Below, in pieces: positions 1 through 64,000 of a stretch of DNA of 64,000 nucleotides. This DNA comes from a virus, in the IMG/VR virus record IMGVR_UViG_3300044695_006284, positions 1-64,000 of that record. One strand, written 5' to 3'. A program made the translations under genes and the position numbers. Every line of letters starts with the position of its first letter. Positions within the stretch are counted from its first letter, which is position 1. Under the pieces are notes generated by a model. That model worked only from the letters and a program-made list of their open reading frames with translations. It was not told the DNA's origin and did no database searches.

Positions 1-80
1 ATTAAAGCAGGACATGATTTGCCAGAAGGACTTCTGCTGGAGATACTTTCAGATGATGATAGATATGGTAAAATATAGTT

Positions 81-305
81 ATGGACAACAACATTGAATT
101 AACAGATGAAGAGATCTCAAAAGGGTATGAGTCAGATAACCCAGATGAAGATAAGTGGGATAACATTGAGAAGGCTTGTTGGAGCGGTTATAAGCAGGTT
201 GGTATGAAAGATAAGGGCGGAAGAAGAGTCCCTAACTGCGTACCAGTAAAGAAGTCTCTATTTGGCACAGAAGGACCACAGAGCCTCATACCAAGGAATA
301 AGTAA
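81..305 (+). CDS. hypothetical phage protein with CWxGY...VPNCVP motif
   Basis: ORF; TGGTAAAAT -10 just upstream suggests a leaderless mRNA; two-Cys motif. Confidence 0.7.
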   Translation: MDNNIELTDEEISKGYESDNPDEDKWDNIEKACWSGYKQVGMKDKGGRRVPNCVPVKKSLFGTEGPQSLIPRNK

Positions 306-306
306 T

Positions 307-474
307 ATGGGGATACTAGATAACCTTGAAGCGGCTCTAGAGGCGGAAGAGGCAGAAATCTGTCACTACTGTAACGAAGTAGCTAAATATACAGATATAG
401 CTGAAAAAGATCAAGCATCATATGGCATAGTAGGTGTATGCGAATGTCATGCATATAAAGGATTATCTTCTTAA
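307..474 (+). CDS. small putative Zn-binding protein
   Basis: Start reassigned to ATG307 (MGILDNLE); CHYC and CECH motifs. Confidence 0.6.
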   Translation: MGILDNLEAALEAEEAEICHYCNEVAKYTDIAEKDQASYGIVGVCECHAYKGLSS

Positions 475-510
475 TATAGACCGAAAGTGAAGTCGAAAAG
501 TAGAGACCCC

Positions 511-539
511 TTGTCAGTACCTGACATAAATGTTATAAT
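511..539 (+). promoter_or_regulatory. housekeeping-sigma promoter TTGTCA-N17-TATAAT overlapping palindrome TGTCAG-TAC-CTGACA
   Basis: ATG546 lies 6 nt after the -10 (leaderless). Confidence 0.65.
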
Positions 540-545
540 AAATGC

Positions 546-755
546 ATGTTACAGAACTTAGAAATACCTGATCCATTTGCTACTTTTGTGGCACACAAAT
601 ATGCCAATTTTAAAGGCATGAAATATGACTTCTTTAGCGGTGAATGGGATATGGCATGCGGTGCATGCCAAGAGCCATTGAGCGCTCCAACTAAGAAAAT
701 ATTGACTAAGATCAGACTATATCATACTCGTAATGAATGTCTTGGGGGATACTGA
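546..755 (+). CDS. small C2HC zinc-finger-like protein
   Basis: CGAC ... HTRNEC. Confidence 0.65.
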   Translation: MLQNLEIPDPFATFVAHKYANFKGMKYDFFSGEWDMACGACQEPLSAPTKKILTKIRLYHTRNECLGGY

Positions 756-1100
756 TGATAGATAAGATTATAGGTAGAGATCCCAATTGCTATACAGGCG
801 GTGACTGCTGGAATTATGACTATTCAGATAGATGGTTGTTACTCTTCGGTATCACAATATCAATAGTAGTCATAGCCAGAATAATACGCAATAAAAGGCG
901 GGGTGGCAAATAGGTATGGCAAAAAAGCGGAAATTCAATTGGGATCAACAGCTTCAATATGCCCAAGAAGCATTAGATAAGAATAAAGCCCTAATAGAGT
1001 CTACATCTAGAGGAACTAATGCAAATAAGGCTTCATCTTGGTCTAGAAGACCATCTAAAAACAAAAGCCCATTGCAGTAAGATAATGGTAGAATAGACCT

Positions 1101-1577
1101 ATGAAGAAGATAATGATAGCTGATGTGGTTAAGGCAGTTGCAGAAGAAATAGAATCTGAAGAAGATAGAGCCATTCGTGAAGAAGTGGCAGAATCTCTTG
1201 GCGTAGAGCCAGGTGATGTAGATGACGATGATGTTGAAAATTACCTATCAATGGGCGGGAACAAAGGGGAGCTGGAATCCTCAGTAGGCCCAATACAATG
1301 GATATATGACAATAAAGATAAGACATATGTCGTATACATGATAGTTACAACCATGGGAAAGCAAAGAGATATCATATACAATATAGACCCTAATATAATG
1401 AAAGACTGGAGAGATTCTCAGTCTATGGGAGAATATTGGAATATGAATATCAGATCCAATGAAGCAATTGAAAATAAGGCAAGAAGCAAAGATTTTCCTA
1501 TTGGTGGATGTAAACCAAATCCTGTGGACCCACAGGTTGTCGATAGATTTTCCACCAGATTTGCTGCCATATCCTAA
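1101..1577 (+). CDS. protein with acidic N-terminus and KTSC-like C-terminal domain
   Basis: YD....Y.V....Y.I......W..S.S.GEYWN.NIR resembles the KTSC pattern. Confidence 0.5.
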   Translation: MKKIMIADVVKAVAEEIESEEDRAIREEVAESLGVEPGDVDDDDVENYLSMGGNKGELESSVGPIQWIYDNKDKTYVVYMIVTTMGKQRDIIYNIDPNIMKDWRDSQSMGEYWNMNIRSNEAIENKARSKDFPIGGCKPNPVDPQVVDRFSTRFAAIS

Positions 1578-1628
1578 TATCCCCCTCCCTTTAATCTCCC
1601 TTGTATGAGCCTCCTAGAGGCTTATTTA

Positions 1629-1654
1629 GTGGAGTATTGTGGAGTAAAGTGGAG
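1629..1654 (+). repeat. GTGGAG x3 with exact 10-bp period
   Basis: Copies at 1629, 1639, 1649 in non-coding DNA. Confidence 0.7.
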
Positions 1655-1798
1655 AATCATACTATTAATTTAGGCCTAAATACTATCATTATATATATCT
1701 GAATATACCTGTGTAATGGTACAAACGATATCATTTCGTAATCGTAATGTCAATAGCGCCCATATAAAGCATATTGGCCAATATATGTCAATAGATAT

Positions 1799-1853
1799 TT
1801 CCAGGATATTTAAAATATGTTCGTAAAGAGCAATTTTGGCCCATATTTATGCC
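1799..1853 (+). repeat. tripartite element copy 1 (TTCCAG-N17-CGTAA-N13-CCC)
   Basis: Fixed spacing; weak terminal hairpin. Confidence 0.7.
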
Positions 1854-1943
1854 AAAAAATTATGTCTAATTCTGTATAATTTGTCTCATATAATGAGATA
1901 TTTTATACAGATTTTGACAGATTTTATTCAATATGCATACAAA

Positions 1944-1998
1944 TTCCAGCGTATTTTTACATGCGTCGTAAAGAGAAAATTTGGCCCATAAGATGGGC
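1944..1998 (+). repeat. tripartite element copy 2
   Basis: TTCCAG-N17-CGTAA-N13-CCCAT AAG ATGGGC. Confidence 0.8.
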
Positions 1999-2200
1999 AT
2001 ACAAAAATGGGACATATAGCTAATTAAAGCCATATGCCCCATAGGGGAAATTTATCTATCTAGTAATCTATTTCCAAATGCTTCACCGATCATCATAATT
2101 AATGCAATCATTACAAAAAAGACCATGAATAGTGTCCATATAAATCCTGTTGCAAATAATATGATTAATAGATTAAGTAAGACTATATTCCATGGTTTCA

Positions 2201-2545
2201 TTAGAATGAATCCAAATCCATTATATACTTAGGGTCTCTTACTCTTGTTTCTTTCAAGGAGTCTATTGTTAGGTTTCTATCCACCGCTCCATATTTTGCT
2301 TCCAGCATATCATTGAGCGCATCTGCTAAAAGCAATCCTTCGGATGTATATCCTTTATCCCATTCTGACTTTAATCTAAGGGAATTATATTGGATAATAT
2401 ATCTAACTAGTTCCATTAGTCTGTCTTGGGTATACAAGGTATGTTCAGTTGTTAGTACATTAGCCATTACTGCTGGTGAGAAGTTAGCATTATTTAGATA
2501 GTCTGTTAGTTTTTCTGCCGCTTTGAATTCGTTCGCCTTAGCCAT
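2201..2545 (-). CDS. hypothetical early protein
   Basis: ORF with CGAAAGGCGG RBS and upstream promoter. Confidence 0.8.
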   Translation of the reverse strand: MAKANEFKAAEKLTDYLNNANFSPAVMANVLTTEHTLYTQDRLMELVRYIIQYNSLRLKSEWDKGYTSEGLLLADALNDMLEAKYGAVDRNLTIDSLKETRVRDPKYIMDLDSF

Positions 2546-2565
2546 GAGTTCCGCCTTTCGTTTTG

Positions 2566-2587
2566 ATTATACCATTGACCACTGACA
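2566..2587 (-). promoter_or_regulatory. RecA-NDp/PafBC-type promoter
   Basis: TGTCAG-TGGTCAATGG-TATAAT. Confidence 0.8.
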
Positions 2588-2599
2588 TTTGTAAATGAA

Positions 2600-2630
2600 G
2601 GGGGACCTGCCTCCGAAGAGGAAGGTCCCC
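2600..2630 (-). terminator. UUCG-capped hairpin, probable terminator after the Lsr2-like gene
   Basis: GGGGACCT.CCTC-TTCG-GAGG.AGGTCCCC. Confidence 0.65.
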
Positions 2631-2641
2631 ACAGTTAGTTA

Positions 2642-2791
2642 TTACTTGACGTTCTTCTTGTCTGTGAAGACTACGCCTTCTTGTGCTGCCTTGCTGATAG
2701 CTCCTAGAGCTGCAGCTGAAAAGCGGCCACGCTTGCCCACAGAAATTCCCTGGGCCTTTAGGTATTCACGAGTTGTTGTTGGTGTTGACAT
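2642..2791 (-). CDS. 49-aa stand-alone Lsr2-like DNA-binding domain (absent from the ORF track)
   Basis: MSTPTTTREYLKAQGISVGKRGRFSAAALGAISKAAQEGVVFTDKKNVK; RE....G..V..RGR motif; GAAAGGA RBS. Confidence 0.75.
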   Translation of the reverse strand: MSTPTTTREYLKAQGISVGKRGRFSAAALGAISKAAQEGVVFTDKKNVK

Positions 2792-2837
2792 AGTTTGATC
2801 CTTTCTAGATCGAGTTGTTATATATATTATATCCGAA

Positions 2838-2895
2838 TTTCGGGGTTTTGTAAATAGGGTCGTAAAGCAATATTTTTGCCCGTGTCCCTTAGCTT
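2838..2895 (+). repeat. tripartite element copy 3 (variant TTTCGG)
   Basis: TTTCGG-N17-CGTAA-N13-CCC. Confidence 0.65.
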
Positions 2896-2939
2896 AATGA
2901 CCGTTATGTCCGAATTGTCCATAACGGCCAAAGCTATCT

Positions 2940-3122
2940 TTATTCAGTTGTTAGTTCTTCTACTTGGTATGGCTCTATCTTATCCTTTTTAGCAGCAGCC
3001 TTTACCCATTCCTTTTTTGGGCTTGATACTGCCTTATACCATGCGTCATCGCTATCATCTGCAGTTACTACAATGTAGTAATCCTGAATGATATCTCCAT
3101 AGACTTTATATTGTTTGCTCAT
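2940..3122 (-). CDS. hypothetical early protein
   Basis: ORF in an overlapping operon. Confidence 0.7.
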   Translation of the reverse strand: MSKQYKVYGDIIQDYYIVVTADDSDDAWYKAVSSPKKEWVKAAAKKDKIEPYQVEELTTE

Positions 3123-3256
3123 AGTCCTACCTGCTCTATCTTATCTTTAATTAATTTAGCAATGATGTTGTGCGCCTCGATGTTTTCTGTTTCGGACCCA
3201 CCCCATAGCAAGGCCTGGGCCTTACTAAGTTGATCGTTTAGATACTCATCACTCAT
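3119..3256 (-). CDS. 45-aa hypothetical protein (MSDEYLNDQ...)
   Basis: Fills the gap and overlaps both neighbours. Confidence 0.6.
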   Translation of the reverse strand: MSDEYLNDQLSKAQALLWGGSETENIEAHNIIAKLIKDKIEQVGL

Positions 3257-3563
3257 CTTCATCTTCGTCCTCCTCCTCTTCATCTTCAGGGTCTACGATG
3301 TAGTCCCTGTTTAACATCCATTCTAAAACTTCTTCTTGGTGCTGTTCTGCTCCCCATTCCAAGGAGAACCCCATACCAGCCTCCACGGCCTCACACAGGT
3401 GGTTCCACATGTCTTCTTGGGTTGCCTTGGCAACATAGGTGTCATCCTCTAGAATGCCATTGATTGTCGACCATGTCCACAACCAAACTAATGATAGACC
3501 TAAGTCAGTGCTGTCTAGAATCTCTAGACATTTGTTTAGTTTATCTTTATCTTCAGGCTTCAT
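3249..3563 (-). CDS. hypothetical protein with acidic tail
   Basis: ORF in operon. Confidence 0.75.
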   Translation of the reverse strand: MKPEDKDKLNKCLEILDSTDLGLSLVWLWTWSTINGILEDDTYVAKATQEDMWNHLCEAVEAGMGFSLEWGAEQHQEEVLEWMLNRDYIVDPEDEEEEDEDEDE

Positions 3564-3843
3564 TTGCTACACCAAAATCTGTTCTCTCTTGAATTGCAAA
3601 TGAGAGTTGATATGTTAATCGGTACAGGTCAACCAGCATGTCTAATCGTCCTTCACACTCTGTACGGACCATAGAGTCCATTGCTTCCTCTGATAGTTCT
3701 TCTTGCTCTAAAGCGCTTGTTAGGTCTTGCTCAGCAATAAGCATTAGATTCTTTAGTTCTCCGTGCAAGATATCAAGACCTGATACTCCTGCATTGACCA
3801 TGCGTTGCAAATGGGGCGGGAGCCCAATGTCTTCTTCATTCAT
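3553..3843 (-). CDS. hypothetical early protein
   Basis: ORF in operon. Confidence 0.75.
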   Translation of the reverse strand: MNEEDIGLPPHLQRMVNAGVSGLDILHGELKNLMLIAEQDLTSALEQEELSEEAMDSMVRTECEGRLDMLVDLYRLTYQLSFAIQERTDFGVANEA

Positions 3844-4046
3844 TAGATTACCTCATAGTTCACTAGTGTTGATTCATTTAAGTTGTTTGCCCAATCAGGC
3901 TTTCCTTCTACCCAATCATATTCAATATCGATATCTCCTCCGCCTTCGGCAGGAGCACCAATTTTTATTACCAATTCTGTCCCGTCCTCAAAAAAGATTT
4001 GTTCGACGGCGGAACGATAAGTAACTTCTCTAGATGATATATTCAT
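3843..4046 (-). CDS. hypothetical early protein
   Basis: AACGAAAGG RBS. Confidence 0.75.
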   Translation of the reverse strand: MNISSREVTYRSAVEQIFFEDGTELVIKIGAPAEGGGDIDIEYDWVEGKPDWANNLNESTLVNYEVI

Positions 4047-4234
4047 TATTCATACCTTTCGTTAGTAGAGTTCATTATATCAGTTGCCACTGACAATAAA
4101 TGCCTGGTTGCATAAATCTGTCCCTCAATATCTACTACATGTAAAGACATAGGATTTTCTTCTAGGTCTTGTTCTAAACTAATTAGATGTAATTTAATAT
4201 ACTCTAAGAATGCAGATGACTTAGTCATTATCAA
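4046..4234 (-). CDS. hypothetical early protein
   Basis: ORF; its 3' end contains the next promoter. Confidence 0.65.
   Translation of the reverse strand: MIMTKSSAFLEYIKLHLISLEQDLEENPMSLHVVDIEGQIYATRHLLSVATDIMNSTNERYE
4074..4095 (-). promoter_or_regulatory. RecA-NDp/PafBC-type promoter (inside CDS)
   Basis: TGTCAG-TGGCAACTGA-TATAAT. Confidence 0.75.
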
Positions 4235-4403
4235 AATATCCTTCTGCCCATAGCCCCTGGAGGAAGTCCTGTGCCTTTAGTAGCCCGTCCACAATTGGAT
4301 CTTCATCAACACGAACGATATCTGATTTAAGAATATAGAAAAGCTTGGCGTCATGCATAGCATTTCCCATTTCATCTATATCTGTTTTAGTATATCCTAG
4401 CAT
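4221..4403 (-). CDS. hypothetical early protein
   Basis: GGAGG RBS. Confidence 0.7.
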   Translation of the reverse strand: MLGYTKTDIDEMGNAMHDAKLFYILKSDIVRVDEDPIVDGLLKAQDFLQGLWAEGYFDND

Positions 4404-4543
4404 TCAATTGCCTCCATATATTTAAGCATAGTGTTGAGTGTTATGTGAATATAACAATCACAATCATCTGATGTATCTCTGTCATCAAAATGGATTAAGT
4501 TGTCATCATAGATATAATCAATTAGTTCTTGGCTGGTAATCAT
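4397..4543 (-). CDS. 48-aa hypothetical protein (MITSQELID...)
   Basis: Fills the gap with overlaps. Confidence 0.55.
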   Translation of the reverse strand: MITSQELIDYIYDDNLIHFDDRDTSDDCDCYIHITLNTMLKYMEAIEC

Positions 4544-4752
4544 AAGCAATACTCATCTCCTTCGATATATCCATAATATTCATTGTATGATTGCTTTAAG
4601 TTATCAGGAGCAAATTGCATAAATCTCCATTCAGCATATGCTTCCCCTTCATCTAAATTAGATTGATTCCAATCTTCAAATAATGCTTGCTCAATATCTA
4701 CTTGAATTGCTCCAAGGATATGTTCTCCTACTGTATCTGTAAATGCTTCCAT
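4540..4752 (-). CDS. hypothetical acidic protein
   Basis: GAAAGGCGG RBS. Confidence 0.7.
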   Translation of the reverse strand: MEAFTDTVGEHILGAIQVDIEQALFEDWNQSNLDEGEAYAEWRFMQFAPDNLKQSYNEYYGYIEGDEYCL

Positions 4753-5486
4753 TATGCTTCCGCCTTTCTATATTCGGGTACTTTAGTGTCTAAGTATATC
4801 TTATGGGTCTGACAAATTGCTACAGCCTCTAGGTCAGCATTGCCTAGCCAGTTGCAGTTGCCACAGATTTCACCGCAGTCATTGTCGCAGTATTCCATTT
4901 GGTCGGTTGCATCACAATCACGGCACATGTTATCGTATTCTGATTCTGATATAACTTCTCCACGGAGGAATTCCATTTCCCCACCCCAACCTGTTTCTTC
5001 TTCGTATGATAAAGTAAATAGTAGATTAGGATACTGTGCAGATAGTTTAGAGATAGCGCCAAGAGGTCGTGACCATGCAGTGTTAAAGTTGTAATGAACT
5101 ACATAGTTCTCGCCATTTTCTGCTTCTTCAATAGTTGTATCAGGATACTTATTATCCTCGGCTACAGCAACATCCCACTTGGTTCCCCACTCACGCACAT
5201 TAAAGTTGTACCAGTCATTGGTTTCAAACTTCATTGCCTGAGAAAAGTCGGTGGAACGAGGAGGCTGTCCATGATATTCCTCATCAGTAATACCAGCATC
5301 TCTATAGTTATAGATATTATGAAAAGCAAAGATAGGATTAACATACTTAGTCTGCTTGACATCATATGATAAATCACCTAATGCAGTAATAGAATAAACA
5401 AATGGCTTATTCATCTGCTTGATTAAAGATTTAACTTGCTCAGGATTACCTTCAATAGTTAATCCATTAAATACCCAATTTGGCAT
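4752..5486 (-). CDS. YubB/DUF1281-like ferredoxin-like domain protein with C-terminal Cys cluster
   Basis: Start reassigned to MPNWVFN; WY.FN...WGTKW and FNTAWS.P motifs. Confidence 0.75.
   Translation of the reverse strand: MPNWVFNGLTIEGNPEQVKSLIKQMNKPFVYSITALGDLSYDVKQTKYVNPIFAFHNIYNYRDAGITDEEYHGQPPRSTDFSQAMKFETNDWYNFNVREWGTKWDVAVAEDNKYPDTTIEEAENGENYVVHYNFNTAWSRPLGAISKLSAQYPNLLFTLSYEEETGWGGEMEFLRGEVISESEYDNMCRDCDATDQMEYCDNDCGEICGNCNWLGNADLEAVAICQTHKIYLDTKVPEYRKAEA
4793..4814 (-). promoter_or_regulatory. RecA-NDp/PafBC-type promoter (inside CDS)
   Basis: TGTCAG-ACCCATAAGA-TATACT. Confidence 0.7.
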
Positions 5487-5513
5487 TTTATATCCTTTCG
5501 TTGATATGTTCCA

Positions 5514-5535
5514 ATTATACAATGGACCACTGACA
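5514..5535 (-). promoter_or_regulatory. RecA-NDp/PafBC-type promoter
   Basis: TGTCAG-TGGTCCATTG-TATAAT. Confidence 0.8.
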
Positions 5536-5601
5536 AATGGAATAGAATTGGCATGTGATACATGCCACATGATTCAGCTTTGTGGTCAACATCACAGCAA
5601 A

Positions 5602-5661
5602 TTCCAGGGAATATAATTGACAGTCGTAAAGACAATATGCTACCCTCATGTCTTTGAGGGC
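5602..5661 (+). repeat. tripartite element copy 4
   Basis: TTCCAG-N17-CGTAA-N13-CCCTC...GAGGGC. Confidence 0.8.
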
Positions 5662-5690
5662 AAAGAAAAACCCCCAGCTTAACTGGGGGT
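5662..5690 (-). terminator. Rho-independent terminator
   Basis: CCCCCAG-TTAAG-CTGGGGG-TTTTTCTTT. Confidence 0.8.
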
Positions 5691-5809
5691 CTTGAATAAT
5701 GGCTGCCTGGATTTCCAACGAAAGAAATAAACCCGCTTTACTTAGCGCCTGGCCCGAAGACTGATAGACGCACCATTATATTTCCTATTAAAACCAGGAC
5801 CTTAGTCCT
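5662..5809 (-). ncRNA. candidate ~145-nt structured sRNA with anti-leader loop
   Basis: Extended -10 TGGTATAAT (5816-5824); several stems; intrinsic terminator at 5662-5690. Confidence 0.5.
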
Positions 5810-5816
5810 AGTCTAA

Positions 5817-6182
5817 TTATACCATAACTAGTCGACTGTATTTGTCTACGAATGATGCTAAGGATGAACTAAATACAACTGTTTTTAGGTCTTCCTCGTA
5901 TAGCGTAAATGTTTGGTTTGTCCAATCAATTACAGGGACCTTGTGTTCGTTGTCTCCCAATTGGTTGACATAGATACCCCACGATAATGTTTGGTTCCAG
6001 TCTTCTCCAATTAGATGTGATATAGCAATGCGTGTTGCATATGACTCATCCTGCCAACGGGACTCCGCTGCCTGCACTGCATTTGCTAGTTTGGCTAGCA
6101 TGTCATACCCAGCCCAGTGTCCATATAGAAATACTACATTTTCCTTGGAATCTCTGAATCCAAAGTTTGCTCTGTCGCCCAT
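5817..6182 (-). CDS. hypothetical phage protein (MGDRAN...LYGHWAG)
   Basis: ORF with GGCGG RBS. Confidence 0.8.
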   Translation of the reverse strand: MGDRANFGFRDSKENVVFLYGHWAGYDMLAKLANAVQAAESRWQDESYATRIAISHLIGEDWNQTLSWGIYVNQLGDNEHKVPVIDWTNQTFTLYEEDLKTVVFSSSLASFVDKYSRLVMV

Positions 6183-6184
6183 TT

Positions 6185-6385
6185 TTATTCCGCCGTTTCT
6201 AAAGTAGGTATTGCTAGTTCTATCTTGTCTAATTCTATCACTTCATAGGCTACCTTGTCTAGGCCTGCCTTGTTTTTATTGTAGTGGTGACCGCAAAAAG
6301 CTAACTCACCATCTACTAGTTTAACTAGATACATTGCATCTGCTGATCCACATGCATCACATGGAATGAACTCTCTGTCTCTCAT
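6185..6385 (-). CDS. small Zn-binding protein (CDAC...FCGHH)
   Basis: Cys/His motif. Confidence 0.75.
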   Translation of the reverse strand: MRDREFIPCDACGSADAMYLVKLVDGELAFCGHHYNKNKAGLDKVAYEVIELDKIELAIPTLETAE

Positions 6386-6528
6386 AGAGCACCGCCCTCA
6401 ATCATCTCAGAAAGACGGTCAAGAATCCAAGAATCAATATCGTTGATATCAATTTCTGATAACTTCTCCATTATTTCTTCACGGGCAAACTTATACCCGT
6501 CATCCCAGCCATCCTTATAGTCTGACAT
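6382..6528 (-). CDS. 48-aa hypothetical protein (MSDYKDGWDDGY...)
   Basis: AGGAG RBS; ATGA overlap with next gene. Confidence 0.65.
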   Translation of the reverse strand: MSDYKDGWDDGYKFAREEIMEKLSEIDINDIDSWILDRLSEMIEGGAL

Positions 6529-6537
6529 AATCTCTCC

Positions 6538-6741
6538 TTAATAACCTGTGGTTTCGTAGTCTGATACATAAGATTCAGTTAAGTTATACTTATCTCTAAG
6601 TCTACTTACTTTCTCAATACTACCAGTTCCAATGTTGAATGTCAATGCAGACATTGCTTGTGGGTCAAGTCCTGTTATTTGTGCATCCCAATAGGCCATC
6701 TCCATGGATAGCCTATCAGGAGCGGTAAGTTCAAAGTACAT
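6538..6741 (-). CDS. hypothetical early protein
   Basis: ORF. Confidence 0.7.
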   Translation of the reverse strand: MYFELTAPDRLSMEMAYWDAQITGLDPQAMSALTFNIGTGSIEKVSRLRDKYNLTESYVSDYETTGY

Positions 6742-7358
6742 TAGCCCTCGATTCTATCTACAGATGATGATAGCCAACTAATACCGTCTGAGTCATAAGA
6801 AACAGTGTCAAAATCAATATCATGAATTAGATTGTGTGCAGACTCTTCATCACGAGCATTAACTGTAATTGAATATAGAACTGTTACTTCTAGTTCAAAC
6901 TCATTTGTTAGTTCAAATCCACAGATGCCAGCAATTTCTTCTGCTTGAAATTCTGTAAGAGATTCGTCATCAAGGCCTTCGAGTGTGAATACCTTCATGT
7001 CATCACGCAATTTGCTTAGAGTTCCTGCAGTTGCATAATCACGCTGAGTTATACGCTGGATGTGCTCTTCTAACTGTGTAATGCGGGCTTTGTTATCTAC
7101 TAACTGTGACTCAAGAAATTCCCGTGTCAAGTAGTGATTATCTGTTGTTGTTTCCATTTTATCCTCTTTCGTTGTTGTTGGTGTAATTGTAGCATGCTCC
7201 ACTGACAATAATGTGGTCTTGCGTCCGCATGGGCATGTGAGTTCTGTCACACCTGAAGGAAAGCCAAATCCATCAGATGATGTTAGTTCTATTAATGAAT
7301 CGCATTCATCTGGGTCACAGACAAATGTATACTTGCTTGATACTAGTTCGTTGGTCAT
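6741..7358 (-). CDS. Zn-ribbon plus coiled-coil protein with an internal in-frame start at 7157
   Basis: Leaderless ATG7358; internal promoter and RBS precede ATG7157. Confidence 0.7.
   Translation of the reverse strand: MTNELVSSKYTFVCDPDECDSLIELTSSDGFGFPSGVTELTCPCGRKTTLLSVEHATITPTTTKEDKMETTTDNHYLTREFLESQLVDNKARITQLEEHIQRITQRDYATAGTLSKLRDDMKVFTLEGLDDESLTEFQAEEIAGICGFELTNEFELEVTVLYSITVNARDEESAHNLIHDIDFDTVSYDSDGISWLSSSVDRIEG
7186..7207 (-). promoter_or_regulatory. RecA-NDp/PafBC-type promoter (inside CDS)
   Basis: TGTCAG-TGGAGCATGC-TACAAT. Confidence 0.75.
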
Positions 7359-7365
7359 AAAGAGA

Positions 7366-7387
7366 ATTGTACCAGGTCCCACTGACA
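7366..7387 (-). promoter_or_regulatory. RecA-NDp/PafBC-type promoter
   Basis: TGTCAG-TGGGACCTGG-TACAAT. Confidence 0.8.
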
Positions 7388-7398
7388 TTATCAAGGAT

Positions 7399-7456
7399 TT
7401 CCAGGGGATATTTATGTGAGTCGTAACACACTTTTTGCCCCCTTAGCTTTGAGGGC
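7399..7456 (+). repeat. tripartite element copy 5
   Basis: TTCCAG-N17-CGTAA-N13-CCCTTAGCTTTGAGGGC. Confidence 0.8.
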
Positions 7457-7459
7457 GCT

Positions 7460-7536
7460 TGGCGATCCATAACGGACTTGAACCGTCGACCTCTACCGTG
7501 ACAGGGTAGCGCTCTAACCAACTGAGCTAATGGACC
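7460..7536 (-). tRNA. tRNA-Asp(GTC)
   Basis: Cloverleaf; CTACC-CT GTC AC-GGTAG anticodon arm; GTTCAAG T-loop; encoded CCA. Confidence 0.95.
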
Positions 7537-7549
7537 TGGAAAAAATTGT

Positions 7550-7576
7550 GAGCAGTTTTTATTCATGCTCAGGAAT
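7550..7576 (-). ncRNA. 27-nt H-type pseudoknot copy A
   Basis: ATTC-CTGAGCAT-GAAT-AAAAAC-TGCTC. Confidence 0.6.
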
Positions 7577-7584
7577 TTATTTAT

Positions 7585-8592
7585 TTAGAACGCAGAAATT
7601 AATTTCTTAATTTTATTTTTTTCTGCGGTTAGAATTGGGTCAAACCCTGATGCACCCGCCATGAGTGTTTCAGAATTTCCACGACCTGAACGATAGTAAT
7701 CAAGGCGTTCAGTAAGTGCATTGAATGCACCCCACTTTGTTCCCTTGATGTTAGCGTTAGTTGGTGAATTGTGATACAACTCGTCAAGCAACACGACTTT
7801 GTTTTCCCACTTAGTCAATGCAACTTTAGCAGCATCCTTATCAGGCTTAGGATAAATTGTCTGAATTAACTTTGAGAATTCAGCATCAGTGATTGATTGA
7901 GAATAAAGAGCCTGAGCCTCTTTCTCGAATTCATCAAAGTACCCAAGAGCAAGCCCAAGAGTTTCACGAGCAACTTGGATGCGACCTTCAACAGATTGCG
8001 TGTGGCGAATCTTGAAAGATTGCTTAGCATTCTTCATTGCAAGGTTAAGAGTGTTTTGGCATACAACACGAACAGGAGTAACAGCAGCCTGAACAGCAAC
8101 TGACCCGTCGTGAGATGTCCAAACAATTAGATACAACTTAGTTGCATCATTTGCGCCTTGTGGGTCAAGCACCATTGTGCGAGGAATATCCACTGTACCG
8201 AATACAACCTTACCGCTACGAAGTGAGCCAGCAGATTCCCAACGGCAATCTGCATTCGCATCGTGAATTGCATCTGCGAATGCAAATAGTTCCTCATTCT
8301 GCACAGGCTTGTAACGCTTTCCAACAGTTGCAAGAACATCAGTTCCATTGTTGAATGGGTTGTCACGAATAACTAATTGAGCATTAGATACATCATTCCA
8401 TGTATCTGAAATATGGTCAGTTAGTGGAGACAAGCGAACATTCCAGTTGGAAAGTTTTGCCTCATCTAACATCATTTGAGTTGTAACATCTTCATCTTGT
8501 GTAAAGATGCGATTTGCAAGGTTGTGCCATGCAGGTGCGCCACGAAGTGCGAATGCAACTTCGCCATTTTCCATTTCTAGATTATGAGCCAT
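7585..8592 (-). CDS. DUF932 (phage/plasmid LGT_TIGR03299-like) protein
   Basis: MAH...AWH.L, Y.PVQN, SHDGS, TPVRVVCQNTL, GT.WGAFNA.TE..D motifs. Confidence 0.9.
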   Translation of the reverse strand: MAHNLEMENGEVAFALRGAPAWHNLANRIFTQDEDVTTQMMLDEAKLSNWNVRLSPLTDHISDTWNDVSNAQLVIRDNPFNNGTDVLATVGKRYKPVQNEELFAFADAIHDANADCRWESAGSLRSGKVVFGTVDIPRTMVLDPQGANDATKLYLIVWTSHDGSVAVQAAVTPVRVVCQNTLNLAMKNAKQSFKIRHTQSVEGRIQVARETLGLALGYFDEFEKEAQALYSQSITDAEFSKLIQTIYPKPDKDAAKVALTKWENKVVLLDELYHNSPTNANIKGTKWGAFNALTERLDYYRSGRGNSETLMAGASGFDPILTAEKNKIKKLISAF

Positions 8593-8623
8593 TTTTTACC
8601 TTTCGTTTGTTTGATTAGTTGTA

Positions 8624-8645
8624 AGTATAACAGACCCCACTGACA
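8624..8645 (-). promoter_or_regulatory. RecA-NDp/PafBC-type promoter
   Basis: TGTCAG-TGGGGTCTGT-TATACT. Confidence 0.8.
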
Positions 8646-8702
8646 TTGTCTAGGATTAATTACAATATGTCCGAATTGATCCATGTGATTAATCTCACAA
8701 AA

Positions 8703-8760
8703 TTCCAGGGTTATCCACAAGTGGTCGTAACCCTGTGGATAACCCCTTAGCTTTGCGGGC
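8703..8760 (+). repeat. tripartite element copy 6 with two DnaA boxes
   Basis: TTATCCACA at 8711, TGTGGATAA at 8734. Confidence 0.85.
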
Positions 8761-8789
8761 CAGCTGCATATGCAGCTGGTGTTAGATCT

Positions 8790-9044
8790 TTACAGACCTA
8801 ACTCATCCCTAGTTAATTGGTTTTTGCGATTGAAGTTAATAACTTCGGACGGGAGGTAAAGAGCAGTTGTCTTAGTCTTCTTCAATGTATCATAGACATA
8901 AGCACGAACATCCCCTAAAAAGTTTCCTCTATTAGAGAATGCTAACTCAGTTAAATAATCTTTATCTACACCTTGTTCTGAATAGATTGTTACATCATTT
9001 GCTTTGTTTGCATCATAGATTTCTACTCTGAAACGATTTTTCAT
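8790..9044 (-). CDS. hypothetical early protein
   Basis: AAAGG RBS. Confidence 0.75.
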   Translation of the reverse strand: MKNRFRVEIYDANKANDVTIYSEQGVDKDYLTELAFSNRGNFLGDVRAYVYDTLKKTKTTALYLPSEVINFNRKNQLTRDELGL

Positions 9045-9079
9045 TTTGTTGCCTTTGTTAGTAGTTGTCCCAAAAGGGA

Positions 9080-9106
9080 GAGCAGTTTGGCGACATACTC
9101 AGGTCG
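9080..9106 (-). ncRNA. 27-nt H-type pseudoknot copy B
   Basis: CGAC-CTGAGTAT-GTCG-CCAAAC-TGCTC; stem covaries with copy A. Confidence 0.6.
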
Positions 9107-9115
9107 TTGGATTAT

Positions 9116-9538
9116 TTACAGATAACGAGCAATAGCATTGTAAGTGCTTGTGCTTACTGTTTCCTCATCTGTCATCTTTAGAATACGAATTGCGTTTTCC
9201 AATTCCTCTTTCATCTCATTGTATGAGTGGCGGTGGAGAACTTCGTAGTCCTTCTCAGGCTCTTTAGGAAAGTCTGACTCATTAACTGTTAAATCGAAAT
9301 CAACATTGAGTGTCTTATTCCATGAGCGATAGTTTGTGCGGAAGTTTTCTGCCTTAGCAAAATTAGCCATAGCGAACTTTCCTACTTCTTTGCGCCACTT
9401 CTCCATAGCCTTTTCATGCTTTGCTTCGTTGGCTTCTTGTGATGCGTAATCGGCATTTAACTTTGTCAAGCGAGTTTCTAGTGCCTTGATTACCTTTGGT
9501 GTTGCGATTTTTACGCTAATTGCTTTCTGTCGTGCCAT
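9116..9538 (-). CDS. hypothetical coiled-coil early protein
   Basis: Strong RBS and upstream promoter. Confidence 0.85.
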   Translation of the reverse strand: MARQKAISVKIATPKVIKALETRLTKLNADYASQEANEAKHEKAMEKWRKEVGKFAMANFAKAENFRTNYRSWNKTLNVDFDLTVNESDFPKEPEKDYEVLHRHSYNEMKEELENAIRILKMTDEETVSTSTYNAIARYL

Positions 9539-9577
9539 TTGTTTCCTTCTTTCGTTGTGAGTTGGGTTGATGAAGTA

Positions 9578-9599
9578 ATTATAGCAGGGGGGTCTGACA
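9578..9599 (-). promoter_or_regulatory. RecA-NDp/PafBC-type promoter
   Basis: TGTCAG-ACCCCCCTGC-TATAAT. Confidence 0.8.
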
Positions 9600-9624
9600 T
9601 TTCTGCGACCCCCCTCCCATTAAA

Positions 9625-9807
9625 TTAAACGCCTAGTAGTGTTTGAGCGGATACGGAAGTCCAACGAGTTTCCTTGTTGGGCATTTCCAATAGCACACGC
9701 ACCGAGCCAGATGTTTGTGGGTGGATTTCTTTAATCACACCTGTTTTCTTTGACTTGAGGGTAGTGAATAAATCGCCTACCTGATACAACTTGTCGTTGA
9801 TTGTCAT
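9625..9807 (-). CDS. small SH3/KOW-like protein
   Basis: YQVGD....K..TGVIKEI pattern. Confidence 0.65.
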   Translation of the reverse strand: MTINDKLYQVGDLFTTLKSKKTGVIKEIHPQTSGSVRVLLEMPNKETRWTSVSAQTLLGV

Positions 9808-9837
9808 TTATTGCCTCTTTTCTTTGTTAGGTTGGTA

Positions 9838-9859
9838 ATTATAGCATTGGGGTCTGACA
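9838..9859 (-). promoter_or_regulatory. RecA-NDp/PafBC-type promoter
   Basis: TGTCAG-ACCCCAATGC-TATAAT. Confidence 0.8.
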
Positions 9860-9908
9860 TTAGTCTAGCCCTGTCTCAGTATTTGAGAAAGTTATTGTGT
9901 GACCTTAG

Positions 9909-10169
9909 TCACTCAGGTAGCCAAGCGTGTAAGTGGTGAGCCTCGATGATCGCCCACACTGGCGCACATGTCTCACCTTTGTAAGTAATCCCATCAGGCA
10001 TTTCGATAGTTTCATCCCACATGTCATCATGAGCAAAATCTATTGCTTCGATACATACTGGCACCATAGAAAGTGGAACGGGTGGGTAATGATTACCCTG
10101 TAAGTGATAGCCTAGTGCTACTTCTAAATCTAATTCTTCAGATAAATCTAATGCTGTATTGTATCCCAT
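9909..10169 (-). CDS. hypothetical protein (HL.GNHYPPVP motif)
   Basis: ORF with AAGGTGG RBS. Confidence 0.8.
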   Translation of the reverse strand: MGYNTALDLSEELDLEVALGYHLQGNHYPPVPLSMVPVCIEAIDFAHDDMWDETIEMPDGITYKGETCAPVWAIIEAHHLHAWLPE

Positions 10170-10372
10170 TATTCTGCCACCTTTAGTATTGCGTAAGAGC
10201 CATTAGCATTTATTTCATCAAGAATTGGTTGTAGGCGTGGTGCTACTAAATCTTTTAGCATAGACTCTAGCATAAAGATACGAGTATCCTCATCAAGTGC
10301 CATAACCTGTTGAGTTACTGGATGATTGTCTGCAAACTCTGTTACAAACTTTAGATTGTGTTCTACTATCAT
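10169..10372 (-). CDS. hypothetical early protein
   Basis: AACGAAAGG RBS. Confidence 0.75.
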   Translation of the reverse strand: MIVEHNLKFVTEFADNHPVTQQVMALDEDTRIFMLESMLKDLVAPRLQPILDEINANGSYAILKVAE

Positions 10373-10403
10373 TTTTATTGCCTTTCGTTGTTGGTATAAG
10401 AGT

Positions 10404-10425
10404 ATTATACACTAGGGCACTGACA
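10404..10425 (-). promoter_or_regulatory. RecA-NDp/PafBC-type promoter
   Basis: TGTCAG-TGCCCTAGTG-TATAAT. Confidence 0.8.
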
Positions 10426-10480
10426 AATTGTGCAACACGCCCAAGCTTTATCTTATTTATTTTGTGATTAATCTCACAAA

Positions 10481-10539
10481 TTCCAGGGGGTTGTGGATAA
10501 GTCCCGTAAGCCTGTGGATAACCCCGCAGTATTGCGGGC
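10481..10539 (+). repeat. tripartite element copy 7 (N18) with two DnaA boxes
   Basis: TGTGGATAA at 10492 and 10513; CCCGCA-GTAT-TGCGGG hairpin. Confidence 0.85.
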
Positions 10540-10554
10540 CTGCATAGCTATGCA

Positions 10555-10686
10555 TTACTCTGCATATTTATTTTTATGTTTGATCTTTCGAAAATATTTT
10601 TTCTTATTACGAACAGGTTGCGCCGCATTACTGCGGCGCAATTCCTGAATTCGTTTTACTTTATCTCGAAGTGAATTTTGGGACAT
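10555..10686 (-). CDS. 43-aa highly basic protein
   Basis: MSQNSLRDKVKRIQELRRSNAAQPVRNKKKYFRKIKHKNKYAE. Confidence 0.55.
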   Translation of the reverse strand: MSQNSLRDKVKRIQELRRSNAAQPVRNKKKYFRKIKHKNKYAE

Positions 10687-10852
10687 GATACCCACTCGCT
10701 TCGTGAAATCGTTTTACATCAAATCGGTCATTATCTTTTGCGAACATCTCCGCAAAGTCATTAACCATTTTAGAAAATAACGCTGGGTGCGCTTTATCGC
10801 TTGCGAACTTTAGAATTTCTGCAACCGCGACATAATCTTTTCGTGTCATCAT
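10661..10852 (-). CDS. hypothetical protein (MTRKDY...DN.RFD..RF)
   Basis: ORF. Confidence 0.75.
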   Translation of the reverse strand: MMTRKDYVAVAEILKFASDKAHPALFSKMVNDFAEMFAKDNDRFDVKRFHEASGYHVPKFTSR

Positions 10853-11052
10853 TTTACTGCCACCATTCCACTACGATAGAAAACTTTTGTATAGCATTTG
10901 CCTGTTGGCGTGTAAATATTTACAGTTGAGTATTCGTTAGCAAAACCCCAATCGGTGAATAAGAAAAAGTTTTCCCACGCACCAAATTCGCTTTCGTATT
11001 CTGCTGACCAATGAGGAGCGTGTCCGTCATAAGCACAAGTTAATTTATACAT
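10849..11052 (-). CDS. hypothetical early protein
   Basis: ORF. Confidence 0.7.
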   Translation of the reverse strand: MYKLTCAYDGHAPHWSAEYESEFGAWENFFLFTDWGFANEYSTVNIYTPTGKCYTKVFYRSGMVAVK

Positions 11053-11195
11053 TAGTCATTTTCTCCGTTCCAAAATAGTGAGCCGTCATCTACGCAATCG
11101 CAAGGTTCGCAATCAAAATCATTATCATCACCAAAAAAGATTACTCCGTGTCCGTGGCAATCTTGGCAATCTATTGTTAATACTGAGTTAATCAT
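11052..11195 (-). CDS. 47-aa Cys-rich protein (CQDCHGHG...CEPCDC)
   Basis: TAATG overlaps on both sides. Confidence 0.6.
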   Translation of the reverse strand: MINSVLTIDCQDCHGHGVIFFGDDNDFDCEPCDCVDDGSLFWNGEND

Positions 11196-11359
11196 TAGTG
11201 TTGTTCCTCGCAATCTTTGTCATAGTCAAATCCGCAAAAGTAGCAACCCATAAATTCTAGGTGTTCGATACAGTAATACTTAAATTGACTTTCATCACAA
11301 CAAAAATGTTGCTCGTCTGCGATTTCATAGAAATCGGTTTTGTCGATTATGTTTAACAT
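11195..11359 (-). CDS. 54-aa Cys-rich protein
   Basis: AACGAAAGGA RBS. Confidence 0.65.
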   Translation of the reverse strand: MLNIIDKTDFYEIADEQHFCCDESQFKYYCIEHLEFMGCYFCGFDYDKDCEEQH

Positions 11360-11387
11360 AGTTTTCCTTTCGTTTGTTTATTTAGTT

Positions 11388-11409
11388 ATTGTATCAGTTA
11401 GCACTGACA
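11388..11409 (-). promoter_or_regulatory. RecA-NDp/PafBC-type promoter
   Basis: TGTCAG-TGCTAACTGA-TACAAT. Confidence 0.8.
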
Positions 11410-11480
11410 AATTTTGTGAGGGTTCTTACTTACGACATTGGGCGAGGACTCCCTCTAAACTGCCCCTGTTTCGATTTTAT

Positions 11481-11693
11481 TTAATCGGAAGTTTTTACGG
11501 CTAAATAGCGATAAGTATCTTTTAGATTTAGCGGTGCAGAATAAATTGGGCGTACCTGCACTTTGTAAGTATCTGCATTTGCATACCAGACACTATCATT
11601 TTTTTCTGCTGAAATAATTTCTCCAGTAAGAGAATTTGAGCGATACATTTTTCCTACAAGTAGGCTTTCGATAGTATAGACATTTGCTGACAT
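11481..11693 (-). CDS. hypothetical early protein (MSANVY...)
   Basis: Start reassigned using the CGAAAGGCGG RBS. Confidence 0.75.
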   Translation of the reverse strand: MSANVYTIESLLVGKMYRSNSLTGEIISAEKNDSVWYANADTYKVQVRPIYSAPLNLKDTYRYLAVKTSD

Positions 11694-11725
11694 TTGAGTC
11701 CGCCTTTCGTTTGTTGATAGTAGCA

Positions 11726-11747
11726 ATTATAGCGGATAGCACTGACA
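11726..11747 (-). promoter_or_regulatory. RecA-NDp/PafBC-type promoter
   Basis: TGTCAG-TGCTATCCGC-TATAAT. Confidence 0.8.
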
Positions 11748-11833
11748 AAAGATAATTACTAGCCAGTAATTCCAAATAATGAGACGCTCAAGCCGTGTGA
11801 TAAAAATCACAAAATCTCGGGCGTGTCGGAAAA

Positions 11834-11891
11834 TTCCAGGGGTTGTGGATAACCCCCGTAACCCTGTGGATAACCCCGCTCTTTTGCGGGC
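11834..11891 (+). repeat. tripartite element copy 8 with two DnaA boxes
   Basis: TGTGGATAA at 11844 and 11865; CCCGC-TCTTTT-GCGGG hairpin. Confidence 0.85.
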
Positions 11892-11924
11892 GCATCAGCT
11901 TTTGTCAAGCCGACACGCCTCTGC

Positions 11925-12724
11925 TTATTCGAAATCCTTAAAAATTTCTTCAAGCTTTAAGATTTGCTCATCTGTAAGATGATCAATTTCAATTGCTTTT
12001 TCAAATCCAAAAAAATCCATTATTCATTTTCCATTTCTGCTAAATAATCTTCATGTTCAATTAAGCCGACTGAAAAAGCGATTGGGTCGCAACATTCCAA
12101 AATTTCGGCGGGAGTAAAAGTAGAGTAACCAATTTTTACAGTAGGGTAACAGTCATTTAGTAAATCAATAAAGCTTTCCTTGATTTCTAAATCTTTTTCA
12201 AATTGTGTTTTCATTCGCTTAACTCCAAATCTCTTATGTCGGCAACATAAACATTATTTTTATCTATTCCGTATTTTAATTGAAATTGAAATGTATCAAT
12301 AGCCTCATCATAGGATTCAGCCTCGACATTTATAAAAGCATTAAACTCATAAACTGGCATGATTACCAACACTCCTCACAAGTAAATTTAGTAAAGTCTG
12401 CATCTTTTGCAAAAATCTCTAAATAGTTATTCGCACAAATTGTGCATGATAGCAAATAAGTTTTTGCCTTTTGATACATGTATGGATTAGAGTTAGATAA
12501 TTCTCTATTCTCTAAAACCTCTGATGAAATTAAAATACTCATTTAGTTAAACTCCAATCGGTGTAAAATGGTAAGCGGTCATAGTCATCATAGAAATAAA
12601 CTCTATCTATGTTCTGCTCGCATGTTTCGCAGAAAGTGTATTCGACATCTACGCCCATGCCATAGGTAGTAGATACGCTCTCCATGTGTGGAGTGTGTGT
12701 ATGTGTATTTGTTAGTGTAGTCAT
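11925..12724 (-). CDS. operon of five small hypothetical genes (12724-12539, 12542-12363, 12360-12211, 12214-12020, 12020-11925)
   Basis: Abutting or overlapping ORFs; several have CxxC motifs. Confidence 0.6.
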
Positions 12725-12756
12725 TTGAGACCACCTTTCTTTTTCGTTATGGTAGT

Positions 12757-12778
12757 ATTTTACCACGGGGGTCTGACA
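12757..12778 (-). promoter_or_regulatory. RecA-NDp/PafBC-type promoter
   Basis: TGTCAG-ACCCCCGTGG-TAAAAT. Confidence 0.8.
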
Positions 12779-12847
12779 TTTATCTACCTACTAGCCAGTA
12801 ATTCCAAGATGTGAGACGCTCAGCCTATGTGATAATTATCACATAAA

Positions 12848-12905
12848 TTCTGGGGTTTTCCACAGATGCCCGTAACCCTGTGGATAACCCCGCTCTTTTG
12901 CGGGC
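12848..12905 (+). repeat. tripartite element copy 9 (TTCTGG) with DnaA boxes
   Basis: TTTTCCACA at 12856 (one mismatch), TGTGGATAA at 12879. Confidence 0.8.
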
Positions 12906-13058
12906 CAGCTCGACATTGTCAAGCCGACACGCCGTTAGGCTAGTGTGACTCTTGCCACATCTCTCGCATCTCTGCCTTAAAGTCATGCCATACGATCCTC
13001 GCCATGTATAGGGCGGGTAGGGCAAGGGATAACTGCACTAGTGTAGTAAGTAGTCTAT

Positions 13059-13524
13059 TCATGCGGTCACCTTGATGTCCATTACATTAGCGGTAAACTT
13101 TTTAACCTTGCCTAATTCGCTATCGTTGAGCGATTGTATTACATGGTCAATAGCCTTAGCCTCATGCGCTACATTGTCAATAGAGATTAGTTTAGAGCCT
13201 TGCCAAATTGAGTAAGTGATAGTCATTATTAGTTCTCCCATGTTAGTTGGTATAGTTTTGCTAGTTCTTCATCATCTGAGTCATCAAATTCATCTAGTGG
13301 AGGTTGTTCCTCATCTACCTCATCGAGGTATGCGTATGCGTCTGCGACATCTGATTGGATAGTGTCCCACTTAGACACGCTGTTAGTTTCGTATGAGTAT
13401 GCGTATGACATTATTTATTCATCTCCTCTGCGATAGCCTTAGACTTAGTTAGTGCCTCTAGGGCTACTGATAGGGAGGCAAGGCGTTGAGCCTCTACCAT
13501 TTGCTTGTATTCATCTAGTGTCAT
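13059..13524 (-). CDS. three small hypothetical genes (13524-13411, 13411-13229, 13226-13059)
   Basis: Coupled ORFs, each with an RBS. Confidence 0.65.
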
Positions 13525-13555
13525 TATTCTGACCTTTCGTTGTTGTTATGTTGTA

Positions 13556-13577
13556 AGTGTAGCATGGGGGTCTGACA
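13556..13577 (-). promoter_or_regulatory. RecA-NDp/PafBC-type promoter
   Basis: TGTCAG-ACCCCCATGC-TACACT. Confidence 0.8.
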
Positions 13578-13616
13578 AATTGGGGAGGTTAGCCTAGTGT
13601 GTCGGTGTGAGGTGTG

Positions 13617-13787
13617 TCACCTTCCTCGCTTAACTCGAATAGCCTCGGCTTGCGCTAACTGCTCAGGTGTAGCGTTGCGGAAAGCCTGTACGCTCTCCCT
13701 TATCCAAGGTGACTTAGCCATAGCCTTTTCGTGAGCGATAGCGTTGCGCTCTTGTTGTTCTTTTCTAATTCGTTCTAGTGTATTCAT
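13617..13787 (-). CDS. first gene of the leftward block, hypothetical
   Basis: Start reassigned to MNTLER using the AACGAAAGG RBS. Confidence 0.7.
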   Translation of the reverse strand: MNTLERIRKEQQERNAIAHEKAMAKSPWIRESVQAFRNATPEQLAQAEAIRVKRGR

Positions 13788-13822
13788 TAGATGATTACCT
13801 TTCGTTTTGTTGTTATACCTTA

Positions 13823-13844
13823 AGCATAGCATGGGGGACTGACA
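13823..13844 (-). promoter_or_regulatory. RecA-NDp/PafBC-type promoter
   Basis: TGTCAG-TCCCCCATGC-TATGCT. Confidence 0.8.
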
Positions 13845-14505
13845 AATTGAGGCACATCTCGGGCGTGTCGCAAAAAAATCTTTGTGATGCTAATCACACT
13901 CACGCTCAAGCCCGAAAGAATAATGGGCGCACTATCCAAAATGTCCGTTTTGTCCAGGGTGTGTATCATACATGTAAAAAATATATTAACATTTTCTTAA
14001 ATCTGAAAAAGCAGTCGACTAGAATATAAAGCGGTGGTACAATAGAGCTATGACATGTTCCTTTTGTGATAAGTATGCATACACAAGTATGATCAATAAC
14101 CTTGGCGTAAAATATTATCTTTGCGAAACACATATAAAACAAAACAGCACAATCTCTTGACTTTGATAAAAACTAAATGCTACACTTAGTTTGCTTTGTG
14201 GGGGGCTTACCCTGAAACTCAATATGTACCAGATAACATCTGTGGATATATGTTCCAGGAATTGCTTTCTCTATCTTTCCAAAAAGAAAAAATTTGGGGG
14301 GTAGGGGGGCTTTCCTAAAATCTAATATCCCCAGATAAAATCTATAAAACAAGATAAAAAACATAAGACAAATAGGTGAATAGAGACTTTACATATTCAC
14401 TTAAAAAAACGGGGGTAGAACAGTGAAACTTCTTTGCCAAATAGCCATAATAACTGTCATTACTTTTATCCTTGGTATACTCATACAGATAATAGGCTAA
14501 TATAA

Positions 14506-14580
14506 GGGCCTATAGCTTAATCTGGTTAAAGCAATTGTCTTATATGCAATCGACTTTGGGTTCAAATCCCAATAGGCCTA
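14506..14580 (+). tRNA. tRNA-Ile(TAT)
   Basis: GGGCCTA/TAGGCCT acceptor stem; ATTGT-CT TAT AT-GCAAT anticodon arm; GGTTCAAATCC; no encoded CCA. Confidence 0.85.
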
Positions 14581-14584
14581 CTTG

Positions 14585-14598
14585 GTTTCACGTGAAAC
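14585..14598. promoter_or_regulatory. parS: parS site GTTTCACGTGAAAC
   Basis: Perfect 14-bp palindrome; 15/16 match to TGTTTCACGTGAAACA. Confidence 0.85.
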
Positions 14599-14629
14599 AT
14601 GTTGAACGTAATTGGAGTATAATACTTAT

Positions 14630-14785
14630 ATGTTAGCTTATGATGTTCCTCTTTCGGCCCTCCTTTTTATATTAGATGCTGGGATACCAGCTGAATATAT
14701 TGTTAATGAGCCTACTGAGGAAGAAATCCTGGCATATATACAAATGCTAAAGAATATTATAGAAAGCGAAGATGACGGTCTCTAA
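14630..14785 (+). CDS. 51-aa hypothetical protein, probably leaderless
   Basis: TATAAT 6 nt before ATG. Confidence 0.5.
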   Translation: MLAYDVPLSALLFILDAGIPAEYIVNEPTEEEILAYIQMLKNIIESEDDGL

Positions 14786-15500
14786 TTTTCGGCTCACTTC
14801 GCCTGATAAGAAATACAAAAAGTTCTATTTTCTACATATACCTAAAACTGGTGGTAGGTATCTAAATGAAATTGCAATTTATCCCATTTCTGGAGAATTA
14901 AAGGCTAGAAGAATTAATTGGCTTAATACTAAAGATCATGATGGATGGGTAAAAGAAATTGATGAGGATACCTATATTGTATCTATTTTAAGGGATCCAG
15001 TTAAGCTTATATGCAGCTTCTTTTTATTTTTTCATAGTCATGGTAATTTGCAAAAATTAAATTTAAATAGCCCTGCCACGCTAAAGCAGGTAAAACTCTT
15101 CTTCTTTGAATTTTTAAAAAGAGATGTATGGGTTCATAACATGCAATCTAAATTCTTAAAAACAAGCTGTGCAGATTTGCCCATAGAGGAATGTTTCAAC
15201 TATCCTGTTTTAGACAAAGATCTCCTACATGAAAGACTTAATAGCATTTCCTTTATATTTACTCAAGACTACTTAGAGTCAAATCCACTAGATGTAGCAA
15301 ATAGGATATTTGATGATATTGGAATCCACCCCTCAAAAATAAATATTACTAAAAATGATGAATTTAGGCAGCCATCTTCTAAAATTCTATACGATTCGTT
15401 ATCTCAGGATGAAATAGACTTGATCTCTTCATATTTTGAGTTTGACTATGAAATATATAACCTAGTAAGATCTCGTGAAATAAGCAATACTGATGTATAA
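14772..15500 (+). CDS. sulfotransferase-family protein
   Basis: FLHIPKTGG (5'-PSB loop) and LRDP....S motifs. Confidence 0.8.
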   Translation: MTVSNFRLTSPDKKYKKFYFLHIPKTGGRYLNEIAIYPISGELKARRINWLNTKDHDGWVKEIDEDTYIVSILRDPVKLICSFFLFFHSHGNLQKLNLNSPATLKQVKLFFFEFLKRDVWVHNMQSKFLKTSCADLPIEECFNYPVLDKDLLHERLNSISFIFTQDYLESNPLDVANRIFDDIGIHPSKINITKNDEFRQPSSKILYDSLSQDEIDLISSYFEFDYEIYNLVRSREISNTDV

Positions 15501-15559
15501 TATAATGCGGTCTCTATTTTCGCCGCACTTCACTTTAATTGAGATTGGATGTATCCGTA

Positions 15560-16147
15560 ATGTTTTATAATGATGATAATGTTGTTGAGGTAAAGCCAAA
15601 AAGTGTATGGCTATATAAAAATTTTATTTCAAAAGAGCAATGCGATGCTATAGTTGAGAAATTAAACCAGTTGACTGAAAATGACTGGAAGGATGGTTGG
15701 GCAAGACATCAAGCTCACTTAATGTATGAAGGAAAGCCTTCTCAAGAACAGATAGACTGGTGGAACACTAAAGTTAGTCCACCTATACTTACTCCAGAAA
15801 TGAAATATATAAACGAAAAATTGAAGCCTCTGTTTAAGCCAGAGCTGCTATTCTTGCCAGACTATAAAGTTGTTAGACTTCTCCCAGGAGAAAAAATGCA
15901 CAGACATATGGATGATAGGCAGGGAGAAGAGGACCAAGAGGTTATTCAAGATTTTACAATTGATTGTGCTTACACTCTTTACTTAAGTGATTTTTCTGGT
16001 GGGCAAATTCATTACACCGATTTGCAATACAGCCATTTCCCAAAGCCTGGAGATTTAATTATTCATTCTGGTAAAACAGTACATGAAGTATTTAAAGTAA
16101 GAGATGGAATTAGATACACCGTTACTGGATGGCTTATAAAGAAATAA
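15560..16147 (+). CDS. prolyl 4-hydroxylase-like 2OG-Fe(II) oxygenase
   Basis: HMD...YL..F.GG...H.V..V..G.RY. Confidence 0.85.
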   Translation: MFYNDDNVVEVKPKSVWLYKNFISKEQCDAIVEKLNQLTENDWKDGWARHQAHLMYEGKPSQEQIDWWNTKVSPPILTPEMKYINEKLKPLFKPELLFLPDYKVVRLLPGEKMHRHMDDRQGEEDQEVIQDFTIDCAYTLYLSDFSGGQIHYTDLQYSHFPKPGDLIIHSGKTVHEVFKVRDGIRYTVTGWLIKK

Positions 16148-16219
16148 ATCCCACATAGAGGCGGATCCATGTGGGATTTATGCATTTTCATGCATTAGGG
16201 AGCCTAAGCTCAACCTAAT
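16143..16219 (-). ncRNA. candidate ~75-nt three-hairpin sRNA
   Basis: TTGACT-N17-TATAAT promoter (16254-16226); the last hairpin is terminator-like. Confidence 0.5.
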
Positions 16220-16242
16220 AATTTAATTATATCCAAGCAGTA

Positions 16243-16395
16243 TTACAAAGTCAATATCTTTTTTATTTTATTTTTTATTTTTTTTAATTTTTCTTCTATT
16301 TTTACTTCTATTAAAGCAGCCTCAGATTCATTTTTGTAATGATCAGTCTGAAAGTAAGGACTTTGCATCATCTTGGAAAAATGTCTTGGGCTCAT
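16243..16395 (-). CDS. 50-aa basic hypothetical protein
   Basis: ORF MSPRHFSKMMQ... Confidence 0.45.
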   Translation of the reverse strand: MSPRHFSKMMQSPYFQTDHYKNESEAALIEVKIEEKLKKIKNKIKKILTL

Positions 16396-16403
16396 AGATA
16401 TAA

Positions 16404-16601
16404 TTATACATCATCATTTCCTCTAAATGAGGGGGGTGGACCTAGTAAAAATCCTTCTTCATGATACTTTACCATCTTAGATGTATCCTCATTGCCAGCA
16501 GTTGCTTTAGCAACTAAAGTCATCATGTCGTATATTCTGTGAAGCATTATGTAGTTGACCATAGGAAGATTGTCTTCAAGATTACTATTCTGATCTTGCA
16601 T
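16404..16601 (-). CDS. hypothetical protein
   Basis: ORF in operon. Confidence 0.7.
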   Translation of the reverse strand: MQDQNSNLEDNLPMVNYIMLHRIYDMMTLVAKATAGNEDTSKMVKYHEEGFLLGPPPSFRGNDDV

Positions 16602-16782
16602 TTTTCATATCCTCTAGTACATCATCAATAGTAGTAAATCCGTCAATCTTACAACCTTCTAGGTATAGCCTAAATTGTCTTAAAACTTTTTCTGAAATCA
16701 TTTTAGTAGGCATGTGCACACAAGGTATATTGGTTGCAATTAAGTCTCTTAGATCTTCATTGAATTCATTGGATAACGGCAT
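16585..16782 (-). CDS. hypothetical protein (MPLSNEF...)
   Basis: Start reassigned using the GGAGGAG RBS. Confidence 0.65.
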   Translation of the reverse strand: MPLSNEFNEDLRDLIATNIPCVHMPTKMISEKVLRQFRLYLEGCKIDGFTTIDDVLEDMKNARSE

Positions 16783-16981
16783 TTTTAATCTCCTCCACCA
16801 TTTTTGAGTATACTGCAGACCCAATATAGTTTTTATATTGGCACGATGTACAGTAAACAAATATCTCGTCCCTGCCGTCTTGATTAGAAAAGAGAAGACC
16901 TTGGTCTAATGGACAAACCATCTCTGACACAAGGCCTTCTCTCGACAGAGCTAAATACTGAGATACTACTTGTATCTTAAT
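16766..16981 (-). CDS. 71-aa Zn-ribbon-like protein with probable ATT start
   Basis: AAGGAG-N5-ATT; CPLD...CTSC; absent from the ORF track. Confidence 0.55.
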   Translation of the reverse strand: MKIQVVSQYLALSREGLVSEMVCPLDQGLLFSNQDGRDEIFVYCTSCQYKNYIGSAVYSKMVEEIKNAVIQ

Positions 16982-16993
16982 ATTAACTCCTTT

Positions 16994-17569
16994 CTAACTT
17001 TTAGATGGAAACTTGTCTAACCACTCTTTTGTTCGAGGTGTTAAACCTTTCCATGACGACCAATCTTGACCGCCATTGGTCATATAATACGTTATCTCTG
17101 CGTTGATTGCTGGATCGAATAACGAGTAGTTACTATCCAGTTTGAACTTTTCTTTACGATCATCACCTAGGTTACCCAACATGTTGATTTGAAAAATTCC
17201 ATAGGAACTGTCTCCAGTTTTCCTGTTGCCGTTATAAGCCATTGGGCGTCCATTAGACTCCTTTTTAGCTACAGCCCACGCCATTTTAAGGGCGCTACCC
17301 TCAAAGCCTACAGCCTTGAGAAGTTCAACCAATTCTGTATCTGTTAAAGATTCAGATGGTTTCCACACAGTATTGCTGAATTGCTCCAGCTTTTCCTTGT
17401 TAAGTTGTGCTTCGGTTTTAGTCTCTGGTTTTACAACCAAAGCAGAAGCTGATTGAATTATTTCTGGTTGACCAGTAAATAAAAATAATACAGCTACTGA
17501 TATTGCAACATAGTGATGCAAAACATCGCTAAGTTTTTCTTTTATATTCTCCATAGGCATTTCCTCCAA
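16994..17569 (-). CDS. membrane-anchored lytic transglycosylase (SLT/lysozyme-like)
   Basis: N-terminal TM segment; A.A..ES, YG.FQIN, N..I...M...G..WS.W. Confidence 0.85.
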   Translation of the reverse strand: MEEMPMENIKEKLSDVLHHYVAISVAVLFLFTGQPEIIQSASALVVKPETKTEAQLNKEKLEQFSNTVWKPSESLTDTELVELLKAVGFEGSALKMAWAVAKKESNGRPMAYNGNRKTGDSSYGIFQINMLGNLGDDRKEKFKLDSNYSLFDPAINAEITYYMTNGGQDWSSWKGLTPRTKEWLDKFPSKS

Positions 17570-17772
17570 TAGAGATAACGAACTATAAGAATACCATTAA
17601 AAACTCTAATATGTCAACTTGCATTTGCCTCTATATCTGTTTTAGTTAACTAATAAAAATAGATTAACTGCTTGATTTTATTGATCACCCTTCACTTTCT
17701 TAAAAAAGTTTGGTAGAATAAGACTCTACTTAAATTAAATTAAACCGCTAGGCGGAGAAACAGGTTATATAA

Positions 17773-19707
17773 ATGTCTAATACTATTGAAAACCCGTACG
17801 AAAATTTTATTGCGTTATCTCGTTACGCTAGATGGATTCCAGAAGAAAACCGTCGTGAAACGTGGGGTGAAACAGTAGATCGTTATTTTGATTTTATGTT
17901 AAACCACCTAAAAGAAAACTATAATTATATTCCAGATGAGAAGCTTGTAGCGGAATTAAAAGACGGTGTATTTAAAAGAAATGTCATGCCCTCAATGCGC
18001 TCCGTTATGACATCTGGAGCAGCTTTAGAAAGAGACAATGTAGCGGGATATAATTGTTCATTTGTTCCAGTAGATAGCCCAAGATCATTTGATGAAACAA
18101 TGTATATCTTGATGTGTGGAACAGGTGTTGGCTTTTCTGTTGAATACAAGTATGTTAACAAGCTTCCTTCCGTCCCAGAATCATTTGAAAAGTCTACAAC
18201 CGTTATAACCGTAGAAGATTCAAAACAGGGTTGGGCAAAAGCATACAGGGAGCTTCTTGCTTTGCTTTGGTCAGGTCAAGTTCCAGCAGTTGATGTTTCA
18301 AAGGTTAGACCAGCAGGAGCAAGACTTAAAACTATGGGTGGAAGATCTTCAGGTCCACAGCCACTAGTTAACTTGTTTGACTTTACAATTGCAAAGTTTA
18401 AAAATGCTGCAGGCCGTCAGATGAAGCCAATTGAAGCACATGACATTATGTGTAAAATTGGAGAAGTAGTTGTAGTAGGAGGAGTTCGTAGATCTGCAAT
18501 GATTTCTCTTTCAAACATCAATGATATAGAAATGGCTGCGGCAAAATCTGGTAATTGGTGGGAAAACAATACCCAACGTGCACTTTCAAATAACTCTGTA
18601 GCTTATTCTCGCAAGCCAGAGATGGAACAATTTATTGCAGAATGGAAGAATCTATATGACTCAAAATCTGGTGAGCGTGGAATATACAATGTTGCAGCAG
18701 CACAAGCACAAGCAGCAAAGTACGGAAGAAGAGATCCAGATATTCATTACGGAACGAACCCTTGCTCAGAAATTATTCTTAGACCTTATCAGTTTTGCAA
18801 TCTTTCAGAAGTCGTACTTCGTGAAAAGGATACAGTTGAAGATGTATCAAATAAAGTACGCCTTGCTACAATTCTTGGAACTTGGCAGTCAACGCTAACA
18901 GACTTTAAGTATCTTCGTAAGATTTGGAAAGACAACACAGAAGAAGAGCGCTTGCTTGGAGTTTCTCTAACAGGACAATTTGGGAACAAGTTTTTTTCAG
19001 GTAAACAAGGTCTTGATAAGTTGGAAAAAACACTTGAAGGTCTTCGTGAATACGCAAGAACAACTAATTCAGAAGAGGCAGCAAAGATTGGGATTCCCGA
19101 GTCTGCAGCTATTACATGTGTAAAGCCTTCTGGTACAGTCTCTCAACTAGTTGGGGTGTCTTCAGGAATGCATCCATGGCATTCTCCATATTATATCCGT
19201 ACAGTTCGTGGATCAAAAGGAGATCCAATTTCTTTGTTTTTAAAGGAAGTTGGAATTCCAGTAGAAGACGATGTCATGAAACCAAATGAAACTTATGTAT
19301 TTTCATTCCCAGTAAAAGCTCCAGATGGCGCTATCGTGAGAAGCGATCTAACAGCTTTGGATCACCTAAACACTTGGCTTGTTTATCAACGTGCTTGGTG
19401 CGAACACAAGCCTTCTATTACCGTTTCAGTAAAAGAAGAGGAATGGATGGAAGTTGGAGCCTGGGTATATAAAAACTTTGATGAGGTTTCAGGAATTTCA
19501 TTCCTTCCTCATTCAGATCATACATACAAGCAAGCTCCATACCAAGAAGTAACAAAAGAAGAGTACGATGCTCTTGTTGCAAAAATGCCAAAATCTATTC
19601 GTTGGGAAGATTTATCTTTTTATGAAACAGAAGATGGAACTTCTGTAAACGCTACTCTAGCTTGCAGTTCTGATGGTAACTGCGAATTGGTAGATATTAG
19701 CGCATAG
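17773..19707 (+). CDS. nrdJ: class II adenosylcobalamin-dependent ribonucleotide reductase
   Basis: YNC, GGVRRSA, TNPCSEI, CNLSE, TCVKPSGT and C-terminal C...C. Confidence 0.92.
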   Translation: MSNTIENPYENFIALSRYARWIPEENRRETWGETVDRYFDFMLNHLKENYNYIPDEKLVAELKDGVFKRNVMPSMRSVMTSGAALERDNVAGYNCSFVPVDSPRSFDETMYILMCGTGVGFSVEYKYVNKLPSVPESFEKSTTVITVEDSKQGWAKAYRELLALLWSGQVPAVDVSKVRPAGARLKTMGGRSSGPQPLVNLFDFTIAKFKNAAGRQMKPIEAHDIMCKIGEVVVVGGVRRSAMISLSNINDIEMAAAKSGNWWENNTQRALSNNSVAYSRKPEMEQFIAEWKNLYDSKSGERGIYNVAAAQAQAAKYGRRDPDIHYGTNPCSEIILRPYQFCNLSEVVLREKDTVEDVSNKVRLATILGTWQSTLTDFKYLRKIWKDNTEEERLLGVSLTGQFGNKFFSGKQGLDKLEKTLEGLREYARTTNSEEAAKIGIPESAAITCVKPSGTVSQLVGVSSGMHPWHSPYYIRTVRGSKGDPISLFLKEVGIPVEDDVMKPNETYVFSFPVKAPDGAIVRSDLTALDHLNTWLVYQRAWCEHKPSITVSVKEEEWMEVGAWVYKNFDEVSGISFLPHSDHTYKQAPYQEVTKEEYDALVAKMPKSIRWEDLSFYETEDGTSVNATLACSSDGNCELVDISA

Positions 19708-19779
19708 TGGTACAATTATATAATTGGGCTAAGGCTCAAAATTCCTAGGCTTCCCGCCTAGAAATAAGGAGGATCAAAA

Positions 19780-20013
19780 ATGGCAAAAGCTAAAGAAGAT
19801 CTAAATGGAGATGGAAAGGTTACAATGCAAGAGAAAATTCTAGCAGCACTAGCAAGTTATGGACGTCATTTTCTAGGAGCAGCAATTGCTCTTTATATGA
19901 CTGGCAACACTAGTCCAAGAGACCTAATGTTGGGCGGATTTGCTGCCACAGCACCCGTAATTTTGAAGGCACTTAATCCAAACGAGCCATCGTTCGGATT
20001 TACCAAAAACTAA
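19780..20013 (+). CDS. putative holin
   Basis: Two hydrophobic segments; LNP.E..FG terminus. Confidence 0.6.
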   Translation: MAKAKEDLNGDGKVTMQEKILAALASYGRHFLGAAIALYMTGNTSPRDLMLGGFAATAPVILKALNPNEPSFGFTKN

Positions 20014-20085
20014 AAAATAGTCGATTAGAAATACTCCTGTGCTAAAATTAGTACAGGAGTATTCCTATTTAGGAGACTATGGCAA

Positions 20086-20433
20086 ATGGCAGGACAAAAG
20101 AATTTCGAAGTAGATCAAAATGCAACATTCAGCTTTGTAGTAGAATATAAAGACGAAAATGACAATGCAATTGATCTTACTGGTGCATCTGCAAAGATGC
20201 AGGTGCGTGATACAAAGGGCGGCAGTAAATTAGCTGTTACGCTAACATCACCATCTGGCGGAATTACAATTGATGGACTTAATGGTAAATTAACTGTAAA
20301 GATGACACCAACACAAACAAGTAAACTCTTTTATCCTAAATCATCTTATGATGTAATGGTCGTAGATACTAATGGTAATAAAATAAAGCTCCTTGAAGGG
20401 TTTATAACCCTAAATAGATCGGTAACCATATAA
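20086..20433 (+). CDS. virion structural protein (BppU N-terminal-like)
   Basis: QxATF...IDLTG..A.MQVR...YD.......LLEG. Confidence 0.65.
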   Translation: MAGQKNFEVDQNATFSFVVEYKDENDNAIDLTGASAKMQVRDTKGGSKLAVTLTSPSGGITIDGLNGKLTVKMTPTQTSKLFYPKSSYDVMVVDTNGNKIKLLEGFITLNRSVTI

Positions 20434-20873
20434 TGGCAGAATCCGTAGTTGTTAAAGAACAAATAAACAAAGTCATAATTTCTTCACCTGGACCACAAGG
20501 ACCAAGAGGAAGAACTATTCTAAATGGATCTGGAGATCCAGCAGCAAATTTAGGACTTACTGGAGATTTTTATTACGATACGGTATCTGCAGCTTTTCAT
20601 GGACCAAAAGTTTCTGATTTAACATGGTCAGGATCAACTAAAATATTTTTAACAAATAATACATTAGCGTATTCTTGGGAGCTTGCTCAGGTAACTGGAC
20701 CAGCCCTTGGTGTATATTCTCTTGTTATTACTCATGGGCTTGGGTATCAACCAAATGTTACAGTAAAATCAAGCGCAGGAGATATTTTAGAAACTGGAAT
20801 AGATTACAATAGTATTAACCAAATAACACTGACAATGGCTCAACCATTTTCAGGGACAGCATACCTGTCATAA
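20433..20873 (+). CDS. tail fibre-associated protein
   Basis: GPQGPRG; G..GDFY.DT; I.HGLG..P.V. Confidence 0.65.
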   Translation: MAESVVVKEQINKVIISSPGPQGPRGRTILNGSGDPAANLGLTGDFYYDTVSAAFHGPKVSDLTWSGSTKIFLTNNTLAYSWELAQVTGPALGVYSLVITHGLGYQPNVTVKSSAGDILETGIDYNSINQITLTMAQPFSGTAYLS

Positions 20874-20884
20874 GGAGATAGCAA

Positions 20885-22180
20885 ATGGCAAGAAAATTTT
20901 TAGTTAGCGTTGATCTCAACAAGAATGAGTTGCTCAATGCTAGAATCCAAAACTTAGGCGCAGCGCCTTCAAATCCAGTAGTTGGACAGATTTACTACGA
21001 TACATCAAACAACACAATGTATTACTACAATGGACTATCGTCACCTAACGGTCCATGGATGCCAATGTCTGGCTCCACAGAAGTTATACAAGATGTAATT
21101 GGTTCATCTATTGTTGGCGGAGTTGGCTTAACAGCAACATACGGCGACCCAGCTGGAACAACAACAATTGATTTAGACAACACAGCAGTCACAGCTGGTT
21201 CATATGGCTCACAAACAGAAATTCCTACATTTACAGTAGACGCACAAGGTCGTTTGACTGCAGCAGGAACAGTAAGTGTAGCCACAGAGCTTGATATTAC
21301 TGGTGACACTGGCACAACATCAATTTCTTTACTTACAGAAGGACTAACGGTTTCTGGAGGAGAAGGTATTGATGTTGCTGTAACAGATAACACAATTACA
21401 GTATCTGCAGAAGATGCAACATACACTAATAAGGGTGTTGCCTCATTTAATTCAACAGACTTTACCGTTACAGCAGGAGCAGTATCTCTTAATAAAGATC
21501 CAGTAATTACTCTTACAGGTGATGTAACTGGTTCTGCAACAATGACCAATTTAGGTGATGTTACAATATCAACTACAATTGAGCCAAACTCAATTACTCT
21601 TGGCACAGACACAACTGGAGATTATGTAGCAACAATAGTTGGAACAGCAAATGAAATTACAGTTTCTCCAAATAGTGGTGAATCTGCAGCAGTAACAATT
21701 GGTCTTCCAGATGATGTAACAATATCTGGAAACTTGCTTGTAGGCGGAAACCTAAATGTAACAGGAACAGTTAATTCTGTAAATACTACACAGGTAAATA
21801 TTGAAGACAACAAGATTAACCTTAATACCAACTTTACTGGAAGCCCAACTACAGATGCTGGTATTCGTGTAGAGCGTGGAACATCATCAGATGTAGAAAT
21901 TCTTTGGAATGAGTCAGATGACAAATGGACATTGACTAATAATGGAACAGATTATCATTCAATTGCAAGAAAGCATTCTGAGATACTAACATTAAACTCT
22001 ACAACTCATCCAGTTAATCATAACCTGGGAACAAAAGACGTTGTAGTTTCTATATATGAAGTTGCAACACCATATGCAGAAGTACTTGCAGATGTTGAGC
22101 ATACCTCAGATTTATCTGTAACTATTAAATTTGCAGTTGCACCAGCATCTGGAGAATATAAAGTAGTTGTAGTAGGCTAA
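20885..22180 (+). CDS. tail fibre/appendage protein
   Basis: Thr/Gly-rich beta repeats; VTAGSYG..VDAQGRLT; H.LGT C-terminus. Confidence 0.75.
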   Translation: MARKFLVSVDLNKNELLNARIQNLGAAPSNPVVGQIYYDTSNNTMYYYNGLSSPNGPWMPMSGSTEVIQDVIGSSIVGGVGLTATYGDPAGTTTIDLDNTAVTAGSYGSQTEIPTFTVDAQGRLTAAGTVSVATELDITGDTGTTSISLLTEGLTVSGGEGIDVAVTDNTITVSAEDATYTNKGVASFNSTDFTVTAGAVSLNKDPVITLTGDVTGSATMTNLGDVTISTTIEPNSITLGTDTTGDYVATIVGTANEITVSPNSGESAAVTIGLPDDVTISGNLLVGGNLNVTGTVNSVNTTQVNIEDNKINLNTNFTGSPTTDAGIRVERGTSSDVEILWNESDDKWTLTNNGTDYHSIARKHSEILTLNSTTHPVNHNLGTKDVVVSIYEVATPYAEVLADVEHTSDLSVTIKFAVAPASGEYKVVVVG

Positions 22181-22187
22181 ATAAAAA

Positions 22188-22652
22188 ATGAAACTTAAGT
22201 CTTCGTTAAACCTTTTAACACTGGCAGAAAATCCATCTACAGCTTTAGAAGGTGACATATATTTTAATATTTTAACAAAAAATATTAGAATATATAATGG
22301 AGAATTTTGGGTAGATATTACTCCTAAGAGCGATGATCCTACTCCATTTTATATGCACACTCACGCATATGACGGCTCAGTGCATACAGTATATTCACAG
22401 AACCCAATTACCTTTAAGGATATTAACACAACACAGAGCGTTTCGGAAAGTATTCCAATTGTTGTAGGATTTGATGGTGGTGGACCAAGTGATGATCTAG
22501 ATTCACCTACATTTGAAGATCTATCTTTACTTTTAGGCGGTGAACCAGATTCTCTGTACTATCCAGAGTCTGATAACATTGTAATTAATGGTGGAGATTC
22601 TTCTGATCAATATGCACCAATAATAAACGGAGGAGATTCAAATGGCAACTAG
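22188..22652 (+). CDS. virion-associated hypothetical protein
   Basis: Repeated (I/L)xGG motifs; gene context. Confidence 0.6.
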   Translation: MKLKSSLNLLTLAENPSTALEGDIYFNILTKNIRIYNGEFWVDITPKSDDPTPFYMHTHAYDGSVHTVYSQNPITFKDINTTQSVSESIPIVVGFDGGGPSDDLDSPTFEDLSLLLGGEPDSLYYPESDNIVINGGDSSDQYAPIINGGDSNGN

Positions 22653-24180
22653 AATTCAATTAAGAAGAGACATAGAAGATGATTGGTTTAGAGATAATCC
22701 AATATTAAGATCTGGAGAGATTGGAATATCTTTAGATTTAAACACATTTAAAATTGGAGACGGACAAACCCCATGGAGAGATCTTTCCTATGCTCTTTCA
22801 GGCACACTAAGTGAATATATCCCGTTAAATCAAAAATCAGTTTCTGGAGGAGTTGCCTCACTTGATTCTGATGGTAAAGTGCCAGATTCTCAAATTCCAG
22901 CAGGAATTGCAAGAGATTCAGAAGTATCTTCAGCAATCACAGCAGCTATAAATAATTTAATTGATGGAGCACCTGGTGCACTGAACACATTAAATGAACT
23001 AGCATTTGCAATTAATGACGATGCCAATTATGCAGCAGCTATTACAACGGCACTAGCAGCAAAAGCTAATTTATCTGATGTTACCGCAGCAGCTTTAGCC
23101 GCAGCAACAGATTCTACAGCTAAAGTAGCAGCAGAAGCAGCACTTAGAGTATCAGGAGACGCAGCTTCCGTATCAACTGCAGCAACAGATGCTACAACTA
23201 AGGCTAACGCAGCTCAAGCAGCTGCTATCTCAGCAGCAGCAACAGATTCTACAACTAAGGCTAACGCAGCTCAGTCAGCAGCTATCTCAGCAGCAGAATC
23301 AGATGCTACAACAAAGGCCAACGCAGCTCAAGCAGCTGCTATCTCAGCAGCAGCATCAGATGCTACAACTAAGGCTAACGCAGCTCAGTCAGCAGCTATC
23401 TCAGCAGCCGCATCAGATGCTACAACAAAGGCCAACGCAGCACAGGAATCCGCCAATTTGGCAGCAGATACAAAAATATCAACCGCAATAGCAGCACTTA
23501 CAAAATCTTCAGTAGGTCTTGGCAATGTTGACAATACAGCGGACGAATCAAAGCCAGTGTCTATAGCACAAGCTCAAGCAATTGCAACTGCTAAATCAGA
23601 AGCTATTGCAGATGCAACATCTCAAGTAAATGCAGTAATTGCATCAGCACCAGCAGCACTAAACACACTTGACGAGCTGGCAGCAGCACTTGGCGATGAC
23701 GCAAGTTTTGCTGCTACTATAACATCAAGCCTTACATCTAAAGCGCCAATTGCTTCACCTACATTTACTGGAACAGTAGGAGGAATTACAAAATCAATGG
23801 TTGGTTTAGCAAATGTAGATAATACATCAGATTTAAATAAACCTATATCAAGCTTAACTCAAACTGCACTAGATGCAAAAGGTAATAAATTAATTGAAAC
23901 AAATGCTCAAGCAGGCTCATATTCAATCCTTGCTTCTGATGCTTTTAAATTAATTGAAATGTCAGGCGGAGGAACTTTAACAATAGTAGATAGCTTAAGT
24001 TTTCCTACAGGAACAACAATAGAGGTTCTTCAAACAACAGATTCTCAAGTAACTATAGCGGGATCTGGTTTTATTCCAAACTCTACACCTGGATTAAAGC
24101 TAAGAGCACGATGGTCTAGTGCAACTTTATTAAAAAGAGGCACCAATAGCTGGGTTGTTATGGGAGACTTGAGTGCCTAA
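22642..24180 (+). CDS. tail fibre with Mtd_N/hyaluronidase-type N-terminus and 19-aa Ala-rich repeats
   Basis: IQLRR...W...NPIL..GEIG...FKIGDG. Confidence 0.75.
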   Translation: MATRIQLRRDIEDDWFRDNPILRSGEIGISLDLNTFKIGDGQTPWRDLSYALSGTLSEYIPLNQKSVSGGVASLDSDGKVPDSQIPAGIARDSEVSSAITAAINNLIDGAPGALNTLNELAFAINDDANYAAAITTALAAKANLSDVTAAALAAATDSTAKVAAEAALRVSGDAASVSTAATDATTKANAAQAAAISAAATDSTTKANAAQSAAISAAESDATTKANAAQAAAISAAASDATTKANAAQSAAISAAASDATTKANAAQESANLAADTKISTAIAALTKSSVGLGNVDNTADESKPVSIAQAQAIATAKSEAIADATSQVNAVIASAPAALNTLDELAAALGDDASFAATITSSLTSKAPIASPTFTGTVGGITKSMVGLANVDNTSDLNKPISSLTQTALDAKGNKLIETNAQAGSYSILASDAFKLIEMSGGGTLTIVDSLSFPTGTTIEVLQTTDSQVTIAGSGFIPNSTPGLKLRARWSSATLLKRGTNSWVVMGDLSA

Positions 24181-25736
24181 TGAGAAGATTCTTTTCTAGT
24201 AAAATTGGAGTAAGAAAAACACAAGTGCCAAATCTTGTGGGTTTAAAAGAGTCATCTGCAATTTCACTTTTATCTTCAAGACTTTTAACTTACACTTCAG
24301 CACATGTAAATGTAAACTATTTATCTCAAGATAAAGATGTTTCTTTTCAAAGTATACCTTCTGGAACCATAGTTCCAATAAATTCCGTTATACCATTTAT
24401 TTATAAAATTTATGTAGGGGTAACAGTCCCTAATCTTGCTGGCCAGTCAAGATCATCAGCTCAGTCAATGATCGCTTCTGCTGGACTAGTTTATTCTGGA
24501 GAATCTTCTACTTCTTCAGGTGCGACATCTGGCAATAACGGCACAGTGTCTTCTCAGTCTCCTTCTGCTGGTTCGGTTGTAGATGCTGGAACATCCGTTT
24601 CGTACTCATACTATTCTTATGTTGCACCACCTGAGCCACAAAAGGTAACAGTCCCTAATCTTGCTGGCCAGTCAAGATCATCAGCTCAGTCAATGATCGC
24701 TTCTGCTGGACTAGTTTATTCTGGAGAATCTTCTACTTCTTCAGGTGCGACATCTGGCAATAACGGCACAGTGTCTTCTCAGTCTCCTTCTGCTGGATCG
24801 CTTGTAAATCCAGGAACATCTGTTTCGTACTCATACTATTCTTATGTTGCACCACCTGCACCAACTACTGGTGTTGTATATGTAACTTACATATTCCTTG
24901 GATCTGTATATAATGAGTCGTATGTGGTTGACGCAAACAATGTAGTTGTTCAAAATATTTCTCAAGCAGTATCCGCATACACATTGTTGCTTAGTGGAAT
25001 GGGAGCCACAAGTATAGCGGCATCAATTTCTGGACCGCCCACACCTGCTGTGTATATTCCACCAGTAGTTATTAACACTGACCCACCAGTAGTTGTTAAC
25101 ACTGACCCACCAGTAGTTGTTAACACTGACCCACCAGTAGTTGTTAACACTGACCCACCAGTAGTTGTTAACACTGACCCACCAGTAGTTGACACTATTG
25201 ACACCATTGACACTATTGACACCATTGACACAATCAACACCGACCTTGGCGGAGGATGCCATGTTTTTGGAACTCAAATTCAGATGTCAGACGGCACATT
25301 TAAAAATATTGAGAATTTGTATATTGGTGATGAGGTTATGGCTGCAAACATACCAGGATTAGGAGATAATGAAGCCGACATAAATAACCTAAGTCTTTGG
25401 AGCTCAGAAGACATATCTGAAACAACAAAAACTACTGCAAATGTAACAAATATTATTGTAAGGTCATATGGAGAGTATTACTTGATAAATAATAGTATTA
25501 GGATAACCTATGAGCATGTTATTCCAGTTAAGAAAAACGGAATATGGAAATTTATCACAGTTGAAGAATTGCATGTTGGAGATATAATTGTTGATGAAAA
25601 CTTGCAATATGTTTTAGTTGATTCAAAAGAATTGGTCAAAGAAAATGTTAATACAGTATCAATCAACACAGAACCAAAAGATGTTTATTTTACTGAAGGC
25701 TTAATGGCACACAACATCGCCTGGGAAATCAAATAA
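24180..25736 (+). CDS. PASTA-repeat, Pro-rich repeat and C-terminal Hint-domain protein
   Basis: Three VPNL.G...Q.P..G repeats; GC.VFGT, TYEH, LMAHN. Confidence 0.8.
   Translation: MRRFFSSKIGVRKTQVPNLVGLKESSAISLLSSRLLTYTSAHVNVNYLSQDKDVSFQSIPSGTIVPINSVIPFIYKIYVGVTVPNLAGQSRSSAQSMIASAGLVYSGESSTSSGATSGNNGTVSSQSPSAGSVVDAGTSVSYSYYSYVAPPEPQKVTVPNLAGQSRSSAQSMIASAGLVYSGESSTSSGATSGNNGTVSSQSPSAGSLVNPGTSVSYSYYSYVAPPAPTTGVVYVTYIFLGSVYNESYVVDANNVVVQNISQAVSAYTLLLSGMGATSIAASISGPPTPAVYIPPVVINTDPPVVVNTDPPVVVNTDPPVVVNTDPPVVVNTDPPVVDTIDTIDTIDTIDTINTDLGGGCHVFGTQIQMSDGTFKNIENLYIGDEVMAANIPGLGDNEADINNLSLWSSEDISETTKTTANVTNIIVRSYGEYYLINNSIRITYEHVIPVKKNGIWKFITVEELHVGDIIVDENLQYVLVDSKELVKENVNTVSINTEPKDVYFTEGLMAHNIAWEIK
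24420..24858 (+). repeat. near-identical ~214-bp tandem duplication (PASTA units)
   Basis: 24420-24633 vs 24645-24858. Confidence 0.9.
25059..25235 (+). repeat. coding tandem repeats, 24 bp x5 (PPVVVNTD) then 9 bp x5 (DTI)
   Basis: Read directly from the sequence. Confidence 0.9.
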
Positions 25737-25803
25737 TATTTGCCAAATAAAACTTTAAAGGAGATAAAAAATTATAATAGAATCACTTGGAGAAAATATT
25801 TAT

Positions 25804-26352
25804 ATGTATAAGAATGCAAGCGACGGCAAATTAGACATACTATCTGATTTAAAAAAAATATTTTTAGACTATAATAAAGATTATAAGCCTGCAACTATCA
25901 ATAATCATGACTATGACACATCTTTACGATCATGTACTGTATTTTCTTTGTATCCAAGTAAAGATGAGAGTTTAGAGTATAACAGTGCAAAGAGGGTCCT
26001 TAATAAAAAAATAGATTCATATTTATTTAAATGCATTTCTCATTTTATTAAATCTACTGGCATTAAGGTAAAAGAAAGAGAGCCGTGGGAGATATTGAGA
26101 TATGAAGAGTCACAAAAATTAACATGGCATAGTGATGACGGTGCAAGTCACCCAGCAACTGTATCGTTTGTGTATTACATAAATGATGATTACGTGGGTG
26201 GAGAAATTGAATTTAAAAACAAGCTAGGCGGGGCTACAATAAAGCCAGAAAAAGACAGTCTCATAGTATTCCCATCTAACATAGACTATACTCATAGAGT
26301 AGTTCCAGTAACATCTGGTGTAAAACATTCAGTTATTTCCTTTGCTAAATAA
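25804..26352 (+). CDS. prolyl 4-hydroxylase-like 2OG-Fe(II) oxygenase
   Basis: HSD...YINDDY.GGE...H.V.PV.SG.K. Confidence 0.85.
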   Translation: MYKNASDGKLDILSDLKKIFLDYNKDYKPATINNHDYDTSLRSCTVFSLYPSKDESLEYNSAKRVLNKKIDSYLFKCISHFIKSTGIKVKEREPWEILRYEESQKLTWHSDDGASHPATVSFVYYINDDYVGGEIEFKNKLGGATIKPEKDSLIVFPSNIDYTHRVVPVTSGVKHSVISFAK

Positions 26353-26400
26353 ATAAAATACTGTATAATTAAACAATAAGCAACACTGCCTGGAGGAAAA

Positions 26401-26952
26401 ATGGCAACAAGTTACCCAGTATCAAAAGACAACTTTACAAATCCTGCCGCAACTCAATCAATGGAAGGCCACGCAGCTTTGCATGGTAACGTCAATGATG
26501 CAATTGAAGCAATTGAAAACAAGCTTGGCGTAAATGGGTCTACAGATGTAAACTCAATAGACTACAAGGTTTCTCAGCTAGAAACAAACTTGGCTACCCT
26601 TGATGCAGAAAATGCTTCAGAGCTTTTGGGGCTAGATGGAAACAATGATCTAACAATAGACGGAATAGAAAACAAGACATCTATAGATTCATTTTCAAAG
26701 ACAGCATACAAAACAGCCAAGTATTCATTGCAGATACACAAAACTGCTGGAAACCTAACATCAACGTCAACCATACTTTTGTTAAACGATGGAACTGATG
26801 TTTACATATCAGAATCTGATATCGTATCAAACACAGATCAAACACTTGCCAATATTACTTTTGAAGAAAATAACGGTATAATAAGTCTGTGCGTAACTCC
26901 TGTTTCAGGATCAGTAAAAGTAAGATATTTTAGAACAGCATTAAAAGCATAA
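26401..26952 (+). CDS. virion structural protein
   Basis: H...H...NDAIEAIE.KLG; C-terminal beta domain. Confidence 0.65.
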   Translation: MATSYPVSKDNFTNPAATQSMEGHAALHGNVNDAIEAIENKLGVNGSTDVNSIDYKVSQLETNLATLDAENASELLGLDGNNDLTIDGIENKTSIDSFSKTAYKTAKYSLQIHKTAGNLTSTSTILLLNDGTDVYISESDIVSNTDQTLANITFEENNGIISLCVTPVSGSVKVRYFRTALKA

Positions 26953-26978
26953 AAAAGCAGTAAAAGGGAGTCATATCA

Positions 26979-28718
26979 ATGGCAACAGTAAATAAAAACT
27001 TTAGAATTAAAAATGGGCTTATCGTTGAAGGTGGCACCGCTACCGTTGGTGGTTTTGGTGTATTAACAAAAGCCCAAGCAGACCAAGACTACATTGTAAG
27101 TCTTATTGGTGGTACAGCGACCTCAGCTAACGAAGCTAACAAGGTTGTAAAGCGTGACGCCAATGGAAACTTTGCTGCAGGAACAATTACTGCAACATTT
27201 GTTGGTAACGTAACAGGTACTGTTTCAAGCCTTTCAAATCATGACACGGACGACCTTGCAGAGGGTTCAAACCTTTACTTTACAAATGCTCGTGCACTTT
27301 CAGCAACAGCAGCAGCATACGATGCAGCAGGATCAGCAGCAGGAGCTCAATCAGCAGCCATTTCAGCAGCAGCATCAGATGCTACAACAAAGGCCAACGC
27401 AGCACAGTCAGCAGCTATCTCAGCAGCAGCAACAGATGCTACTACAAAAGCTAACGCAGCTCAAGCAGCAGCAGAAGCAACTGCAGCATCAGATGCAACA
27501 TCTAAGGCTAACGCAGCCCAAGCAGCAGCAGAAGCAACTGCAGCAGGAGACGCTACTACAAAGGCTAACGCAGCCCAAGCAGCAGCTATCTCAGCAGCAG
27601 CAGCAGACGCTACTACAAAGGCAGCAACAGCTAAGTCAGAAGCAATCTCAGCAGCAGCAGCAGACGCTACTACAAAGGCAGACGCAGCTCAAGCAGCAGC
27701 AATTTCAGCAGCAGCAACAGCAGCAGGCTCAGCAATTTCAAGTGCAATTTCAACAGAAGTTACAAATCGAAATACAGCAATTGCAAATGCTGTAGATAAT
27801 CTTGTTGATGGCGCTCCAGCACTTCTTAACACATTAAATGAATTAGCAGCAGCTATTAACGACGATGCTAATTATACAACAACTATTACAACAGCTTTAG
27901 GAACAAAAGCACCACTTGCTTCACCAGCACTTACTGGTACACCTACAGCACCTACTGCAGAAGCAGATACCAATACAACTCAGATTGCAACTACAGCATT
28001 TGCTAAAGGTGAAGCAGACGCAGCTCAAGCAGCAGCAGAAGCAACTGCAGCATCAGATGCAACATCTAAGGCTAACGCAGCTCAAGCAGCAGCAGAAGCA
28101 ACTGCAGCAGGAGACGCTACTACAAAGGCTAACGCAGCCCAAGCAGCAGCTATCTCAGCAGCAGCAACAGACGCTACTACAAAGGCTAACGCAGCCCAAG
28201 CAGCAGCTATCTCAGCAGCAGCAACAGACGCTACTACAAAGGCTAACGCAGCCCAAGCAGCAGCTATCTCAGCAGCAGCATCAGATGCAACATCTAAGGC
28301 TAACGCAGCTCAAGCAGCAGCAGAAGCAACTGCAGCAGCAGCTAATACAGCACAGCAAGATGGAACTACAGCATTTACAGCAATTAATTACAACTCTGTT
28401 GCAAAGCAAGTTGCAGCAACAACTGGAAACATTGCAGTAGCAGCAGAAACAACAGCTATCGCTTGGGCAGCAGCAGATTACAGAAGCGCTAAGCTTGTAG
28501 TTAAGGTAAAGAACGGTGTTCATACACAGGTATCAGACCTAGTAGTAACACTAGACACTGCAAATAACGTAGCAGTTTCTGAATATGGAATTACATATTC
28601 AAACGGAACAGAGTTGGCTGCAGTCACAGCAGATTATTCTGGATCAGATGTAAGAATTAGAGTAACACCAGCAAACGCTAACACAGAAGTTGTCGTTGTT
28701 GGAACACTAATTAAATAA
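26979..28718 (+). CDS. long Ala-rich coiled-coil fibre protein
   Basis: DATTKANAAQAAA repeats; APALLNTLNELA. Confidence 0.75.
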   Translation: MATVNKNFRIKNGLIVEGGTATVGGFGVLTKAQADQDYIVSLIGGTATSANEANKVVKRDANGNFAAGTITATFVGNVTGTVSSLSNHDTDDLAEGSNLYFTNARALSATAAAYDAAGSAAGAQSAAISAAASDATTKANAAQSAAISAAATDATTKANAAQAAAEATAASDATSKANAAQAAAEATAAGDATTKANAAQAAAISAAAADATTKAATAKSEAISAAAADATTKADAAQAAAISAAATAAGSAISSAISTEVTNRNTAIANAVDNLVDGAPALLNTLNELAAAINDDANYTTTITTALGTKAPLASPALTGTPTAPTAEADTNTTQIATTAFAKGEADAAQAAAEATAASDATSKANAAQAAAEATAAGDATTKANAAQAAAISAAATDATTKANAAQAAAISAAATDATTKANAAQAAAISAAASDATSKANAAQAAAEATAAAANTAQQDGTTAFTAINYNSVAKQVAATTGNIAVAAETTAIAWAAADYRSAKLVVKVKNGVHTQVSDLVVTLDTANNVAVSEYGITYSNGTELAAVTADYSGSDVRIRVTPANANTEVVVVGTLIK

Positions 28719-28787
28719 TTTAATAAAGGTTTTGGGGGGTTCCTTAAAAATCCCCCACAAAAACAATTAGGGGATATGTGAACTTAA

Positions 28788-29153
28788 ATGGCAACAGTAG
28801 ATAAGAATTTTAAAGTAAAGAATGGACTCAATGTCGCAGGAACTGCCACATTTGGGTCTAATGTCGTTTTAGGCGAAACACCCCTTAGATTTGATACAGC
28901 AACAAATAAACTACAAATTCAGCTAAACGGAACATGGGTTCCAATAGCTTTTAATTCAGAAATTCCAGATCAAAGTACACAGGTGAGTTTTATGGATATT
29001 GGACTAGCTATTGATTATAATGGCCAGCCAATATATACAGTACAAGGAAACGGAGTTGTTCCTGAAGCAACAAGCAAATTCCTAGATGGAGGGTCACCGT
29101 CTTCTACAGATGCTGACGTTTCAATGGTTTTTGACTCTGGAGTTATATCTTAA
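28788..29153 (+). CDS. fibre-associated protein
   Basis: N-terminus MATVDKNFKVKNGL is paralogous to the previous gene. Confidence 0.65.
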   Translation: MATVDKNFKVKNGLNVAGTATFGSNVVLGETPLRFDTATNKLQIQLNGTWVPIAFNSEIPDQSTQVSFMDIGLAIDYNGQPIYTVQGNGVVPEATSKFLDGGSPSSTDADVSMVFDSGVIS

Positions 29154-29206
29154 AGCATTAAGTGATACAATAAGCAGTATAAATAAAACATATAAGGGGT
29201 AAAAAA

Positions 29207-31861
29207 ATGGCAACAGTAAGATTGCAGTTAAGAAGAGGTCTAGCAGATGATTGGTTTGATGCTAACCCAACACTAGCAGCTGGAGAAATTGGTATTGAGA
29301 CAGATACTAATACTTTTAAATTTGGAGATGGAAACACTCCTTGGAATTCACTTGAATATGCTCTCTCAGGCACAGTAGATGACTATATTCCTCTAAGCAC
29401 AAAGGCACAAGCAGGCGGAGTTGCTTCACTTGATAATTCTGGCTTTGTTCCAGTATCTCAACTGCCACCCCTTGCAAAGGTTACTGTTAGTGCAGTTGCA
29501 AACTCAGCAGCGAGACTAGCTCTTACAGCAGAGGCTGGAGATATTGCAATTCAAGCAGACAACGGACAGTCATATGTTCTTGCATCATCACCAGCATCAA
29601 CAGATGGAAACTGGCGAGCACTAGTTGGTTCAGAAGCTGTTGTAGATACAGTAGAGTCAGCATTAATTGCTGGAATAGGATTAGACAAGACTTATGACGA
29701 TGCATCTGGAACAATTACAATTGATATTGATTCAACAGTTGCAACTAAGACATATGCTGATCAAGCGGTATCAGCAGAAGCAGCATTTAGAGTATCAGGC
29801 GACTCAGGTTCAGTATCAACTGCAGCAGCAGATGCTACAGCTAAAGCTAACGCAGCTCAAGCAGCAGCAGCATCAGCACTTTCAGCACACAATGCTGTAA
29901 CAACAAACGTTCACGGAATTGAAGATACAAGCATACTTGTAACAACAACAGGAACACAAACTCTTCTTTCAAAATCTCTTACATCTCCACAGATGACAGG
30001 AGTTCCAGTTGCTCCAACAGCAACTGCTGGTACAGACACTACTCAAGTTGCAACAACAGCATTCGTACAAGATGCAATTGAGTTGGTAGTTGGCGCAGCT
30101 CCAGCAGCACTAAATACTTTAGCAGAAATCGCAACATCACTAGCTAATAATGCAGATTTATCTGGAACACTAACATCATCTATTTCTGGAAAAGTTGCAA
30201 AATCTGGAGACACTATGTCTGGTGTACTAGACATGGGTTCAAACAAGATCACATCTTTATCTACTCCAACAGCAAATTCTGATGCATCAACAAAAGCTTA
30301 TGTTGATTCAGAAATTACAAGAGTTGGCTCTGGAATATTGCAAGAGCACAATGCTGTAACAACAAGTGTTCATGGAATTACAAATACAGCAAATTTAGTA
30401 TACACTAATGATGCAAGACTAACAGACTCAAGAAATCCAATTGATAATTCTGTAGCAACAGCATCACTACAAAATGATTCCGTAACACTTGCTAAAATTG
30501 CAGATAGTGCAGTAACAACTGCTAAAATTAACAATAGCGCAGTTACATCTGATAAAATTGCAGATGGTTCAGTTACAACTGCAAAAATTGCAGATGGTGC
30601 AGTTACAGCTGCAAAAATTGCAGCAGGAGCAGTAGAAACCGTAAACCTTGCAGATCTATCTGTAACAACAAGCAAGATTGAAAACAATGGAGTAACAACA
30701 TCTAAAGTTTTAGATGGCTCAATTACTGTTGATAAATTGTCAGCAGATTCTGTAACAACATTAAAAATATCTGATCTTTCAGTAACAAATTCAAAACTTG
30801 CTGAAAATGCAGTAACAGAAGGCAAAATATCTGGTGCATCTGTAACAACTTCAAAAATTGCAGATGATGCAGTTACAACTGCAAAGATTGCAGATTCAAA
30901 TATTACTACTGCTAAAATTAACAATGATGCAGTAACATCTGACAAAATTGCATCACTTGCTGTAACAGCTGACAAAATTGGATCACTTGCTGTAACAGAA
31001 GGAAAGATTGCAGATTCAGCAGTTACAACAGGTAAAATTGCAAACGGAACAATTGTTGATGCAGATGTAAATTCAGCCGCAGCAATTGCTCAGTCAAAGA
31101 TTGACGGCCTTGGAGCAGCACTTGATGCTAAGCTAGCATCTGCAACAGCAGCATCAACATACGCACCAATTGATTCACCAACATTTACTGGAACAGTTGC
31201 TGGTGTTACAAAAGCACACGTAGGCCTTGCAAATGTTGATAATACATCAGATGCATCAAAGCCAGTATCCACAGCACAGGCAACAGCAATTGCTACAGCC
31301 AAATCAGAAGCAATTGCAGATGCAACAGCTCAGGTAAATGCAGTAATTGCATCTGCCCCAGCAGCACTAAACACTCTTGATGAGCTTGCAGCAGCACTTG
31401 GTGATGATGCAAACTTTGCAACAACAGTTACAACTAGTCTTTCATCTAAGGCTCCAATAGCTTCTCCAACATTTACTGGAACAGTAACAGTTGCAGCAGC
31501 AGGAGTAGCATTTACAGATAAAACACAGACACGGGCTGGTGTGCCATCTCTTACAACAATAGCATCAGCAATTTCATCAAACACAACACTTGATGCACTT
31601 GGTACTGACGCTGCAGTAAGAGACTCCCTAATTCCACTATCAGGAGCCGTAGGAATAACATTTGAAGCTACAGGAAATGCTAAATATTCAATCGGTTCTT
31701 CTATAAGCTTCTATCAGTCATCTGGAACAGGTGCAAACTTTATTGAAAGCGGAATTACAATTCTATCTACACCAGGTAGAATTCTTAGAACAACAAATTC
31801 ATCAGTCACAGCAACAAAGGTCGCAGCAACAACTTGGTTGTTAGCTGGAGACTTGAGATAA
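29207..31861 (+). CDS. tail fibre with Mtd_N-type N-terminus and 10-aa (VTTAKIADGA) repeats
   Basis: Motifs read from the translation. Confidence 0.75.
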   Translation: MATVRLQLRRGLADDWFDANPTLAAGEIGIETDTNTFKFGDGNTPWNSLEYALSGTVDDYIPLSTKAQAGGVASLDNSGFVPVSQLPPLAKVTVSAVANSAARLALTAEAGDIAIQADNGQSYVLASSPASTDGNWRALVGSEAVVDTVESALIAGIGLDKTYDDASGTITIDIDSTVATKTYADQAVSAEAAFRVSGDSGSVSTAAADATAKANAAQAAAASALSAHNAVTTNVHGIEDTSILVTTTGTQTLLSKSLTSPQMTGVPVAPTATAGTDTTQVATTAFVQDAIELVVGAAPAALNTLAEIATSLANNADLSGTLTSSISGKVAKSGDTMSGVLDMGSNKITSLSTPTANSDASTKAYVDSEITRVGSGILQEHNAVTTSVHGITNTANLVYTNDARLTDSRNPIDNSVATASLQNDSVTLAKIADSAVTTAKINNSAVTSDKIADGSVTTAKIADGAVTAAKIAAGAVETVNLADLSVTTSKIENNGVTTSKVLDGSITVDKLSADSVTTLKISDLSVTNSKLAENAVTEGKISGASVTTSKIADDAVTTAKIADSNITTAKINNDAVTSDKIASLAVTADKIGSLAVTEGKIADSAVTTGKIANGTIVDADVNSAAAIAQSKIDGLGAALDAKLASATAASTYAPIDSPTFTGTVAGVTKAHVGLANVDNTSDASKPVSTAQATAIATAKSEAIADATAQVNAVIASAPAALNTLDELAAALGDDANFATTVTTSLSSKAPIASPTFTGTVTVAAAGVAFTDKTQTRAGVPSLTTIASAISSNTTLDALGTDAAVRDSLIPLSGAVGITFEATGNAKYSIGSSISFYQSSGTGANFIESGITILSTPGRILRTTNSSVTATKVAATTWLLAGDLR

Positions 31862-31881
31862 TAGGAAATAGGGGATAAAAA

Positions 31882-33276
31882 ATGTCAAAGAATATAGGTA
31901 GAAGAGCATCTGCTCAGGATAACTTTACTGGTCCAGGACCAGTAACTAATCTGACGGCCACAAATGTACCAGCAGGACGTGCATTTAATAATGGTAGAAT
32001 TGATCTGTCTTGGACAAATCCTACATCTGCTAACACTCCAGATGGATATAAAGTTTTTAGAGGTGGAGTAGAAATTGCAACTGTTGCACATCCGACAAAC
32101 ACTTTTTCTAATACTGGATTAACTTCAGCCACTCTATTTTCATATACCGTTAAGTCTTATGACGCTTACGGAACATCTGTAGATTCAAATACAGCTACAG
32201 CTACAGCTACAACAATTCCAGCAGATATGGTTGCTCCAACTGCAACAGCTGGTGTTAACGAAGACACTATAACTTGGTCAGCTCCAGCAACTGGTGGATC
32301 TAATATAACACTTTACAGATGGACATCAACTGATTCAAAAACTGGAACATTCCCTGCAGGTACTACATCAGGAGTAATTACACAAGAAGCAAACACATCG
32401 CAAAGCTATCAGATTAGAGCAGAAAATGATAATGGAGCAGCTACAAATTACTCAGCATTTTCAAGTAACGTAACAACACAGGCACCAGCCTTCTTCGGTC
32501 CGCCTGCATTCTTTGCTCCGCCAGGATTCTTTGGCCCACCTTCATTCTTTGCTCCGCCAGGATTCTTTGGCCCACCCTCATTCTTTGCTCCGCCAGGATT
32601 CTTTGGACCTCCAGGATTCTTCGGTCCTCCAGGATTCTTCGGTCCTCCAGGATTCTTCGGTCCTCCAGGATTCTTTGGACCTCCAGGATTCTTCGGTCCT
32701 CCAGGATTTGGCGGGTATACCCCAAAGAGCGTTGGAGTAAATACTCTTATAAGAACCGTTGATGGGCTAGTTACTAGCGGACAGCTAGAAATTGGAGATC
32801 AAGTTTTATCTCTTTCAATACCTGGGATACCAGATAACTTTAGAGAGCTAAACTCAAACAATCAGTATGGAATTTATTCAGACTACATTTTTTCTGAAGA
32901 AAGTATAAATAATGCCGTAGAAGCTGTATCAACAGTTGTAGGTAAAGAGCTACATACATCAGAAGGTGCTGTTGCAATAAATGGAGACATTTACTCTGTA
33001 ACACACTGGATCTTAATTAAAAGAAATGGTGAAATTAAAACTGTAAACGTTACAGACGTACTTGAATCTGATCTAATATATAACTATCAGACCAAAGACT
33101 TTGTTGCCATTGAAACTTTTGAGATCAATAATGAAATAGCTATTCAGGTATATTCTATTAACACAGAGCCAATAGACTTTTATTTCACAGAAAATGGATT
33201 AACATTTGACGCACACGCTGTAACAGCGGAACTACCTGGACTAATCGGAGATCCAGATGGACCAGGACCACTTTAA
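31882..33276 (+). CDS. FN3 domains, (GFFGPP)n collagen-like repeat and degenerate Hint domain
   Basis: LSW..P...GY.V.R; 12 hexapeptide repeats; [10 protein letters not shown]...LEIGD.V...[11 protein letters not shown]. Confidence 0.8.
32488..32703 (+). repeat. 18 bp x12 coding repeat (G/A/S)FF(G/A)PP
   Basis: Counted from the DNA. Confidence 0.95.
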
Positions 33277-33284
33277 GACAAGTC

Positions 33285-33830
33285 TTGAAATTCATAGCAC
33301 TTGATGCTGAAAAGGAGATAGTAAAACCTATCTCCTATCAGTCTTTCCCAGAAGACTTATATCGAGAAGGAGTTTGGGGGCATTTTGCCTTTATAGAAGA
33401 TTCCGAAATAAACATAAGGGTAATTTGCTCTGCCTATAATTCAGATAGATATAAGCCAGGAACGGTTGTTGTTTCGAATAAAGTATTTAATGAGTTTCCT
33501 ATTGCTCAAAGCTCATGGAGTATGGATAATAATATAAACAGGATGTACGTTGATCCATTTTATAGAAGTAAAAAAATAGCTACATATAGTGTTATAACTA
33601 ACGACATGCTTGCACAAAAGCTTGGTCATGAAATATGGTCCGAGATATATTCTTCTAAAAACTCTGGAGGAACCGTAGCTGGAGATCAATTATACAATAA
33701 AATTTATGACCTAGGCTTTGAAGAAAAAAAAGTAAAAATTGATTTAAATGATATTTACTCGTATAGAAATTTTTCTTACCCAGTAAACTATATAGACAAA
33801 AGGATTGTTTATGATGAAACAGCTATCTAG
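33285..33830 (+). CDS. GNAT-like acetyltransferase
   Basis: INRMYVDPFYRSKKIAT resembles GNAT motif A. Confidence 0.55.
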   Translation: MKFIALDAEKEIVKPISYQSFPEDLYREGVWGHFAFIEDSEINIRVICSAYNSDRYKPGTVVVSNKVFNEFPIAQSSWSMDNNINRMYVDPFYRSKKIATYSVITNDMLAQKLGHEIWSEIYSSKNSGGTVAGDQLYNKIYDLGFEEKKVKIDLNDIYSYRNFSYPVNYIDKRIVYDETAI

Positions 33831-34386
33831 CAAAACAAATTTTATTAAAAAAGAAGTAGACTTTAAATTTAATTTTGATAACGTCAAGGATACTGTTTAT
33901 AAAAAAGATGAATTGTATAGGGTAGAAAATGGCGAGCTTGTAAAGTATGATGAGGTATATTTTCATTCAAAAAATATTTTTTCAACATATTCTACGGAAG
34001 TTTATAATTTATATTTAAATATATCAAAGGTTTTACAAGAGGCCTGCAAAGAATATGAAATAGCTAAAGATTTTCAAAAGTATATGATATATGGAAAAGT
34101 TGTTGAGTATGGAGAAAAAACAAATACTCTATGGTATGATTTCCCAGGAATAGATAAGCCACAAATGCATGGATTTTTTCTATTTAATAATAAATATAAC
34201 GTTTCTTTTAAAAATAAAGATATTATACAATCTATAGAGGTGGATAAAAATACAATAATTTTAAATAAACCTACAGATCTAATAAATATAAAGACAGATA
34301 AAGAGTGCGCTGCAATAGAGTTTTACATTTTTCCCAATAAAATGCTAAAGCATAATGAGCCAGGCGTATGGATTCCAATTTTGTAA
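33811..34386 (+). CDS. hypothetical protein, possibly a degenerate oxygenase fold
   Basis: Gene context; no HxD motif. Confidence 0.55.
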   Translation: MMKQLSSKTNFIKKEVDFKFNFDNVKDTVYKKDELYRVENGELVKYDEVYFHSKNIFSTYSTEVYNLYLNISKVLQEACKEYEIAKDFQKYMIYGKVVEYGEKTNTLWYDFPGIDKPQMHGFFLFNNKYNVSFKNKDIIQSIEVDKNTIILNKPTDLINIKTDKECAAIEFYIFPNKMLKHNEPGVWIPIL

Positions 34387-34419
34387 CAAAAATGATACAA
34401 TATATAAAAAGGAGATAAA

Positions 34420-35118
34420 ATGTTACTACAGCCAGAATACTTAGCAACAGGGATAGTTGTGTATAGAAATGCATTTAGCCCTGAAAAAAAATATATAGAA
34501 AGACTTGAAAATGCATTAGGGTCAGAAAGCAATACAACGCATAGTTGGAATGAAGCCTACACTGGATATGGTTCTAAAAACTTAAAGTATAGAGATTGTG
34601 TAGATTATAAGATAAAGTATAATAGCGATAATTCCATAACAACACATTCAAGAAATATAAAAGAGTCGGAGCAAAACGAGTTAGATAAAGACTTGATTAG
34701 TATTTGGCAAGATGCATATGATGAACAACTTCCTTGTGTAGATCAATATAGACAAATGTTTAATCTTGCACCACTAAAATACTGGGAAGCAATGAATTTT
34801 ATTAGATATAATGAAGGCCAACATTTCCAAGTTCACTCTGATCATGGATACTCTTACACATGTGTTCTATCCTTAGTTGGTTACTTAAATGATGACTACG
34901 AAGGTGGAGAGCTTCATTTTGATAAACTAAATCTAACAATAAAGCCCAAAGCTGGAGACCTATATCTATTCCCGTCTTCATATGTTTATTCTCATGCTGC
35001 TATGCCAGTAACAAAGGGCACTAAGTACTCTGTGGTTACAATGCTTGACTATCTTGAAACAGCGCATACCCCAGAATATCGTGCAATAGAAAAACAATAT
35101 TCTACAAACTTGTTATAA
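34420..35118 (+). CDS. prolyl 4-hydroxylase-like 2OG-Fe(II) oxygenase
   Basis: HSD...YLNDDYEGGE...H...PV..GTKY. Confidence 0.88.
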   Translation: MLLQPEYLATGIVVYRNAFSPEKKYIERLENALGSESNTTHSWNEAYTGYGSKNLKYRDCVDYKIKYNSDNSITTHSRNIKESEQNELDKDLISIWQDAYDEQLPCVDQYRQMFNLAPLKYWEAMNFIRYNEGQHFQVHSDHGYSYTCVLSLVGYLNDDYEGGELHFDKLNLTIKPKAGDLYLFPSSYVYSHAAMPVTKGTKYSVVTMLDYLETAHTPEYRAIEKQYSTNLL

Positions 35119-35131
35119 TAGTAATTAGTAA

Positions 35132-35824
35132 ATGCCTAAGATAACATTTCATTCCAATAGAGTATATAACAAAAGCAAAGATGTGCTTGGTCCTAGTCCT
35201 GCTAAAAAAGAAGTTCCAGAATGGTTTTCTGAATCAAGCAGATACTGGTTTCCAGAGTCAAAAGATTCTCTTTCCTTTAAGGCATGCCCAGCACTTGTAG
35301 ATGTTTTTGTATCTGGGTATATGCTCAAAACACCATGCGACATATACTTTGCCAAAGATTCTTCAGGTACAACTGTTCAGGTTACAGAACCAGGTTATGA
35401 AGATTTTTGTGGAGCTCGTCCAGACATGGTTGGGTTTCCAAAACCACATGGATTTGATAAACATTTTCACTGGTACCCAAATTGGATGCCAGGATTAGAT
35501 CCAGGATATAGCGCTCTTTATGTTAGCCCAATGAATCGATTTGATCTTCCATTCATTACTATTTCTGGTATAATTGATAACGACAGGATGAATACCCCTG
35601 GGCTTATGCCATTTTTTCTTAAAGATGGGTTTGAAGGTTTAGTTCCGAAAGGCACACCGTTTGTTCAAATTTTTCCTTTTAAGAGAGAAGAGTGGGACTC
35701 AGAAGAAAAAATGTATACTATTGAAGAGATTTATGATAGGCATAACTATCAGGCAAATATGTTTAGGGTGCCAGAAGGCGGAGCATATAAGAAAAAAATT
35801 TGGTCCAGGAAGAGGTATGACTAA
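35132..35824 (+). CDS. hypothetical protein of the oxygenase cluster
   Basis: FKACP...D...GY; G.ID.D; KGTP.VQ.FPFKR..W. Confidence 0.7.
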   Translation: MPKITFHSNRVYNKSKDVLGPSPAKKEVPEWFSESSRYWFPESKDSLSFKACPALVDVFVSGYMLKTPCDIYFAKDSSGTTVQVTEPGYEDFCGARPDMVGFPKPHGFDKHFHWYPNWMPGLDPGYSALYVSPMNRFDLPFITISGIIDNDRMNTPGLMPFFLKDGFEGLVPKGTPFVQIFPFKREEWDSEEKMYTIEEIYDRHNYQANMFRVPEGGAYKKKIWSRKRYD

Positions 35825-35826
35825 AA

Positions 35827-36537
35827 ATGAAACATGACACAAGTAATAACATAGCAAACTTTAATGCTAAATCGATAACCCCATCTGGATTTTTTGGTAA
35901 ATCTGAAAAAAATATTGTAGAAGTAGAAAATTTTTTAAACGAAGAAGAAATAAAAATAATGATGGAGTTTTCAGAAAACAATTCATCATTTGATAAAACA
36001 GAAACAGAATACAATGAAAATGGAACACTTATATACCAGTCAGATGTTTGGGTAAATAGAGTTGTAACTGGAGACTCATTTGGAGATAGCAATCAGCATG
36101 TTCTGGATTTGCTTTTAGATCTAAGGTCTAGATTTCAAAAAATAATTGAGTCTTTTTTTAATGTAGAGGTTATTCCTACTGGTCCAGCATGTGTCAGGTG
36201 GCCAGTTGGAGCCAGACAGGAACCTCATGCAGACAAAGAACTTCATGAGGGCCCAGACAAAGGCACACCCAACGCATTCCCTTGGTATGACCTAGGAACT
36301 GTATTTTATTATAACGATAACTATGTTGGTGGAGAACTTTATTTTCCACTTCAAGGAATAGAGTTTAAGCCTAAAGCTGGGGCAGCTTATTTTTTCCCAG
36401 GTGACATGAATTATATACATGGGGTAAGGCCAATTGTTTCTGGTTGCAGATACACATCTCCATTTTTCTGGACAATAAAAACATTGCCAGAAAAGTATGA
36501 CGGACCGAAGGATTTTGTGAGAAATGATTATATCTAA
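35827..36537 (+). CDS. 2OG-Fe(II) oxygenase
   Basis: HAD...YNDNY.GGE...HGV....G.RY. Confidence 0.88.
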   Translation: MKHDTSNNIANFNAKSITPSGFFGKSEKNIVEVENFLNEEEIKIMMEFSENNSSFDKTETEYNENGTLIYQSDVWVNRVVTGDSFGDSNQHVLDLLLDLRSRFQKIIESFFNVEVIPTGPACVRWPVGARQEPHADKELHEGPDKGTPNAFPWYDLGTVFYYNDNYVGGELYFPLQGIEFKPKAGAAYFFPGDMNYIHGVRPIVSGCRYTSPFFWTIKTLPEKYDGPKDFVRNDYI

Positions 36538-37240
36538 ATATAAAGACGATTGTTTTACAATAGACGAGTTTTTAACAAAAAATGAATGTGATTCAATAAT
36601 TGCGTATCTGGAGTACCTTGTTGATAATAATATATTAGAGTGGAATCAGATATCATTTTATGACTCTTTCGCTATGGGCTTTTGGCCATATGATCCAACA
36701 CTTGAACACTTTGGGTTACCTCAAAATTATTTCCATGACATTCTAAAAGAAAAAATTAAAAAAGCTTGCGAGTATGTTCTAGAAAAAGAAGTTTCTGAGG
36801 TTAGCTATCATGCACAAAAATGGACAGATGGAGCGTTTGCAACATTTCATTCTGACAATTCAGACGAACACGGAAATCCGTCAGAGTTTGAAAGAAGTAA
36901 ATATGCTGCTTTTATATATTTAAATGAAAACTTTGAAGGTGGATTTTTAAACTTTAGAGATCATGATATAACTGTAGTTCCAAAAATTGGAAGAATTGCA
37001 ATATTTGCTGGGGGGTACAAGAATGAGCATGAGGTTACAAAGGTGCACGGCGGAACAAGATACACTATTGGATCTTTCTGGGATAATGCAGATGCAGTTT
37101 ATACAGAAGAGCAAGTTTTAGAAAGAGAAGAACGGTTAAAAAAGACTAGAGCTGAGCAAGATATAACTTATGCTACATGGCAAAAAGAAAAAGAAATGGG
37201 TATTGTGCCTGACTATATTGGAAAGAATGGTGAGAAGTGA
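36524..37240 (+). CDS. 2OG-Fe(II) oxygenase
   Basis: HSD...YLNENFEGG...HEV..V.GGTRY. Confidence 0.88.
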   Translation: MIISKYKDDCFTIDEFLTKNECDSIIAYLEYLVDNNILEWNQISFYDSFAMGFWPYDPTLEHFGLPQNYFHDILKEKIKKACEYVLEKEVSEVSYHAQKWTDGAFATFHSDNSDEHGNPSEFERSKYAAFIYLNENFEGGFLNFRDHDITVVPKIGRIAIFAGGYKNEHEVTKVHGGTRYTIGSFWDNADAVYTEEQVLEREERLKKTRAEQDITYATWQKEKEMGIVPDYIGKNGEK

Positions 37241-38085
37241 ACAAGATTGAGATATATCCTAGAGTAATCGTTTATAAAAATGTTTTACCAGATTGGGAAA
37301 AGTATTTAAATCTTCTTAAGCGCTCTGAAACAGAAAACGCTAAGTATTTTTTTGAAGAGTGGTCAGATTGGTACGGTCTTGGAACAATGATGAATCTACC
37401 AATGAAAAATAGATATATGGCTTATGAGCTAACATCTGAAGATGAATATGAGTTACTGCAAAAACAGTTTCTAGAAGATCTTACAGAAGCATACTACAAG
37501 TGTACGGAAGATTATGTAATATCTAACCAAATATCTTTACCAAATTGGGCAAACAACGGAATTTCAATATGTAAGTATTTTGTCTCAGAAGACTATAAAG
37601 ATATGGCTATGTCTTATCACACGGACTACAGAGGATTTGATTCAGAGTCTCCAGGTAAAAAATATGCTATAACTTGTACAATTTATTTAAACGATGATTA
37701 TGAAGGCGGAGGTCTATCGTTTCTGCAGGAAGAAACTGGAGATGTTATTGACTACAAGCCCGAGGCTGGAGATATTGTTGTTTTCCCATCTGGAAATCCA
37801 ATAACTGGAACATCTAATTATTTTCATGGTGTCGACAAAGTAGGCGGCAAGGAAAAATACTTTATAAGATGTTTTTGGTCTTATGATTTTCCTGGAACAG
37901 CAGAGTGGCATAGTAATTCAGAAAAGTACGGTAAAGAAGAATGGGAAGCAATGGAAACAGAAAGAATGAAAAAAGAAATAAAATCTGGAATGTGGCATAA
38001 GTATATAGTCAACCCAGGTGAAAAAGATCCAGAGCATACCCAGCAAACTCCATTTTTTAGAAAAAACAGATGGAGAGTTCGATGA
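37237..38085 (+). CDS. 2OG-Fe(II) oxygenase
   Basis: HTD...YLNDDYEGG...HGV......KY. Confidence 0.88.
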   Translation: MNKIEIYPRVIVYKNVLPDWEKYLNLLKRSETENAKYFFEEWSDWYGLGTMMNLPMKNRYMAYELTSEDEYELLQKQFLEDLTEAYYKCTEDYVISNQISLPNWANNGISICKYFVSEDYKDMAMSYHTDYRGFDSESPGKKYAITCTIYLNDDYEGGGLSFLQEETGDVIDYKPEAGDIVVFPSGNPITGTSNYFHGVDKVGGKEKYFIRCFWSYDFPGTAEWHSNSEKYGKEEWEAMETERMKKEIKSGMWHKYIVNPGEKDPEHTQQTPFFRKNRWRVR

Positions 38086-38702
38086 AGATAACAAAACTAG
38101 AAGATAAAATATTTTATTATGAAAATTTAATAGACGATCCAGAAAAATTTATAGATGATATTTCTATTCCAGATAGAGTGGATAGAAATTTTCAAATTTC
38201 AAAGTGGGATGAATGGAAGTCAAGCGATAGCGATTTAGTTTATGGAAATAGCAAATCTGGATCATTTTCTAACATTAACTTTTCAACTCAAGAAGATATA
38301 TCTATATCCTTAAGAGCAATGCAAACAAAGTTTATATCAGACATAGTTTTTGCAAACTATATAATGGAAACTAAACATCCTCATTTAAAGCTACCCGATT
38401 ATTTTAATATCAGAAAGTATAACGTAGGGGCAGACATGGGAGAGCATGCAGATTCTAGCGATACAACTGATATGTATCATCCTTTAGTTTCTGGAGTTTT
38501 ATACATAAACGATGATTATGAAGGCGGCGAGTTGTCTTTTTCACAGCAAGGAATAACAATAAAGCCTTCTGCTGGAAGCCTGATTGTCTTCCCATCATAT
38601 GAACCCTACTACCACAGGCCTTTGCCAGTAAAAAGCGGAGTAAAATATATGATTCCATTTTTTTGGTATCCTGTAGAAACAGAATGGGTAAATAAAAAAT
38701 GA
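38082..38702 (+). CDS. 2OG-Fe(II) oxygenase
   Basis: HAD...YINDDYEGGE...H...PV.SG.KY. Confidence 0.88.
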   Translation: MKITKLEDKIFYYENLIDDPEKFIDDISIPDRVDRNFQISKWDEWKSSDSDLVYGNSKSGSFSNINFSTQEDISISLRAMQTKFISDIVFANYIMETKHPHLKLPDYFNIRKYNVGADMGEHADSSDTTDMYHPLVSGVLYINDDYEGGELSFSQQGITIKPSAGSLIVFPSYEPYYHRPLPVKSGVKYMIPFFWYPVETEWVNKK

Positions 38703-39331
38703 TGTACCCTTATGTTGTTGTTGGGACAAATTCTCTTTATTTTATAAAATCGATTAATGAACCAATATACTTAATAGATTTTATAGAAAAAATAAATTCG
38801 CTAGATGAATCTTTCCCTGTTATATCTAAATGGGAAAACGAGGAAGACAAGCTTTTTAAAAAGACCGTTCATCTAGACGCACAAGATATATCAAATCAAA
38901 AAGTTTTGCAAAAAACTTTATACATAAAGAATAGTTTTTTGTCTAATATAAACTTTTGTAAAAATCTTTATGCAGAGGCAATGGGATTAGATTGTGGCCC
39001 AGTAAGTGATTTATCAATATATAAAAAAATGCCTGGGTATATTGAAAATAATTTAAAAAAAGAAAAAACGGAAAATCTTATAAATGTTTATGTTATTTTA
39101 AATTCAGATCCAGATTCCAGACCCTTTTGCCTAGATAAAGAAAAGGAGCTATACATAAGACCAGAGCCTGCTAGCATATTCATGATACCAGACAGCCTGG
39201 ACCAGATTGTTGGACAAAATATAACTAGTATTACTTACTATGCAAAAGCTTCCTTTTTGATTAATCCTAGAGAGTTCTATAATTCCGAATCTGCTTTAAA
39301 TCTAGATACTTCCGAATATAAAATCAATTAG
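38699..39331 (+). CDS. degenerate 2OG-oxygenase-like protein lacking metal ligands
   Basis: Layout similar to neighbours (VILN, I.P.P.S....P) without HxD or distal His. Confidence 0.5.
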   Translation: MMYPYVVVGTNSLYFIKSINEPIYLIDFIEKINSLDESFPVISKWENEEDKLFKKTVHLDAQDISNQKVLQKTLYIKNSFLSNINFCKNLYAEAMGLDCGPVSDLSIYKKMPGYIENNLKKEKTENLINVYVILNSDPDSRPFCLDKEKELYIRPEPASIFMIPDSLDQIVGQNITSITYYAKASFLINPREFYNSESALNLDTSEYKIN

Positions 39332-39345
39332 GATATAATGTAAAT

Positions 39346-41106
39346 ATGTCCTACTACCTAGATATAATCAAAGATTCACCAATTGGCTTTTGGAAGCTAG
39401 ACGAGCTATCTGGTAATATTGCCTATGATTTTTCTGGTTGTGGAAATAATGGATCTTATGTCGGACAAATATCTAAACTTGGAATGCCAATTGTTTTGGG
39501 AGGAGATCATTCAAATAAAATTGATAGCTCAAATTATATACAATTTACAATATCAAAAGATTTTTCTGGAACAAATGGAACTGGTGGCTTTGCAACTTTA
39601 GATACTTACGACAACGATTTTTCCCTTGAGGCATGGATACATCCAAAAACACTTACAGGGCTAACTCCAATTTTAGCAGACTCGGCTGGTATTGGATTAT
39701 ACTGGGACAACGGAAATGTTGTTTTTAAATTAGAATCTGAAAGAATTGACTATTCGGTTCCAAATCCAAATAGAGTTATTCATATTGTCGGAGTTTATTC
39801 TACAAGATTAATGAGCCTTTATGTAGACGGAAAAGTTGTTCAAACCAAACCACTATCTAGCAAGTTTACAAATACAAGCGTAACTCTTATGTCTGGCCCA
39901 GCAAGCTCAGGAGAATATTTTTTAATTGATAGCCCAGCTATTTATAGATATGCTTTATCTAGCTCTTCCATACTATCACATTACAATCAATTGTTTTCAA
40001 ATAATGAGGAGCAGATTTCTGTGCCAGATTTTGGACAGTTATTTTTAGTTTCAGAAAAATACTATAATGCAGAAGGAAGGTATTACTATCCAGAAACGGA
40101 AAGCTGGAGATCTTTAACATACAATAATAGTAATTTATCTTATGATGAAAGAAATAATAGTGTTTATTTAAGTTCTGGCACTCAAGGAGAAATTTTAGAA
40201 GAAATAGTATTGAATACTACAAAGCCCTATGTGTCTTCTAAAATAAACTGGGTTGCATCAACTGGAGTTTCTATTTATGTTTCAGAAATATCTGATGCTG
40301 GTCCGTGGACTATTTGTACAAATGGATCTTCTATACCAGGGTTTACAGAAGGATCTAGCTTTTCTTCAAGAAAAGTTTTATATTTTAAAATTCAGTTTAA
40401 TTCTTCAGACCTAGACAAATATAAGCCAGAGTTGTATTCGTTACGAATTTATTTTTATACTGAGAAAAAAATGTCTGCCCATAATGGTGGAAACACTATT
40501 TCTACATCACAACCATTGTCTGGCTCATCCTGGGATATTGATTTTTCAACCAACAGCTACCCAGTAAGATCTAGAAATTATCATAATGGTGCTAGGGCAA
40601 AATCTTCAGCAATACTTGTTAGCCTAGCAGAAGAAGTAAAAAGCATAGAGATGATATTTACTCCAAAATCATTATCCAGCGGACATATTCTTTTTAATAA
40701 AACTGGCCTTGTAGAAACACAACTTGCTTGGGCATCTAACGGATCAATTTCTAAATCAAATATTTCTAGCATATATATAAATGGACAGGATGCAACATCT
40801 GCAACAAATATATCTTCTTATCTTTATATAGATGAGCCAAACTATATATTTATAACGGCATCATCTTTAATTTCTGGAGACCTGTGGCTTAATGGTAAAG
40901 AGATTTTAGGGGTTAGGTCTGGGGTACTAGATGATAATTTGTATCAAAATATTGCCACGTATTTAAGCTCTACTATAAGCCCAGAAGAACACTATAATCT
41001 TTATATCGGTAAGCCTTCAGCGATAGGCCAAGGTTCGTCTATAAGCATGACAGAAGAGCCAGTATCAACATACTCTAGAGACAGAGTTGTGTTCCAAATA
41101 ATATAA
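39346..41106 (+). CDS. LamG/concanavalin A-like domain virion protein
   Basis: D.P.GFWKLDE..G..A.D.SG; FSLEAW; H.VG.Y.....LYVDG. Confidence 0.8.
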   Translation: MSYYLDIIKDSPIGFWKLDELSGNIAYDFSGCGNNGSYVGQISKLGMPIVLGGDHSNKIDSSNYIQFTISKDFSGTNGTGGFATLDTYDNDFSLEAWIHPKTLTGLTPILADSAGIGLYWDNGNVVFKLESERIDYSVPNPNRVIHIVGVYSTRLMSLYVDGKVVQTKPLSSKFTNTSVTLMSGPASSGEYFLIDSPAIYRYALSSSSILSHYNQLFSNNEEQISVPDFGQLFLVSEKYYNAEGRYYYPETESWRSLTYNNSNLSYDERNNSVYLSSGTQGEILEEIVLNTTKPYVSSKINWVASTGVSIYVSEISDAGPWTICTNGSSIPGFTEGSSFSSRKVLYFKIQFNSSDLDKYKPELYSLRIYFYTEKKMSAHNGGNTISTSQPLSGSSWDIDFSTNSYPVRSRNYHNGARAKSSAILVSLAEEVKSIEMIFTPKSLSSGHILFNKTGLVETQLAWASNGSISKSNISSIYINGQDATSATNISSYLYIDEPNYIFITASSLISGDLWLNGKEILGVRSGVLDDNLYQNIATYLSSTISPEEHYNLYIGKPSAIGQGSSISMTEEPVSTYSRDRVVFQII

Positions 41107-41168
41107 TTTTGTCAGGCTGAGTGACAAAAGCTGGACTTATGTATACAAGAATGGTAAAATAATTAACT

Positions 41169-41513
41169 ATGGACATTAAAAGAATTAACGCTCAAATGAA
41201 GTCTGGAGAAACCAGGCTTGGAGTGTATGTCTGGGAAATGCCTGATGGAAGATGGGTCGGAGACGAAGACAATAACTTTTTGTCTATATCGTCCATGATT
41301 GGAAACAAAGAAAGAATTGCTTTGCTTGCAACAGCCGTGGCACACTATGGGATCGATGTTGGCCAACCTAAGTTTATTGAGGGAAGCCGACAAATTGATG
41401 ATGAAGAGTTTGAGTATCAAAAGCAAAGATTAAGATGGGGCCTAACTCCAGATCCACTGGACATCGGTGTTCACAAGGAAGAAATGGCTAGACTAAATGG
41501 TGGTAAAAAATGA
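41169..41513 (+). CDS. hypothetical protein preceding the portal gene
   Basis: ORF with TGGTAAAAT -10 upstream. Confidence 0.75.
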   Translation: MDIKRINAQMKSGETRLGVYVWEMPDGRWVGDEDNNFLSISSMIGNKERIALLATAVAHYGIDVGQPKFIEGSRQIDDEEFEYQKQRLRWGLTPDPLDIGVHKEEMARLNGGKK

Positions 41514-43090
41514 TTGAATACGATGAAGATACAGTTCAAGATAATGTAGAAATATCTAATGTTGCAGATTGGATGAGATTTAATAATCCCACAACACAAA
41601 AATCTGACGATCTGTTTGATATAGATGCCGAAGAGATATTAAAGCTTTCAGGACTTGGAGCTTCATTTAGAAGAAAAGTGTCTAGAGACCTACAAAAAGC
41701 TTTTACTGGTAAAGATGGTGCCGTAACCCAGCAGCTTCAACACCAACAGGCAGTTAGCGGATACGCCACGTTTGATCTAATTCAGCCAGAGTATAACTTA
41801 GATTATCTTTCAACAATTTATGAAATTTCACCTTACAACTATGCAGCAATAAATGCAAAAGTTGCTAACATTGTAGGACTAGGGTTTGACTTTATTGAAT
41901 CAAAAAAAACCACAGATACCCTAGAAGATATAGAAGACGATAAGCAGCTAGAAAGAGCACGTAAAAAGTTAAATAGGATTAAGCAAGACCTACACCGTTG
42001 GCTAGAGGATTGCAACGAAGATGAAACATTTAAAGAAACTCTTGTAAAGTTCTACACTGACATAGAGGCTACTGGTAATGGCTATCTGGAGGTCGGTAGA
42101 ACAACGACTGGTAAGATAGGGTACATCGGTCATATACCTTCAAAGACAATGCGTGTAAGACGCCTTAGAGACGGTTTTATACAGCTTCTTTATGGCAAAG
42201 CTGTTTTCTTTAGAAATTTTGGAGACACAGAAACCGTAAACCCAATTGCTGGTCAAGAAGACAGACCTAACGAGATTATTCATTTAAAGAAGTACACTCC
42301 AAAGAATAATTACTATGGAATCCCAGACATTATTGCTGCACAAAACGCTATGGCTGGAAATGAATTTGCTGGTAAATACAACCTTGACTATTTTGAAAAT
42401 AAGGCGGTTCCAAGATATATTATTACAGTAAAGGGAGCAAAGCTTTCTACAGAATCAGAAAGAAAATTGCTTGAGTTTTTTCAGGTAGGATTAAGAGGAA
42501 AGAACCACAGATCACTATATATTCCGCTTCCTCCAGATTCTCCAGATTCAAAAACTGAATTTAAGATGGAGCCAATTGAGGCGGGCTCGCAAGAGTCTTC
42601 ATTTAATATATATCGCCAATCCAATAGAGATGAAATATTAATGGCTCACAGAGTCCCAATTAATAAAATTGGCACACCAGCAGGAATCAACCTTGCCGCA
42701 GCCAGAGATGCAGATAAGACATTTAAAGAGCAGGTTTGCAGACCAGCCCAAGAAAATCTAGAAAAGAAATTAAATAAAATTATTCAAGAAATGACCGATG
42801 CTCTAGAACTTAGATTTAATGAATTGAGTCTTACAGATGCAGATACCCAGTCAAAGATTGATGAAAGATATCTTAGATTCCAAGTAATAACTCCAAATGA
42901 AATTAGAGTTAGAATGGGAATGGTTCCAAGAGATGGTGGGGATGTCCCAGTAGATCTTGCAGCCCAAGCCGCCGAAATTAAGGCTCAGGCCAACCAAAGC
43001 AGAGCACGTGACCAAGAAAGATCTGCAAATTCTCCAGATAAATCTGGGGAGGGTAGAAATGCAAAAGGAGATGGAAGACAAGTCAACTAG
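41510..43090 (+). CDS. portal protein
   Basis: GNGYLE, IIH.K......YYG.P, F.N.A.P, VP..K.G, TPNE.R..MG. Confidence 0.9.
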   Translation: MIEYDEDTVQDNVEISNVADWMRFNNPTTQKSDDLFDIDAEEILKLSGLGASFRRKVSRDLQKAFTGKDGAVTQQLQHQQAVSGYATFDLIQPEYNLDYLSTIYEISPYNYAAINAKVANIVGLGFDFIESKKTTDTLEDIEDDKQLERARKKLNRIKQDLHRWLEDCNEDETFKETLVKFYTDIEATGNGYLEVGRTTTGKIGYIGHIPSKTMRVRRLRDGFIQLLYGKAVFFRNFGDTETVNPIAGQEDRPNEIIHLKKYTPKNNYYGIPDIIAAQNAMAGNEFAGKYNLDYFENKAVPRYIITVKGAKLSTESERKLLEFFQVGLRGKNHRSLYIPLPPDSPDSKTEFKMEPIEAGSQESSFNIYRQSNRDEILMAHRVPINKIGTPAGINLAAARDADKTFKEQVCRPAQENLEKKLNKIIQEMTDALELRFNELSLTDADTQSKIDERYLRFQVITPNEIRVRMGMVPRDGGDVPVDLAAQAAEIKAQANQSRARDQERSANSPDKSGEGRNAKGDGRQVN

Positions 43091-43108
43091 TCCTACTCAA
43101 CTAGTTAT

Positions 43109-43137
43109 TTGCCTTTTGATACAACAATCTCTATAAT
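43109..43137 (+). promoter_or_regulatory. sigma-A-type promoter TTGCCT-N17-TATAAT
   Basis: A similar TTGCCT-N17-TAAAAT precedes the major tail gene (~48736-48764). Confidence 0.6.
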
Positions 43138-43146
43138 ATATAACAT

Positions 43147-44463
43147 ATGATCATAGAAAAGTCACATTGGTCTTCTAATGGAAATGCTATTAATTTATCA
43201 GTTCCATTTACGAAGGTCAATAGAGAAAAAAGAACAGTCTCAGGATTCGCAACATTAGATAACCTGGATCAGACTGGTGATGTCGTTACTCAAGAAGCTA
43301 GCATGAAAGCATTTGAAAGCTTTAGAGGTAATCTAAGAGAAATGCATCAACCACTTGCAGTTGGCAAGGTAGCATCTTTTAGACCAGAAACTTTTTATGA
43401 TCCTGCAACAAAAGAATTTTACAACGGTGTTTATGTTGATGCATACATTTCTAAGGGCGCTCAAGATACTTGGGAAAAGGTACTAGACGGAACACTAACA
43501 GGATTTTCTATCGGCGGAAAGATTATTGAATCAGATAACGAAGTAAACAAATCAACAGGAGCATCAGTAAGGTTTATTAAAGACTATGCACTAGTTGAAC
43601 TATCAATCGTTGATTCACCAGCAAATGAACTATGTAACATTTTATCTATTGAAAAAGTAAATGGACAAATGATTTTTAAAGGCATCGCAGCAGATGTTAA
43701 AATGGAAAATATTTTTTATTGTGCAGAAAGTGATTCTGTATTTATGTCAACAGAATCAGAATACATATCTCCAGTTACTGGTAAAAAAACAGAACTCATT
43801 GGATGGGTAGAATCAAACGACGTAAACAAAGGAAAAGAAATAGAAAAGATTCTTGATTCACGTAGATCAAGATTGCAAACATTGCCTGACAACACAAATA
43901 TAAATATGGCAATTGCAGAAGGAGGAAATGAAGTGGAAAAGCTTAATGTAACAGAAGCAACTCCAGTAGTAGAAGAAGCAGTAGCTCCAGAAGCACCTGC
44001 AGAAATTATTGAAGAAGTTGCCCCAGTAGAACAAGAGTCTGCTGAAGTTGTAGCTGAAGAAACTTCTGCCGAAGTTCTGGAAAAATCAGCAGAACTAACA
44101 GTTCAGGAATCACCTGACTTTGTTAAAATGCTAGGCGACCTTAAGGGTTTCTTCTCAGAGACTTTGGAAAAGGCCTCTGAGGCAAACGCTGCTCAGGTTT
44201 CAACAATCAAGGAGACAGTCGAAGCTTTTAGCAAGAATGTCGATTTGAGAATTTCAGAATTAGCAGAAAAGCACACAGAACTCTCAACAGCAGTTGATTC
44301 AATTAAGTCCATCATGGACACAGTTGAAAAAAGAGTAGACGCAGTAGAATCAGACACTGCAATCAAGAAGTCCTCTGACCTTGGCGGGTCAGCTGGAGTA
44401 ACAATCAAAAAATCAAAATGGAACGGCACTTTCCTCGGTTCCGTTAGCGAATTAACAAAATAA
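43147..44463 (+). CDS. prohead protease with C-terminal scaffold-like region
   Basis: V.GFAT...D..GD, REMH, GFSIGG, ELS.VD.PAN; acidic coiled-coil tail. Confidence 0.88.
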   Translation: MIIEKSHWSSNGNAINLSVPFTKVNREKRTVSGFATLDNLDQTGDVVTQEASMKAFESFRGNLREMHQPLAVGKVASFRPETFYDPATKEFYNGVYVDAYISKGAQDTWEKVLDGTLTGFSIGGKIIESDNEVNKSTGASVRFIKDYALVELSIVDSPANELCNILSIEKVNGQMIFKGIAADVKMENIFYCAESDSVFMSTESEYISPVTGKKTELIGWVESNDVNKGKEIEKILDSRRSRLQTLPDNTNINMAIAEGGNEVEKLNVTEATPVVEEAVAPEAPAEIIEEVAPVEQESAEVVAEETSAEVLEKSAELTVQESPDFVKMLGDLKGFFSETLEKASEANAAQVSTIKETVEAFSKNVDLRISELAEKHTELSTAVDSIKSIMDTVEKRVDAVESDTAIKKSSDLGGSAGVTIKKSKWNGTFLGSVSELTK

Positions 44464-44481
44464 GGGTATGGTGAAAAACTA

Positions 44482-45531
44482 ATGAGTAATGAACTATTAG
44501 CAAAAGCAGCTGAAGCAGGCACAACACTAACAGGTGGAATGACTGGCGCAGCAAACCCTACCGACGGAATTCACGTAGGTTCCGAGGGTAAGGGAGGCTT
44601 GCTCAATCCTGAGCAATCCGCAAGATTCCTCGATTACATGTTCGATGCAACAGTAATCGGTAAAGTAGCACGTACAGTTCGAATGAGAGCTGACACTACA
44701 GAGATTGATCGTATCGGCGTCGGAGAAAAGCTTATGAAGCTTGCATCTGAAGCAGAGAACACTGGCACAAACTCAGCAGTACAGTTCTCAAAGATTTCTC
44801 TCACAACAAAGAAGCTTCGCCTAGATTGGGAGCTTTCAACTGAGTCTCTAGAAGACAACATTGAAGGTGCTGATCTAGAAGATCACATTGCAAGACTTAT
44901 GGCAACACAGGCTGGTAATGACCTAGAGGACGTAGTCCTTAACGGTAACACAGCTCTATCTTCAGATAACCTATACAAGGCATTTGATGGTATTGTCAAG
45001 ATTGCAAAGACAAATGGTCGTGTAGTAGCTGGAGCGGGTGCAGTAGTATCTCGTGACATCTTCAACAAGGCACTAAAGGCTATGCCACGTAAGTACAAGC
45101 AGCGTCGTCCAGACCTACGCTTCCTTGCAGGCTCAAACCTAATTCAAGACTACTTGTACTCAACATCACAGAACATCCAAAACGTTAACCCACAAGATAT
45201 CGCTTCAAGCATTATCCGTGGAGACCAGGGTGGTCTAGGTGGTCCAGCAGGATATGTGGCACCATTCGCATTTGGTATTCCAATTGTTGAAGTTCCACTA
45301 CTTAAGGAAACACAGACAGGTTCATATGCAACACCAACAGGAGAGCACGGAGACGTCCACTTGACATTCCCAAATAACGTTGTTATTGGTATCAAGCGTG
45401 ATGTAACTGTTTACCGCTTCTTCTGGCCAAAGAAGGACTCAATCGAATATACAATGTATACTCGTGTTGGTACCCAAATTGAGCAGGCAGATGCATGGGT
45501 AGTCGTAAAAGACGTTAAGGTTGCTTCTTAA
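44482..45531 (+). CDS. major capsid protein (HK97 fold)
   Basis: GGLLNPEQS..F; LEDNIEG; D.E...LNG; position after protease. Confidence 0.9.
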   Translation: MSNELLAKAAEAGTTLTGGMTGAANPTDGIHVGSEGKGGLLNPEQSARFLDYMFDATVIGKVARTVRMRADTTEIDRIGVGEKLMKLASEAENTGTNSAVQFSKISLTTKKLRLDWELSTESLEDNIEGADLEDHIARLMATQAGNDLEDVVLNGNTALSSDNLYKAFDGIVKIAKTNGRVVAGAGAVVSRDIFNKALKAMPRKYKQRRPDLRFLAGSNLIQDYLYSTSQNIQNVNPQDIASSIIRGDQGGLGGPAGYVAPFAFGIPIVEVPLLKETQTGSYATPTGEHGDVHLTFPNNVVIGIKRDVTVYRFFWPKKDSIEYTMYTRVGTQIEQADAWVVVKDVKVAS

Positions 45532-45552
45532 TTAAATAAGAAATAACTACCG

Positions 45553-45582
45553 AAAGGCCCCCAATTAATTTTGGGGGCTTTT
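45553..45582 (+). terminator. Rho-independent terminator after the capsid gene
   Basis: GCCCCCAA...TTGGGGGC-TTTT. Confidence 0.85.
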
Positions 45583-45634
45583 CATTTTAATTTTATAGTG
45601 CTATAATTTATGTACATACCAAAGGAGTATATAT

Positions 45635-46033
45635 ATGTCATTTGACACACTTAAGGTCAAAGAACTAAAGACATTAGCAGCGGACTTCGCAGTTGATGTT
45701 GATGGCCTAAAAAATAAAGCAGATGTTATTGCAGCCCTAACAGAAGAAGGAGTAACTTGGTCAGTTTACCAAGGTACACTTAAAAACATAGAGAACGCAA
45801 AAGAAGATGCAGATGAAATTCTTCCTAGACTAGATCCAAATCAAAAGCTTGATGAAGATATGGTTCTTGTAAAGATGGATCGACCAAACTACAGATATGA
45901 TGCACTTGGTTTTACATTTACCTTAGAGCACCCATTCGTAGCAATGAAGCCAGATGTGGCTCAAGAAATTTTTGATAAGGAGGAAGGGTTTAGATTGGCT
46001 ACACCTAGAGAAGTACAGGAGTACTACAACTAA
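45635..46033 (+). CDS. hypothetical protein with N-terminal HeH/LEM-like motif
   Basis: LKVKELK..A......GLK.KAD.I. Confidence 0.6.
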   Translation: MSFDTLKVKELKTLAADFAVDVDGLKNKADVIAALTEEGVTWSVYQGTLKNIENAKEDADEILPRLDPNQKLDEDMVLVKMDRPNYRYDALGFTFTLEHPFVAMKPDVAQEIFDKEEGFRLATPREVQEYYN

Positions 46034-46042
46034 GCCTAACAC

Positions 46043-47026
46043 ATGGCAGAGATATACCAGAACACAAGCACGGCGGCAACAACAAAGCTTTACGTAAAAG
46101 GTGAAGCAATTACGCCTAGCTCTACAGTTACTGTAAAAGTTTACGACATAACTGGAGATCCCGTTATCTCTCCACTAATTAGCCCATCAACAATCCTTGC
46201 AACCCTTACAGCGGAAGCAAGCGAAGTTGATCAGGGCTCTTTTAGTGTTTACCTTCCGACTCAGTATACAACAAGAAATAGAAAGTTTAAATTAGTTTGG
46301 GACTGGCAATATAACTCAGATTCGTACTCAAATACCACGTACCTTGATGTTGTAACCCCGTATGTAGACATACAGGAAGCTGCACAGGAGCTAGGTTTTG
46401 GGTCGGATGCAAATGATCCTAATCACAAAACTTATCAAGAACTAAAGCTAGCAGAAAGATATGCTAGAAATATAATTGAAGGACATACTGGTCAAAAGTT
46501 TTATTTATACGATTCAAACTTTTACACAATAGGAAACGATTCAGACACTCTTTCTTTTCCAATTAAGATAAACCAGTTACACACGTTGCATGCAAATGAT
46601 CAGCTATTAATAGATAGAATCAATAATGTAAATGCATTAGGCATGGTAATAGAAAACACGTTGAGCGGTTTTGGAATAAGAGTAAACCAGTCTGCAATAC
46701 TTGATAATGATGTATATATTGCAAACGGAATGGTTCCTCCATCAATAAATGATTCATCTCCAAATATATTTAGAAGAACTCAATCTTATAAGGTTTATGC
46801 TAGATTTGGTTGGGCCTACGTTCCAAATGAGGTCCGAGACGCAACAGTAGAGCTAATGAAGATGTACTTTGCTAAAGATAGAATCTGGAGAGAAAGATAT
46901 ATTAAAAAGATATCTACTACAGACTGGGATTTTGAATATTCATCTGAAGCATTTAACGGAACAGGATCATCTTACGCAGACAAGCTTCTTGCAGACTACG
47001 TCATAACTCAAATGGTCTTATTGTAA
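46043..47026 (+). CDS. head-to-tail adaptor
   Basis: A...IE.HTG..F; FGW..VP.EV..A; TG....D.LL..Y. Confidence 0.75.
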   Translation: MAEIYQNTSTAATTKLYVKGEAITPSSTVTVKVYDITGDPVISPLISPSTILATLTAEASEVDQGSFSVYLPTQYTTRNRKFKLVWDWQYNSDSYSNTTYLDVVTPYVDIQEAAQELGFGSDANDPNHKTYQELKLAERYARNIIEGHTGQKFYLYDSNFYTIGNDSDTLSFPIKINQLHTLHANDQLLIDRINNVNALGMVIENTLSGFGIRVNQSAILDNDVYIANGMVPPSINDSSPNIFRRTQSYKVYARFGWAYVPNEVRDATVELMKMYFAKDRIWRERYIKKISTTDWDFEYSSEAFNGTGSSYADKLLADYVITQMVLL

Positions 47027-47451
47027 TGTTTGAAGCAGTAGATGGTTTAATGACCATGAAAATGGATGTATACAGACAACAAGAGCAGCAGGATAAAGAT
47101 ACTGGTGCAATTATTAGAGAGTTCTCATACATAAAAACATTAGACTGCTACGCTAGAGGAATTATTACAGAAAGCCGAAACAGAACAAATGATAATCAAA
47201 ATTTTTCAAATAAATATTCAAATAATCAATATGTAGAAACAAGAACTGCAGAGCGGCTAACCCCTAGAGACAAGATAAAAAATATTAGAGATGCTAGCGG
47301 AAAGCCTATATGGTACGAGCTAAACTATCCAAGTGATACTCCAACAGTATTTGATGTAATAGGAACAACTCCTATATCAGATCCTTTTGGAAATGTTGTC
47401 GGATATAACGCATCATTGCAAAGAGCGGAGAACCAGCAAATTGGCATCTGA
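47026..47451 (+). CDS. head closure/stopper-like protein
   Basis: Synteny and size. Confidence 0.6.
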   Translation: MFEAVDGLMTMKMDVYRQQEQQDKDTGAIIREFSYIKTLDCYARGIITESRNRTNDNQNFSNKYSNNQYVETRTAERLTPRDKIKNIRDASGKPIWYELNYPSDTPTVFDVIGTTPISDPFGNVVGYNASLQRAENQQIGI

Positions 47452-48232
47452 AATTTTAGCTATTAAAGCAGCAAGCGGATTGGTAAATCTTATGGCCAAT
47501 AAGCCTGTCAGCGGTGCGCTAAAAGACAGCACAGTAGCACAGATATCTGCAGCACTATTCTACAAAACAAATGTAATGGCAAAGCTAGCATCAAATGCTC
47601 AATTTCAATCAGCATTTAGAAATGTAATCTTTGATCAATTGCAAGTTGACTTCGGAGATTATATTGATGCAAAATCAAGAACTTCTCCAAAATCTTTTCA
47701 CCACGTTTATGAGTGGGATAGGGTAGGTCAAGACGAGGCAAGATTGTTTAAATTAAAACAACTTCCAGCAGATGGCTTATCATTAAAACTTAATTATGAA
47801 TTGATCGATTCCAAATCTTTTGTACCTTCTGAAAATTCTAAGAATAAACATGTCTTTGTAAAAAAGGCTGAAATAATGGAGCAGGGAAAGACTGTAGTTA
47901 TTGCTCCAAGATTTTCAGAAAGGCTTGTTTTTGATATAGATGGATATACTATATTCATGCCAAAAGGACAATCGGTTACTGTTAGAAAGCCAGGCGGAGC
48001 GGCAACTAAAAATGCATTCTTTGCACAATATAGATACTTCTTTACTGGTAATCTAGTTAACATGTCAATAAAAAAATCGGGATTCCAAAGACTATTTAAT
48101 TCATCATTGTCTAGAGCATTAGGTGTTCCAGCACAAGTTAAAACAGTTAAATATAGCTTCTCGCCAAATCAGCTGGCAAATGAAGCAGAGGCTGCTACAT
48201 CAGCAGCATTTGCGAGGTTCGTAAATGGCTAA
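47441..48232 (+). CDS. neck/tail completion-like protein
   Basis: Probable TTG start at 47441; synteny. Confidence 0.55.
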   Translation: MASEILAIKAASGLVNLMANKPVSGALKDSTVAQISAALFYKTNVMAKLASNAQFQSAFRNVIFDQLQVDFGDYIDAKSRTSPKSFHHVYEWDRVGQDEARLFKLKQLPADGLSLKLNYELIDSKSFVPSENSKNKHVFVKKAEIMEQGKTVVIAPRFSERLVFDIDGYTIFMPKGQSVTVRKPGGAATKNAFFAQYRYFFTGNLVNMSIKKSGFQRLFNSSLSRALGVPAQVKTVKYSFSPNQLANEAEAATSAAFARFVNG

Positions 48233-48734
48233 TTATAAATTAGATTCAATGTTTGAAATAAGAAAGTTCTTATGGAACAGACTTACATGGCTAGGCATAT
48301 TTGATGAGAATGATTATTATTCAGATAACCTAGGCGAGGCACTTGTGCCAATAGTCCCAGTTCAGCAACAGCCAGAAATGAATCAATTCTTGAGCGGCAA
48401 GAAGCATATAGTCTATGACAAGGTAGGTATGTCATATGAGAATAACTGGATGATATGCTGCGAGCAAATCTTATTAACTCTATATTCACCAGAGATCCTA
48501 GACATTGTTGAGATGAGAAACTTCCTAACTGATGAGTTTAGAAGAATGGATGAGTCTGCAAGAGATGTTAATAAATGGGCTGGGTTATCAGATAAATTCA
48601 AGTTCCATAGCATTCAAGTAGCAGATATATCATCTACAGCCCCATCAGAAGAAATCCAAGGATTCTATGCAGCAGATGTAGTATTAGAGATAAAATACTC
48701 AAGAATACTAGATGGCAAGGGCAGATTTGCCTAG
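48225..48734 (+). CDS. tail terminator-like protein
   Basis: Lies directly before the major tail gene. Confidence 0.6.
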   Translation: MANYKLDSMFEIRKFLWNRLTWLGIFDENDYYSDNLGEALVPIVPVQQQPEMNQFLSGKKHIVYDKVGMSYENNWMICCEQILLTLYSPEILDIVEMRNFLTDEFRRMDESARDVNKWAGLSDKFKFHSIQVADISSTAPSEEIQGFYAADVVLEIKYSRILDGKGRFA

Positions 48735-48838
48735 TTTGCCTTTTATAAGTTAGTAGAGTAAAATTAGAACAGAGGAAAGGGCCTAGCCAGCCAAAATATA
48801 TATATTAATTTCATATGAAATCAGGAGGCAATACAATT

Positions 48839-49600
48839 ATGGCATATCAAAATACAGGAGACGCCCGCAACATTCTTGTTGGAGCATCACCACTATTCTT
48901 GTCAGTAGAAGATTCAACAGTATCTGGTTACGACTCAAGCATGGATGCAGGCGAAGCAAACGCTTTCGTTGCAAACAAAAATCGTTTTGTACCAGCATTC
49001 TCAACAGGAGAGTCTTATACTACAACACTAAATAAAGTTTTAACAACAAAAGGTGCTACTCAGACAGCAACACCGTCAGAGTCAACACCAGCACTTGGTG
49101 GAGCTTACCGCAACGTAGGTTACACAAATAACGGTCTTCAGATCAGCTACCAACCAACATTTGACTCAGTAACTGTTGACCAGTTGCTAGATACAGCTAA
49201 GCTGTTCAAGTCTGCGATGATGGTTCAGATCTCAACAGAAATGGCAGAAGGTACTCTAGAGAACGTTCTTGCAGTATTTGGTCAAAAGGGATCAACACTT
49301 ACATCAGATGGAACAGGTACATCAGCAGTTGACACACTAGGTTTGGAAGCAGGTGCACTAGGTGCAGCTCCAACAGAGCGTCAGCTAATTGCAGTTGGAC
49401 AGGCTCCAACTTCAGAAGCATCAGCAACTGAGCGTGTATATTATGCACGTCGTGTTTTGTCTGTTGAACAGTCACAGTTCTCTTTGGCTCGTACAGCAGC
49501 AACAACATTCCCAGTAACATTCCGTCTTCTACCATCAGGTGACTCAGCTCACGTTGGTTCAGAATACGGTAAGATTATTGACCGTGTACTAACAGTTTAA
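48839..49600 (+). CDS. major tail protein
   Basis: GGAGG RBS; NILVGA, GYT.NG, V.VDQ, E.TLEN. Confidence 0.85.
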   Translation: MAYQNTGDARNILVGASPLFLSVEDSTVSGYDSSMDAGEANAFVANKNRFVPAFSTGESYTTTLNKVLTTKGATQTATPSESTPALGGAYRNVGYTNNGLQISYQPTFDSVTVDQLLDTAKLFKSAMMVQISTEMAEGTLENVLAVFGQKGSTLTSDGTGTSAVDTLGLEAGALGAAPTERQLIAVGQAPTSEASATERVYYARRVLSVEQSQFSLARTAATTFPVTFRLLPSGDSAHVGSEYGKIIDRVLTV

Positions 49601-49620
49601 TTATATTAATAATTAATATC

Positions 49621-49646
49621 AAAGCCCCCAAGAAATTGGGGGCTTT
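49621..49646 (+). terminator. Rho-independent terminator after the major tail gene
   Basis: AAAGCCCCCAA-GAAA-TTGGGGGCTTT. Confidence 0.8.
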
Positions 49647-49707
49647 GCTGTTGTACCCTTATAATGGTTATGCTATAATAATTTAGACGATCCTTAAGGA
49701 GGATAAA

Positions 49708-50040
49708 TTGGCAACAACAGTATATGATGTAGAAGAGATTGAACTACAAAGCGGAGCTAAAGTAAAGCTCAAGCCACTATCAATCAAGCAGCTACGAAAG
49801 TTTATGGAAGTAATTAAGAAAGTTCAAGATGCAGAAGATGAAACAGCAACACTTGGAATTTTGGTTGAAGCATGCGGAGTAGCACTAGAAACACAGCTTC
49901 CAGACCTAGTTGCTGATCTTGACAAGCTAGAAGACGCATTGGATGTTCCAACAATTAATAGAATCCTTGAAGTTTGCGGAGGAATTAAGATGGACGACCC
50001 AAACCTAATAGCGGCAGCGGTACTGGCTGGTCAGAACTAG
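49708..50040 (+). CDS. tail assembly chaperone (G)
   Basis: Lies between the major tail and tape measure genes. Confidence 0.8.
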   Translation: MATTVYDVEEIELQSGAKVKLKPLSIKQLRKFMEVIKKVQDAEDETATLGILVEACGVALETQLPDLVADLDKLEDALDVPTINRILEVCGGIKMDDPNLIAAAVLAGQN

Positions 50041-50375
50041 ATTTAGCCGCTTTAGAAGGACAAGTTTTTCTTCTGGGTCACTGGAAGAATTACGAGGAAT
50101 TAGAAGAAAATTTATCAATGCCAGAATTGGTTCAAACCATAACAGCGATAAATGAAAAAGAGCATAACCAAAGAAAATTTGCAGCGTCACTAAAAGGAAT
50201 ACAATTAGATGATGGTGCAGAAGAAAAAGAAAAAGGTTCTACCTTTGAAGATATCCAAAGAAGAGCACTTGGAATAAATGCATCAGCAGATGATGTTGTT
50301 GGTTTACAAGGGCCCTTTGCAGCGAAAGCTGGATTTGGAATTGGCGCAGGGTTAGGATACTCTAGGAGTAATTAG
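49708..50375 (+). CDS. tail assembly chaperone G-T via -1 frameshift at C CCA AAC (49998-50004)
   Basis: In-phase XXXYYYZ heptamer; the -1 frame is open to 50375. Confidence 0.75.
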
Positions 50376-53300
50376 TGGCTGACGAACAAATTGTAACCAG
50401 TATAGTCGCCAAAGCCGACTTATCTAGCCTTGTGTCTGAAGTACACAGGGCTAGTTCTAGTCTCCAACAATTACAAAGAGAACTTCTTGCATCGAATAGA
50501 GCAATATCTGCTTCAACAAAATTAGCAAATAACTTATTTAGAGATACACTAACTGGAAGCGGACAGTTTTCTAGTCACTTTGTAAACCTTAATTCGGATG
50601 TAGATAAGTTTGGTAAAAACCTAGACTCTGGAAGATTAAAGCTTAAGAACTATTTCCAGACATTTAGAGAGCATGCTACAACTCAAAAGGGAATGATAAG
50701 GGAGCTTGCCAAAGAGCAGGTAATGCTTCAAAACTCAGTGCTACAACCTTTAGGTAGAAATGCTCAAGGCCTAATGCAGTACAACGTTATGATTCCAAGA
50801 GGTTTGGATGCCGTAAAAAATAGCGCACAACTAGCTCGCATGGAACTTCAGATAATGAATCGTGCACTATCTGAAGGAGCAGGATCTTTAATTAACTGGG
50901 GTAAAAATACTCAGTGGGCAGGTCGTCAGCTTACAGTTGGACTTACAGTTCCATTAACAATGTTTGGTGCTGCAGCAGGAAAAGCATTTAGAGAAGCAGA
51001 TCAAGAGCTTGTAAGACTTACAAAGGTTTACGGTGGACTAGCTGCAACTTCTGCAGCAGACTTAAAAGCAATTAGAGAAGAAGTTGTGCAAACAGCAAAA
51101 TCTTTATCTCAAACAATGGGAGCTTCTTTTAAAGATACAATTGCGCTAGGTGCTGATATTGCGGCAACTGGAAAGATGGGCAACGAACTTTTAGGTTCTA
51201 TAGAAGAAACAACCAGACTTGCAATCCTTGGAGAAGTAGATAGACAAGATGCAATGAAAGCTACTCTTTCAATTCAAACAGCTTTTAAGCAAAACACACA
51301 GCAACTTACAGAATCAATTAACTTTCTTAACGCAGTTGAAAACCAGACATCTACAACACTTAACGATTTAGTAGAAGCAATTCCAAAAGCTGGTCCAGTT
51401 ATACAGCAACTCGGAGGCAGCATAGAAGACTTAGCTCTTTATATGACTGCAATGAGAGAAGGTGGAATTAATGCATCTGAAGGTGCAAACGCATTAAAGT
51501 CAGGTCTAGCTTCTTTAATTAATCCAACAAAACAAACAGTCGGTATAATGTCAGATTTTGGCATAGATGTAATGGGAATGGTTGCAAAAAATACTGGTGA
51601 TACAACTGGAATGTTGCTAGATTTGCAAAAAGCTTTAAACACTTTAGATCCTCTAAGTAAAGCTAGAGCACTTGAGCAAATGTTTGGTAAGTTCCAGTTT
51701 GCAAGAATGAGCGCACTCCTAAACAACCTTGGAAAAGAAGGAAGCCAGACGCTTCAGGTTATGGATTTAATGAAGGCAAGTACCTCAGATTTGGCGGGAA
51801 TTGCAGAGCGAGAATTAGGAATGATTACAGAGTCTGCATCTGGTAAGTATAGAAGAGCTATGGAGTCTTTAAAAGCACAGCTTGCAGATGTAGGAGATGA
51901 GTTTCTTGGGGTTGCAACTAAACTTATAAATGCTGCGTCAAAGATTTTAGAATTCTTCACTAATTTGCCATCACCGATTAAAAAAGCTCTTACTTTTATG
52001 GCAGGATTTACAGCATTAGTTGGCCCACTAATTATGTTAACTGGTGTACTTGCCAACTTCTTTGGTTATATAACAAAGGGAATAGTCCAGCTCAGATCTT
52101 TCTTTATGAAAGCAAATGGATGGAAGATGCTTACTCCAGAAATTATTGCTGCTCAAAAAGCAGCAGAAATGGTTGAGAATGCATTTTATTCAGATGCCGC
52201 TGCAGCTCAAGTTCTTCATAATGCATTACAAAAACTTGTTTTAGATTATCAAAACCTTCAAGCAGCATCAATGAAGAACGCAGTTCCAGTAAACGCAGGA
52301 GTCTCTACAGTTGCTGGAAATACAATTGTTGCTCCTGCTCATGGAAGAAGAGTTGTAGATCCTGATGATCCATACGTTGGAGATCCTAATACTAGAGCAA
52401 TGTCTCACATTAGACCGAGAGATCCAAATAATCCAGCCACCTTGTTTGGTGGTGTGCCAGGAGCTATACCAGTAAACAGGGGAATATCTAGAACTCCTCA
52501 AATTTATATGCATGATAGACTTCCAAATGTTGAAGGCCTAACAAGTGTAAAGGGAATATCTACAGGAATTGTTGCACCAGAGGCCGCTAAGTTTCATGCG
52601 CTCATGGCCACACTTGGAATGCAAACAGAACAGGAAATTGCAGCACTAAAGAAAACTATTGCAATGGGTGGAACAGTAAGTAGAGAGCTTTTAGATACAT
52701 TCGACGACATTCTTCCAATAACTCAAAGATTTGCAGATAGCGCAGCAACTCAATCTGCACTAATTGTTCAGCAAATGAGAAATGCAGAAATAACTGTTGA
52801 TCAGGCAAAGGCAAGAATACTTGCGCTTAATGCACAAATAGAAGCAGACATGGGATCAGCAGTAAGTATGTATGCTGCTGGACGAGGAAGAACAATTGAT
52901 TTAACAAGAGCTCCAATGATGGATCAACCAGTTGTTGATGCTAATGGACAGTTTACACTTAGAGATTTGTATAAGAAAAAGACAAATGCTGCCGTCATGG
53001 AAGAGTTTGGAAGAGTCCGTGGTGTAAGAACATTTGGCGCACCTTACAGTATTCAAACAACAAGAATGCCTAAATTTAATATAGGTGGAGAGGTTGAATC
53101 ATTTGGTCCAAACAAAACAGTGGTTTCAGGACCATCTTCAGTAAACTATGATGATAGATTGGGAAGTGTTCCACTAGGTGGATATGTTTTGAACCAGCAA
53201 GCTGCAATGGATCCAGCAAATGCCCCATTAGTTGCAATGGCTCCAAGCACATATTTAAATGACGGTGGAAATATTACAGCAGCTCTTACTCCACGGGAAG

Positions 53301-56300
53301 TAGTTTTTGGTCCTCAAATTCAAAGAATGCCTGAGCTATATGCAGCAGTAGATGCTGCAAATAGTGGATATAGTTTTGGCGGGCAGATCATGAGGGGCAC
53401 ATATGGATATGGAAGAGACAGCGTTCTATCAATATGGGCAAAACTAGTTAACTCTAAAGATTATCCAACTGTAATTAAAGCAGCAACAGTTGCTTCTGAT
53501 GCTGCCATATTATCACAGCTTACTGGCATGGATATTAAAGATGCCACAAAAAGAGTTTCTTCAGATTATGATGAAGCAATAGAGTATGCTAAAAAAGCAG
53601 CAAATCAAAATGGAACAAGGAAAACAGACGAGTTTGTAAAAGCAAGAACAGCTCAGCTTATTAGATTAAGCAAAGAGTTTCCAGGTGCAAATTTAATTTT
53701 AGATGAATATTCAAGTAAAAATAAGTACAATCAAAAGGCAAAAGCATCTCGTATGAAAGCTATATCTCCTGAGACATACGCAGGAACAATGAAAGCTGTA
53801 ATTAATGATTTAATAAAAGATGGAGTTTTAACTCAACGCCAAGCAAATAAAGTTTTTGGAATTTTAGGAGACGCAACAGATTTTTACGATCCAATTTCTA
53901 AATCTCACACTATAACTGCAAAAAGAACTGCTTCAATATTTAATGCAGGGGAACTTCAGGACCTACTTGTTGAAGGAGGAATGTCAAAAGCCGAAGCAGC
54001 AAAATTTGCCGATGTTACTGGGGTTAGATCAAATAATTTTGTTGGTCAATCTACTGGGCTTGCAAAATCATTTAACTCGATGGGCAACTGGTTACAGCGA
54101 CGTACAGATGGTACTTTTATAGATGAAGTTTCACCATTTCAAGACGAAGCAAAGAGCAATTTTATATCAGGAATTAAAAAACTTAAAGATAAGTTGGGAA
54201 TTAAAGGACCCGCAACAATGGAGGAAATTATTAGACAGCTGACCCTGCAGAGAATAAAATCTGCATCGGGATTTAACTCTAAAATGATTACAACAGTTGC
54301 TGGAAGGTTGCGCCACATCTCGTTTGCAAAACCAGCACTAGGCCCGCTTGCTGGATCATTTAATAAAGGCGGTATGATTCCAGGCGGATCTATATCTAGA
54401 GGTAGATCAAATTATGGAAATATTGCTCCTGCCTTAAGATTGCTTGCACCAGATAAACAATTAAAGATTTTAGCAAAGGCAAGAGAATTAAGCTCAAGAG
54501 GATCGCTAGGTAAATTTGCTGATATGCCAGTAACTGAATATGGGCATCAAATTTCTGCAAGCACAGGAATGAGTTATCCAGTACCTGGTGTATCTGGATT
54601 GTATAAGGTCGGTAACAAAAAAGTTTTTGTTAAAGGTGTTCCTAATGAATTAACTGCCGTCCATGAGCCAATTGGCACTCAAATTACAAGAGATCTTTTT
54701 GGAATACATTCTCCAGTACAAACAGCTAGAACAGTTGCAAATCCAGTAGATCCATCAAAAAAAACCAAGCTCCTTGCTTTAGAATCAGATTATGATCCAA
54801 GATTTGCAAACACTAATGTGCCATGGGATGAAGATACAATTCTTAGACAGCTTGCTAATTCTCTTCTTTTAAACAACAAAGATTTATCTAGAGCAAACGT
54901 GTATGGTAATTTTAATCCAGATGTCGGACAAGCTGGAGTATTACCTAAAGCATCTGGTAATACACGTCTGGCAACAGCTGATGAAATGAACTCTATGGAA
55001 AAGCAAGCACTGATTAATCTACTTGCCGTTAAAGGTGGAGCAAGAAAAGATTTTGCACGTGACACTGCCCCAATAATTGCTAAGATGAGCCCGAAAAAAT
55101 ATGGTCGACGAATGAAGAAAATATTAGAAGATGCTCGTCCAAAGTTAGTAAAAATAATAAATGGTTTACCTGAAGATCTTAGACCTCCTTATCAAGCAAT
55201 GCTTAAAAGATTGGATGATGGTATAGAGGTTGATTGGAGTCAATATCATGCCGTGCATGCTAATCCAAAGTATCTTAATGCTGGAGGACCAGTTGGTGGC
55301 GGTCCAATCAGACGAGGAAGATATGCTTACGGTCCTAAAAAAGATGGATCACGCAGACCAGGTAACCCAGCAAAAGCAGCTGCTTGGGATGCAAAGCAAC
55401 GTGAGCAAAGAGAAAGAGACTTGGCTGCAGAAAGATCTAGAGCGGCATCTCATCAGATTCAAGGTCAGCAAGCACTTACAACAGGACTTGGCAGAGAGGC
55501 AGCAAGAACTGGAACAACAAGTTTTTACAATCCAGGCTCATTAATATTTCCTCAAATTGGGGCTCAGATAAGAGCATCGTTATCTTATATGTCAAATTCA
55601 GTTATAAAAGGATCTGTTCGATTAAATCTTGAGTTATTAGCGGCAGCTAATAAAACTGCAAATGTTTATAATAGAGCGTCATCTATTGTAACAACTTTTG
55701 CAAATAAAGCGCAAGCTTCTATATCATCAATAGCAAACAGCGTAACAAACTTTGGAGCAAGTAAAATAAATGCAATTGTTAGAGCACAAAATGCATTTGC
55801 TGCTAATAATTATCCAGTAGGACAAGCACCAGCACAAGGATTCTTTGGTCCAGGAATGATTGGAAGGTATAAAGACCTTGGAGATGGAATACAGTCTAGA
55901 AAAGTTGGTGTATTAGGAGCAAGAAGAACAGAATATCTAGTTGATGGTGTAACCATGAGTGCTAAGCAGGCACGACAAGCTGGAGTATCTATACCTCAAA
56001 GAGCAAACGGAATGAGCGTAGGTGCTCAAATGGGAATTGGTATGGCTGGATCAATGGGTGGAATGGCATTGATGGGCAAAGAAAAAGTAAATATTTTCGG
56101 TAAAGAAACTTCTGGAATGAATGCTGGAATGATGTTAATGGGAGCAACTTCCATACTTCCAATGCTTCCATACGTTAAAGCACTTACAGCACTTAAATCT
56201 GGAGCATCTTCGGCTAAAGCTGCTATTATGGGAGTTACTGGTGCAGGGGCAAAGGCAGCACAAGTTGTTGCACAGATAGCAAGATTTGCAAAAGCATTTA

Positions 56301-59300
56301 GCCTTGTAGGAGTAGTTGCAACAGCAGCATTTGGTATATTTAAAATGTATCAAAACTATAAGGATGCTCAGCAAGATGCAACAATGGGTCTTTCTATGAC
56401 CGCAAGAGCAGCAGAAGAAGCTGGAGTAAAATATTTTAACCTTAAAGAAACCATGCAGGGTTATATTGATAAACAAAAGGTTGCTGCAGCAGCAGCAAAG
56501 TCTTCAGAATTTAATTCAATCGGAATGCCTGGTCTCCCTAGATCCATAGAAGATTTAAAGAAGGCTAAGGAAGAGGGCAAGGCTCTAAAGGATTTAATAG
56601 AATCATTAAATAGAGCAGATGGAAAGCAAGAAGCTCAAAGAATAATTAATAATCAAAAGGCGCAAATGGTTGCAGCTGGAATGAGCATTGAAGAAGCAAA
56701 TAAAAAGATTTATGGAGCTTTAGCAAATAGCAACAAGGCTTCCCAATCCTACCAGCTATTAGCAGACGTACAATTTGGATCAATTGTAGATAAAGCTTCC
56801 GCAGCATCATTTGCAGTAGGAAACTTGGTAAGTGTATTAAATAGCACAGACGCTTCAAGTACCCTTGTCGGAAGCGGATTCGAAGGACTAATAAATACAT
56901 TTGATGAAGCAACAAAGAGCCTTGTTGGAACAAAAGATGCACTTGGAAATGCTATAGATGATTATGAAGCTTATAAGTTGGTTATGTCTAGTGCGGAAGA
57001 ACAATTCCCTGGATTTAATGAAGAAATAGGTTCAGATGCGTATGATAAGTTAAAAGAATCTCAATCCCTATTAGCTGGAATTTCAAACGAGGCAGACAGC
57101 ATAAAGAGTATATTAGCTAAATGGAAACTGTTTACTTCTGGAATAAATCTAGATTTAAAAAACATAGACTCCACACTTGCAATAAAGTTAGCTGGTTTTA
57201 GTGAAGCAATTGCTACAGGAATTTCTGACTTAACGGCTGCTGCAGATAATTCAACTACATATGGTGCAACAGGCGCAGCATTAAAAAAGATGCAGGGAAT
57301 AATTTCTGCAAATTCTGCAGCATCTCAAAGAGCTGCTGCAGCCGAACAAAGATCTTCTCAAGAACAGCTAAAAATTATTTCTAAAAAAATTAAGCTAATC
57401 GAGGATGAAAAAAATGCAAAGCTTGATTCCTTAAGAGCAACTCAAGATGCATCAAATTATGCATTAGAGTTGCAAAAGCTTCAGATTCAATACGCAGATG
57501 CTGTTTCTCGTGGAGACATGGCTGCGGCAAATCAAGCAAAACTTGACATAGATCAGCTAACAATGAATAGACAATCAGACCTTGCTCAAAAAGCAATTGA
57601 AGATGCGGCAAAAAAAGCAAAGGAACCTTTAGAAAAACAAGCACAAGCAATTCAAGATAAGTCTGATAAAAAACAAATAGCTATGGCTAACAACCAGGAT
57701 AATGCCGCACTTGCAGGTGAAATAACTGCAGCAATTCAAAAATTACAGACAACATATAATGATCTTACATCCAGAGCAATTACCGCAACATTCCTTCCAG
57801 AAAAACAAAGAGTAGCTGAAGAAGCACAAATTCAATCAGAGCTGATAGCTTTTCTAAAAGAAATGCAAAAAGCTGGTACTGGATCCACCTTGCTTGCCAA
57901 AACAGTAAGAGAGTCTTTCCCAGGTTACTTTGATAAAGATGGAAAGCCTTTATCACCTGGCACAACAACTGGTGGATCTCCAACAGGATTTGATAGCAAG
58001 GGCAAGCCAATATTCCCAAAGATTACAATACCAAACTTAGACTCACTAGCTCAGTTTGCTAAAGACCTTAAGTCTGTAGTTACATTAGCCGAAGACATCA
58101 CTGGTGGAATGAATATAAAAGAGCTTGCAAAATCTATTGCTACAAGTCTTCACTACTATAAAACAAGAGAAAATAATATCCCAGGTTCAGGAACTGCAAC
58201 TTCAATTAAGGCCGCAAACATTGTTGCAAAGGATGGAAATGCAGCAGCGAACCAAGCAATGAGAATGACAGACTCTCAAACAAAAAAGTTTACTTTACCA
58301 AGTGATCCTACTAGAAAATATTCAGTATTTACATATAATTCAAAAACGTATGCTGTAGATCCAATTAGCGGCACAGTCTACAATTTTGATTCAAGCTTAG
58401 ACATACTAGGGGCTCCCGTTAAAGATAGAAAAAAGATGGCCACTGGAGGATCAGTTAAACATTTTAATCCAGGTGGAAATGTAAGCGGTCCAGGAACTTC
58501 AACATCTGACTCAATTCCTGCAATGCTTTCTGACGGTGAGTGGGTAATTAAAGCAGATTCAGTTAAGAAAGCTGAAAAAGAATTTGGGCCTTCATTCTTT
58601 AGTGATTTAAATGCTGGCAGATTTGCAAATGGCGGCAAGGTAAGCAAGATGGGCACAGCAGACTCAATGATTAAAGCAGCAGAGTCCATGATAGGGTATC
58701 AGGAAGGAAGAGGCAACGATACTATATTTGGAAAGTTTGCACAAAAAGCTTATGATCTGCAAACCAGATATATCGCATGGTGCGGTGCTTTTATAAACTG
58801 GGCAGCAAAAAAATCTGGAGTAGATTTAGCAAGTATGATTTGGACTCCTGGAGGAGCTCAATCATTTATGAAGAGCGGCAAGTGGACAACTATGAATCCA
58901 CGTCGGGGAGATTTAGCCTTTATGGATTTCCCAGGAGACGGCGTAAATAGAATTTCTCACGTTGGTCTTGTAAGCAATGTTTTAGGAAAGAATTCAGTTT
59001 CAACTATAGAAGGAAATACATCAGGATCTGGAAGCCAAAGAAGCGGCGGAGCCGTGCTTAGAAAAGTAAGACAATACAATTTAAAGAATGCTCCAGTTGT
59101 AGGATTTGGAAGACCTTCATATAAGCCAGTAGATAACATTAAATATGGATACGGCACACAAGAATACTACAGCGCAGATGATGCTAAATCAGATTATGAA
59201 AATGAAAGATACACAGTAAATAGAGGAGACACATTATCTAGTATTGCTTCAAAGTACGGAATTACTGTTAACAAATTAATGGAAATGAATCCTCAGCTAA

Positions 59301-61711
59301 AGGATCCAAAGTATATGGGTGGGTCAAGAATTTTTGCAGGTACAAAGGTAAGCATAAAGAAGTTTGCAGAAGGTGGAAAAGTCGTAAACTCATTAACTAA
59401 TTCTGGAAATTGGATTAGTGGGCCTATAACAGTACCAAGACAAAAGAAGCCAGGGGTTCCATATTCAAGATCTGGAAAACCAATAGGAAACCCTTTTGGT
59501 CAATATTGGGGAGAGCTTTCTAGATTTATTGGCCCACGTAGCCCAGGAATGGATATTTGGGGCGGAACAGAAATACCAGGGCTTAAGTTTACTGGAAAGG
59601 TTCCACAGCATTCAGACTACATGCATCAGATGCTTGAGCAGCCACGTAAGCCGTTTGCAAGCCCAGGAATGGGTATAGATAGAGATCCAATGCGATATGC
59701 AGGCTCTGGCGCCTCTATGGGCGGCATTGGCAATGGAGCATACGGACTTGGCCCATTAATGTTCCATGCTGGCGGTCCAGTAGGGCACACTCATTCAAGC
59801 GCACCTCATGACCTAGGTATGAGATCGTTTGGTTTAAGCAGAAAGCAAACCGAAGCTGAGAAGATGAGACTTCAGCTTACTCCACTTAAGTCTGAAAACC
59901 AAAAACAAAAAGCAAGAAAGAACAAAAATCTTTCATATTATGAATCTAAAATAGATGATCCTATAAATAACTACTCAGAGGGATTTGGTAAAGTATTCAC
60001 TCGTTCCCCATTCGGACTTCTTGCGCCACTTACATCATTAGCTTCAGATCTTTTGGGTGTTTACTTTCAAGGTAAAACTCCAACATTTGCAAAAGATGGA
60101 ATTGGAAAAGCTTTAAATCCAACATCTTATGAATCAGATGTTTCTAGCTTGATGAAAGCTATGATTCATCCTTTCGGAGAAATTGCAAAGGGAAGCGCAA
60201 CTAAAGGTGATTGGGCTAATGCAGGATTAAATTTTGTTCCAGGAGTGGGTGCTCTAAAAGGAGTTAATACACTTCGTGCACGTTCTGCAGCATATAATTT
60301 AATAAATAAAGCAACTCTAGATTTACCAACAGAAGCTAGAGTTAGCCTTATTCCAAACGCTACACTTAGAAGTAATTTTGTGGCTCTTAAAAAAGCAGAT
60401 AAAGTTGACACACCAGAGTTTGCAAAAGCAAGATATGAACTTGCGCTATCTGATGCAATAAGAGCAGCAAGGAGAAATAATTTTACTTCACTACCAGATT
60501 TAAAAAATACCACTGCCGCTAATCTTATTGAAGAAAATAAGAATTTGCCAAAAATTATAGAAGAGTCTATTAAGGTAAACGGAAAAGATTATATTTTTAG
60601 GTTTGAAAAAGCAGATATTTTACCTACTGATGCAAAATACATAGACAAATTTATTGAAGGTTTAAAAGAAGGAAGAGTAACTTCAGAAGGCTTTGGCGCA
60701 GGTGGAATGCACCAAGCAGAGATTCTAGATCCTGTTACTAAAAAACAAATGTCCTGGATAAACTATGATCCAGTTACTGGACACATTAGCTATCGTGGAA
60801 CACATCCAGAATATAGATGGCTTCATCTTTCAGAAGCTTTATACAATAAAGCAGTTTCAATTACTAGAATAAAACATTCACCTACTTTAACTGACATGGG
60901 AAGGCCATCAGCTCTTCGTATCGGTGGGTTTATGGCAGATGATCCTTACTATGGTGCAACTTCAATTACTGGCATAAAGAGCTATCTAGATACACTAATG
61001 AAACTTAAAAAGTCTAAGAAAGCAAAGCCATCAACTGGAGAGCCAAGGAAAGGTATCGGATCTTGGGAAAATAATCATATAACTGAAACCGTATCCTCTG
61101 CACCAGCAACTCCTCGCTACCCCATTGACGAATTTAATGATCGAAACAGCATAATTGGCTGGCAGTTTGATAGAACTGCTGACCTTGATTCAGCTCTAAG
61201 TGCAGCACTTCGCCCAGAAACTATACGGTGGTTTGGAAGCACATACCGTACATCAGCAAACTTCCCATATGGTCCAGGCGGATATATAGAGCCAGCAGCT
61301 TTACCAGAGCTACAAAGAATTATTGAAGCAGAAAAACTTGCTAGACAGTCGGAGGCTAGCCGTGGCAGTTGGGGTATCATCCGCGGCGACGGATGGGCAA
61401 ATGGCGGGCTTGTACAAAACTTCTCAAATTCTTCATTAAAAAATCTAGGTTTACCAATGTTTGAAAATGGAATCAATATGGTTCCTGCAAATATGTTGGC
61501 AATGCTTCATAAAGATGAAGCTGTTATTCCAGCTAACATGAATCCATTTAATCCAAATGCTACGGCGGCAGCATCAGGATCAGTATATAATATTAATGTA
61601 GAATTAAATGGAACAAACGTGACAGCAAAAGATGTTGCACTAGAAATACGTAATGAAATGAGATTAAAAGAAATGGCAGCTGGAGTAAATAGAATGGTAG
61701 GCAAGCAATGA
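50375..61711 (+). CDS. 3778-aa tape measure protein with kinase-like, CHAP, LysM and GNAT-like modules
   Basis: TP901-type core (LTVGLTVP...); WCGAF/SHVG/TIEGN; YTV.RGDTLS.IA. Confidence 0.9.
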   Translation: MADEQIVTSIVAKADLSSLVSEVHRASSSLQQLQRELLASNRAISASTKLANNLFRDTLTGSGQFSSHFVNLNSDVDKFGKNLDSGRLKLKNYFQTFREHATTQKGMIRELAKEQVMLQNSVLQPLGRNAQGLMQYNVMIPRGLDAVKNSAQLARMELQIMNRALSEGAGSLINWGKNTQWAGRQLTVGLTVPLTMFGAAAGKAFREADQELVRLTKVYGGLAATSAADLKAIREEVVQTAKSLSQTMGASFKDTIALGADIAATGKMGNELLGSIEETTRLAILGEVDRQDAMKATLSIQTAFKQNTQQLTESINFLNAVENQTSTTLNDLVEAIPKAGPVIQQLGGSIEDLALYMTAMREGGINASEGANALKSGLASLINPTKQTVGIMSDFGIDVMGMVAKNTGDTTGMLLDLQKALNTLDPLSKARALEQMFGKFQFARMSALLNNLGKEGSQTLQVMDLMKASTSDLAGIAERELGMITESASGKYRRAMESLKAQLADVGDEFLGVATKLINAASKILEFFTNLPSPIKKALTFMAGFTALVGPLIMLTGVLANFFGYITKGIVQLRSFFMKANGWKMLTPEIIAAQKAAEMVENAFYSDAAAAQVLHNALQKLVLDYQNLQAASMKNAVPVNAGVSTVAGNTIVAPAHGRRVVDPDDPYVGDPNTRAMSHIRPRDPNNPATLFGGVPGAIPVNRGISRTPQIYMHDRLPNVEGLTSVKGISTGIVAPEAAKFHALMATLGMQTEQEIAALKKTIAMGGTVSRELLDTFDDILPITQRFADSAATQSALIVQQMRNAEITVDQAKARILALNAQIEADMGSAVSMYAAGRGRTIDLTRAPMMDQPVVDANGQFTLRDLYKKKTNAAVMEEFGRVRGVRTFGAPYSIQTTRMPKFNIGGEVESFGPNKTVVSGPSSVNYDDRLGSVPLGGYVLNQQAAMDPANAPLVAMAPSTYLNDGGNITAALTPREVVFGPQIQRMPELYAAVDAANSGYSFGGQIMRGTYGYGRDSVLSIWAKLVNSKDYPTVIKAATVASDAAILSQLTGMDIKDATKRVSSDYDEAIEYAKKAANQNGTRKTDEFVKARTAQLIRLSKEFPGANLILDEYSSKNKYNQKAKASRMKAISPETYAGTMKAVINDLIKDGVLTQRQANKVFGILGDATDFYDPISKSHTITAKRTASIFNAGELQDLLVEGGMSKAEAAKFADVTGVRSNNFVGQSTGLAKSFNSMGNWLQRRTDGTFIDEVSPFQDEAKSNFISGIKKLKDKLGIKGPATMEEIIRQLTLQRIKSASGFNSKMITTVAGRLRHISFAKPALGPLAGSFNKGGMIPGGSISRGRSNYGNIAPALRLLAPDKQLKILAKARELSSRGSLGKFADMPVTEYGHQISASTGMSYPVPGVSGLYKVGNKKVFVKGVPNELTAVHEPIGTQITRDLFGIHSPVQTARTVANPVDPSKKTKLLALESDYDPRFANTNVPWDEDTILRQLANSLLLNNKDLSRANVYGNFNPDVGQAGVLPKASGNTRLATADEMNSMEKQALINLLAVKGGARKDFARDTAPIIAKMSPKKYGRRMKKILEDARPKLVKIINGLPEDLRPPYQAMLKRLDDGIEVDWSQYHAVHANPKYLNAGGPVGGGPIRRGRYAYGPKKDGSRRPGNPAKAAAWDAKQREQRERDLAAERSRAASHQIQGQQALTTGLGREAARTGTTSFYNPGSLIFPQIGAQIRASLSYMSNSVIKGSVRLNLELLAAANKTANVYNRASSIVTTFANKAQASISSIANSVTNFGASKINAIVRAQNAFAANNYPVGQAPAQGFFGPGMIGRYKDLGDGIQSRKVGVLGARRTEYLVDGVTMSAKQARQAGVSIPQRANGMSVGAQMGIGMAGSMGGMALMGKEKVNIFGKETSGMNAGMMLMGATSILPMLPYVKALTALKSGASSAKAAIMGVTGAGAKAAQVVAQIARFAKAFSLVGVVATAAFGIFKMYQNYKDAQQDATMGLSMTARAAEEAGVKYFNLKETMQGYIDKQKVAAAAAKSSEFNSIGMPGLPRSIEDLKKAKEEGKALKDLIESLNRADGKQEAQRIINNQKAQMVAAGMSIEEANKKIYGALANSNKASQSYQLLADVQFGSIVDKASAASFAVGNLVSVLNSTDASSTLVGSGFEGLINTFDEATKSLVGTKDALGNAIDDYEAYKLVMSSAEEQFPGFNEEIGSDAYDKLKESQSLLAGISNEADSIKSILAKWKLFTSGINLDLKNIDSTLAIKLAGFSEAIATGISDLTAAADNSTTYGATGAALKKMQGIISANSAASQRAAAAEQRSSQEQLKIISKKIKLIEDEKNAKLDSLRATQDASNYALELQKLQIQYADAVSRGDMAAANQAKLDIDQLTMNRQSDLAQKAIEDAAKKAKEPLEKQAQAIQDKSDKKQIAMANNQDNAALAGEITAAIQKLQTTYNDLTSRAITATFLPEKQRVAEEAQIQSELIAFLKEMQKAGTGSTLLAKTVRESFPGYFDKDGKPLSPGTTTGGSPTGFDSKGKPIFPKITIPNLDSLAQFAKDLKSVVTLAEDITGGMNIKELAKSIATSLHYYKTRENNIPGSGTATSIKAANIVAKDGNAAANQAMRMTDSQTKKFTLPSDPTRKYSVFTYNSKTYAVDPISGTVYNFDSSLDILGAPVKDRKKMATGGSVKHFNPGGNVSGPGTSTSDSIPAMLSDGEWVIKADSVKKAEKEFGPSFFSDLNAGRFANGGKVSKMGTADSMIKAAESMIGYQEGRGNDTIFGKFAQKAYDLQTRYIAWCGAFINWAAKKSGVDLASMIWTPGGAQSFMKSGKWTTMNPRRGDLAFMDFPGDGVNRISHVGLVSNVLGKNSVSTIEGNTSGSGSQRSGGAVLRKVRQYNLKNAPVVGFGRPSYKPVDNIKYGYGTQEYYSADDAKSDYENERYTVNRGDTLSSIASKYGITVNKLMEMNPQLKDPKYMGGSRIFAGTKVSIKKFAEGGKVVNSLTNSGNWISGPITVPRQKKPGVPYSRSGKPIGNPFGQYWGELSRFIGPRSPGMDIWGGTEIPGLKFTGKVPQHSDYMHQMLEQPRKPFASPGMGIDRDPMRYAGSGASMGGIGNGAYGLGPLMFHAGGPVGHTHSSAPHDLGMRSFGLSRKQTEAEKMRLQLTPLKSENQKQKARKNKNLSYYESKIDDPINNYSEGFGKVFTRSPFGLLAPLTSLASDLLGVYFQGKTPTFAKDGIGKALNPTSYESDVSSLMKAMIHPFGEIAKGSATKGDWANAGLNFVPGVGALKGVNTLRARSAAYNLINKATLDLPTEARVSLIPNATLRSNFVALKKADKVDTPEFAKARYELALSDAIRAARRNNFTSLPDLKNTTAANLIEENKNLPKIIEESIKVNGKDYIFRFEKADILPTDAKYIDKFIEGLKEGRVTSEGFGAGGMHQAEILDPVTKKQMSWINYDPVTGHISYRGTHPEYRWLHLSEALYNKAVSITRIKHSPTLTDMGRPSALRIGGFMADDPYYGATSITGIKSYLDTLMKLKKSKKAKPSTGEPRKGIGSWENNHITETVSSAPATPRYPIDEFNDRNSIIGWQFDRTADLDSALSAALRPETIRWFGSTYRTSANFPYGPGGYIEPAALPELQRIIEAEKLARQSEASRGSWGIIRGDGWANGGLVQNFSNSSLKNLGLPMFENGINMVPANMLAMLHKDEAVIPANMNPFNPNATAAASGSVYNINVELNGTNVTAKDVALEIRNEMRLKEMAAGVNRMVGKQ

Positions 61712-62295
61712 GTTTTCAAAATCTAAGCAAGGGTTCAATTTTATATATAGAAGCTCTAGATCCATTTGCGATTAATACAGCAACAAATCAATTTAATTAT
61801 AAGGGGGCCAATGTTTCTGCTCCTGGTAATACATATACGGAATCAGCTGCAAATACAAATGGATTAGCATTTGCAAATGCAGGATCATTAGCATTTAGAA
61901 GACTAACAGAGCACAATAGAGATCCTCTTTCAATAAATACAGAAAGACGTGAGTCTAGCCAAAGAATGGCAAATGGAACACTTAGAAAATATTTTATTGC
62001 AGACAAGCTAAATCTTAGTGTTTCTTGGGAAATGGTTCCTTCATTTAGAAATGAAACAGTTGATGGTGCATGGGGAGCAGAAGATATAAAAAATTTTTAT
62101 GAAAGCTCGGCAGGACGAGGAACGTTTAGAGTTAAAATTAACCCAACAGTTTTTTCTCCTTCTTTAGTTGAAGGCACAGCCGCACTTTCAGACGATTATA
62201 CTTACACCATGTCTTTTACATCGTGTGATTTTGCTGTTATCAAAAGAGGCATCCAGCCGTTTTGGAGCGTTAATATATCTTTGGAGCAAGTATGA
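61708..62295 (+). CDS. distal tail/minor tail protein
   Basis: RMANGTLR.Y..A.K....VSW; follows the tape measure gene. Confidence 0.7.
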   Translation: MSFQNLSKGSILYIEALDPFAINTATNQFNYKGANVSAPGNTYTESAANTNGLAFANAGSLAFRRLTEHNRDPLSINTERRESSQRMANGTLRKYFIADKLNLSVSWEMVPSFRNETVDGAWGAEDIKNFYESSAGRGTFRVKINPTVFSPSLVEGTAALSDDYTYTMSFTSCDFAVIKRGIQPFWSVNISLEQV

Positions 62296-64000
62296 TATCG
62301 GCAAACGCCACAACAACTAATTTACTTAAAAAGGGTTACTCGATAACAACTTCAGCAGGAGCAACAATTGAGTATAACCTAAACTCAATGGTAGAGTATA
62401 TATCTGCTACATCCGATGCAATGGAAAATCCACACCCTGTTGCCTTCCAAAAATTATTTCCAATAGATACTATTTATAAACCATTTAGGCCACTGTCTCC
62501 AGGAATTAAGTACTTAGTTCATACAACTGGAAATACAGATACACCAAACCAATCCTTTGAAGATCCTAGAGGATATTCTATGGGAACAAAACCAAGACTA
62601 TACTATCCTGGACCAGATATGGTTTATAAGTATTGGCTTGCACCTAAAAATAAAAATATTAATATTTCATTAGAATATTTTTCTAATCAGGAAAAAACTA
62701 CACCCAAGCTAATACCAGCAAACAAAATAATTGCAAGATTTGAAACAAGTCACGACACTCCAACTTCATGGACAATAACCGCAGTTAAGCAAGATAATAC
62801 AACCATATCTGATACTGGAACCACACTTGTTAACGGAGAAGCATCAATATACTACAATGGTACTACATGGTCAACAACAGAACCTAGTACTTATACAACA
62901 ACTCAATATTTTAAAAAGATATCTTTATCTGCAATAAATTCAAATACTGGAAAGTTTATAGGGGTAATCGAGTTTAGTCCTAGATGGGTACTTCCACTTG
63001 ATTCAGATGTAGTTTCATTTTTAATTAACAAAGAAACAACATCAGACGATTCCTCTATTGTTCCAGTAGGAATAATAACTGCAAACTATTTAAGCTTATC
63101 TATAAATAAACCTCATTCTGAATCTGGGAAATTAATTGTTGAGTATGACAGATCATCCTCTACAATTGATAATACTAAAATTTATTTAGTTAAAAATTCA
63201 GTTATTAAGCCATATGTATTTATCGGAGACGGATCATCTTCTGAAAAAATTGTTCAAGGATTTTTTTATGTAAGTTCATGGTCACTATCAGAATTTGGAG
63301 AAGCTGCAATAGACGCTACAGATGCAGCAAAAATATTGCAGGATACAATGTGTCCTCAGATATTGGTTGAAGATTCTCCAGTAACCTCAATAATTAAAAG
63401 AGTGTTAGATTCTGTTGGATTTTCTACATATAAGATTAATATAAAAGAAATTAATAATCAAGATAGATCAATACCCACACTATCATACTGGTGGACAGAT
63501 GGGGACAAAACAGTTTGGGAAGTTCTTCAAGAGCTCTGTAGAGATATACAAATGAACGCTGTTGTTAATGAAAATAATATTTTAAACTTTTACAGCAGAG
63601 AGTTCATGTATGATAAAACAAAAGATGCAGTGTGGACATTTACTAGCGAAGATATAAAAAATGGTGCAGATTTAGTATACGCACCCAATATACAATCTTT
63701 AACAACAAAAGAGCTTTTTTCTGCAAATCAGGTTAGGGTTAGGTACTCCACAGCATTTGAGTCTTTAAATAGCGAATCTTCCTCACCGCTTTGGAAGTCT
63801 GAAACTTCATTTTTAGGAGCTGGAGCATTAGCAAAACCAATAACACTTTCCAGTACAGACTTCGAGCTTAATCCAAATACTGTAAATACGGCAAGAGTTG
63901 ATAGAATTATGGATCAATTTAACGGATATGTTTTAATTAATGGAGAGGTTATCGAATACGATGGTGTGTGGTATGAGTATCTTCCAAAAGAGGCGGACCC
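62292..64000 (+). CDS. large minor tail/baseplate protein, truncated by the window end
   Basis: ATGA overlap; MISANATTTNLLKKG...; appears open to the window end (not every codon checked). Confidence 0.7.
   Translation, partial: MISANATTTNLLKKGYSITTSAGATIEYNLNSMVEYISATSDAMENPHPVAFQKLFPIDTIYKPFRPLSPGIKYLVHTTGNTDTPNQSFEDPRGYSMGTKPRLYYPGPDMVYKYWLAPKNKNINISLEYFSNQEKTTPKLIPANKIIARFETSHDTPTSWTITAVKQDNTTISDTGTTLVNGEASIYYNGTTWSTTEPSTYTTTQYFKKISLSAINSNTGKFIGVIEFSPRWVLPLDSDVVSFLINKETTSDDSSIVPVGIITANYLSLSINKPHSESGKLIVEYDRSSSTIDNTKIYLVKNSVIKPYVFIGDGSSSEKIVQGFFYVSSWSLSEFGEAAIDATDAAKILQDTMCPQILVEDSPVTSIIKRVLDSVGFSTYKINIKEINNQDRSIPTLSYWWTDGDKTVWEVLQELCRDIQMNAVVNENNILNFYSREFMYDKTKDAVWTFTSEDIKNGADLVYAPNIQSLTTKELFSANQVRVRYSTAFESLNSESSSPLWKSETSFLGAGALAKPITLSSTDFELNPNTVNTARVDRIMDQFNGYVLINGEVIEYDGVWYEYLPKEAD

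Follow-up and report, generated by a model that had tools for sequence, protein, structure and literature searches.

What does a composite signal of about 70 bases, repeated nine times between the genes of one block in a phage genome, do for the genes that it punctuates? The signal lies within the window analysed here, the first 64,000 nucleotides of a viral record of 98,133 bp, and consists of two fixed boxes 17 bases apart and a small GC hairpin. The surrounding genes (2052–14364) are on the minus strand, and the motif as written on the plus strand is antisense to them. The block carries 16 PafBC-type promoters (TGTCAG-N10-TAnnnT) and the nearest cultured kin are Streptomyces phages, which together point to an actinobacterial host for this uncultured freshwater phage. 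To our knowledge, next to nothing has been established about how phages of uncultured freshwater Actinobacteria are regulated.

The record holds nine copies of aAaTTCCAGGG-N15-yCGTAA-N12/13-CCC..GGGC, all on the plus strand between 1796 and 12917. A profile built from these copies and searched against the whole record retrieves exactly the same nine (E-values of 1e-14 to 7e-9), the number and positions that the initial annotation had reported. The copies, with one half copy, are as follows:

1742..1761, plus strand: half copy, TCGTAA-N11-CCC without block 1; kept in relatives
1796..1865, plus strand: copy 1, TTCCAG at 1799 and CGTAA at 1822; terminal, beyond the last minus-strand gene of the block; hairpin of its own type (TTTTGGC..GCCAAAA), unlike the other copies
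1939..2009, plus strand: copy 2, also terminal, at a distance of 145 nt from copy 1; GCCCAT-AAG-ATGGGC hairpin
2834..2907, plus strand: copy 3, variant TTTCGGGG; without the CCC..GGG hairpin
5597..5666, plus strand: copy 4, hairpin CCCTCA..TGAGGG; a separate minus-strand intrinsic terminator just past it (~5680–5700)
7395..7467, plus strand: copy 5, hairpin adjoining the 3′ end of tRNA-Asp (7460–7536, minus strand)
8699..8769, plus strand: copy 6, inverted DnaA box pair (8711–8719 and 8734–8742) across the two spacers
10476..10550, plus strand: copy 7, 18-nt spacer; direct DnaA box pair (10492–10500 and 10513–10521)
11830..11903, plus strand: copy 8, direct DnaA box pair (11844–11852 and 11865–11873)
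12844..12917, plus strand: copy 9, variant TTCTGGGG; DnaA-type boxes at 12856–12864 (TTTTCCACA) and 12879–12887

Seven copies match TTCCAG-N16-19-CGTAA exactly on the plus strand, against 0.04 expected, and none of 100 shuffles reaches seven; those at 2838 (TTTCGG) and 12848 (TTCTGG) are one- or two-base variants in which the frame is unchanged. The geometry first described is borne out, in that all nine copies are intergenic and co-oriented, the first spacer measures 17 nt except at 10481, where it has 18, and 12–13 nt separate CGTAA from CCC. Read along the gene strand, the order is stem-loop-N13-TTACG-N17-CTGGAATTT, with TTACG and TGGAAT as the two boxes and a G at position 2 of the latter in 86% of copies. 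The four blocks hold about 43 bits of information, while 14.6 would be enough to mark nine sites, and this excess suggests more than one recogniser or shared descent. Rfam covariance models run against positions 1–15000 (E up to 1) match only two tRNAs and never the element, and neither strand has a shared global RNA fold beyond the small hairpin. The nine-copy element is real and matches no described family.

The spacers had been described as free. Their sequences do differ between paralogous copies, but they are not free: orthologous spacers are conserved, and those of this phage hold seven perfect TTATCCACA DnaA boxes and one TTTTCCACA, while a CGACACGCC box is found in the spacers of relatives. 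The DnaA boxes are paired in four copies, in either orientation and inside both spacers. Box 1 decays (to ATATCCACA or TTTTCCACA) with no compensating change in box 2, and thus the boxes look like protein sites on DNA and not like the arms of an RNA stem. Copy 8 is itself flanked by an inverted repeat of CGACACGCC at 11820 and 11911.

The CCC..GGG(C) hairpin is present in seven of the nine copies; 1799 has a different one and 2838 none at that place. Compensatory change, which had been claimed for the stem, is seen as double changes at positions 4–5 (G-C, T-A, A-T, C-G), but the fourth pair is broken in 34 of 91 diverse copies. Across these 91, 90% of pairing cells are paired, compared with 87% in shuffles (0 of 500) and 30–58% when slid. 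As for the strand that would fold, the gene-strand RNA has the more favourable hairpin energy in 50 of 71 clusters, whereas the stem columns contain 77 plus-strand G.T pairs against 16 A.C pairs; the two tests contradict each other.

Related phages carry the same frame. The initial annotation had named a spacing that varies among relatives as part of what would refute it, and the box spacer is 17±1 bp in 276 of 284 copies (17 in 199, 18 in 70, and 16 in 7). In total, 121 related viral contigs yielded 472 copies, and within any one contig all copies share a strand. They are confined to this block at 8 to 9 per genome, where they occupy unit borders and are doubled at the outer border. By sequence comparison, the element is conserved throughout a phage clade, its copies ancient and syntenic rather than mobile.

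The explanation that is tentatively preferred, at well below even confidence, is that a stem-loop and a gene-strand docking site, for RNA polymerase or for an activator, form one composite similar to the promoter-early stem-loop (PeSL) cassettes of T4-type phages. Each copy would be a DNA-level transcription-control cassette belonging to the minus strand, in which a GC stem-loop, 12–13 bp, TTACG, 17±1 bp, and CCCTGGAATTT follow one another in gene direction. We infer that this is the strand that is read, that the stem-loop would insulate a unit against transcription arriving from the upstream unit, and that the two boxes would dock the host RNA polymerase with the help of an alternative sigma factor or a putative activator or adaptor. 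Docking would supply every unit with a second input, in addition to its PafBC-type promoter, and host proteins bound at the DnaA or CGACACGCC boxes in or beside the 17-bp spacer may modulate it.

With a spacer of 17–18 bp, the two boxes are placed as in promoters of the sigma-70 family. Copies stand at the head of six units of the block, upstream of PafBC-type promoters; at copy 5 such a promoter lies 14 nt past block 1 on the gene strand. In relatives, the homology blocks at 10481 and 11834 break on the hairpin side, so that the cassette travels with the downstream unit. Copy 3 is overlapped by a gene-strand consensus promoter (TTTACA-17-TATAAT, 2854–2826) serving a 49-aa Lsr2-like gene (2642–2791). 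Among its naturally occurring forms, block 1 reads CAGAAT, TAGAAT, or TAGATT on the gene strand, in the register expected for a −10 hexamer. Of 96 sequence clusters, 62 have a −10-like hexamer 10–15 nt past block 1, compared with 31–46 at control offsets.

Several observations count against docking. Housekeeping −10 hexamers need an A at position 2, which TGGAAT lacks, and TTACG is a poor −35; the promoters of other genes in the genome (TTGACA/TGnTATAAT) are unlike the element boxes. It is not obvious what function a −35 box would gain from a stem-loop at a fixed 12–13 bp upstream, and the distance from a copy to the next PafBC-type promoter ranges from 14 to ~90 nt. Two copies and the half copy are found beyond the last gene of the block, where no ORF follows them. 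The 3′ hairpin arm is missing from the terminal copies of divergent relatives. Sigma70_r2 has no match in the record and five complete relatives (G000–G005), in which the only r4_2 candidate is a 51-aa helix-turn-helix protein below the cut-off, and no RNA polymerase gene was found in the same set. A bolder reading, possible if doubtful, is that the element is the recognition site of a new way to direct actinobacterial RNA polymerase, either as a second adaptor-dependent (“sigma adaptation”-like) promoter class or as an ECF-type antisense network, tied to DnaA status and clade-wide, that would time or silence the PafBC-driven accessory block.

First among the alternatives, and rather unlikely, is an antisense ECF-type promoter on the plus strand, as initially suggested, with TTCCAGGG as the −35, CGTAA as the −10, and a start a few bases later. 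The GC hairpin would then form the 5′ end of an RNA directed against the PafBC-driven genes and toward the plus-strand genes, subject to repression by DnaA bound within the spacer and across the start. No block is more invariant than CGTAA (97–100%), which contains CGT, a sequence typical of ECF −10 elements. The 17±1 bp spacer also fits, as do the A-tract before and the T-rich tract after the −35-like box. A 5′-terminal stem-loop would explain the fixed 12–13 nt between CGTAA and the hairpin, the two terminal copies sit where plus-strand transcription would enter the block, and the direction of the copies is that of every other gene in the genome. The excess of G.T pairs agrees with this strand; the hairpin energies do not. 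What the suggestion lacks is the AAC core usual for the −35 of ECF promoters, a sigma gene in six clade genomes, and a plus-strand ORF or terminator after the copies. Moreover, the strict motif, hairpin included, appears among 185,579 bacterial species genomes only as six chance-level singles, so the element is not a common host promoter.

An operator or roadblock, at which a putative DNA-binding protein of phage or host origin would act in one direction to switch off or insulate the PafBC block, comes next and is likewise improbable. Its action would be like that of the stoperators of mycobacteriophage L5, with the stem-loop helping to release the stalled polymerase. The restriction of 8 to 9 copies to unit borders of this block, with a doubled outer border, is as expected of such sites, as are strict co-orientation in 121 contigs and an information content above the need of nine sites. 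DnaA boxes adjoin the core blocks, so binding could compete or cooperate, and small helix-turn-helix proteins are present in the clade. However, operators do not usually consist of three unlike blocks across 60 bp, the hairpin covariation is left unexplained by a duplex-binding protein, and among the scanned proteins no candidate regulator is tied to the element. Since no integrase is encoded, it is unlikely that this is a temperate phage that has a repressor.

A cis-acting RNA element in the minus-strand transcripts is more improbable still. It would comprise a boxB-like hairpin and then single-stranded UUACG and CCCUGGAAUUU, with a role in processing, 3′-end protection, or antitermination between units. 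The covarying stem and the hairpin energies are in keeping with it, and the loops on the gene strand resemble lambda boxB in being rich in purines (AAAAGA, AAAGCUAA). Stretches resembling boxA (TGCTCTTTACGA and TTCTCTTTACGA) accompany copies 1799 and 1944 but are missing in most others. Assembled contigs from an RNA library, which hold no strand or end information, cross copies 8703 and 11834. In the related Streptomyces phage BillNye, small-gene arrays are punctuated by hairpins (48 sense strand against 14 antisense) with UUCG or GNRA loops, then AAGCTT. Against an RNA function stand the absence of a shared fold beyond the small hairpin, which is weak or absent in some conserved copies, the mutually contradictory strand tests, and DnaA boxes that lie in either orientation without compensating changes, indicating DNA recognition.

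A site for nicking, recombination, or priming on single-stranded DNA that delimits cassettes, or a checkpoint for stepwise DNA ejection, is very improbable: hairpins and short motifs at fixed distances on strictly one strand are a style known from attC, IS200/IS605 ends, REP elements, and ssi signals, and 48 homology breakpoints do cluster at 10500–10600 beside copy 10481, but the predicted coincidence of gene-content breakpoints with copies failed (75 of 873 breakpoints from 75 relatives lie within 25 nt of a copy, 8.6% against 8.9% of block length), no copy lies where a 1.8-kb deletion variant (9603 to 11418) ends, the copies are syntenic and not mobile, five genomes have no match to a tyrosine or serine recombinase (Phage_integrase, Resolvase), and the scanned proteins showed no HUH enzyme.

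In this block, host signals of three kinds (PafBC-type promoters, CRP-type boxes, and DnaA boxes) occur together with a fixed-frame element that is specific to the clade and fits no known sigma consensus. If the preferred docking of RNA polymerase or an adaptor is correct, the element would define a new promoter class through which the factor could be sought; as an antisense promoter or a roadblock, it would instead show in compact form how an accessory block is turned off by a lytic phage. In metagenomes, the motif can serve as a precise marker of this phage clade and its regulated genes.

Among known systems, integron attC sites have paired inverse-core and core sites (RYYYAAC...GTTRRRY) within a long imperfect hairpin. 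These are absent here, where there is only a 3–6 bp CCC/GGG stem and no complement of CGTAA downstream. The lambda nut and rrn boxB-boxA signals share a 5–6 bp GC stem, a purine-rich gene-strand loop, and an adjoining short conserved motif; boxA cores (GCTCTTTA-like) are nevertheless limited to the 1799 and 1944 types, the other copies having GGGTTACG or GTGTTACG, and the element, unlike nut, contains DNA-level protein boxes. We know of no N-like protein in this phage. The stoperators of cluster A mycobacteriophages (L5) are likewise many co-oriented intergenic sites in actinophages that act on passing transcription, an action ascribed to the element by analogy. They differ in being single 13-bp sites bound by a prophage repressor, whereas the element is a 60–70 bp composite with a hairpin in a clade without integrase.

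The two conserved boxes are 16–18 bp apart, as in the sigma-70 and ECF families, but fit neither the housekeeping TTGACA/TAnnnT nor the ECF AAC...CGT. The likeness to ECF promoters (a −35, 16–17 bp, and a CGT-type −10) lies in the spacer length, its T-rich start, and CGTAA; the element, read in this way, departs from them in pointing against the genes. PafBC-type “sigma adaptation” promoters (tGTCgg-N10-tA-N3-T) share its genome block and presumed host. Block 1 may also be placed at about −26 to −18 relative to a −10-like hexamer, the position taken by PafBC and SiwR elements (PMC8635444, PMC10693628). Its sequence is different, however, TTACG and the hairpin are additional blocks, and the downstream −10-like hexamer is weakly enriched at a distance that varies by 4–5 nt.

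Composite cassettes of a stem-loop and a promoter are known from T4-type phages as PeSLs (PMC2839356, PMC4122927). PeSL boxes match the host sigma-70 consensus, which the element boxes do not, and PeSLs mark breakpoints of insertion, deletion, and replacement, at which the element copies show no enrichment. The element further differs in the separate PafBC-type promoters that follow most copies and in the DnaA boxes inside its frame. The two nonetheless have in common a short stem-loop joined to a bipartite promoter-like composite, its repetition between small accessory genes, its co-orientation with those genes, and its conservation among close relatives (PMC2839356, PMC4122927).

The element is real and well delimited. 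Seven matches to TTCCAG-N16-19-CGTAA, all on the plus strand, stand against 0.04 expected, and copies 2838 and 12848 (copies are named by their start) are close variants of this pattern. The nine-copy profile recovers from the whole 98,133-bp viral record those nine and no more (1799, 1944, 2838, 5602, 7399, 8703, 10481, 11834, and 12848), bearing out the nine co-oriented copies of the initial annotation. The weighted consensus of 105 distinct copies is aAaTTCCAGGG-N15-yCGTAA-N12/13-cCCC-loop-TGcGGGC, in which CGTAA and CCC are near-invariant. Without the hairpin, the core reads TTCCAGGG-N15-CGTAA on the plus strand, while the form on the minus strand, on which the surrounding genes lie, is stem-loop-N13-TTACG-N17-CTGGAATTT. 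Spacer 1, between the TTCCAG-type box (block 1) and CGTAA, measures 17 or 18 nt in 269 of 284 copies, so that the fixed spacing to be sought in related phages is indeed found there. Spacer 2, from CGTAA to the CCC of the hairpin, measures 11–14 nt, with no length compensation between the two spacers among the 284 copies. The information content is ~43 bits, where 14.6 are sufficient. No fixed feature occurs in either flank outside about −27 to +35 around CGTAA, and the element is therefore self-contained. Two possible relics, both missed by the profile, are TTACA-N15-CTGGAC without a hairpin (minus strand, within 13952–13977) and a TTCCTGGAA...TATCCACAG stretch in the non-coding divergent region at 14250–14290.

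The element is conserved throughout a clade of uncultured actinophages. It occurs in 472 copies in 121 related IMG/VR contigs, never on both strands of one contig. Complete relatives (115–117 kb) carry eight or nine copies, all within one 10-kb block, and the layout is constant, down to the pair of closely spaced copies at its outer edge. A search of 185,579 bacterial species genomes with the strict motif returned six unrelated single matches, which is chance level. In every relative, the non-coding stretch 1578–1700 is better conserved than the genes next to it. Within it lie TATCCCCCTCC, the hairpin GAGCCTCCTAGAGGCT, and three GTGGAGTA repeats ~11 nt apart; the stretch may be an ncRNA, or may consist of iterons for an origin or packaging site.

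The viral record has an estimated completeness of 78%, and the window covers its first 64 kb. Its proteins identify a siphovirus (portal, protease, capsid, a 3,778-aa tape measure protein, and ribonucleotide reductase), with Pol III alpha, a DnaB-like helicase, primase, SSB, RecA, and RuvC further along. The portal shares 56–58% identity with its counterparts in Streptomyces phages of the family Stanwilliamsviridae; megablast of the small-gene block against cultured phages gave no match. The small genes of this block (2052–14364) are all on the minus strand, and every other gene is on the plus strand. The kinship with Streptomyces phages, the PafBC-type promoter motif, and an Lsr2-like gene point to an actinobacterial host. 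The signals of the block include:

2642–2791, minus strand: 49-aa ORF, Lsr2-like, with an RGR-containing sequence that, read by eye, resembles the Lsr2 DNA-binding domain
minus strand, ahead of the 49-aa ORF: its consensus promoter, TTTACA-17-TATAAT
5581–5596, 7236–7251, 8684–8699, 10463–10478, 11796–11811, 12828–12843, and 13883–13898: perfect or near-perfect CRP-type palindromes, TGTGA-N6-TCACA

The promoters of the block have the PafBC-type motif of Actinobacteria, tGTCgg(N10)tA(N3)T (PMC8635444). TGTCA[GC]-N10-TAnnnT has 16 matches in the 98 kb, every one of them on the minus strand between 2566 and 13844 of the window; a common leader, ACGAAAGG-N7-9-ATG, comes after most of them. The whole block seems, from its motifs, to be wired to the host DNA-damage activator. 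The initial annotation, right about the copies themselves, overlooked the minus-strand orientation of the block genes, these 16 promoters, and the gene-strand form of the element. A copy lies upstream of six of the 16 promoters, at 14 to about 90 nt, and three copies are followed by none. CRP-type palindromes adjoin five copies, and two have no copy beside them. Their centers fall near −64.5, −74, −81.5, and −85 of PafBC-type promoters, assuming a start 7 nt after the −10; from this phasing of coordinates, we infer that the palindromes belong to those promoters. One PafBC-type −10, TACAAT (7371–7366, minus strand, within 7337–7394), is separated by only ~9 nt from the probable ATG of the gene that follows, which suggests a leaderless mRNA, a common form in Actinobacteria.

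The spacers, at first taken to be free, are not. Copies 8703, 10481, 11834, and 12848 each harbor two DnaA-type boxes, seven of which are perfect TTATCCACA, and the rest of the genome has a single weak one. The second box has a constant orientation and the first either orientation; in relatives the first box decays with no compensating change in its partner. On these two grounds, the boxes behave as protein sites on DNA rather than as an RNA helix. In relatives, the DnaA-box slot in spacer 2 can be taken by CGACACGCC, probably a site of another DNA-binding protein:

11820–11828 and 11911–11919: CGACACGCC motifs flanking copy 11834 as an inverted repeat
12925–12933 and 13862–13870: further CGACACGCC motifs

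In three contigs of divergent relatives (L216 3017–3112, L217 5074–5172, and L034 1136–1234), the two terminal copies are directly adjacent, at a period of 50 nt. This arrangement leaves the CCC of the first copy no partner but the GGG in block 1 of its neighbor; three clustered DnaA-type boxes come next.

A composite cassette on the gene strand, in which a small stem-loop is joined to a docking site, is tentatively preferred. RNA polymerase or a regulator would dock on the DNA of the element. Docking at the DNA level is favored by the 17 ± 1 bp between two unlike boxes, by the crowding of protein boxes within and next to the spacer, and by an information content far above what suffices. The gene strand is favored by the position of the copies at unit heads and by their staying with the downstream unit at two recombination borders. 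It is further favored by a consensus promoter overlying copy 2838, by −10-like natural variants of block 1, and by a slight enrichment of −10-like hexamers immediately downstream, which arises largely through the CRP-type boxes.

An ECF-like promoter firing antisense, on the plus strand, is a somewhat less likely reading. CGTAA is invariant and has an ECF look, a hairpin that would cap the resulting RNA stands at a fixed distance from it, and two copies at the block edge have no minus-strand gene after them. That the element is itself an operator or roadblock is scarcely less likely than this.

An RNA cis-element is doubtful. The hairpin is supported but imperfect: its cells are paired in 90% of cases versus 87% when shuffled and 30–58% when slid. 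The compensatory changes described initially hold as true double changes at stem positions 4 and 5, but one copy in three has a mismatch at the fourth pair, and the hairpin is missing from some conserved copies. Three tests of the transcribed strand contradict one another, with 10 G.T versus 8 A.C in anchored counts, the gene strand favored by folding energy in 50 clusters versus 17, and 77 G.T versus 16 A.C in column counts. Rfam has no match, and single copies share no common global fold on either strand, which rules out a structured RNA with a shared fold. Contigs from RNA libraries cross copies 8703 and 11834, which speaks against a tight terminator there; these are assembled contigs without strand, starts, or ends, in which DNA carry-over is possible and uncovered parts of the block are uninformative.

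Something else altogether is improbable, and a single-strand DNA, recombination, or ejection site very improbable. The copies do not mark borders of exchangeable cassettes, as had been suggested: 75 of 873 internal homology breakpoints (75 relatives) lie within 25 nt of a copy, the copies make up 8.9% of the block, and profile searches found no tyrosine or serine recombinase. Gene content does not change preferentially at the copies; 10500–10600 is the only spot to stand out. In two RNA libraries, contigs join 9603 to about 11418 with 12 or 15 bases between. In this natural variant 1.8 kb are missing, copy 10481 with them, and the ends lie away from copies.

Across six genomes, the relatives included, Sigma70_r2 and r4_2 profiles detected no sigma factor gene, and no T7-type RNA polymerase was found, a weak absence given that the T7 family control matched no genome. 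A site for a phage-encoded sigma factor, RNA polymerase, or recombinase is rejected on these profile searches. An RNA polymerase hidden among the large proteins is ruled out, as these are the tape measure, tail proteins, and Pol III alpha. Among the small proteins, no regulator emerged from PHROGs and Pfam scans. To our knowledge, no sigma-54, sigma-B/F, SigH/R, BldN, or LexA-box consensus fits the boxes in both sequence and spacing.

The cultured relative BillNye (Streptomyces phage, NC_042105.1) lacks the element and has a different punctuation. At 18000–42000, nearly every small-gene gap has a GC hairpin with a UUCG, GAAA, or GCAA loop, then AAGCTT(CCC), then a ribosome-binding site (48 units on the sense and 14 on the antisense strand). 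This sense-strand array with UUCG or GNRA loops is absent from the present phage, and the literature searched holds no description of it; nor do the literature and databases searched describe the element. The closest described system is the promoter-early stem-loop (PeSL) cassette of T4-type phages (PMC2839356, PMC4122927), and the element is best regarded as a variant of the composite cassettes of other phages that combine a promoter with a stem-loop.

Follow-up and report, generated by a model that had tools for sequence, protein, structure and literature searches.

The 64,000-nt stretch of DNA analysed here (the window) is the first part of the 98-kb virus record IMGVR_UViG_3300044695_006284. 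It includes a ~12-kb block of minus-strand genes with plus-strand genes on both sides: those at 1-1991 converge on the block, and those from 14506 on point away from it. The families recognised in the block are DUF932, DUF1281_C and DUF7455, together with one Lsr2-like ORF; its other ORFs, like most proteins of this phage, have no known family. The phage has a GC content of 38% and belongs to a group of uncultured lake phages that is very common in metagenome assemblies. The parts of the genome that were examined give no indication of lysogeny. The features of the locus are listed below, with the genes that each putative promoter is predicted to serve.

511..539, plus strand: canonical sigma-A-type promoter, TTGTCA-17-TATAAT with TG extension, given for contrast as a second promoter class in the genome
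1866..14364, minus strand: block of ~41 small ORFs (37-335 aa) in ~15 predicted transcription units
2566..2587, minus strand: putative PafBC-type promoter TGTCAGTGGTCAATGGTATAAT, serving genes 2201-2545 and 2052-2201
4074..4095, minus strand: putative PafBC-type promoter TGTCAGTGGCAACTGATATAAT, serving gene 3843-4046 and the small ORFs after it
4793..4814, minus strand: putative PafBC-type promoter, ACCC subclass, no TG extension, within the 3' end of gene 4752-5486, serving 4540-4752 and the following ORFs
5514..5535, minus strand: putative PafBC-type promoter, serving gene 4752-5486 (DUF1281_C ferredoxin-like domain)
7186..7207, minus strand: putative PafBC-type promoter inside ORF 6741-7358, serving its short form from 7157 and four downstream ORFs including DUF7455 (6185-6385)
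7366..7387, minus strand: putative PafBC-type promoter, serving the leaderless long form of ORF 6741-7358
7460..7536, minus strand: tRNA-Asp(GTC) inside the block
8624..8645, minus strand: putative PafBC-type promoter, serving the DUF932 gene 7585-8592 and probably the tRNA-Asp too
9578..9599, minus strand: putative PafBC-type promoter, ACCCC subclass, serving 9116-9538 and 8790-9044
9838..9859, minus strand: putative PafBC-type promoter, ACCCC subclass, serving 9625-9807
10404..10425, minus strand: putative PafBC-type promoter, serving 10169-10372 and 9909-10169
11388..11409, minus strand: putative PafBC-type promoter, serving 11195-11359 and three more small ORFs
11671..11692, minus strand: sixteenth pattern match, judged to be chance, in the first codons of gene 11481-11693
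11726..11747, minus strand: putative PafBC-type promoter, serving 11481-11693
12757..12778, minus strand: putative PafBC-type promoter, ACCCC subclass, serving 12539-12724 and the following ORFs
13556..13577, minus strand: putative PafBC-type promoter, ACCCC subclass, serving 13411-13524 and the following ORFs
13823..13844, minus strand: putative PafBC-type promoter, first of the block, serving 13617-13787

An exact-pattern scan of the window found 16 matches to TGTCAG-N10-TANNNT. The number expected from shuffles of the window is 0.90; the maximum in any shuffle was four and none of 100 reached 16. All of the matches lie on the minus strand, like the genes they serve, and they are confined to 2566-13844. 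The first-pass annotation had reported 15 co-oriented copies without naming the strand, and all 15 of its coordinates are correct. The additional match falls within the first codons of its gene (ATGTCAGCAAATG...) and was rejected as a promoter; the other 15 are, as judged from their sequence, real promoters. The remainder of the 98-kb record contains one more match, of the TGTCGG type, within a coding region at 41371. When one mismatch is allowed, extra matches appear only at the number expected by chance, and the motif family is therefore crisp. Within the block there are 17 copies of the hexamer TGTCAG itself on the gene strand, against 2.5 expected, and none on the opposite strand. It stands without an adjoining -10 box in a single, intragenic case.

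All 15 sites read TGTCAG, and this -26 element is located exactly 10 nt upstream of a TAnnnT -10 box. The -10 boxes are mostly TGnTAYAAT and near consensus (TATAAT, TACAAT, TATACT), with the TG of an extended -10 at 11 of the 15 sites. The sites had been described as lying just upstream of a ribosome-binding site or start codon, which is the case: at 14 of them a conserved (A)ACGAAAGG-type Shine-Dalgarno sequence and an ATG follow 15-35 nt downstream, and at 7366 the ATG is 7 nt past the -10 box. The logo of 244 distinct sites reads W-TGTCAG-T-G/C-S-nnn-CTGC-TA(T/C)AAT. The TGTCAG element is asymmetric in this logo and a second half-site is absent; the -35 location carries at most 0.44 bit per position and no consensus. 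Weak -35-like hexamers are present 17-18 nt upstream of the -10 box at five of the 15 sites, and sigma-70-type matches in the region show no excess over shuffles (53 against 53.0). The canonical sigma-A -35/-10 class was rejected for these sites; TTGTCA resembles TTGACA but is only 11 nt from the -10 box. Ordinary -35/-10 promoters, which the first-pass annotation had reported for structural genes, do occur in small number elsewhere in the genome, for example at 511..539. No LexA box was found after the phage sites.

The design is conserved in related phages, each genome of the group having 14-16 sites. The spacing in the relatives is N10 at 331 distinct sites and N8 at five, with no other value. 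In a footprint made blind to the motif from 404 distinct orthologous sequences, identity is 96-100% in TGTCAG and 95-98% at the key -10 positions, as against 66-84% in the spacer and 69-94% in the flanks. A divergent relative (G402:C31) has an RNR protein 79% identical to that of this phage and shares only the DUF932 gene in the block (71% DNA identity); it contains 12+2 promoters of the same design, before other genes than in this phage. The motif is not enriched in cultured Streptomyces relatives, whose hosts have PafBC.

The sites resemble the PafBC-dependent (RecA-NDp, recA P1-type) promoters of Mycobacterium and other Actinobacteria, which are 22-nt bipartite elements comprising a GTC hexamer at -28 to -23, 10 nt and TAnnnT, without a -35 element (PMC8635444, PMC6789036, PMC11804915). 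The consensus from PafBC ChIP is tGTCgg(N10)tA(N3)T, in which the element at -23 to -28 has a strictly conserved GTC and no -35 element is present (PMC8635444). The assignment to this promoter type in the first-pass annotation agrees in both sequence and spacing, and the likeness includes the flanks, with T before the box and TG(G) after it. The phage sites differ from the host promoters in being present as 15 copies in 12 kb of a lytic-type phage genome, before small unknown genes rather than repair genes, and in having near-consensus -10 boxes with a TG extension and no LexA box following. Conservation is also stricter in the phage, where all six bases of TGTCAG are kept, than in the mycobacterial consensus.

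Phages of streamlined, CRISPR-free lake bacteria are difficult to assign to a host (PMC10202952). From the marker genes discussed below, the host is probably a low-GC freshwater actinobacterium, similar to acI/Nanopelagicales. The pattern is present once upstream of recA in 28 of 30 small (1.2-1.5 Mb), low-GC Actinomycetia genomes, probably of acI/Nanopelagicales, typically as T-TGTCAG-TGG-CGC-CTGC-TACCTT; it reads TGTCAGTGG...CTGC-TAnnnT and equals the phage consensus even at positions left unspecified in the search. The TGTCAG variant is found in 22 of these 28, compared with two of 19 motif-bearing high-GC genomes, and the recA promoters of high-GC relatives use TGTCGG. Candidate host genomes contain only 7-14 matches each, part of them chance, so the pattern is a specific signal and not a general promoter type. 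Their putative PafBC-controlled set includes recA together with an island encoding DNA methylases and a GHKL ATPase, and the PafBC regulon of this freshwater lineage seems to be very small. The first-pass annotation had proposed looking for pafBC in the predicted host; the candidate lineage does encode these genes, which in five small Actinomycetia genomes stand in tandem as pafB-pafC-tatC. The pafB product contains WYL and WCX domains, and its best PDB matches are chains of the M. smegmatis PafBC-RNAP complex (E about 1e-32). In the one pair examined in detail (G078), PafB has RMFERDK with the DNA-reading arginines R46/R50 kept, and PafC has HTH_PafC and WYL domains. Of 401 genomes sampled from the class Actinomycetia, 400 had WYL matches.

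The best explanation of the 15 sites appears to be that the phage uses them as promoters of the PafBC (RecA-NDp) type, read by the PafBC of the host; we put its probability at roughly 0.6. We infer who the host is, that its PafBC is needed, where the single-stranded DNA signal comes from and when the promoters act. The claim that a whole phage block is wired to host PafBC holds in its architecture and is in keeping with the actinobacterial markers, the pafBC genes of the candidate lineage and the lack of a phage WYL gene. It does not hold for a mycobacterial host, which is excluded (phage GC of 38%, group very common in metagenome assemblies), and the motif-free cultured Streptomyces relatives count against it. 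In the proposed mechanism, a pre-made host PafB/PafC heterodimer would bind single-stranded DNA during infection and insert itself between region 4 of sigma-A and the -26 element, a mode termed 'sigma adaptation', and host RNA polymerase would then transcribe the block. PafBC protein levels are unchanged on stress (PMC6789036), so the factor would already be present when the phage arrives. The phage would have taken over the activator half of the recA promoter of its host but left out the LexA operator, and the block would therefore answer the single-stranded DNA alarm without SOS repression. Dependence on PafBC may be only partial, because promoters with TG-extended, near-consensus -10 boxes can work without an upstream element. 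An 'early' timing, the trigger, for which the first-pass annotation had offered resection of the injected phage DNA, and a titration of PafBC by the phage sites are speculation.

The PafBC likeness would be mimicry or coincidence if a phage activator of unrecognised fold reads TGTCAG and recruits or remodels sigma-A polymerase, as an analogue of MotA/AsiA or as a WhiB-type binder of sigma-A region 4; the block would then be a middle class that needs earlier phage genes. The middle promoters of T4 have the same general layout, in which a -35 is absent and an upstream box lies ~12 nt away from a sigma-70 -10, a parallel drawn in PMC8635444. The phage group encodes a WhiB-like protein (four Cys, GVWGG), most phage ORFs have no family, and the canonical promoters could express such a factor first. 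Sub-threshold HTH matches are present in a 46-aa ORF at 87188-87328 of the record (including Sigma70_r4) and in a 160-aa ORF (HTH_17). However, searches of this record and four near-complete relatives found no gene with WYL, the activator of the phage's own that the first-pass annotation had suggested looking for, or with sigma-70 region 2, and no match to AsiA (PF09010) or the MotA C-terminal domain (PF09158) at E<=1. G409 has 14 promoters, yet the 46-aa ORF was not found there. The likeness to the recA promoters of the host lineage also reaches past the core, to the TGG that follows the box, the CTGC that precedes the -10 box and a lineage-specific A at position 5, which makes use of a host factor the simpler explanation, and we consider a phage activator unlikely.

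Sigma-A polymerase alone might also suffice at extended -10 promoters, with TGTCAG as a repressor operator, a PafBC decoy or a signal unrelated to initiation. This would suit the near-consensus -10 boxes with TG extension, since host PafBC-type -10 boxes are much weaker (TACCTT, TAGCGT), and the 14-16 sites per phage genome against 7-14 matches per host genome, part of these chance, make titration by a decoy numerically possible. It is nevertheless quite improbable, as an N10 spacing invariant at 331 sites is expected for an element in an initiation complex and not for a free-standing operator or decoy, the element is asymmetric, and TGTCAG is never apart from a -10 box in the block save for the one intragenic case. 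A host from another phylum, with the motif belonging to an unrelated transcription system, is brought to mind by related contigs in MAGs labelled Saccharibacteria, Bacteroidia, Brevundimonas and cyanobacterium, and by a GC content far below that of most Actinobacteria. Such a scatter over many phyla looks like mis-binning, and small Actinomycetia genomes of 42-49% GC exist whose recA promoters carry the same box as the phage. WhiB is found in all five near-complete relatives, the Lsr2-like and DUF7455 ORFs of the block are actinobacterial markers (DUF7455 is present in 12 of 12 Actinomycetia genomes and none of 14 controls), and the portal is 56-59% identical to portals of Streptomyces Stanwilliamsviridae. 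We regard another phylum as highly improbable.

Returning to promoters read by host PafBC, a wider scheme can be put forward tentatively, as possible rather than probable. An abundant group of lake phages may have made the host's single-stranded DNA sensor the master switch of a gene class, with a lineage-specific -26 box, no LexA operator and more sites than the total in the streamlined host. The block would fire together with the host PafBC response, its probable takeover or counter-defence genes being expressed alongside, and the replicating DNA of the phage would pull PafBC off host promoters. As in the middle promoters of T4 (MotA box at -30 and sigma-70 -10), a class of phage genes has a box about one helical turn from a housekeeping -10, replacing the -35. 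The box in T4 ('sigma appropriation') depends on a protein that links sigma region 4 to DNA, as PafBC would here; T4 brings its own activator and co-activator, whereas in this phage no AsiA/MotA homologue was found and the box is identical to that of a host activator. The WYL regulators DriD, CapW, BrxR and a Moraxellaceae activator also switch transcription in damage or infection through single-stranded DNA on the WYL domain (PMC9186387, PMC11662680, PMC9122601, PMC12392091). Those are host circuits acting on host genes; here the candidate target promoters are on the phage, which would be the user of the alarm. Phage and prophage genes under LexA/SOS control are likewise tied to the host DNA-damage response, but by de-repression through LexA or CI cleavage and mostly in prophage induction, whereas control in this large phage would be positive and LexA-independent (no SOS box).

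PafBC sigma adaptation has so far been described only for the DNA-damage response of hosts, chiefly mycobacteria, and we found no published description of PafBC-type promoters driving phage genes. If the reading is correct, a phage exploits a WYL-type sensor of single-stranded DNA as activator of its own genes, in contrast to the sigma-remodelling proteins that T4 supplies itself, and PafBC biology extends to the most abundant freshwater bacteria. Arrays of TGTCAG-N10-TAnnnT would then be a signature marking phages of PafBC-bearing actinobacteria. The two sets of promoters also differ in what follows them: the predicted phage mRNAs have leaders with a Shine-Dalgarno sequence, whereas in candidate host genomes an ATG comes 6-7 nt past the -10 box of the motif, as in leaderless genes and in keeping with a predicted transcription start 6-8 nt past that box, and the genes of the host island are leaderless.

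The pattern TGTCAG-N10-TANNNT is found 16 times in the window, always on the minus strand and always within 2566-13844. Dinucleotide-preserving shuffles of the window, which has a GC content of 38%, gave a mean of 0.90 matches and a maximum of 4. In a pattern search of the window, all 15 promoter positions proposed in the first-pass annotation proved correct. The remaining match, at 11671, falls within the opening codons of a gene and was rejected as a promoter, being judged a chance occurrence. The IMG/VR record is 98 kb long with an estimated completeness of 78%, the window is its first 64 kb, and the TGTCAG form has no match across the other 34 kb. Relaxing the pattern to TGTCRG adds a single match in the whole record, at 41371 in a coding region, and copies with one mismatch occur at chance level only. 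At 14 of the 15 sites a conserved Shine-Dalgarno sequence, (A)ACGAAAGG, and an ATG are found 15-35 nt downstream; at the other, 7366 (sites are named by their left coordinate), the ATG lies 7 nt past the -10.

These sites punctuate a 12 kb minus-strand block (1866-14364), whose roughly 41 ORFs of 37-335 aa form about 15 transcription units. On the left the block converges with plus-strand genes, and on the right it diverges from the main body of the genome, which is on the plus strand. Only four families are recognisable in it: DUF932, a DUF1281_C ferredoxin-like domain, DUF7455 and an Lsr2-like protein. A search of the block for known RNA families found only two tRNAs.

6185-6385, minus strand: DUF7455 gene of the block, a small-protein family
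7460-7536, minus strand: tRNA-Asp(GTC), within the block
14506-14581, plus strand: tRNA-Ile(TAT), at the divergent junction

Each of the 12 Actinomycetia genomes tested has DUF7455, 11 of them in one copy and one in two copies, and it is missing from all 14 control genomes; judging from this distribution, the phage copy may mimic a conserved protein of the host or compete with it.

No near-identical phage genome is found in GenBank. The portal protein is 56-59% identical to portals of Streptomyces Stanwilliamsviridae, whose genomes are about 130 kb, and the phage has its own replication genes (DnaE, DnaB, primase, a divergent RecA and a class II RNR). Its DUF932 gene is found on at least 252 IMG/VR contigs, the best 80 of which are 91-100% identical and carry 6-18 motif copies each, on the gene strand. 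Five near-complete relatives of 110-117 kb, three with terminal repeats, restrict the motif to a single block of about 11-13 kb, with 14-16 copies. In a divergent phage contig (G402:C31, RNR protein 79% identical) the block shares only DUF932, at 71% DNA identity, and 12+2 promoters of the same design stand before other genes. In the cultured relatives Muntaha, Yaboi and StarPlatinum, all Streptomyces phages, the pattern matches 0-1 times per genome, so the motif does not characterise the family as a whole. Three marine relatives (G403, G404, G405; 59-64% RNR identity) show no convincing cluster on the short contigs available for them.

The logo of 244 distinct sites from relatives reads W-TGTCAG-T-G/C-S-nnn-CTGC-TA(T/C)AAT and holds no information at the -35 position. 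The spacing is N10 at 331 distinct sites, N8 at five, and takes no other value. A footprint made without reference to the motif, by BLAST of 180 nt around each site, yielded 404 distinct orthologous sequences, in which identity is 96-100% across TGTCAG and 95-98% at the key -10 bases, with 66-84% in the spacer and 69-94% in the flanks. Sigma-70-type matches in the promoter region occur at shuffle expectation. The PafBC consensus from ChIP-seq is tGTCgg(N10)tA(N3)T, its 5' part lying at -23 to -28 with no -35 element, and two arginines of the PafB HTH, R46 and R50, read its strictly conserved GTC (PMC8635444). In sequence and geometry the phage sites agree exactly with this published consensus, which upholds the PafBC-type identity first proposed for them.

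Ordinary -35/-10 promoters elsewhere in the genome were also reported in the first-pass annotation, and a few near-perfect ones do occur, for example TTGACA-18-TATAAT at 91388 of the record and the following.

511-539, plus strand: canonical promoter, -35 hexamer TTGTCA then G, 17-nt spacing

The phage thus has two promoter classes. At 511-539 the word of the -26 box recurs as a -35 element at the normal 17-nt spacing.

The host was sought by several routes. A protein search with the RNR returned only close phage relatives, and a genome scan with the same gene hit nothing but phage contigs, wrongly binned with MAGs of many phyla and giving no host signal. Similarity to WhiB was also discarded as a guide, the phage protein being too divergent; its sole match at E<=1e-12 is another phage-like contig in an Aquiluna MAG. 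Contigs of the phage group (loci L094-L109) are found in GTDB species-representative MAGs labelled Saccharibacteria, Bacteroidia, Brevundimonas, cyanobacterium, Aquiluna and others. Such binning is contamination of public MAGs by abundant phage. The Actinomycetia genomes described here were reached through an Aquiluna MAG holding a mis-binned phage contig.

Of the class Actinomycetia 401 genomes were sampled, and 400 have WYL matches, a tally which takes in the unpublished genomes G020, G025, G032 and G245, on which no specific claim rests. Thirty genomes are small, at 1.2-1.5 Mb and mostly in a single contig, with 42-56% GC (largely 42-52%) at the loci sampled; from their size and GC we take these to be probably acI/Nanopelagicales and kin. 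Of their 30 recA loci (L112-L141), 28 have a single motif upstream of the gene and on its strand. The typical form, T-TGTCAG-TGG-CGC-CTGC-TACCTT followed directly by the LexA box TCGAACAGATGTTCG, equals the phage consensus also at positions that the search pattern left free. The PafBC box is here joined to the LexA box without a gap, as TGTCAGTGGCGCCTGCTACCTT-TCGAACAGATGTTCG, which puts both controls on one recA promoter. The exact motif is absent from the two small genomes of lowest GC; one has TGTCCT at the same spacing and the other no recognisable GTC box. TGTCAG is the form of the motif in 22 of the 28 small low-GC genomes, in 2 of the 19 genomes of high GC (62-78%) that have a recA motif, and in 88% of the distinct sites of phage relatives; A at position 5 of the box marks the small-genome group. 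A second phage subclass, TGTCAG-ACCCC, has counterparts in high-GC recA promoters (TGTCGG-ACC).

PafBC, on which the original proposal depends, is encoded in the candidate host lineage. A tandem WYL gene pair is found in five small genomes. In one of the genomes compared, G078, pafB encodes WYL and WCX domains, with best PDB matches to M. smegmatis PafBC-RNAP chains and Arthrobacter PafBC (E about 1e-32), and RMFERDK is identical, so that R46 and R50 are kept. Its pafC encodes HTH_PafC and WYL domains and is followed by tatC, which is the mycobacterial gene order.

The motif is rare in small genomes, with 7-14 matches per genome, 4-7 of them lying together in an island of about 20-35 kb. Two islands, L151 (G078:C1:449001-468000) and L152 (G215:C1:415001-434000), have 5 and 6 motifs within 19 kb. 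Most island motifs precede leaderless genes with the ATG 6-7 nt past the -10; two genes, for a C5 methylase and a GHKL ATPase, start after a short leader that includes a Shine-Dalgarno sequence. The islands encode C5 and N6/N4 DNA methylases, the GHKL ATPase, membrane peptidases of trypsin-like type and secreted proteins of no known family, with Fpg/Nei and an XPB-like helicase nearby. These sequences suggest that the PafBC regulon of small genomes is very small and includes restriction-modification-like genes.

The best explanation, to which we give a probability of about 0.6, is that host PafBC adapts sigma-A polymerase to the block promoters. PafBC levels are unchanged on stress (PMC6789036) and the activating ligand is ssDNA (PMC11804915); host PafBC loaded with ssDNA would adapt the polymerase to the phage sites. 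The ssDNA might come from end resection, from replication of the phage or from breakdown of host DNA, and early expression of the block and titration of PafBC are conceivable. Unlike the host recA promoter, the phage version has no LexA operator (no LexA boxes were found near the phage promoters) and has a near-consensus -10, with a TG extension in 11 of 15 sites, so the phage promoters would escape SOS repression and be strong. They may also have PafBC-independent basal activity. That they are self-sufficient extended -10 promoters, with TGTCAG as an operator or decoy, would accord poorly with the invariant spacing and the asymmetric box, and we consider it rather improbable. A host outside the actinobacteria appears very improbable indeed.

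It is unlikely, if somewhat less so than self-sufficient promoters, that a phage-encoded MotA-like or WhiB-type factor reads the box. Most ORFs are without a known family and two have sub-threshold HTH matches, but AsiA, MotA, sigma (including region 2), WYL and WhiB genes were not found in the record. A WhiB protein that has four Cys and the GVWGG motif is present in all five near-complete relatives; its absence from the record is explained by synteny, which places it just past the record end. As for an activator of the phage's own, a possibility allowed for at the outset, WYL is absent from the record and from all five near-complete relatives, and the HTH matches are sub-threshold only.

record 87188-87328 (L093:5188-5328; outside the window), plus strand: 46-aa ORF, sub-threshold HTH matches to Sigma70_r4, TetR_N and HTH_38

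From its sequence this ORF possibly encodes a small DNA-binding protein of the phage; no copy was detected in the relative G409.

Full-text searches on PafBC together with phages, mycobacteriophages or prophages brought up studies of PafBC in phage resistance and of WYL defence regulators, and among these no description of PafBC-type phage promoters. PMC12848934 cites an ACS Infect Dis 2025 paper on PafBC and mycobacteriophage resistance.

Two nested promoters are found in the region 6741-7387, which contains the minus-strand ORF 6741-7358. The promoter at 7366-7387 would yield a leaderless 205-aa form, and that at 7186-7207, internal to the ORF, a 138-aa form with a Shine-Dalgarno sequence. 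A composite repeat is present 40-120 nt upstream of four promoters (8684-8765, 10463-10544, 11796-11896 and 12828-12910). It consists of a CRP/GlxR-like palindrome, TGTGA-N6-TCACA, followed by an inverted pair of DnaA-box-like TTATCCACA words, which can form an 11-bp hairpin. The plus strand at 50375-61711 is a single ORF of 3778 aa.

What the first reader, a model, noticed from the sequence alone, without database searches (positions are those of the whole stretch)
5554..13898. CRP boxes helically phased upstream of the PafBC-type promoters: a possible two-input gate
Seen: 11 TGTGA-N6-TCACA sites, 5 of them perfect. Offsets from the nearest TGTCAG element are 19, 28, 29, 38, 39, 39, 39, 49 and 50 bp, so they fall in ~10-bp steps on one helix face. 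The sites at 5581 (46 bp) and 12944 are exceptions. Established: this palindrome is bound by CRP-family factors (E. coli CRP, mycobacterial Crp, corynebacterial GlxR), and class I activation depends on helical phase. Inference: early expression integrates host cAMP/metabolic state with the DNA-damage signal, so the phage commits only in a suitable cell.
Basis: partly seen in the sequence, partly recalled or inferred. Interest (0 to 1): 0.82.

Follow-up and report, generated by a model that had tools for sequence, protein, structure and literature searches.

The report
Phased CRP-type boxes on phage promoters
An uncultured lake-water phage of actinobacteria places a 16-base palindrome, identical to the binding site of cAMP-receptor-type regulators, whole DNA turns upstream of most of its unusual PafBC-type promoters, which suggests, but does not prove, that a dimeric regulator (probably a host one) helps switch these genes on.

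Summary
The window has 12 TGTGA-N6-TCACA sites with at most one mismatch (6 perfect), against 2.7 expected, and all lie in 5554-13898. Eleven of them lie upstream of 10 of the 15 minus-strand promoters of the type TGTCAG-N10-TAnnnT. The gaps are 18, 27, 28, 28, 37, 38, 38, 38, 48 and 49 bp, plus a second site at 45 bp.

The 10-bp stepping is conserved in hundreds of related IMG/VR phage contigs. The best period is 10.1 bp (Rayleigh p about 1e-50 over 214 sites, and about 7e-8 using only spacers that share no sequence). About 12% of sites are off phase.

The palindrome arms are conserved while the inner six bases vary, and the hairpins are weak. This is a protein site, not an RNA structure.

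No CRP, cNMP-binding or other recognisable regulator gene was found in the phage or in a complete relative, apart from whiB and a 46-residue helix-turn-helix ORF. A host CRP/GlxR-type factor is therefore the leading candidate. The host is unknown, and I could not reach any actinobacterial genome to test this.

The "two-input gate" idea remains speculation. The scan has reported the same feature before on related phage genomes.

The parts
13883..13898 (.). Perfect palindrome TGTGATTAGCATCACA, 38 bp upstream of promoter 13823-13845 (centre about -74.5)
13823..13845 (-). PafBC-type promoter TTGTCAGTCCCCCATGCTATGCT
13606..13621 (.). One-mismatch palindrome, gap 28 to promoter 13556-13578 (centre about -64.5). 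It overlaps the stop codon of the upstream gene
13556..13578 (-). PafBC-type promoter TTGTCAGACCCCCATGCTACACT
12944..12959 (.). One-mismatch palindrome at a gene end, 165 bp from the next promoter. Orphan site, not phased
12828..12843 (.). Perfect palindrome TGTGATAATTATCACA, gap 49 to promoter 12757-12779 (centre about -85.5)
12757..12779 (-). PafBC-type promoter ATGTCAGACCCCCGTGGTAAAAT
11796..11811 (.). Perfect palindrome TGTGATTTTTATCACA, gap 48 to promoter 11726-11748. Its spacer is homologous to that of the 12828 unit
11726..11748 (-). PafBC-type promoter TTGTCAGTGCTATCCGCTATAAT
10463..10478 (.). Perfect palindrome TGTGAGATTAATCACA, gap 37 to promoter 10404-10426
10404..10426 (-). PafBC-type promoter TTGTCAGTGCCCTAGTGTATAAT
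9898..9913 (.). One-mismatch palindrome, gap 38 to promoter 9838-9860. It overlaps the end of the upstream gene
9838..9860 (-). PafBC-type promoter ATGTCAGACCCCAATGCTATAAT
8684..8699 (.). Perfect palindrome TGTGAGATTAATCACA, gap 38 to promoter 8624-8646 (DUF932 gene). Among 31 orthologous variants the arms are conserved and the N6 varies
8624..8646 (-). PafBC-type promoter ATGTCAGTGGGGTCTGTTATACT
7415..7430 (.). One-mismatch palindrome, gap 27 to promoter 7366-7388. It lies just downstream of tRNA-Asp
7366..7388 (-). PafBC-type promoter ATGTCAGTGGGACCTGGTACAAT
7236..7251 (.). Perfect palindrome TGTGACAGAACTCACA, gap 28 to promoter 7186-7208. It lies inside a small Cys-rich reading frame
7186..7208 (-). 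PafBC-type promoter TTGTCAGTGGAGCATGCTACAAT
5554..5596 (.). Tandem pair of one-mismatch palindromes (5554-5569, gap 18, in phase; 5581-5596, gap 45, off phase), 27 bp centre to centre. The pair is conserved in relatives
5514..5536 (-). PafBC-type promoter TTGTCAGTGGTCCATTGTATAAT
2566..11410 (-). Five promoters of the same type with no palindrome within 65 bp: 11388-11410, 9578-9600, 4793-4815, 4074-4096, 2566-2588

Best explanation
The palindromes are binding sites for a dimeric, sequence-specific DNA-binding protein. This protein acts on the adjacent PafBC-type promoters from one face of the helix, in the manner of a class I activator. With TGTCAG at -28 to -23, the site centres fall near -54.5, -64.5, -74.5, -84.5 and -95.5. 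The most likely binder is a host CRP/GlxR-family regulator. If so, the phage couples a large part of its block of small, probably early genes to a host global regulator, in addition to whatever reads the -26 element.

Shown: the sites exist, they are enriched and confined to the promoter block, the 10-bp phasing is conserved, and the arms are conserved while the N6 varies.

Inferred: that the sites activate rather than repress, that the binder is host-encoded and of the CRP family, and that cAMP is involved.
For: Enrichment: 12 sites found against 2.7 expected, all within the 8.3-kb promoter block.

Phasing in the window: ten of the 11 promoter-proximal sites have gaps of 18, 27-28, 37-38 or 48-49 bp.

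Phasing in relatives: in 404 promoter contexts less than 70% identical, taken from related IMG/VR contigs, 214 sites give a best period of 10.1 bp, R = 0.73, p about 1e-50. 173 of 196 single-site promoters have a gap mod 10 of 7-9. Using only spacers that share at most one 6-mer (about 24 spacers): R = 0.85, 93% in phase, p about 7e-8. A relative with only 70% DUF932 identity (L215) has gaps of 27, 27, 48, 48 and 58.

Footprint: among orthologues the TGTGA and TCACA arms are fixed while the N6 and the 3' flank vary.

Not an RNA structure: hairpin energies are only -3 to -8 kcal/mol and no U-tract follows.

Site logo: TGTGA-t-n-T-A-n-a-TCACA. This matches the CRP consensus (PMC10187061) and the consensus motif, described as resembling E. 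coli CRP's, found at the 191 ChIP sites of M. tuberculosis CRP (PMC4117774).

No phage-encoded candidate: no HTH_Crp_2 or HTH_3 match in the 98-kb record, no cNMP-binding match in it or in five 92-100% complete relatives, and only a 13-bit HTH_Crp_2 match to a 46-aa ORF in four of those relatives. No DNA-binding family appears among 50 early-region ORFs in Pfam (E up to 0.05) or with a named function in PHROGs. None appears among 20 proteins from the part this record lacks, apart from WhiB.

Geometry: the centre-to-centre distances to the -26 element (29, 39, 49, 59, 70 bp) equal those of E. coli class I CRP sites to the -35 element (29, 39, 50, 60 bp). This is my arithmetic plus textbook positions.
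Against: The host is unknown, and I could not examine any actinobacterial genome for a Crp orthologue or for this motif.

Many early ORFs have no detectable family, so a phage-encoded binder is not excluded.

About 12% of sites in the family are off phase: gaps of 33-34 and 40-42, and the 45-46 partner of tandem pairs. One common cassette has a gap of 33, which is half a turn off.

Half of the sites are perfect palindromes, which is unusual for natural CRP regulons (PMC10187061).

The absolute positions are about 7 bp closer to the start site than in E. coli class I promoters.

Promoters with and without a box differ only slightly in core quality (4.80 against 5.04 matches to TATAAT, p = 0.03).

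The cultured relative Streptomyces phage BillNye has neither motif.
Confidence: 0.5

Rival explanations
1. The boxes are operators for a phage-encoded (or virion-delivered) dimeric DNA-binding protein of an unrecognised family. This protein would time the block, for example by delayed-early activation or later shut-off. The match to the CRP consensus would then be a coincidence or mimicry.
For: Dozens of small early ORFs have no family match. The high proportion of perfect palindromes resembles phage operators. Five box-less promoters could express such a factor first. Both motifs are specific to this phage lineage and are absent from the related Streptomyces phage BillNye.
Against: No helix-turn-helix, CRP, cNMP-binding or other regulator domain was found in the record or in complete relatives, apart from WhiB and a 46-aa HTH ORF that sits beside RuvC-like and small-terminase-like genes. 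The half-site is letter for letter the CRP one, including the T6/A11 preference. Sites well upstream of the core promoter in helical phase are an activator arrangement, not a simple repressor one.
Confidence: 0.3
2. The boxes have no regulatory role of their own. They are conserved pieces of mobile promoter cassettes (like the PeSL cassettes of T4-type phages) that spread by recombination, and the spacing is inherited rather than selected.
For: The intergenic units are modular and repeated, with shared hairpins, TTATCCACA boxes, CCCTGGAA and a common leader. Units 11748 and 12779 share their spacer sequence. PeSL cassettes behave this way (PMC2839356).
Against: Spacers that share no sequence still obey the 10-bp rule. 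There are four to five discrete spacing classes one helical turn apart. Within orthologues the arms are conserved while neighbouring bases drift.
Confidence: 0.08
3. The dyads act as RNA or DNA hairpins, for example as terminators or attenuators of read-through from the upstream gene, or as processing sites.
For: They lie between an upstream gene end and the next promoter, and each can form a 5-9 bp stem.
Against: The stems are weak (-3 to -8 kcal/mol) and no U-run follows. The arm sequence itself is fixed as TGTGA/TCACA, with no compensatory changes, across hundreds of contexts. The terminator scan finds one only at 5549-5567, from a different pairing. A hairpin role would not explain phasing to the promoter.
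Confidence: 0.03

Closest known systems
Class I CRP (CAP)-dependent promoters of E. coli (lac type; sites centred at -61.5, -71.5, -82.5, -92.5)
   Same: The same 16-bp dyad TGTGA-N6-TCACA is used. The sites lie upstream of the core promoter at integral helical turns (period 10.1 bp here). The centre-to-centre distance to the upstream promoter element is identical (29, 39, 49-50, 59-60 bp).
   Different: The core promoter has no -35 element. It has a TGTCAG element at -28 to -23, so the absolute positions are about 7 bp closer to the start site. The system is in a phage of a probable actinobacterial host. Neither binding nor activation has been shown.
Actinobacterial Crp/GlxR regulons (M. tuberculosis CRP-Mt Rv3676, C. 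glutamicum GlxR)
   Same: The consensus palindrome is the same, and the central T-A preference resembles the GlxR consensus TGTGAnnTAnnTCACA (recalled from memory). Strong CRP-Mt sites occur at -62.5, -69.5 and -96.5 from start sites (PMC4117774).
   Different: Those are chromosomal regulons with mostly imperfect sites. Here there are 10 or more strong sites in 8 kb of phage DNA, and the host and its Crp are unidentified.
PafBC-dependent (RecA-NDp) promoters read by sigma adaptation (PMC8635444)
   Same: The partner promoters match tGTCgg-N10-tAnnnT with identical spacing, and they lack a -35 element.
   Different: The element is TGTCAG rather than TGTCGG. No upstream CRP-type site was found for PafBC promoters in the papers I searched and read. 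The promoters are in a phage.
PeSL promoter-stem-loop cassettes of T4-type phages RB49/phi1 (PMC2839356)
   Same: Both are repeated composite regulatory units in front of small ORFans in a plastic early region.
   Different: PeSLs have canonical sigma-70 promoters and G/C-rich terminator stems. No phased activator-type dyad is described in the PeSL passages I read.

Membership tests
CRP/FNR-family (CRP, CRP-Mt, GlxR) binding site | 16-bp dyad TGTGA-N6-TCACA | tested here: met
   12 sites with at most 1 mismatch, 6 of them perfect. The consensus is given in PMC10187061.
CRP/FNR-family (CRP, CRP-Mt, GlxR) binding site | Secondary preferences inside the spacer (T at position 6, A at position 11; central TA in GlxR sites) | tested here: met
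   Over 214 sites: T 44% at position 6, A 59% at position 11, T 56% at position 8, A 57% at position 9. The GlxR central TA is recalled from memory.
CRP/FNR-family (CRP, CRP-Mt, GlxR) binding site | A CRP-family protein is present in the cell (host or phage) and binds the site | not testable with these tools
   The phage and its complete relatives encode none. The host is unknown. The only bacterial genome sample I could reach proved not to be actinobacterial.
CRP/FNR-family (CRP, CRP-Mt, GlxR) binding site | Binding or activity depends on cAMP | not testable with these tools
   This needs biochemistry.
Class I CRP-dependent promoter | Site upstream of the core promoter at integral helical turns | tested here: met
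   Period 10.1 bp, R = 0.73. 88% of single-site promoters are in phase. About 12% are exceptions.
Class I CRP-dependent promoter | Canonical -35/-10 core, with site centres at -61.5, -71.5, -82.5 or -92.5 | tested here: not met
   There is no -35 element, and canonical promoters are not enriched (35 found, 39 expected). Site centres are at about -54.5, -64.5, -74.5, -84.5 and -95.5.
Class I CRP-dependent promoter | Activation through contact with the RNA polymerase alpha C-terminal domain | not testable with these tools
   This needs in vitro transcription or genetics.
PafBC-dependent promoter (partner element) | tGTCgg-N10-tAnnnT with no -35 element | tested here: met
   There are 15 copies with invariant N10 spacing, reading TGTCAG in place of TGTCGG.
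PafBC-dependent promoter (partner element) | Read by host PafBC with the SigA holoenzyme | not testable with these tools
   The host is unknown. The phage was not searched directly for WYL-domain genes, and none was among the 25 of 51 matched families shown by the 89-ORF Pfam screen or in the early-ORF screen.
PeSL-like mobile regulatory cassette | Repeated promoter plus stem-loop unit flanking ORFans, with exchange between units | tested here: inconclusive
   The repeated composite units exist, and a different cassette sits at an orthologous position in G002. Recombination was not tested.

The most novel reading that the evidence does not exclude
Two host global regulators are co-opted together on more than ten promoters of an abundant lake phage lineage. 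A CRP-type dimer bound one to five helical turns upstream would cooperate with PafBC-adapted RNA polymerase. The block of small genes would then fire only when both the single-stranded-DNA alarm and the cAMP or metabolic signal are present. This would be the first case of class I-type activation on sigma-adaptation promoters, and a phage that reads host physiology through two borrowed switches.
Probability: 0.2. Interest if true: 0.8.

Novelty: new variant of a known kind. Interest (0 to 1): 0.55.

Why it matters
If a host CRP-type regulator really binds these boxes, a very abundant and widespread freshwater phage lineage ties expression of a block of about 40 small genes to a host global metabolic regulator. 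It would do so on promoters that already look like the host's DNA-damage (PafBC) promoters.

That would give a concrete, testable model of how phages of uncultured, streamlined lake actinobacteria sense host state. It would also show whether class I-type activation can work on promoters read by sigma adaptation.

The strict 10-bp quantisation across unrelated spacers gives ready-made natural spacing variants for such tests.

Tried and rejected
1. Host test. I tried to reach actinobacterial genomes through a MAG titled 'Acidimicrobiia bacterium' (L217/G006) and its GTDB phylum, order and family samples. WhiB was absent from 23 of the 24 genomes I tested from that sample. The sample is therefore not actinobacterial, and I draw no conclusion from those calls.

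2. Host handle through phage WhiB homologues. All the hits I looked up were metagenome or phage contigs, and none was a named genome.

3. DUF932 search in genome contigs. It found only phage contigs mis-binned into MAGs labelled cyanobacterium, Polynucleobacter and others, so it gives no host signal.

4. Exact look-up of two G335 proteins. Neither was on record.

5. Phage-encoded CRP or HTH. Searches with HTH_Crp_2, cNMP_binding and HTH_3, plus Pfam and PHROGs screens, were negative. The exceptions were a 13-bit hit in a 46-aa ORF, and WhiB.

6. Inheritance from cultured relatives. Streptomyces phage BillNye (DnaE 58% identical) has no PafBC-type promoter and no excess of boxes.

7. Do boxes compensate for weak core promoters? 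There is only a marginal difference.

8. Hairpin or terminator reading. Rejected.

9. Megablast of the region against cultured phages found no match.


Full report
What the DNA is. The window is the first 64 kb of a 98,133-bp IMG/VR virus record that CheckV rates 78% complete, with about 38% G+C. Its DnaE is 58% identical to that of Streptomyces phages of the Stanwilliamsviridae, and a tail protein resembles those of Arthrobacter and Gordonia phages. Four near-complete relatives (110-117 kb) carry a whiB gene in the roughly 20.7 kb that this record lacks. The host is therefore probably a low-G+C actinobacterium from fresh water, but it is not identified.

The observation. There are 12 matches to TGTGA-N6-TCACA with at most one mismatch, 6 of them perfect. 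The expectation is 2.7 +/- 1.8, and all 12 lie in 5554-13898.

That stretch is a block of small minus-strand genes. The 98-kb record has 16 minus-strand matches to (A/T)TGTCAG-N10-TAnnnT between 2566 and 13845 and only one match elsewhere. I discount the match at 11671-11693, which sits at a gene start, and count 15 promoters. The element fits the published PafBC consensus tGTCgg(N10)tA(N3)T, whose -26 element lies at -23 to -28 (PMC8635444). Canonical -35/-10 promoters are not enriched here.

Ten of the 15 promoters have a palindrome upstream. The gaps from palindrome end to the T of TGTCAG are 18 (+45), 28, 27, 38, 38, 37, 48, 49, 28 and 38 bp.

Is the phasing real? For the window alone, R = 0.84 at a period of 10-10.2 bp, p about 4e-4.

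The feature is shared by a very large phage family. More than 250 IMG/VR contigs encode the neighbouring DUF932 protein, and the 80 best matches kept are at least 91% identical. At least 119 contigs carry the composite pattern of palindrome, 17-47 bp, then promoter.

From these contigs I took 404 promoter contexts less than 70% identical to each other. 205 of them have a box within 65 bp. The gaps pile up at 18, 27-29, 37-39, 47-49 and 59-60 bp. The best period is 10.1 bp, R = 0.73, p about 1e-50. 173 of 196 single-site promoters are in phase.

Related sequences are not independent, so I repeated the test using only spacers that share at most one 6-mer. About 24 spacers remain, with R = 0.85, 93% in phase and p about 7e-8. 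A relative with only 70% DUF932 identity shows gaps of 27, 27, 48, 48 and 58. The complete relative G002 shows 38, 28, 49, 48, 33, 38, 38, 27, 28 and 18+46.

The rule is not absolute. About 12% of sites are off phase, including a common cassette with a gap of 33 and the distal sites of tandem pairs.

What kind of element is it? Among 31 orthologous variants upstream of the DUF932 gene, the TGTGA and TCACA arms are invariant while the inner six bases and the 3' flank change. The arm sequence itself, not its pairing, is conserved across hundreds of contexts. The possible hairpins are weak (-3 to -8 kcal/mol) and lack U-tracts. This is the signature of a dimeric protein reading two half-sites, not of an RNA structure. 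Quantised spacing across unrelated spacers argues for contact with something at the promoter, on one face of the helix.

With TGTCAG at -28 to -23, the site centres fall near -54.5, -64.5, -74.5, -84.5 and -95.5. Measured to the centre of the -26 element, the distances are 29, 39, 49, 59 and 70 bp. E. coli class I CRP sites lie 29, 39, 50 and 60 bp from the centre of the -35 element (arithmetic on textbook positions). I treat this as a suggestive analogy only.

Who binds? The logo, TGTGA-t-n-T-A-n-a-TCACA, is the CRP consensus (PMC10187061). M. tuberculosis CRP occupies 191 sites whose consensus motif resembles that of E. coli CRP, several of them at -62.5 to -96.5 (PMC4117774).

The phage encodes no CRP-type, cNMP-binding or XRE-type protein, and five 92-100% complete relatives encode no cNMP-binding domain. 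The only hits are a 13-bit match in a 46-aa HTH ORF next to RuvC-like and small-terminase-like genes, and WhiB. Screens of 89 and 50 ORFs, and of 20 proteins from the missing segment, found no DNA-binding regulator among the matches shown (one search displayed only 25 of 51 matched families).

A host CRP/GlxR-type factor is therefore the best candidate. However, many early ORFs are orphans, so a novel phage factor remains a serious rival.

I could not test the key prediction, that the host lineage has such a protein and uses this motif. The only bacterial sample I reached turned out not to be actinobacterial. The cultured relative BillNye has neither motif, so the arrangement arose within the lake lineage.

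Verdict. The closest known arrangement is class I CRP activation. Membership fails on the core promoter type and on the absolute positions, so I class this as a new variant of a known kind.

The scan has already reported the same feature on related phage genomes, with the same reading. My tests are independent of those notes and agree with them.

Noticed in passing
window 8711-12887: There are seven perfect DnaA-box-like TTATCCACA copies. Most occur as GGGTTATCCACA pairs (direct or inverted) just upstream of the CRP-type palindromes, followed by CCCTGGAA.
   Followed up: partly
window 13578 and 13845 promoters; 404 family contexts: GACAC (often as CGACACGCC) sits 25-26 bp upstream of the T of TGTCAG in 42 of 404 contexts, and GTGTC sits 14-15 bp upstream in 43. 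These are further fixed-position boxes inside the spacers. GACAC is the WhiA core motif from memory.
   Followed up: partly
window 8647-8683: The spacer block CAATTCGGACATATTGTA, between the palindrome and the DUF932 promoter, is as conserved among 31 orthologous variants as the palindrome arms. It contains CGGACA, which is TGTCCG in reverse complement.
   Followed up: no
window 2554-13805, minus strand: A shared leader ACGAAAGG occurs 9 times just before start codons of the block's genes.
   Followed up: no
window 7460-7536: tRNA-Asp(GTC) is embedded in the promoter block directly upstream of palindrome 7415-7430. A second tRNA, Ile(TAT), lies at 14506-14581.
   Followed up: no
G002 43678-44031; G003 9610-9693 (L210 1447-1587): Complete relatives carry whiB (117 aa) and a 46-aa HTH ORF. 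whiB lies in the roughly 20.7 kb that this record lacks. The HTH ORF was not found in this record and its position relative to that gap was not mapped. These are the only recognisable transcription-related genes of the phage family.
   Followed up: partly
window 7140-7394: Promoter 7186-7208 and its perfect palindrome 7236-7251 lie inside a small Cys-rich reading frame (CPCG motif) that starts about 7355. This is either an internal promoter or a mis-called ORF.
   Followed up: no
L217 / G006: A MAG titled 'Acidimicrobiia bacterium' belongs to a GTDB phylum sample in which 23 of the 24 genomes tested lack WhiB. The title or the binning is therefore doubtful.
   Followed up: partly

Follow-up and report, generated by a model that had tools for sequence, protein, structure and literature searches.

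The stretch of DNA analyzed here (hereafter, the window) spans the first 64 kb of the IMG/VR viral record IMGVR_UViG_3300044695_006284, which is 98 kb long; the G+C content of the window is ~ 39%. Its portal, protease, and capsid genes show a distant likeness to those of Streptomyces phages, and relatives of the capsid protease were found only at < 60%, in Streptomyces and Rhodococcus phages. On the plus strand, 3′ of the capsid genes, a 3778-codon ORF (50375-61711) presumably encodes a giant tape-measure-like protein. A close relative of the portal protein is encoded by > 600 IMG/VR contigs. The phage group to which the window belongs is very abundant in lake metagenomes, and its complete members G007 and G019 are about 110-116 kb long with direct terminal repeats. 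Isolated Planktophila phages are 39 kb long and unrelated. The 98-kb record contains no WhiB gene (PF02467), which was sought as a host marker; we infer that the hosts of this freshwater group are probably Actinobacteria. A blastn search with positions 5400-6200 against a deposited phage collection returned no match.

The locus of interest lies on the minus strand, where an extended -10 promoter, TGGTATAAT, overlaps the stop codon of an upstream ORF (6182-5817) and is followed by a 12-codon ORF and an intrinsic terminator (Table 1), as had been predicted from the sequence of this phage alone. The AGGAC/GTCCT stem, the UUCG hairpin, and the GGGUUU/AAAUCC stem with its loop at 5728-5715 are likewise all present as predicted. 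No TGTCAG box, of the kind described below for the early promoters, is found 5′ of this promoter; AGTCGA stands in its place. The TGnTATAAT form of the promoter is kept in distant family members too. In the small RNA, a 5′ hairpin and then a variable single strand lead into a three-way junction of P2, P3 (with an apical hairpin), and P4; the RNA folds at -51.3 kcal/mol (z = -3.65), and none of 200 shuffled sequences folds equally well. The outer stem of the original prediction is supported in its AUAAUGG/CCAUUAU part but not in its TGC/GCA extension, since compensatory G-C to A-U changes in P3 place G5771 and C5770 in the P3 helix GCGUCU/AGGCGC. A simple terminator scan did not list the hairpin at 5690-5662 and listed the next one, at 5663-5640, instead, so that the terminator call rests on the fold and the alignments. 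That next hairpin, GCCCUCA-AAGACA-UGAGGGU (5640-5663, minus strand), is also conserved and comes directly after the terminator of the RNA; within the ~ 30 nt past it lies a conserved AGCAUAUUGUCUUUACGACUGUCA.

Table 1. Features of the small RNA and of the early leaders in the window, with coordinates, strand, and basis of each assignment
Feature	Position	Strand	Basis
Extended -10 promoter TGGTATAAT of the small RNA	5824-5816	-	sequence; invariant in 48 unique relatives
Small RNA, ~ 146 nt (start placed 6-8 nt past the -10, end set in the U-run)	5662-5811	-	fold z = -3.65; covariance model R1, 125 bits
P1 5′ hairpin AGGAC-UAAG-GUCCU (AGGAC 5809-5805, GUCCU 5800-5796)	5796-5809	-	alignment
P2 5′ strand AUAAUGG, pairs with 5696-5702	5773-5779	-	stem kept in relatives
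12-codon ORF, AUG inside the P2 5′ strand	5776-5738	-	sequence
P3 GCGUCU/AGGCGC around hairpin GUC-UUCG-GGC (5761-5752)	5745-5771	-	compensatory changes
Junction UAAGUAAA, family consensus UAARUAAR, unpaired, conserved	5737-5744	-	family alignment
P4 hairpin GGGUUU (5734-5729) / AAAUCC (5714-5709)	5709-5734	-	stem rewritten, loop core kept
P4 14-nt loop AUUUCUUUCGUUGG	5728-5715	-	sequence
Invariant P4 loop core CUUUCGUU	5724-5717	-	53 of 55 unique family members
P2 3′ strand CCAUUAU, conserved AGCAGCC-type junction just before	5696-5702	-	alignment
Intrinsic terminator ACCCCCAG-UUAAG-CUGGGGGU, then U-run	5690-5662	-	fold; stem covaries in relatives
Leader tag AACGAAAGG behind TGTCAG-type promoter	13798-13806	-	sequence
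Leader tag AACGAAAGG	13533-13541	-	sequence
Leader tag AACGAAAGG	11703-11711	-	sequence
Leader tag AACGAAAGG	11366-11374	-	sequence
Leader tag AACGAAAGG	10381-10389	-	sequence
Leader tag AACGAAAGA, best duplex with the loop, -15.4 kcal/mol	9548-9556	-	duplex energy
Leader tag AACGAAAGG, before DUF932 gene	8599-8607	-	sequence
Leader tag AACGAAAGA	7165-7173	-	sequence
Leader tag AACGAAAGG of the DUF1281_C / Api92-like gene just downstream of the RNA	5494-5502	-	sequence
Leader tag AACGAAAGG	4055-4063	-	sequence
Leader tag AACGAAAGG, 3 nt past the -10	2554-2562	-	sequence
tRNA gene	7463-7536	-	Rfam tRNA, 68 bits
tRNA gene	14506-14580	+	Rfam tRNA, 69 bits

An exact 26-nt search found the P4 loop hairpin in 21 viral contigs, and two further conserved stretches used as queries raised the total to 87. 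In 48 unique copies, 95% of the alignment cells of the proposed helices pair, compared with 39-58% when the 3′ partners are slid, and P3 carries G-C to A-U double changes. A covariance model (R1) that scores 125 bits in the window scores 29-147 bits in 73 other loci, with weaker members turning up in further records from this phage group; among 80 related viral loci, fetched through the neighboring Api92-like gene, it matches 71. Across 55 unique sequences every helix has been rewritten by compensatory changes, which is the covariation in relatives that had been proposed as a check. P1 is paired in 99.6% of cells, its stem kept and its loop varying. P2 recurs as GUAAGG/CCUUAC and GUAGGG/CCCUAC, the stem being kept with other sequences and registers, and P3 as GCAUCU/AGGUGC, GCAUCU/AGAUGC, GCGGCU/AGUCGC, GCCCCU/AGGGGU, and GCAACU/AGUUGC. 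The P4 stem has at least six different sequences (e.g., GGUUU/AAAUC, AUCGG/CCGAU, AGAGU/ACUCU, AGGG/CCCU, and AGC/GCU), whereas the family keeps the sequence of the junction strands UAARUAAAGC and AGCAGCC.

The same alignment shows that the unit does not encode a conserved peptide. Indels of 1 and 2 nt in the loop of the P3 UUCG hairpin put the 12-codon ORF in three different frames in relatives, so that the ORF is not conserved and the RNA is non-coding; frame and length both change, and substitutions track base pairs rather than codons. As expected of an independently transcribed, trans-encoded sRNA, the TGnTATAAT promoter and a G+C-rich hairpin with a U-run are kept family-wide, with the exception of loci L211 and L213, which have no terminator. 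In Rfam 15, only the two tRNAs of the window reach the gathering threshold, and the small RNA falls in no family (C4, FasX, and NsiR1 included). The best hits at the RNA, FasX (23 bits vs 100 needed) and NsiR1 (23 vs 39), both align to the terminator only, and four distant members of the family gave nothing at E <= 0.1. These comparisons describe a non-coding RNA that is both structured and conserved, and whose own promoter and terminator are conserved along with it.

Traces of the RNA are present in RNA libraries. Six metatranscriptome runs match a small share of an 801-nt query, and we compared contigs from four of them. In a freshwater library (X16), a 115-nt contig matches positions 5683-5777 with zero mismatches and has adapter sequence at one end, and in another library (X19) a 166-nt contig carries a relative’s copy of the RNA. 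A third (X15) has a contig, from a relative, in which the upstream gene runs on into the 5′ part of the RNA; this may reflect read-through or DNA. Such contigs establish presence in RNA libraries only, as they carry no information on ends, strand, or level. Habitat labels (e.g., “marine” for X15), depth, and uncovered flanks were not counted as evidence. We take them as a weak hint that the RNA is expressed.

The sequence that the P4 loop could read lies in front of early genes. AACGAAAGG occurs nine times against 0.31 expected, with every copy on the minus strand and within 2554-13806, and two copies of AACGAAAGA bring the number of leader tags in the window to 11, in agreement with the predicted leader before at least 11 early genes. 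The tags sit 6-10 nt 5′ of an ATG, behind promoters of the form TGTCAG-N10-TAnnnT, of which there are ~ 15 on the minus strand at 2566-13844. The TGTCAG box, 10 nt before the -10, is too close for a -35 role, and the form resembles PafBC/RecA-NDp promoters of Actinobacteria, a motif described in PMC6789036. Because anything from 3 to 27 nt separates the -10 from the tag, it is the start codon and not the promoter that the tag accompanies; the tag at 2554-2562, so near its -10, lies at the extreme 5′ end of that mRNA. With a crude gene call of the window, 10 of the 13 genes that come first after a TGTCAG-type promoter have the exact tag in front of them, as against 0 of 37 among the remaining early ORFs and 0 of 40 among the late genes; the untagged genes have ribosome sites of the GGAG type. 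The claim that the whole early regulon would be switched off was therefore overstated, as the tag marks only the first cistron behind TGTCAG-type promoters, or 10 of ~ 50 early ORFs. Among 334 unique leaders of relatives, the positions of AACGAAAG are 86-99% conserved, with conservation falling off on both sides. The tag could in part have been inherited with duplicated promoter-leader cassettes. At 7366-7387 (minus strand), a TGTCAG-type promoter is followed by AACGAAC with no start codon near; it may drive a non-coding or long-leader transcript. This arrangement is kept in G003 and G007, and AACGAAC is the commonest variant “leader” of the relatives (23 copies).

The loop core CUUUCGUU is the exact complement of this invariant leader core AACGAAAG, with the same boundaries. 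The predicted complementarity of loop and leader/RBS thus holds as an exact 8-mer, and also in energy: against 16 leaders the mean duplex is -10.8 kcal/mol, compared with -6.6 ± 0.86 kcal/mol for 2000 shuffled loops, none of which is as good. Promoter-proximal leaders average -11.4 kcal/mol and late genes -5.45 kcal/mol (Mann-Whitney p = 3e-7). By composition, the 8-mer is expected ~ 2.5 times in the window on both strands, and we put the chance of one falling in a given 14-nt loop at ~ 1e-4. Many coding sites in the genome, among them several purine-rich ones, reach duplex energies as low as those of the leaders, so energy alone does not single the leaders out. In the manner of the seed of a trans-encoded sRNA, CUUUCGUU is invariant and complementary to AACGAAAG in 11 leaders, above the shuffled controls.

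Conservation of the loop had been named as a further check, and CUUUCGUU is kept in the P4 loop of 53 of the 55 unique members although the P4 stem is wholly replaced, with the other loops varying freely. Its flanks fall into three types, AUUU-core-GG (the type of the window), UUUA-core-GG, and UUCC-core-U/C/G. In the modeled ensemble the central UUCGUU is at least 85% unpaired. The energy model favors a P4 register in which only UUCGUU is open, and opening the full 14 nt costs ~ 2.8 kcal/mol; the register of the original prediction is favored by a G to A change in the GGAUUU of one member and by a paired deletion. RNAalifold proposes, for the subgroup of the window, that the 5′ single strand pairs with the P4 loop (AGGAAAU with AUUUCUU), a pairing that is 99% compatible and has zero double changes. 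Such pairing might hide the loop, in that subgroup at least. We rejected it as the cause of loop invariance, since conservation throughout the family holds for the loop core and not for the 5′ strand, so that an internal contact cannot explain the invariance. A second candidate contact, UAAGUAAA with UUUAYUU at the start of P4, was rejected by eye for A-C or C-C mismatches in many members.

If the loop reads the tag in trans, phages without the loop are predicted to lack the tag as well, and the 80 related loci bear on this directly. The 71 loci with CUUUCGUU on the gene strand have a mean of 5 tags per 10 kb, and all 9 loci without it have 0-2 copies of AACGAAAG per 8-15 kb. In whole records, the early strand carries 3-4 copies in G016 and G017, near the control count, vs 9-14 in G007, G018, and G019. 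The nine loop-less loci still have TGTCAG promoters, with relaxed (A/C)AGAAAGG leaders in many variants, so a ribosome site can work without the CG of the tag. In the sequences compared, the CG of the tag is kept only where a loop that could read it exists. A quick tree of the neighboring gene puts the nine loci in 5 places, each beside tag-rich sisters; they share more DNA among themselves than with others, and the number of independent losses therefore lies between 1 and 5, perhaps being as low as one to three.

What remains of the RNA differs among these loci. L211 (8808-8917) and L213, which correspond to G016 and G017, keep the scaffold with the P4 loop replaced by CUGGGGGUGUU; in L211 no terminator follows the scaffold, and an ORF begins ~ 20 nt later. 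We sought leaders complementary to CUGGGGGUGUU in G016 and found no shared target. In L230 (9102-9171) the P4 hairpin is shortened to GCGC-UUAG-GCGC, in L182 (9016-9105) a scaffold remnant lacks P4, and in L218, L219, L244, L245, and L252 no scaffold was found. Strong intergenic hairpins with the loop ACCUUUCUUU occur at L211:3230-3290 (G016, about 83290-83340) and L182:3845-3905, the latter being the terminator of a 55-codon early gene. ACCUUUCUUU is the complement of the AAAGAAAGG(U) leaders of these two phages, and the hairpins may, by this match, be replacement anti-leader RNAs, which we record as a lead. Sequence comparison further suggests that loop flanks and leader flanks shift together where the loop is present. 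Leaders of UUCC-type phages have G9 in 78%, A10 in 60%, and A11 in 62%, vs 57%, 33%, and 35% for the type of the window; in G005, for example, the leader is AACGAAAGGAA(A) and the loop UUCCUUUCGUU.

Taken at face value, these patterns point to an anti-leader sRNA that acts in trans and keeps ribosomes from binding to promoter-proximal early mRNAs, a reading that we consider fairly likely on the sequence evidence. The host polymerase would transcribe a stand-alone RNA of ~ 146 nt from the extended -10, ending at the intrinsic terminator. Its scaffold, the 5′ hairpin plus the three-way junction, would present the P4 loop and might also bind a helper protein. CUUUCGUU would then pair in trans with the AACGAAAG(G/A) tag, located 6-10 nt 5′ of the first gene’s start codon, in a duplex of 8-11 bp covering the GAAAGG ribosome-binding site. 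Covering this site would keep the 30S subunit off, and possibly also mark the mRNA for decay, so that translation of the first cistrons in about a dozen early units would drop together. The RNA would probably silence the tagged early genes as a set, and pairing with the loop would explain why the leader is so conserved. The sequences themselves show the structure and conservation of the RNA, its complementarity to the leaders, and the joint occurrence of loop and tag; we infer that there is a discrete RNA species, that it pairs in the cell, and that it represses at a particular time. The anti-leader reading of the original prediction is partly supported, by invariant loop and leader sequences that are exact complements and by loop-less phages that are also tag-less, as pairing in trans would predict; its whole-regulon scope goes too far.

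The alternative that survives best, although we think it unlikely, is that the RNA is a structured scaffold with another main job, for example binding a protein of the phage or its host, or acting on some target in the host. In that case the loop would be kept for that partner or for a tertiary contact, and the leader match would be a by-product of a pyrimidine-rich, anti-Shine-Dalgarno-like loop. The scaffold does outlast the loop in three lineages and so may have another function. Members without the loop motif still keep the scaffold junctions UAARUAAAGC and AGCAGCC, remnants persist without P4, and the AGGAAAU strand offers the loop a partner of the kind described above in the subgroup of the window. 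However, that strand, unlike the loop core, is not kept family-wide, the match runs past the ribosome-site part into CGUU/AACG, and tag and loop motif are lost together.

Less probable still is a real pairing with an outcome other than repression, in which the RNA protects or activates leaders (e.g., by shielding the 5′ end from RNases) or confers immunity against superinfecting relatives rather than acting as a timer. RNA-based phage immunity is known from P4 (CI RNA). It also exists in P1/P7 (c4; PMC12197685). The position of the tag, within about 5-30 nt of the predicted mRNA 5′ end, likewise speaks for this reading. The duplex, however, would cover the GAAAGG site, and the leaders, which are rich in C and A, have no structure that pairing could open. 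For immunity, diverging specificities would give the opposite of what is seen, namely a loop and tag that are identical across very diverse relatives. Finally, a cis-acting leader (riboswitch or attenuator) of the Api92-like gene, which the RNA directly precedes in most loci, or a micropeptide gene, as the AUG after a purine-rich stretch might suggest, is largely refuted and very improbable: the terminator of the RNA and a separate TGTCAG-type promoter stand between it and that gene, its position varies (in at least 6 loci it lies 1-2 kb downstream of the gene), and the 12-codon ORF, with no conserved frame, is shifted by the 1-2 nt indels and begins at an AUG that is a paired P2 base, replaced by GUG or lost in relatives, the loss being seen in distant members.

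The anti-leader RNA proposed here has partial counterparts in several known systems. Multi-target bacterial sRNAs, including the Hfq-independent actinobacterial 6C, have their own promoter, an intrinsic terminator, and a conserved unpaired loop seed that pairs with the ribosome sites of several mRNAs. These sRNAs are host-encoded, have another sequence and fold, and rely on fortuitous matches, whereas the targets here would be the phage’s own genes, each with one engineered-looking tag. Early shut-off in phages is carried out by proteins such as T4 RegA and RegB, or by polymerase changes. The T4 RegB endoribonuclease and RegA repressor (PMC3014915) resemble the RNA as phage factors that act on many early ribosome sites and end early expression, as is proposed here. 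They are, however, proteins that recognize GGAG or AU-rich sites, whereas the RNA would read an 8-nt tag by pairing. Similar in mechanism is the c4 RNA of P1/P7 (PMC12197685; Rfam C4), a structured small phage RNA whose hairpin loops pair in trans with a ribosome-binding region and block translation, as is proposed for the present RNA. The c4 RNA has one target operon (icd-ant), is processed from the same transcript, sets immunity specificity, and belongs to enterobacterial phages. The present RNA differs from c4 in its fold, matches no Rfam family, comes with a promoter and a terminator of its own, and would act on about a dozen dispersed targets marked by a common tag. The start-associated sequences (SAS) of Cluster K mycobacteriophages (PMC3203893) are similar to the tag in being short conserved sequences before the start codons of a gene subset, overlapping the ribosome site, in actinobacterial phages. 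The two sequences are unrelated, and the tag has a candidate RNA partner. To our knowledge, no complementary RNA has been reported for the SAS, and we know of no reader. We conclude that the RNA represents a new family and, if the anti-leader reading is right, a new form of antisense control.

A broader account, which we put forward tentatively at somewhat under even chances, is that these ~ 110-kb freshwater phages, probably of Actinobacteria, use an 8-nt tag as an address label on the first gene behind each early promoter of the host-activator type (TGTCAG box), and that one dedicated small RNA, by reading the tag, switches off the whole set post-transcriptionally. Where a lineage changed the tag, the loop would have been replaced or dropped, and in some lineages new matching hairpins would have evolved. 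If this is true, a single RNA with which a phage reads the tag common to a dozen of its own transcription units would be a new and very economical form of lytic timing, and would supply the conserved start-associated sequences of actinobacterial phages with their first function. As the hosts are thought to lack Hfq, the scaffold may show how such RNAs work without it. The family is plentiful in lake metagenomes, has clear covariation, and comes with a testable prediction of compensatory changes in loop and leader.
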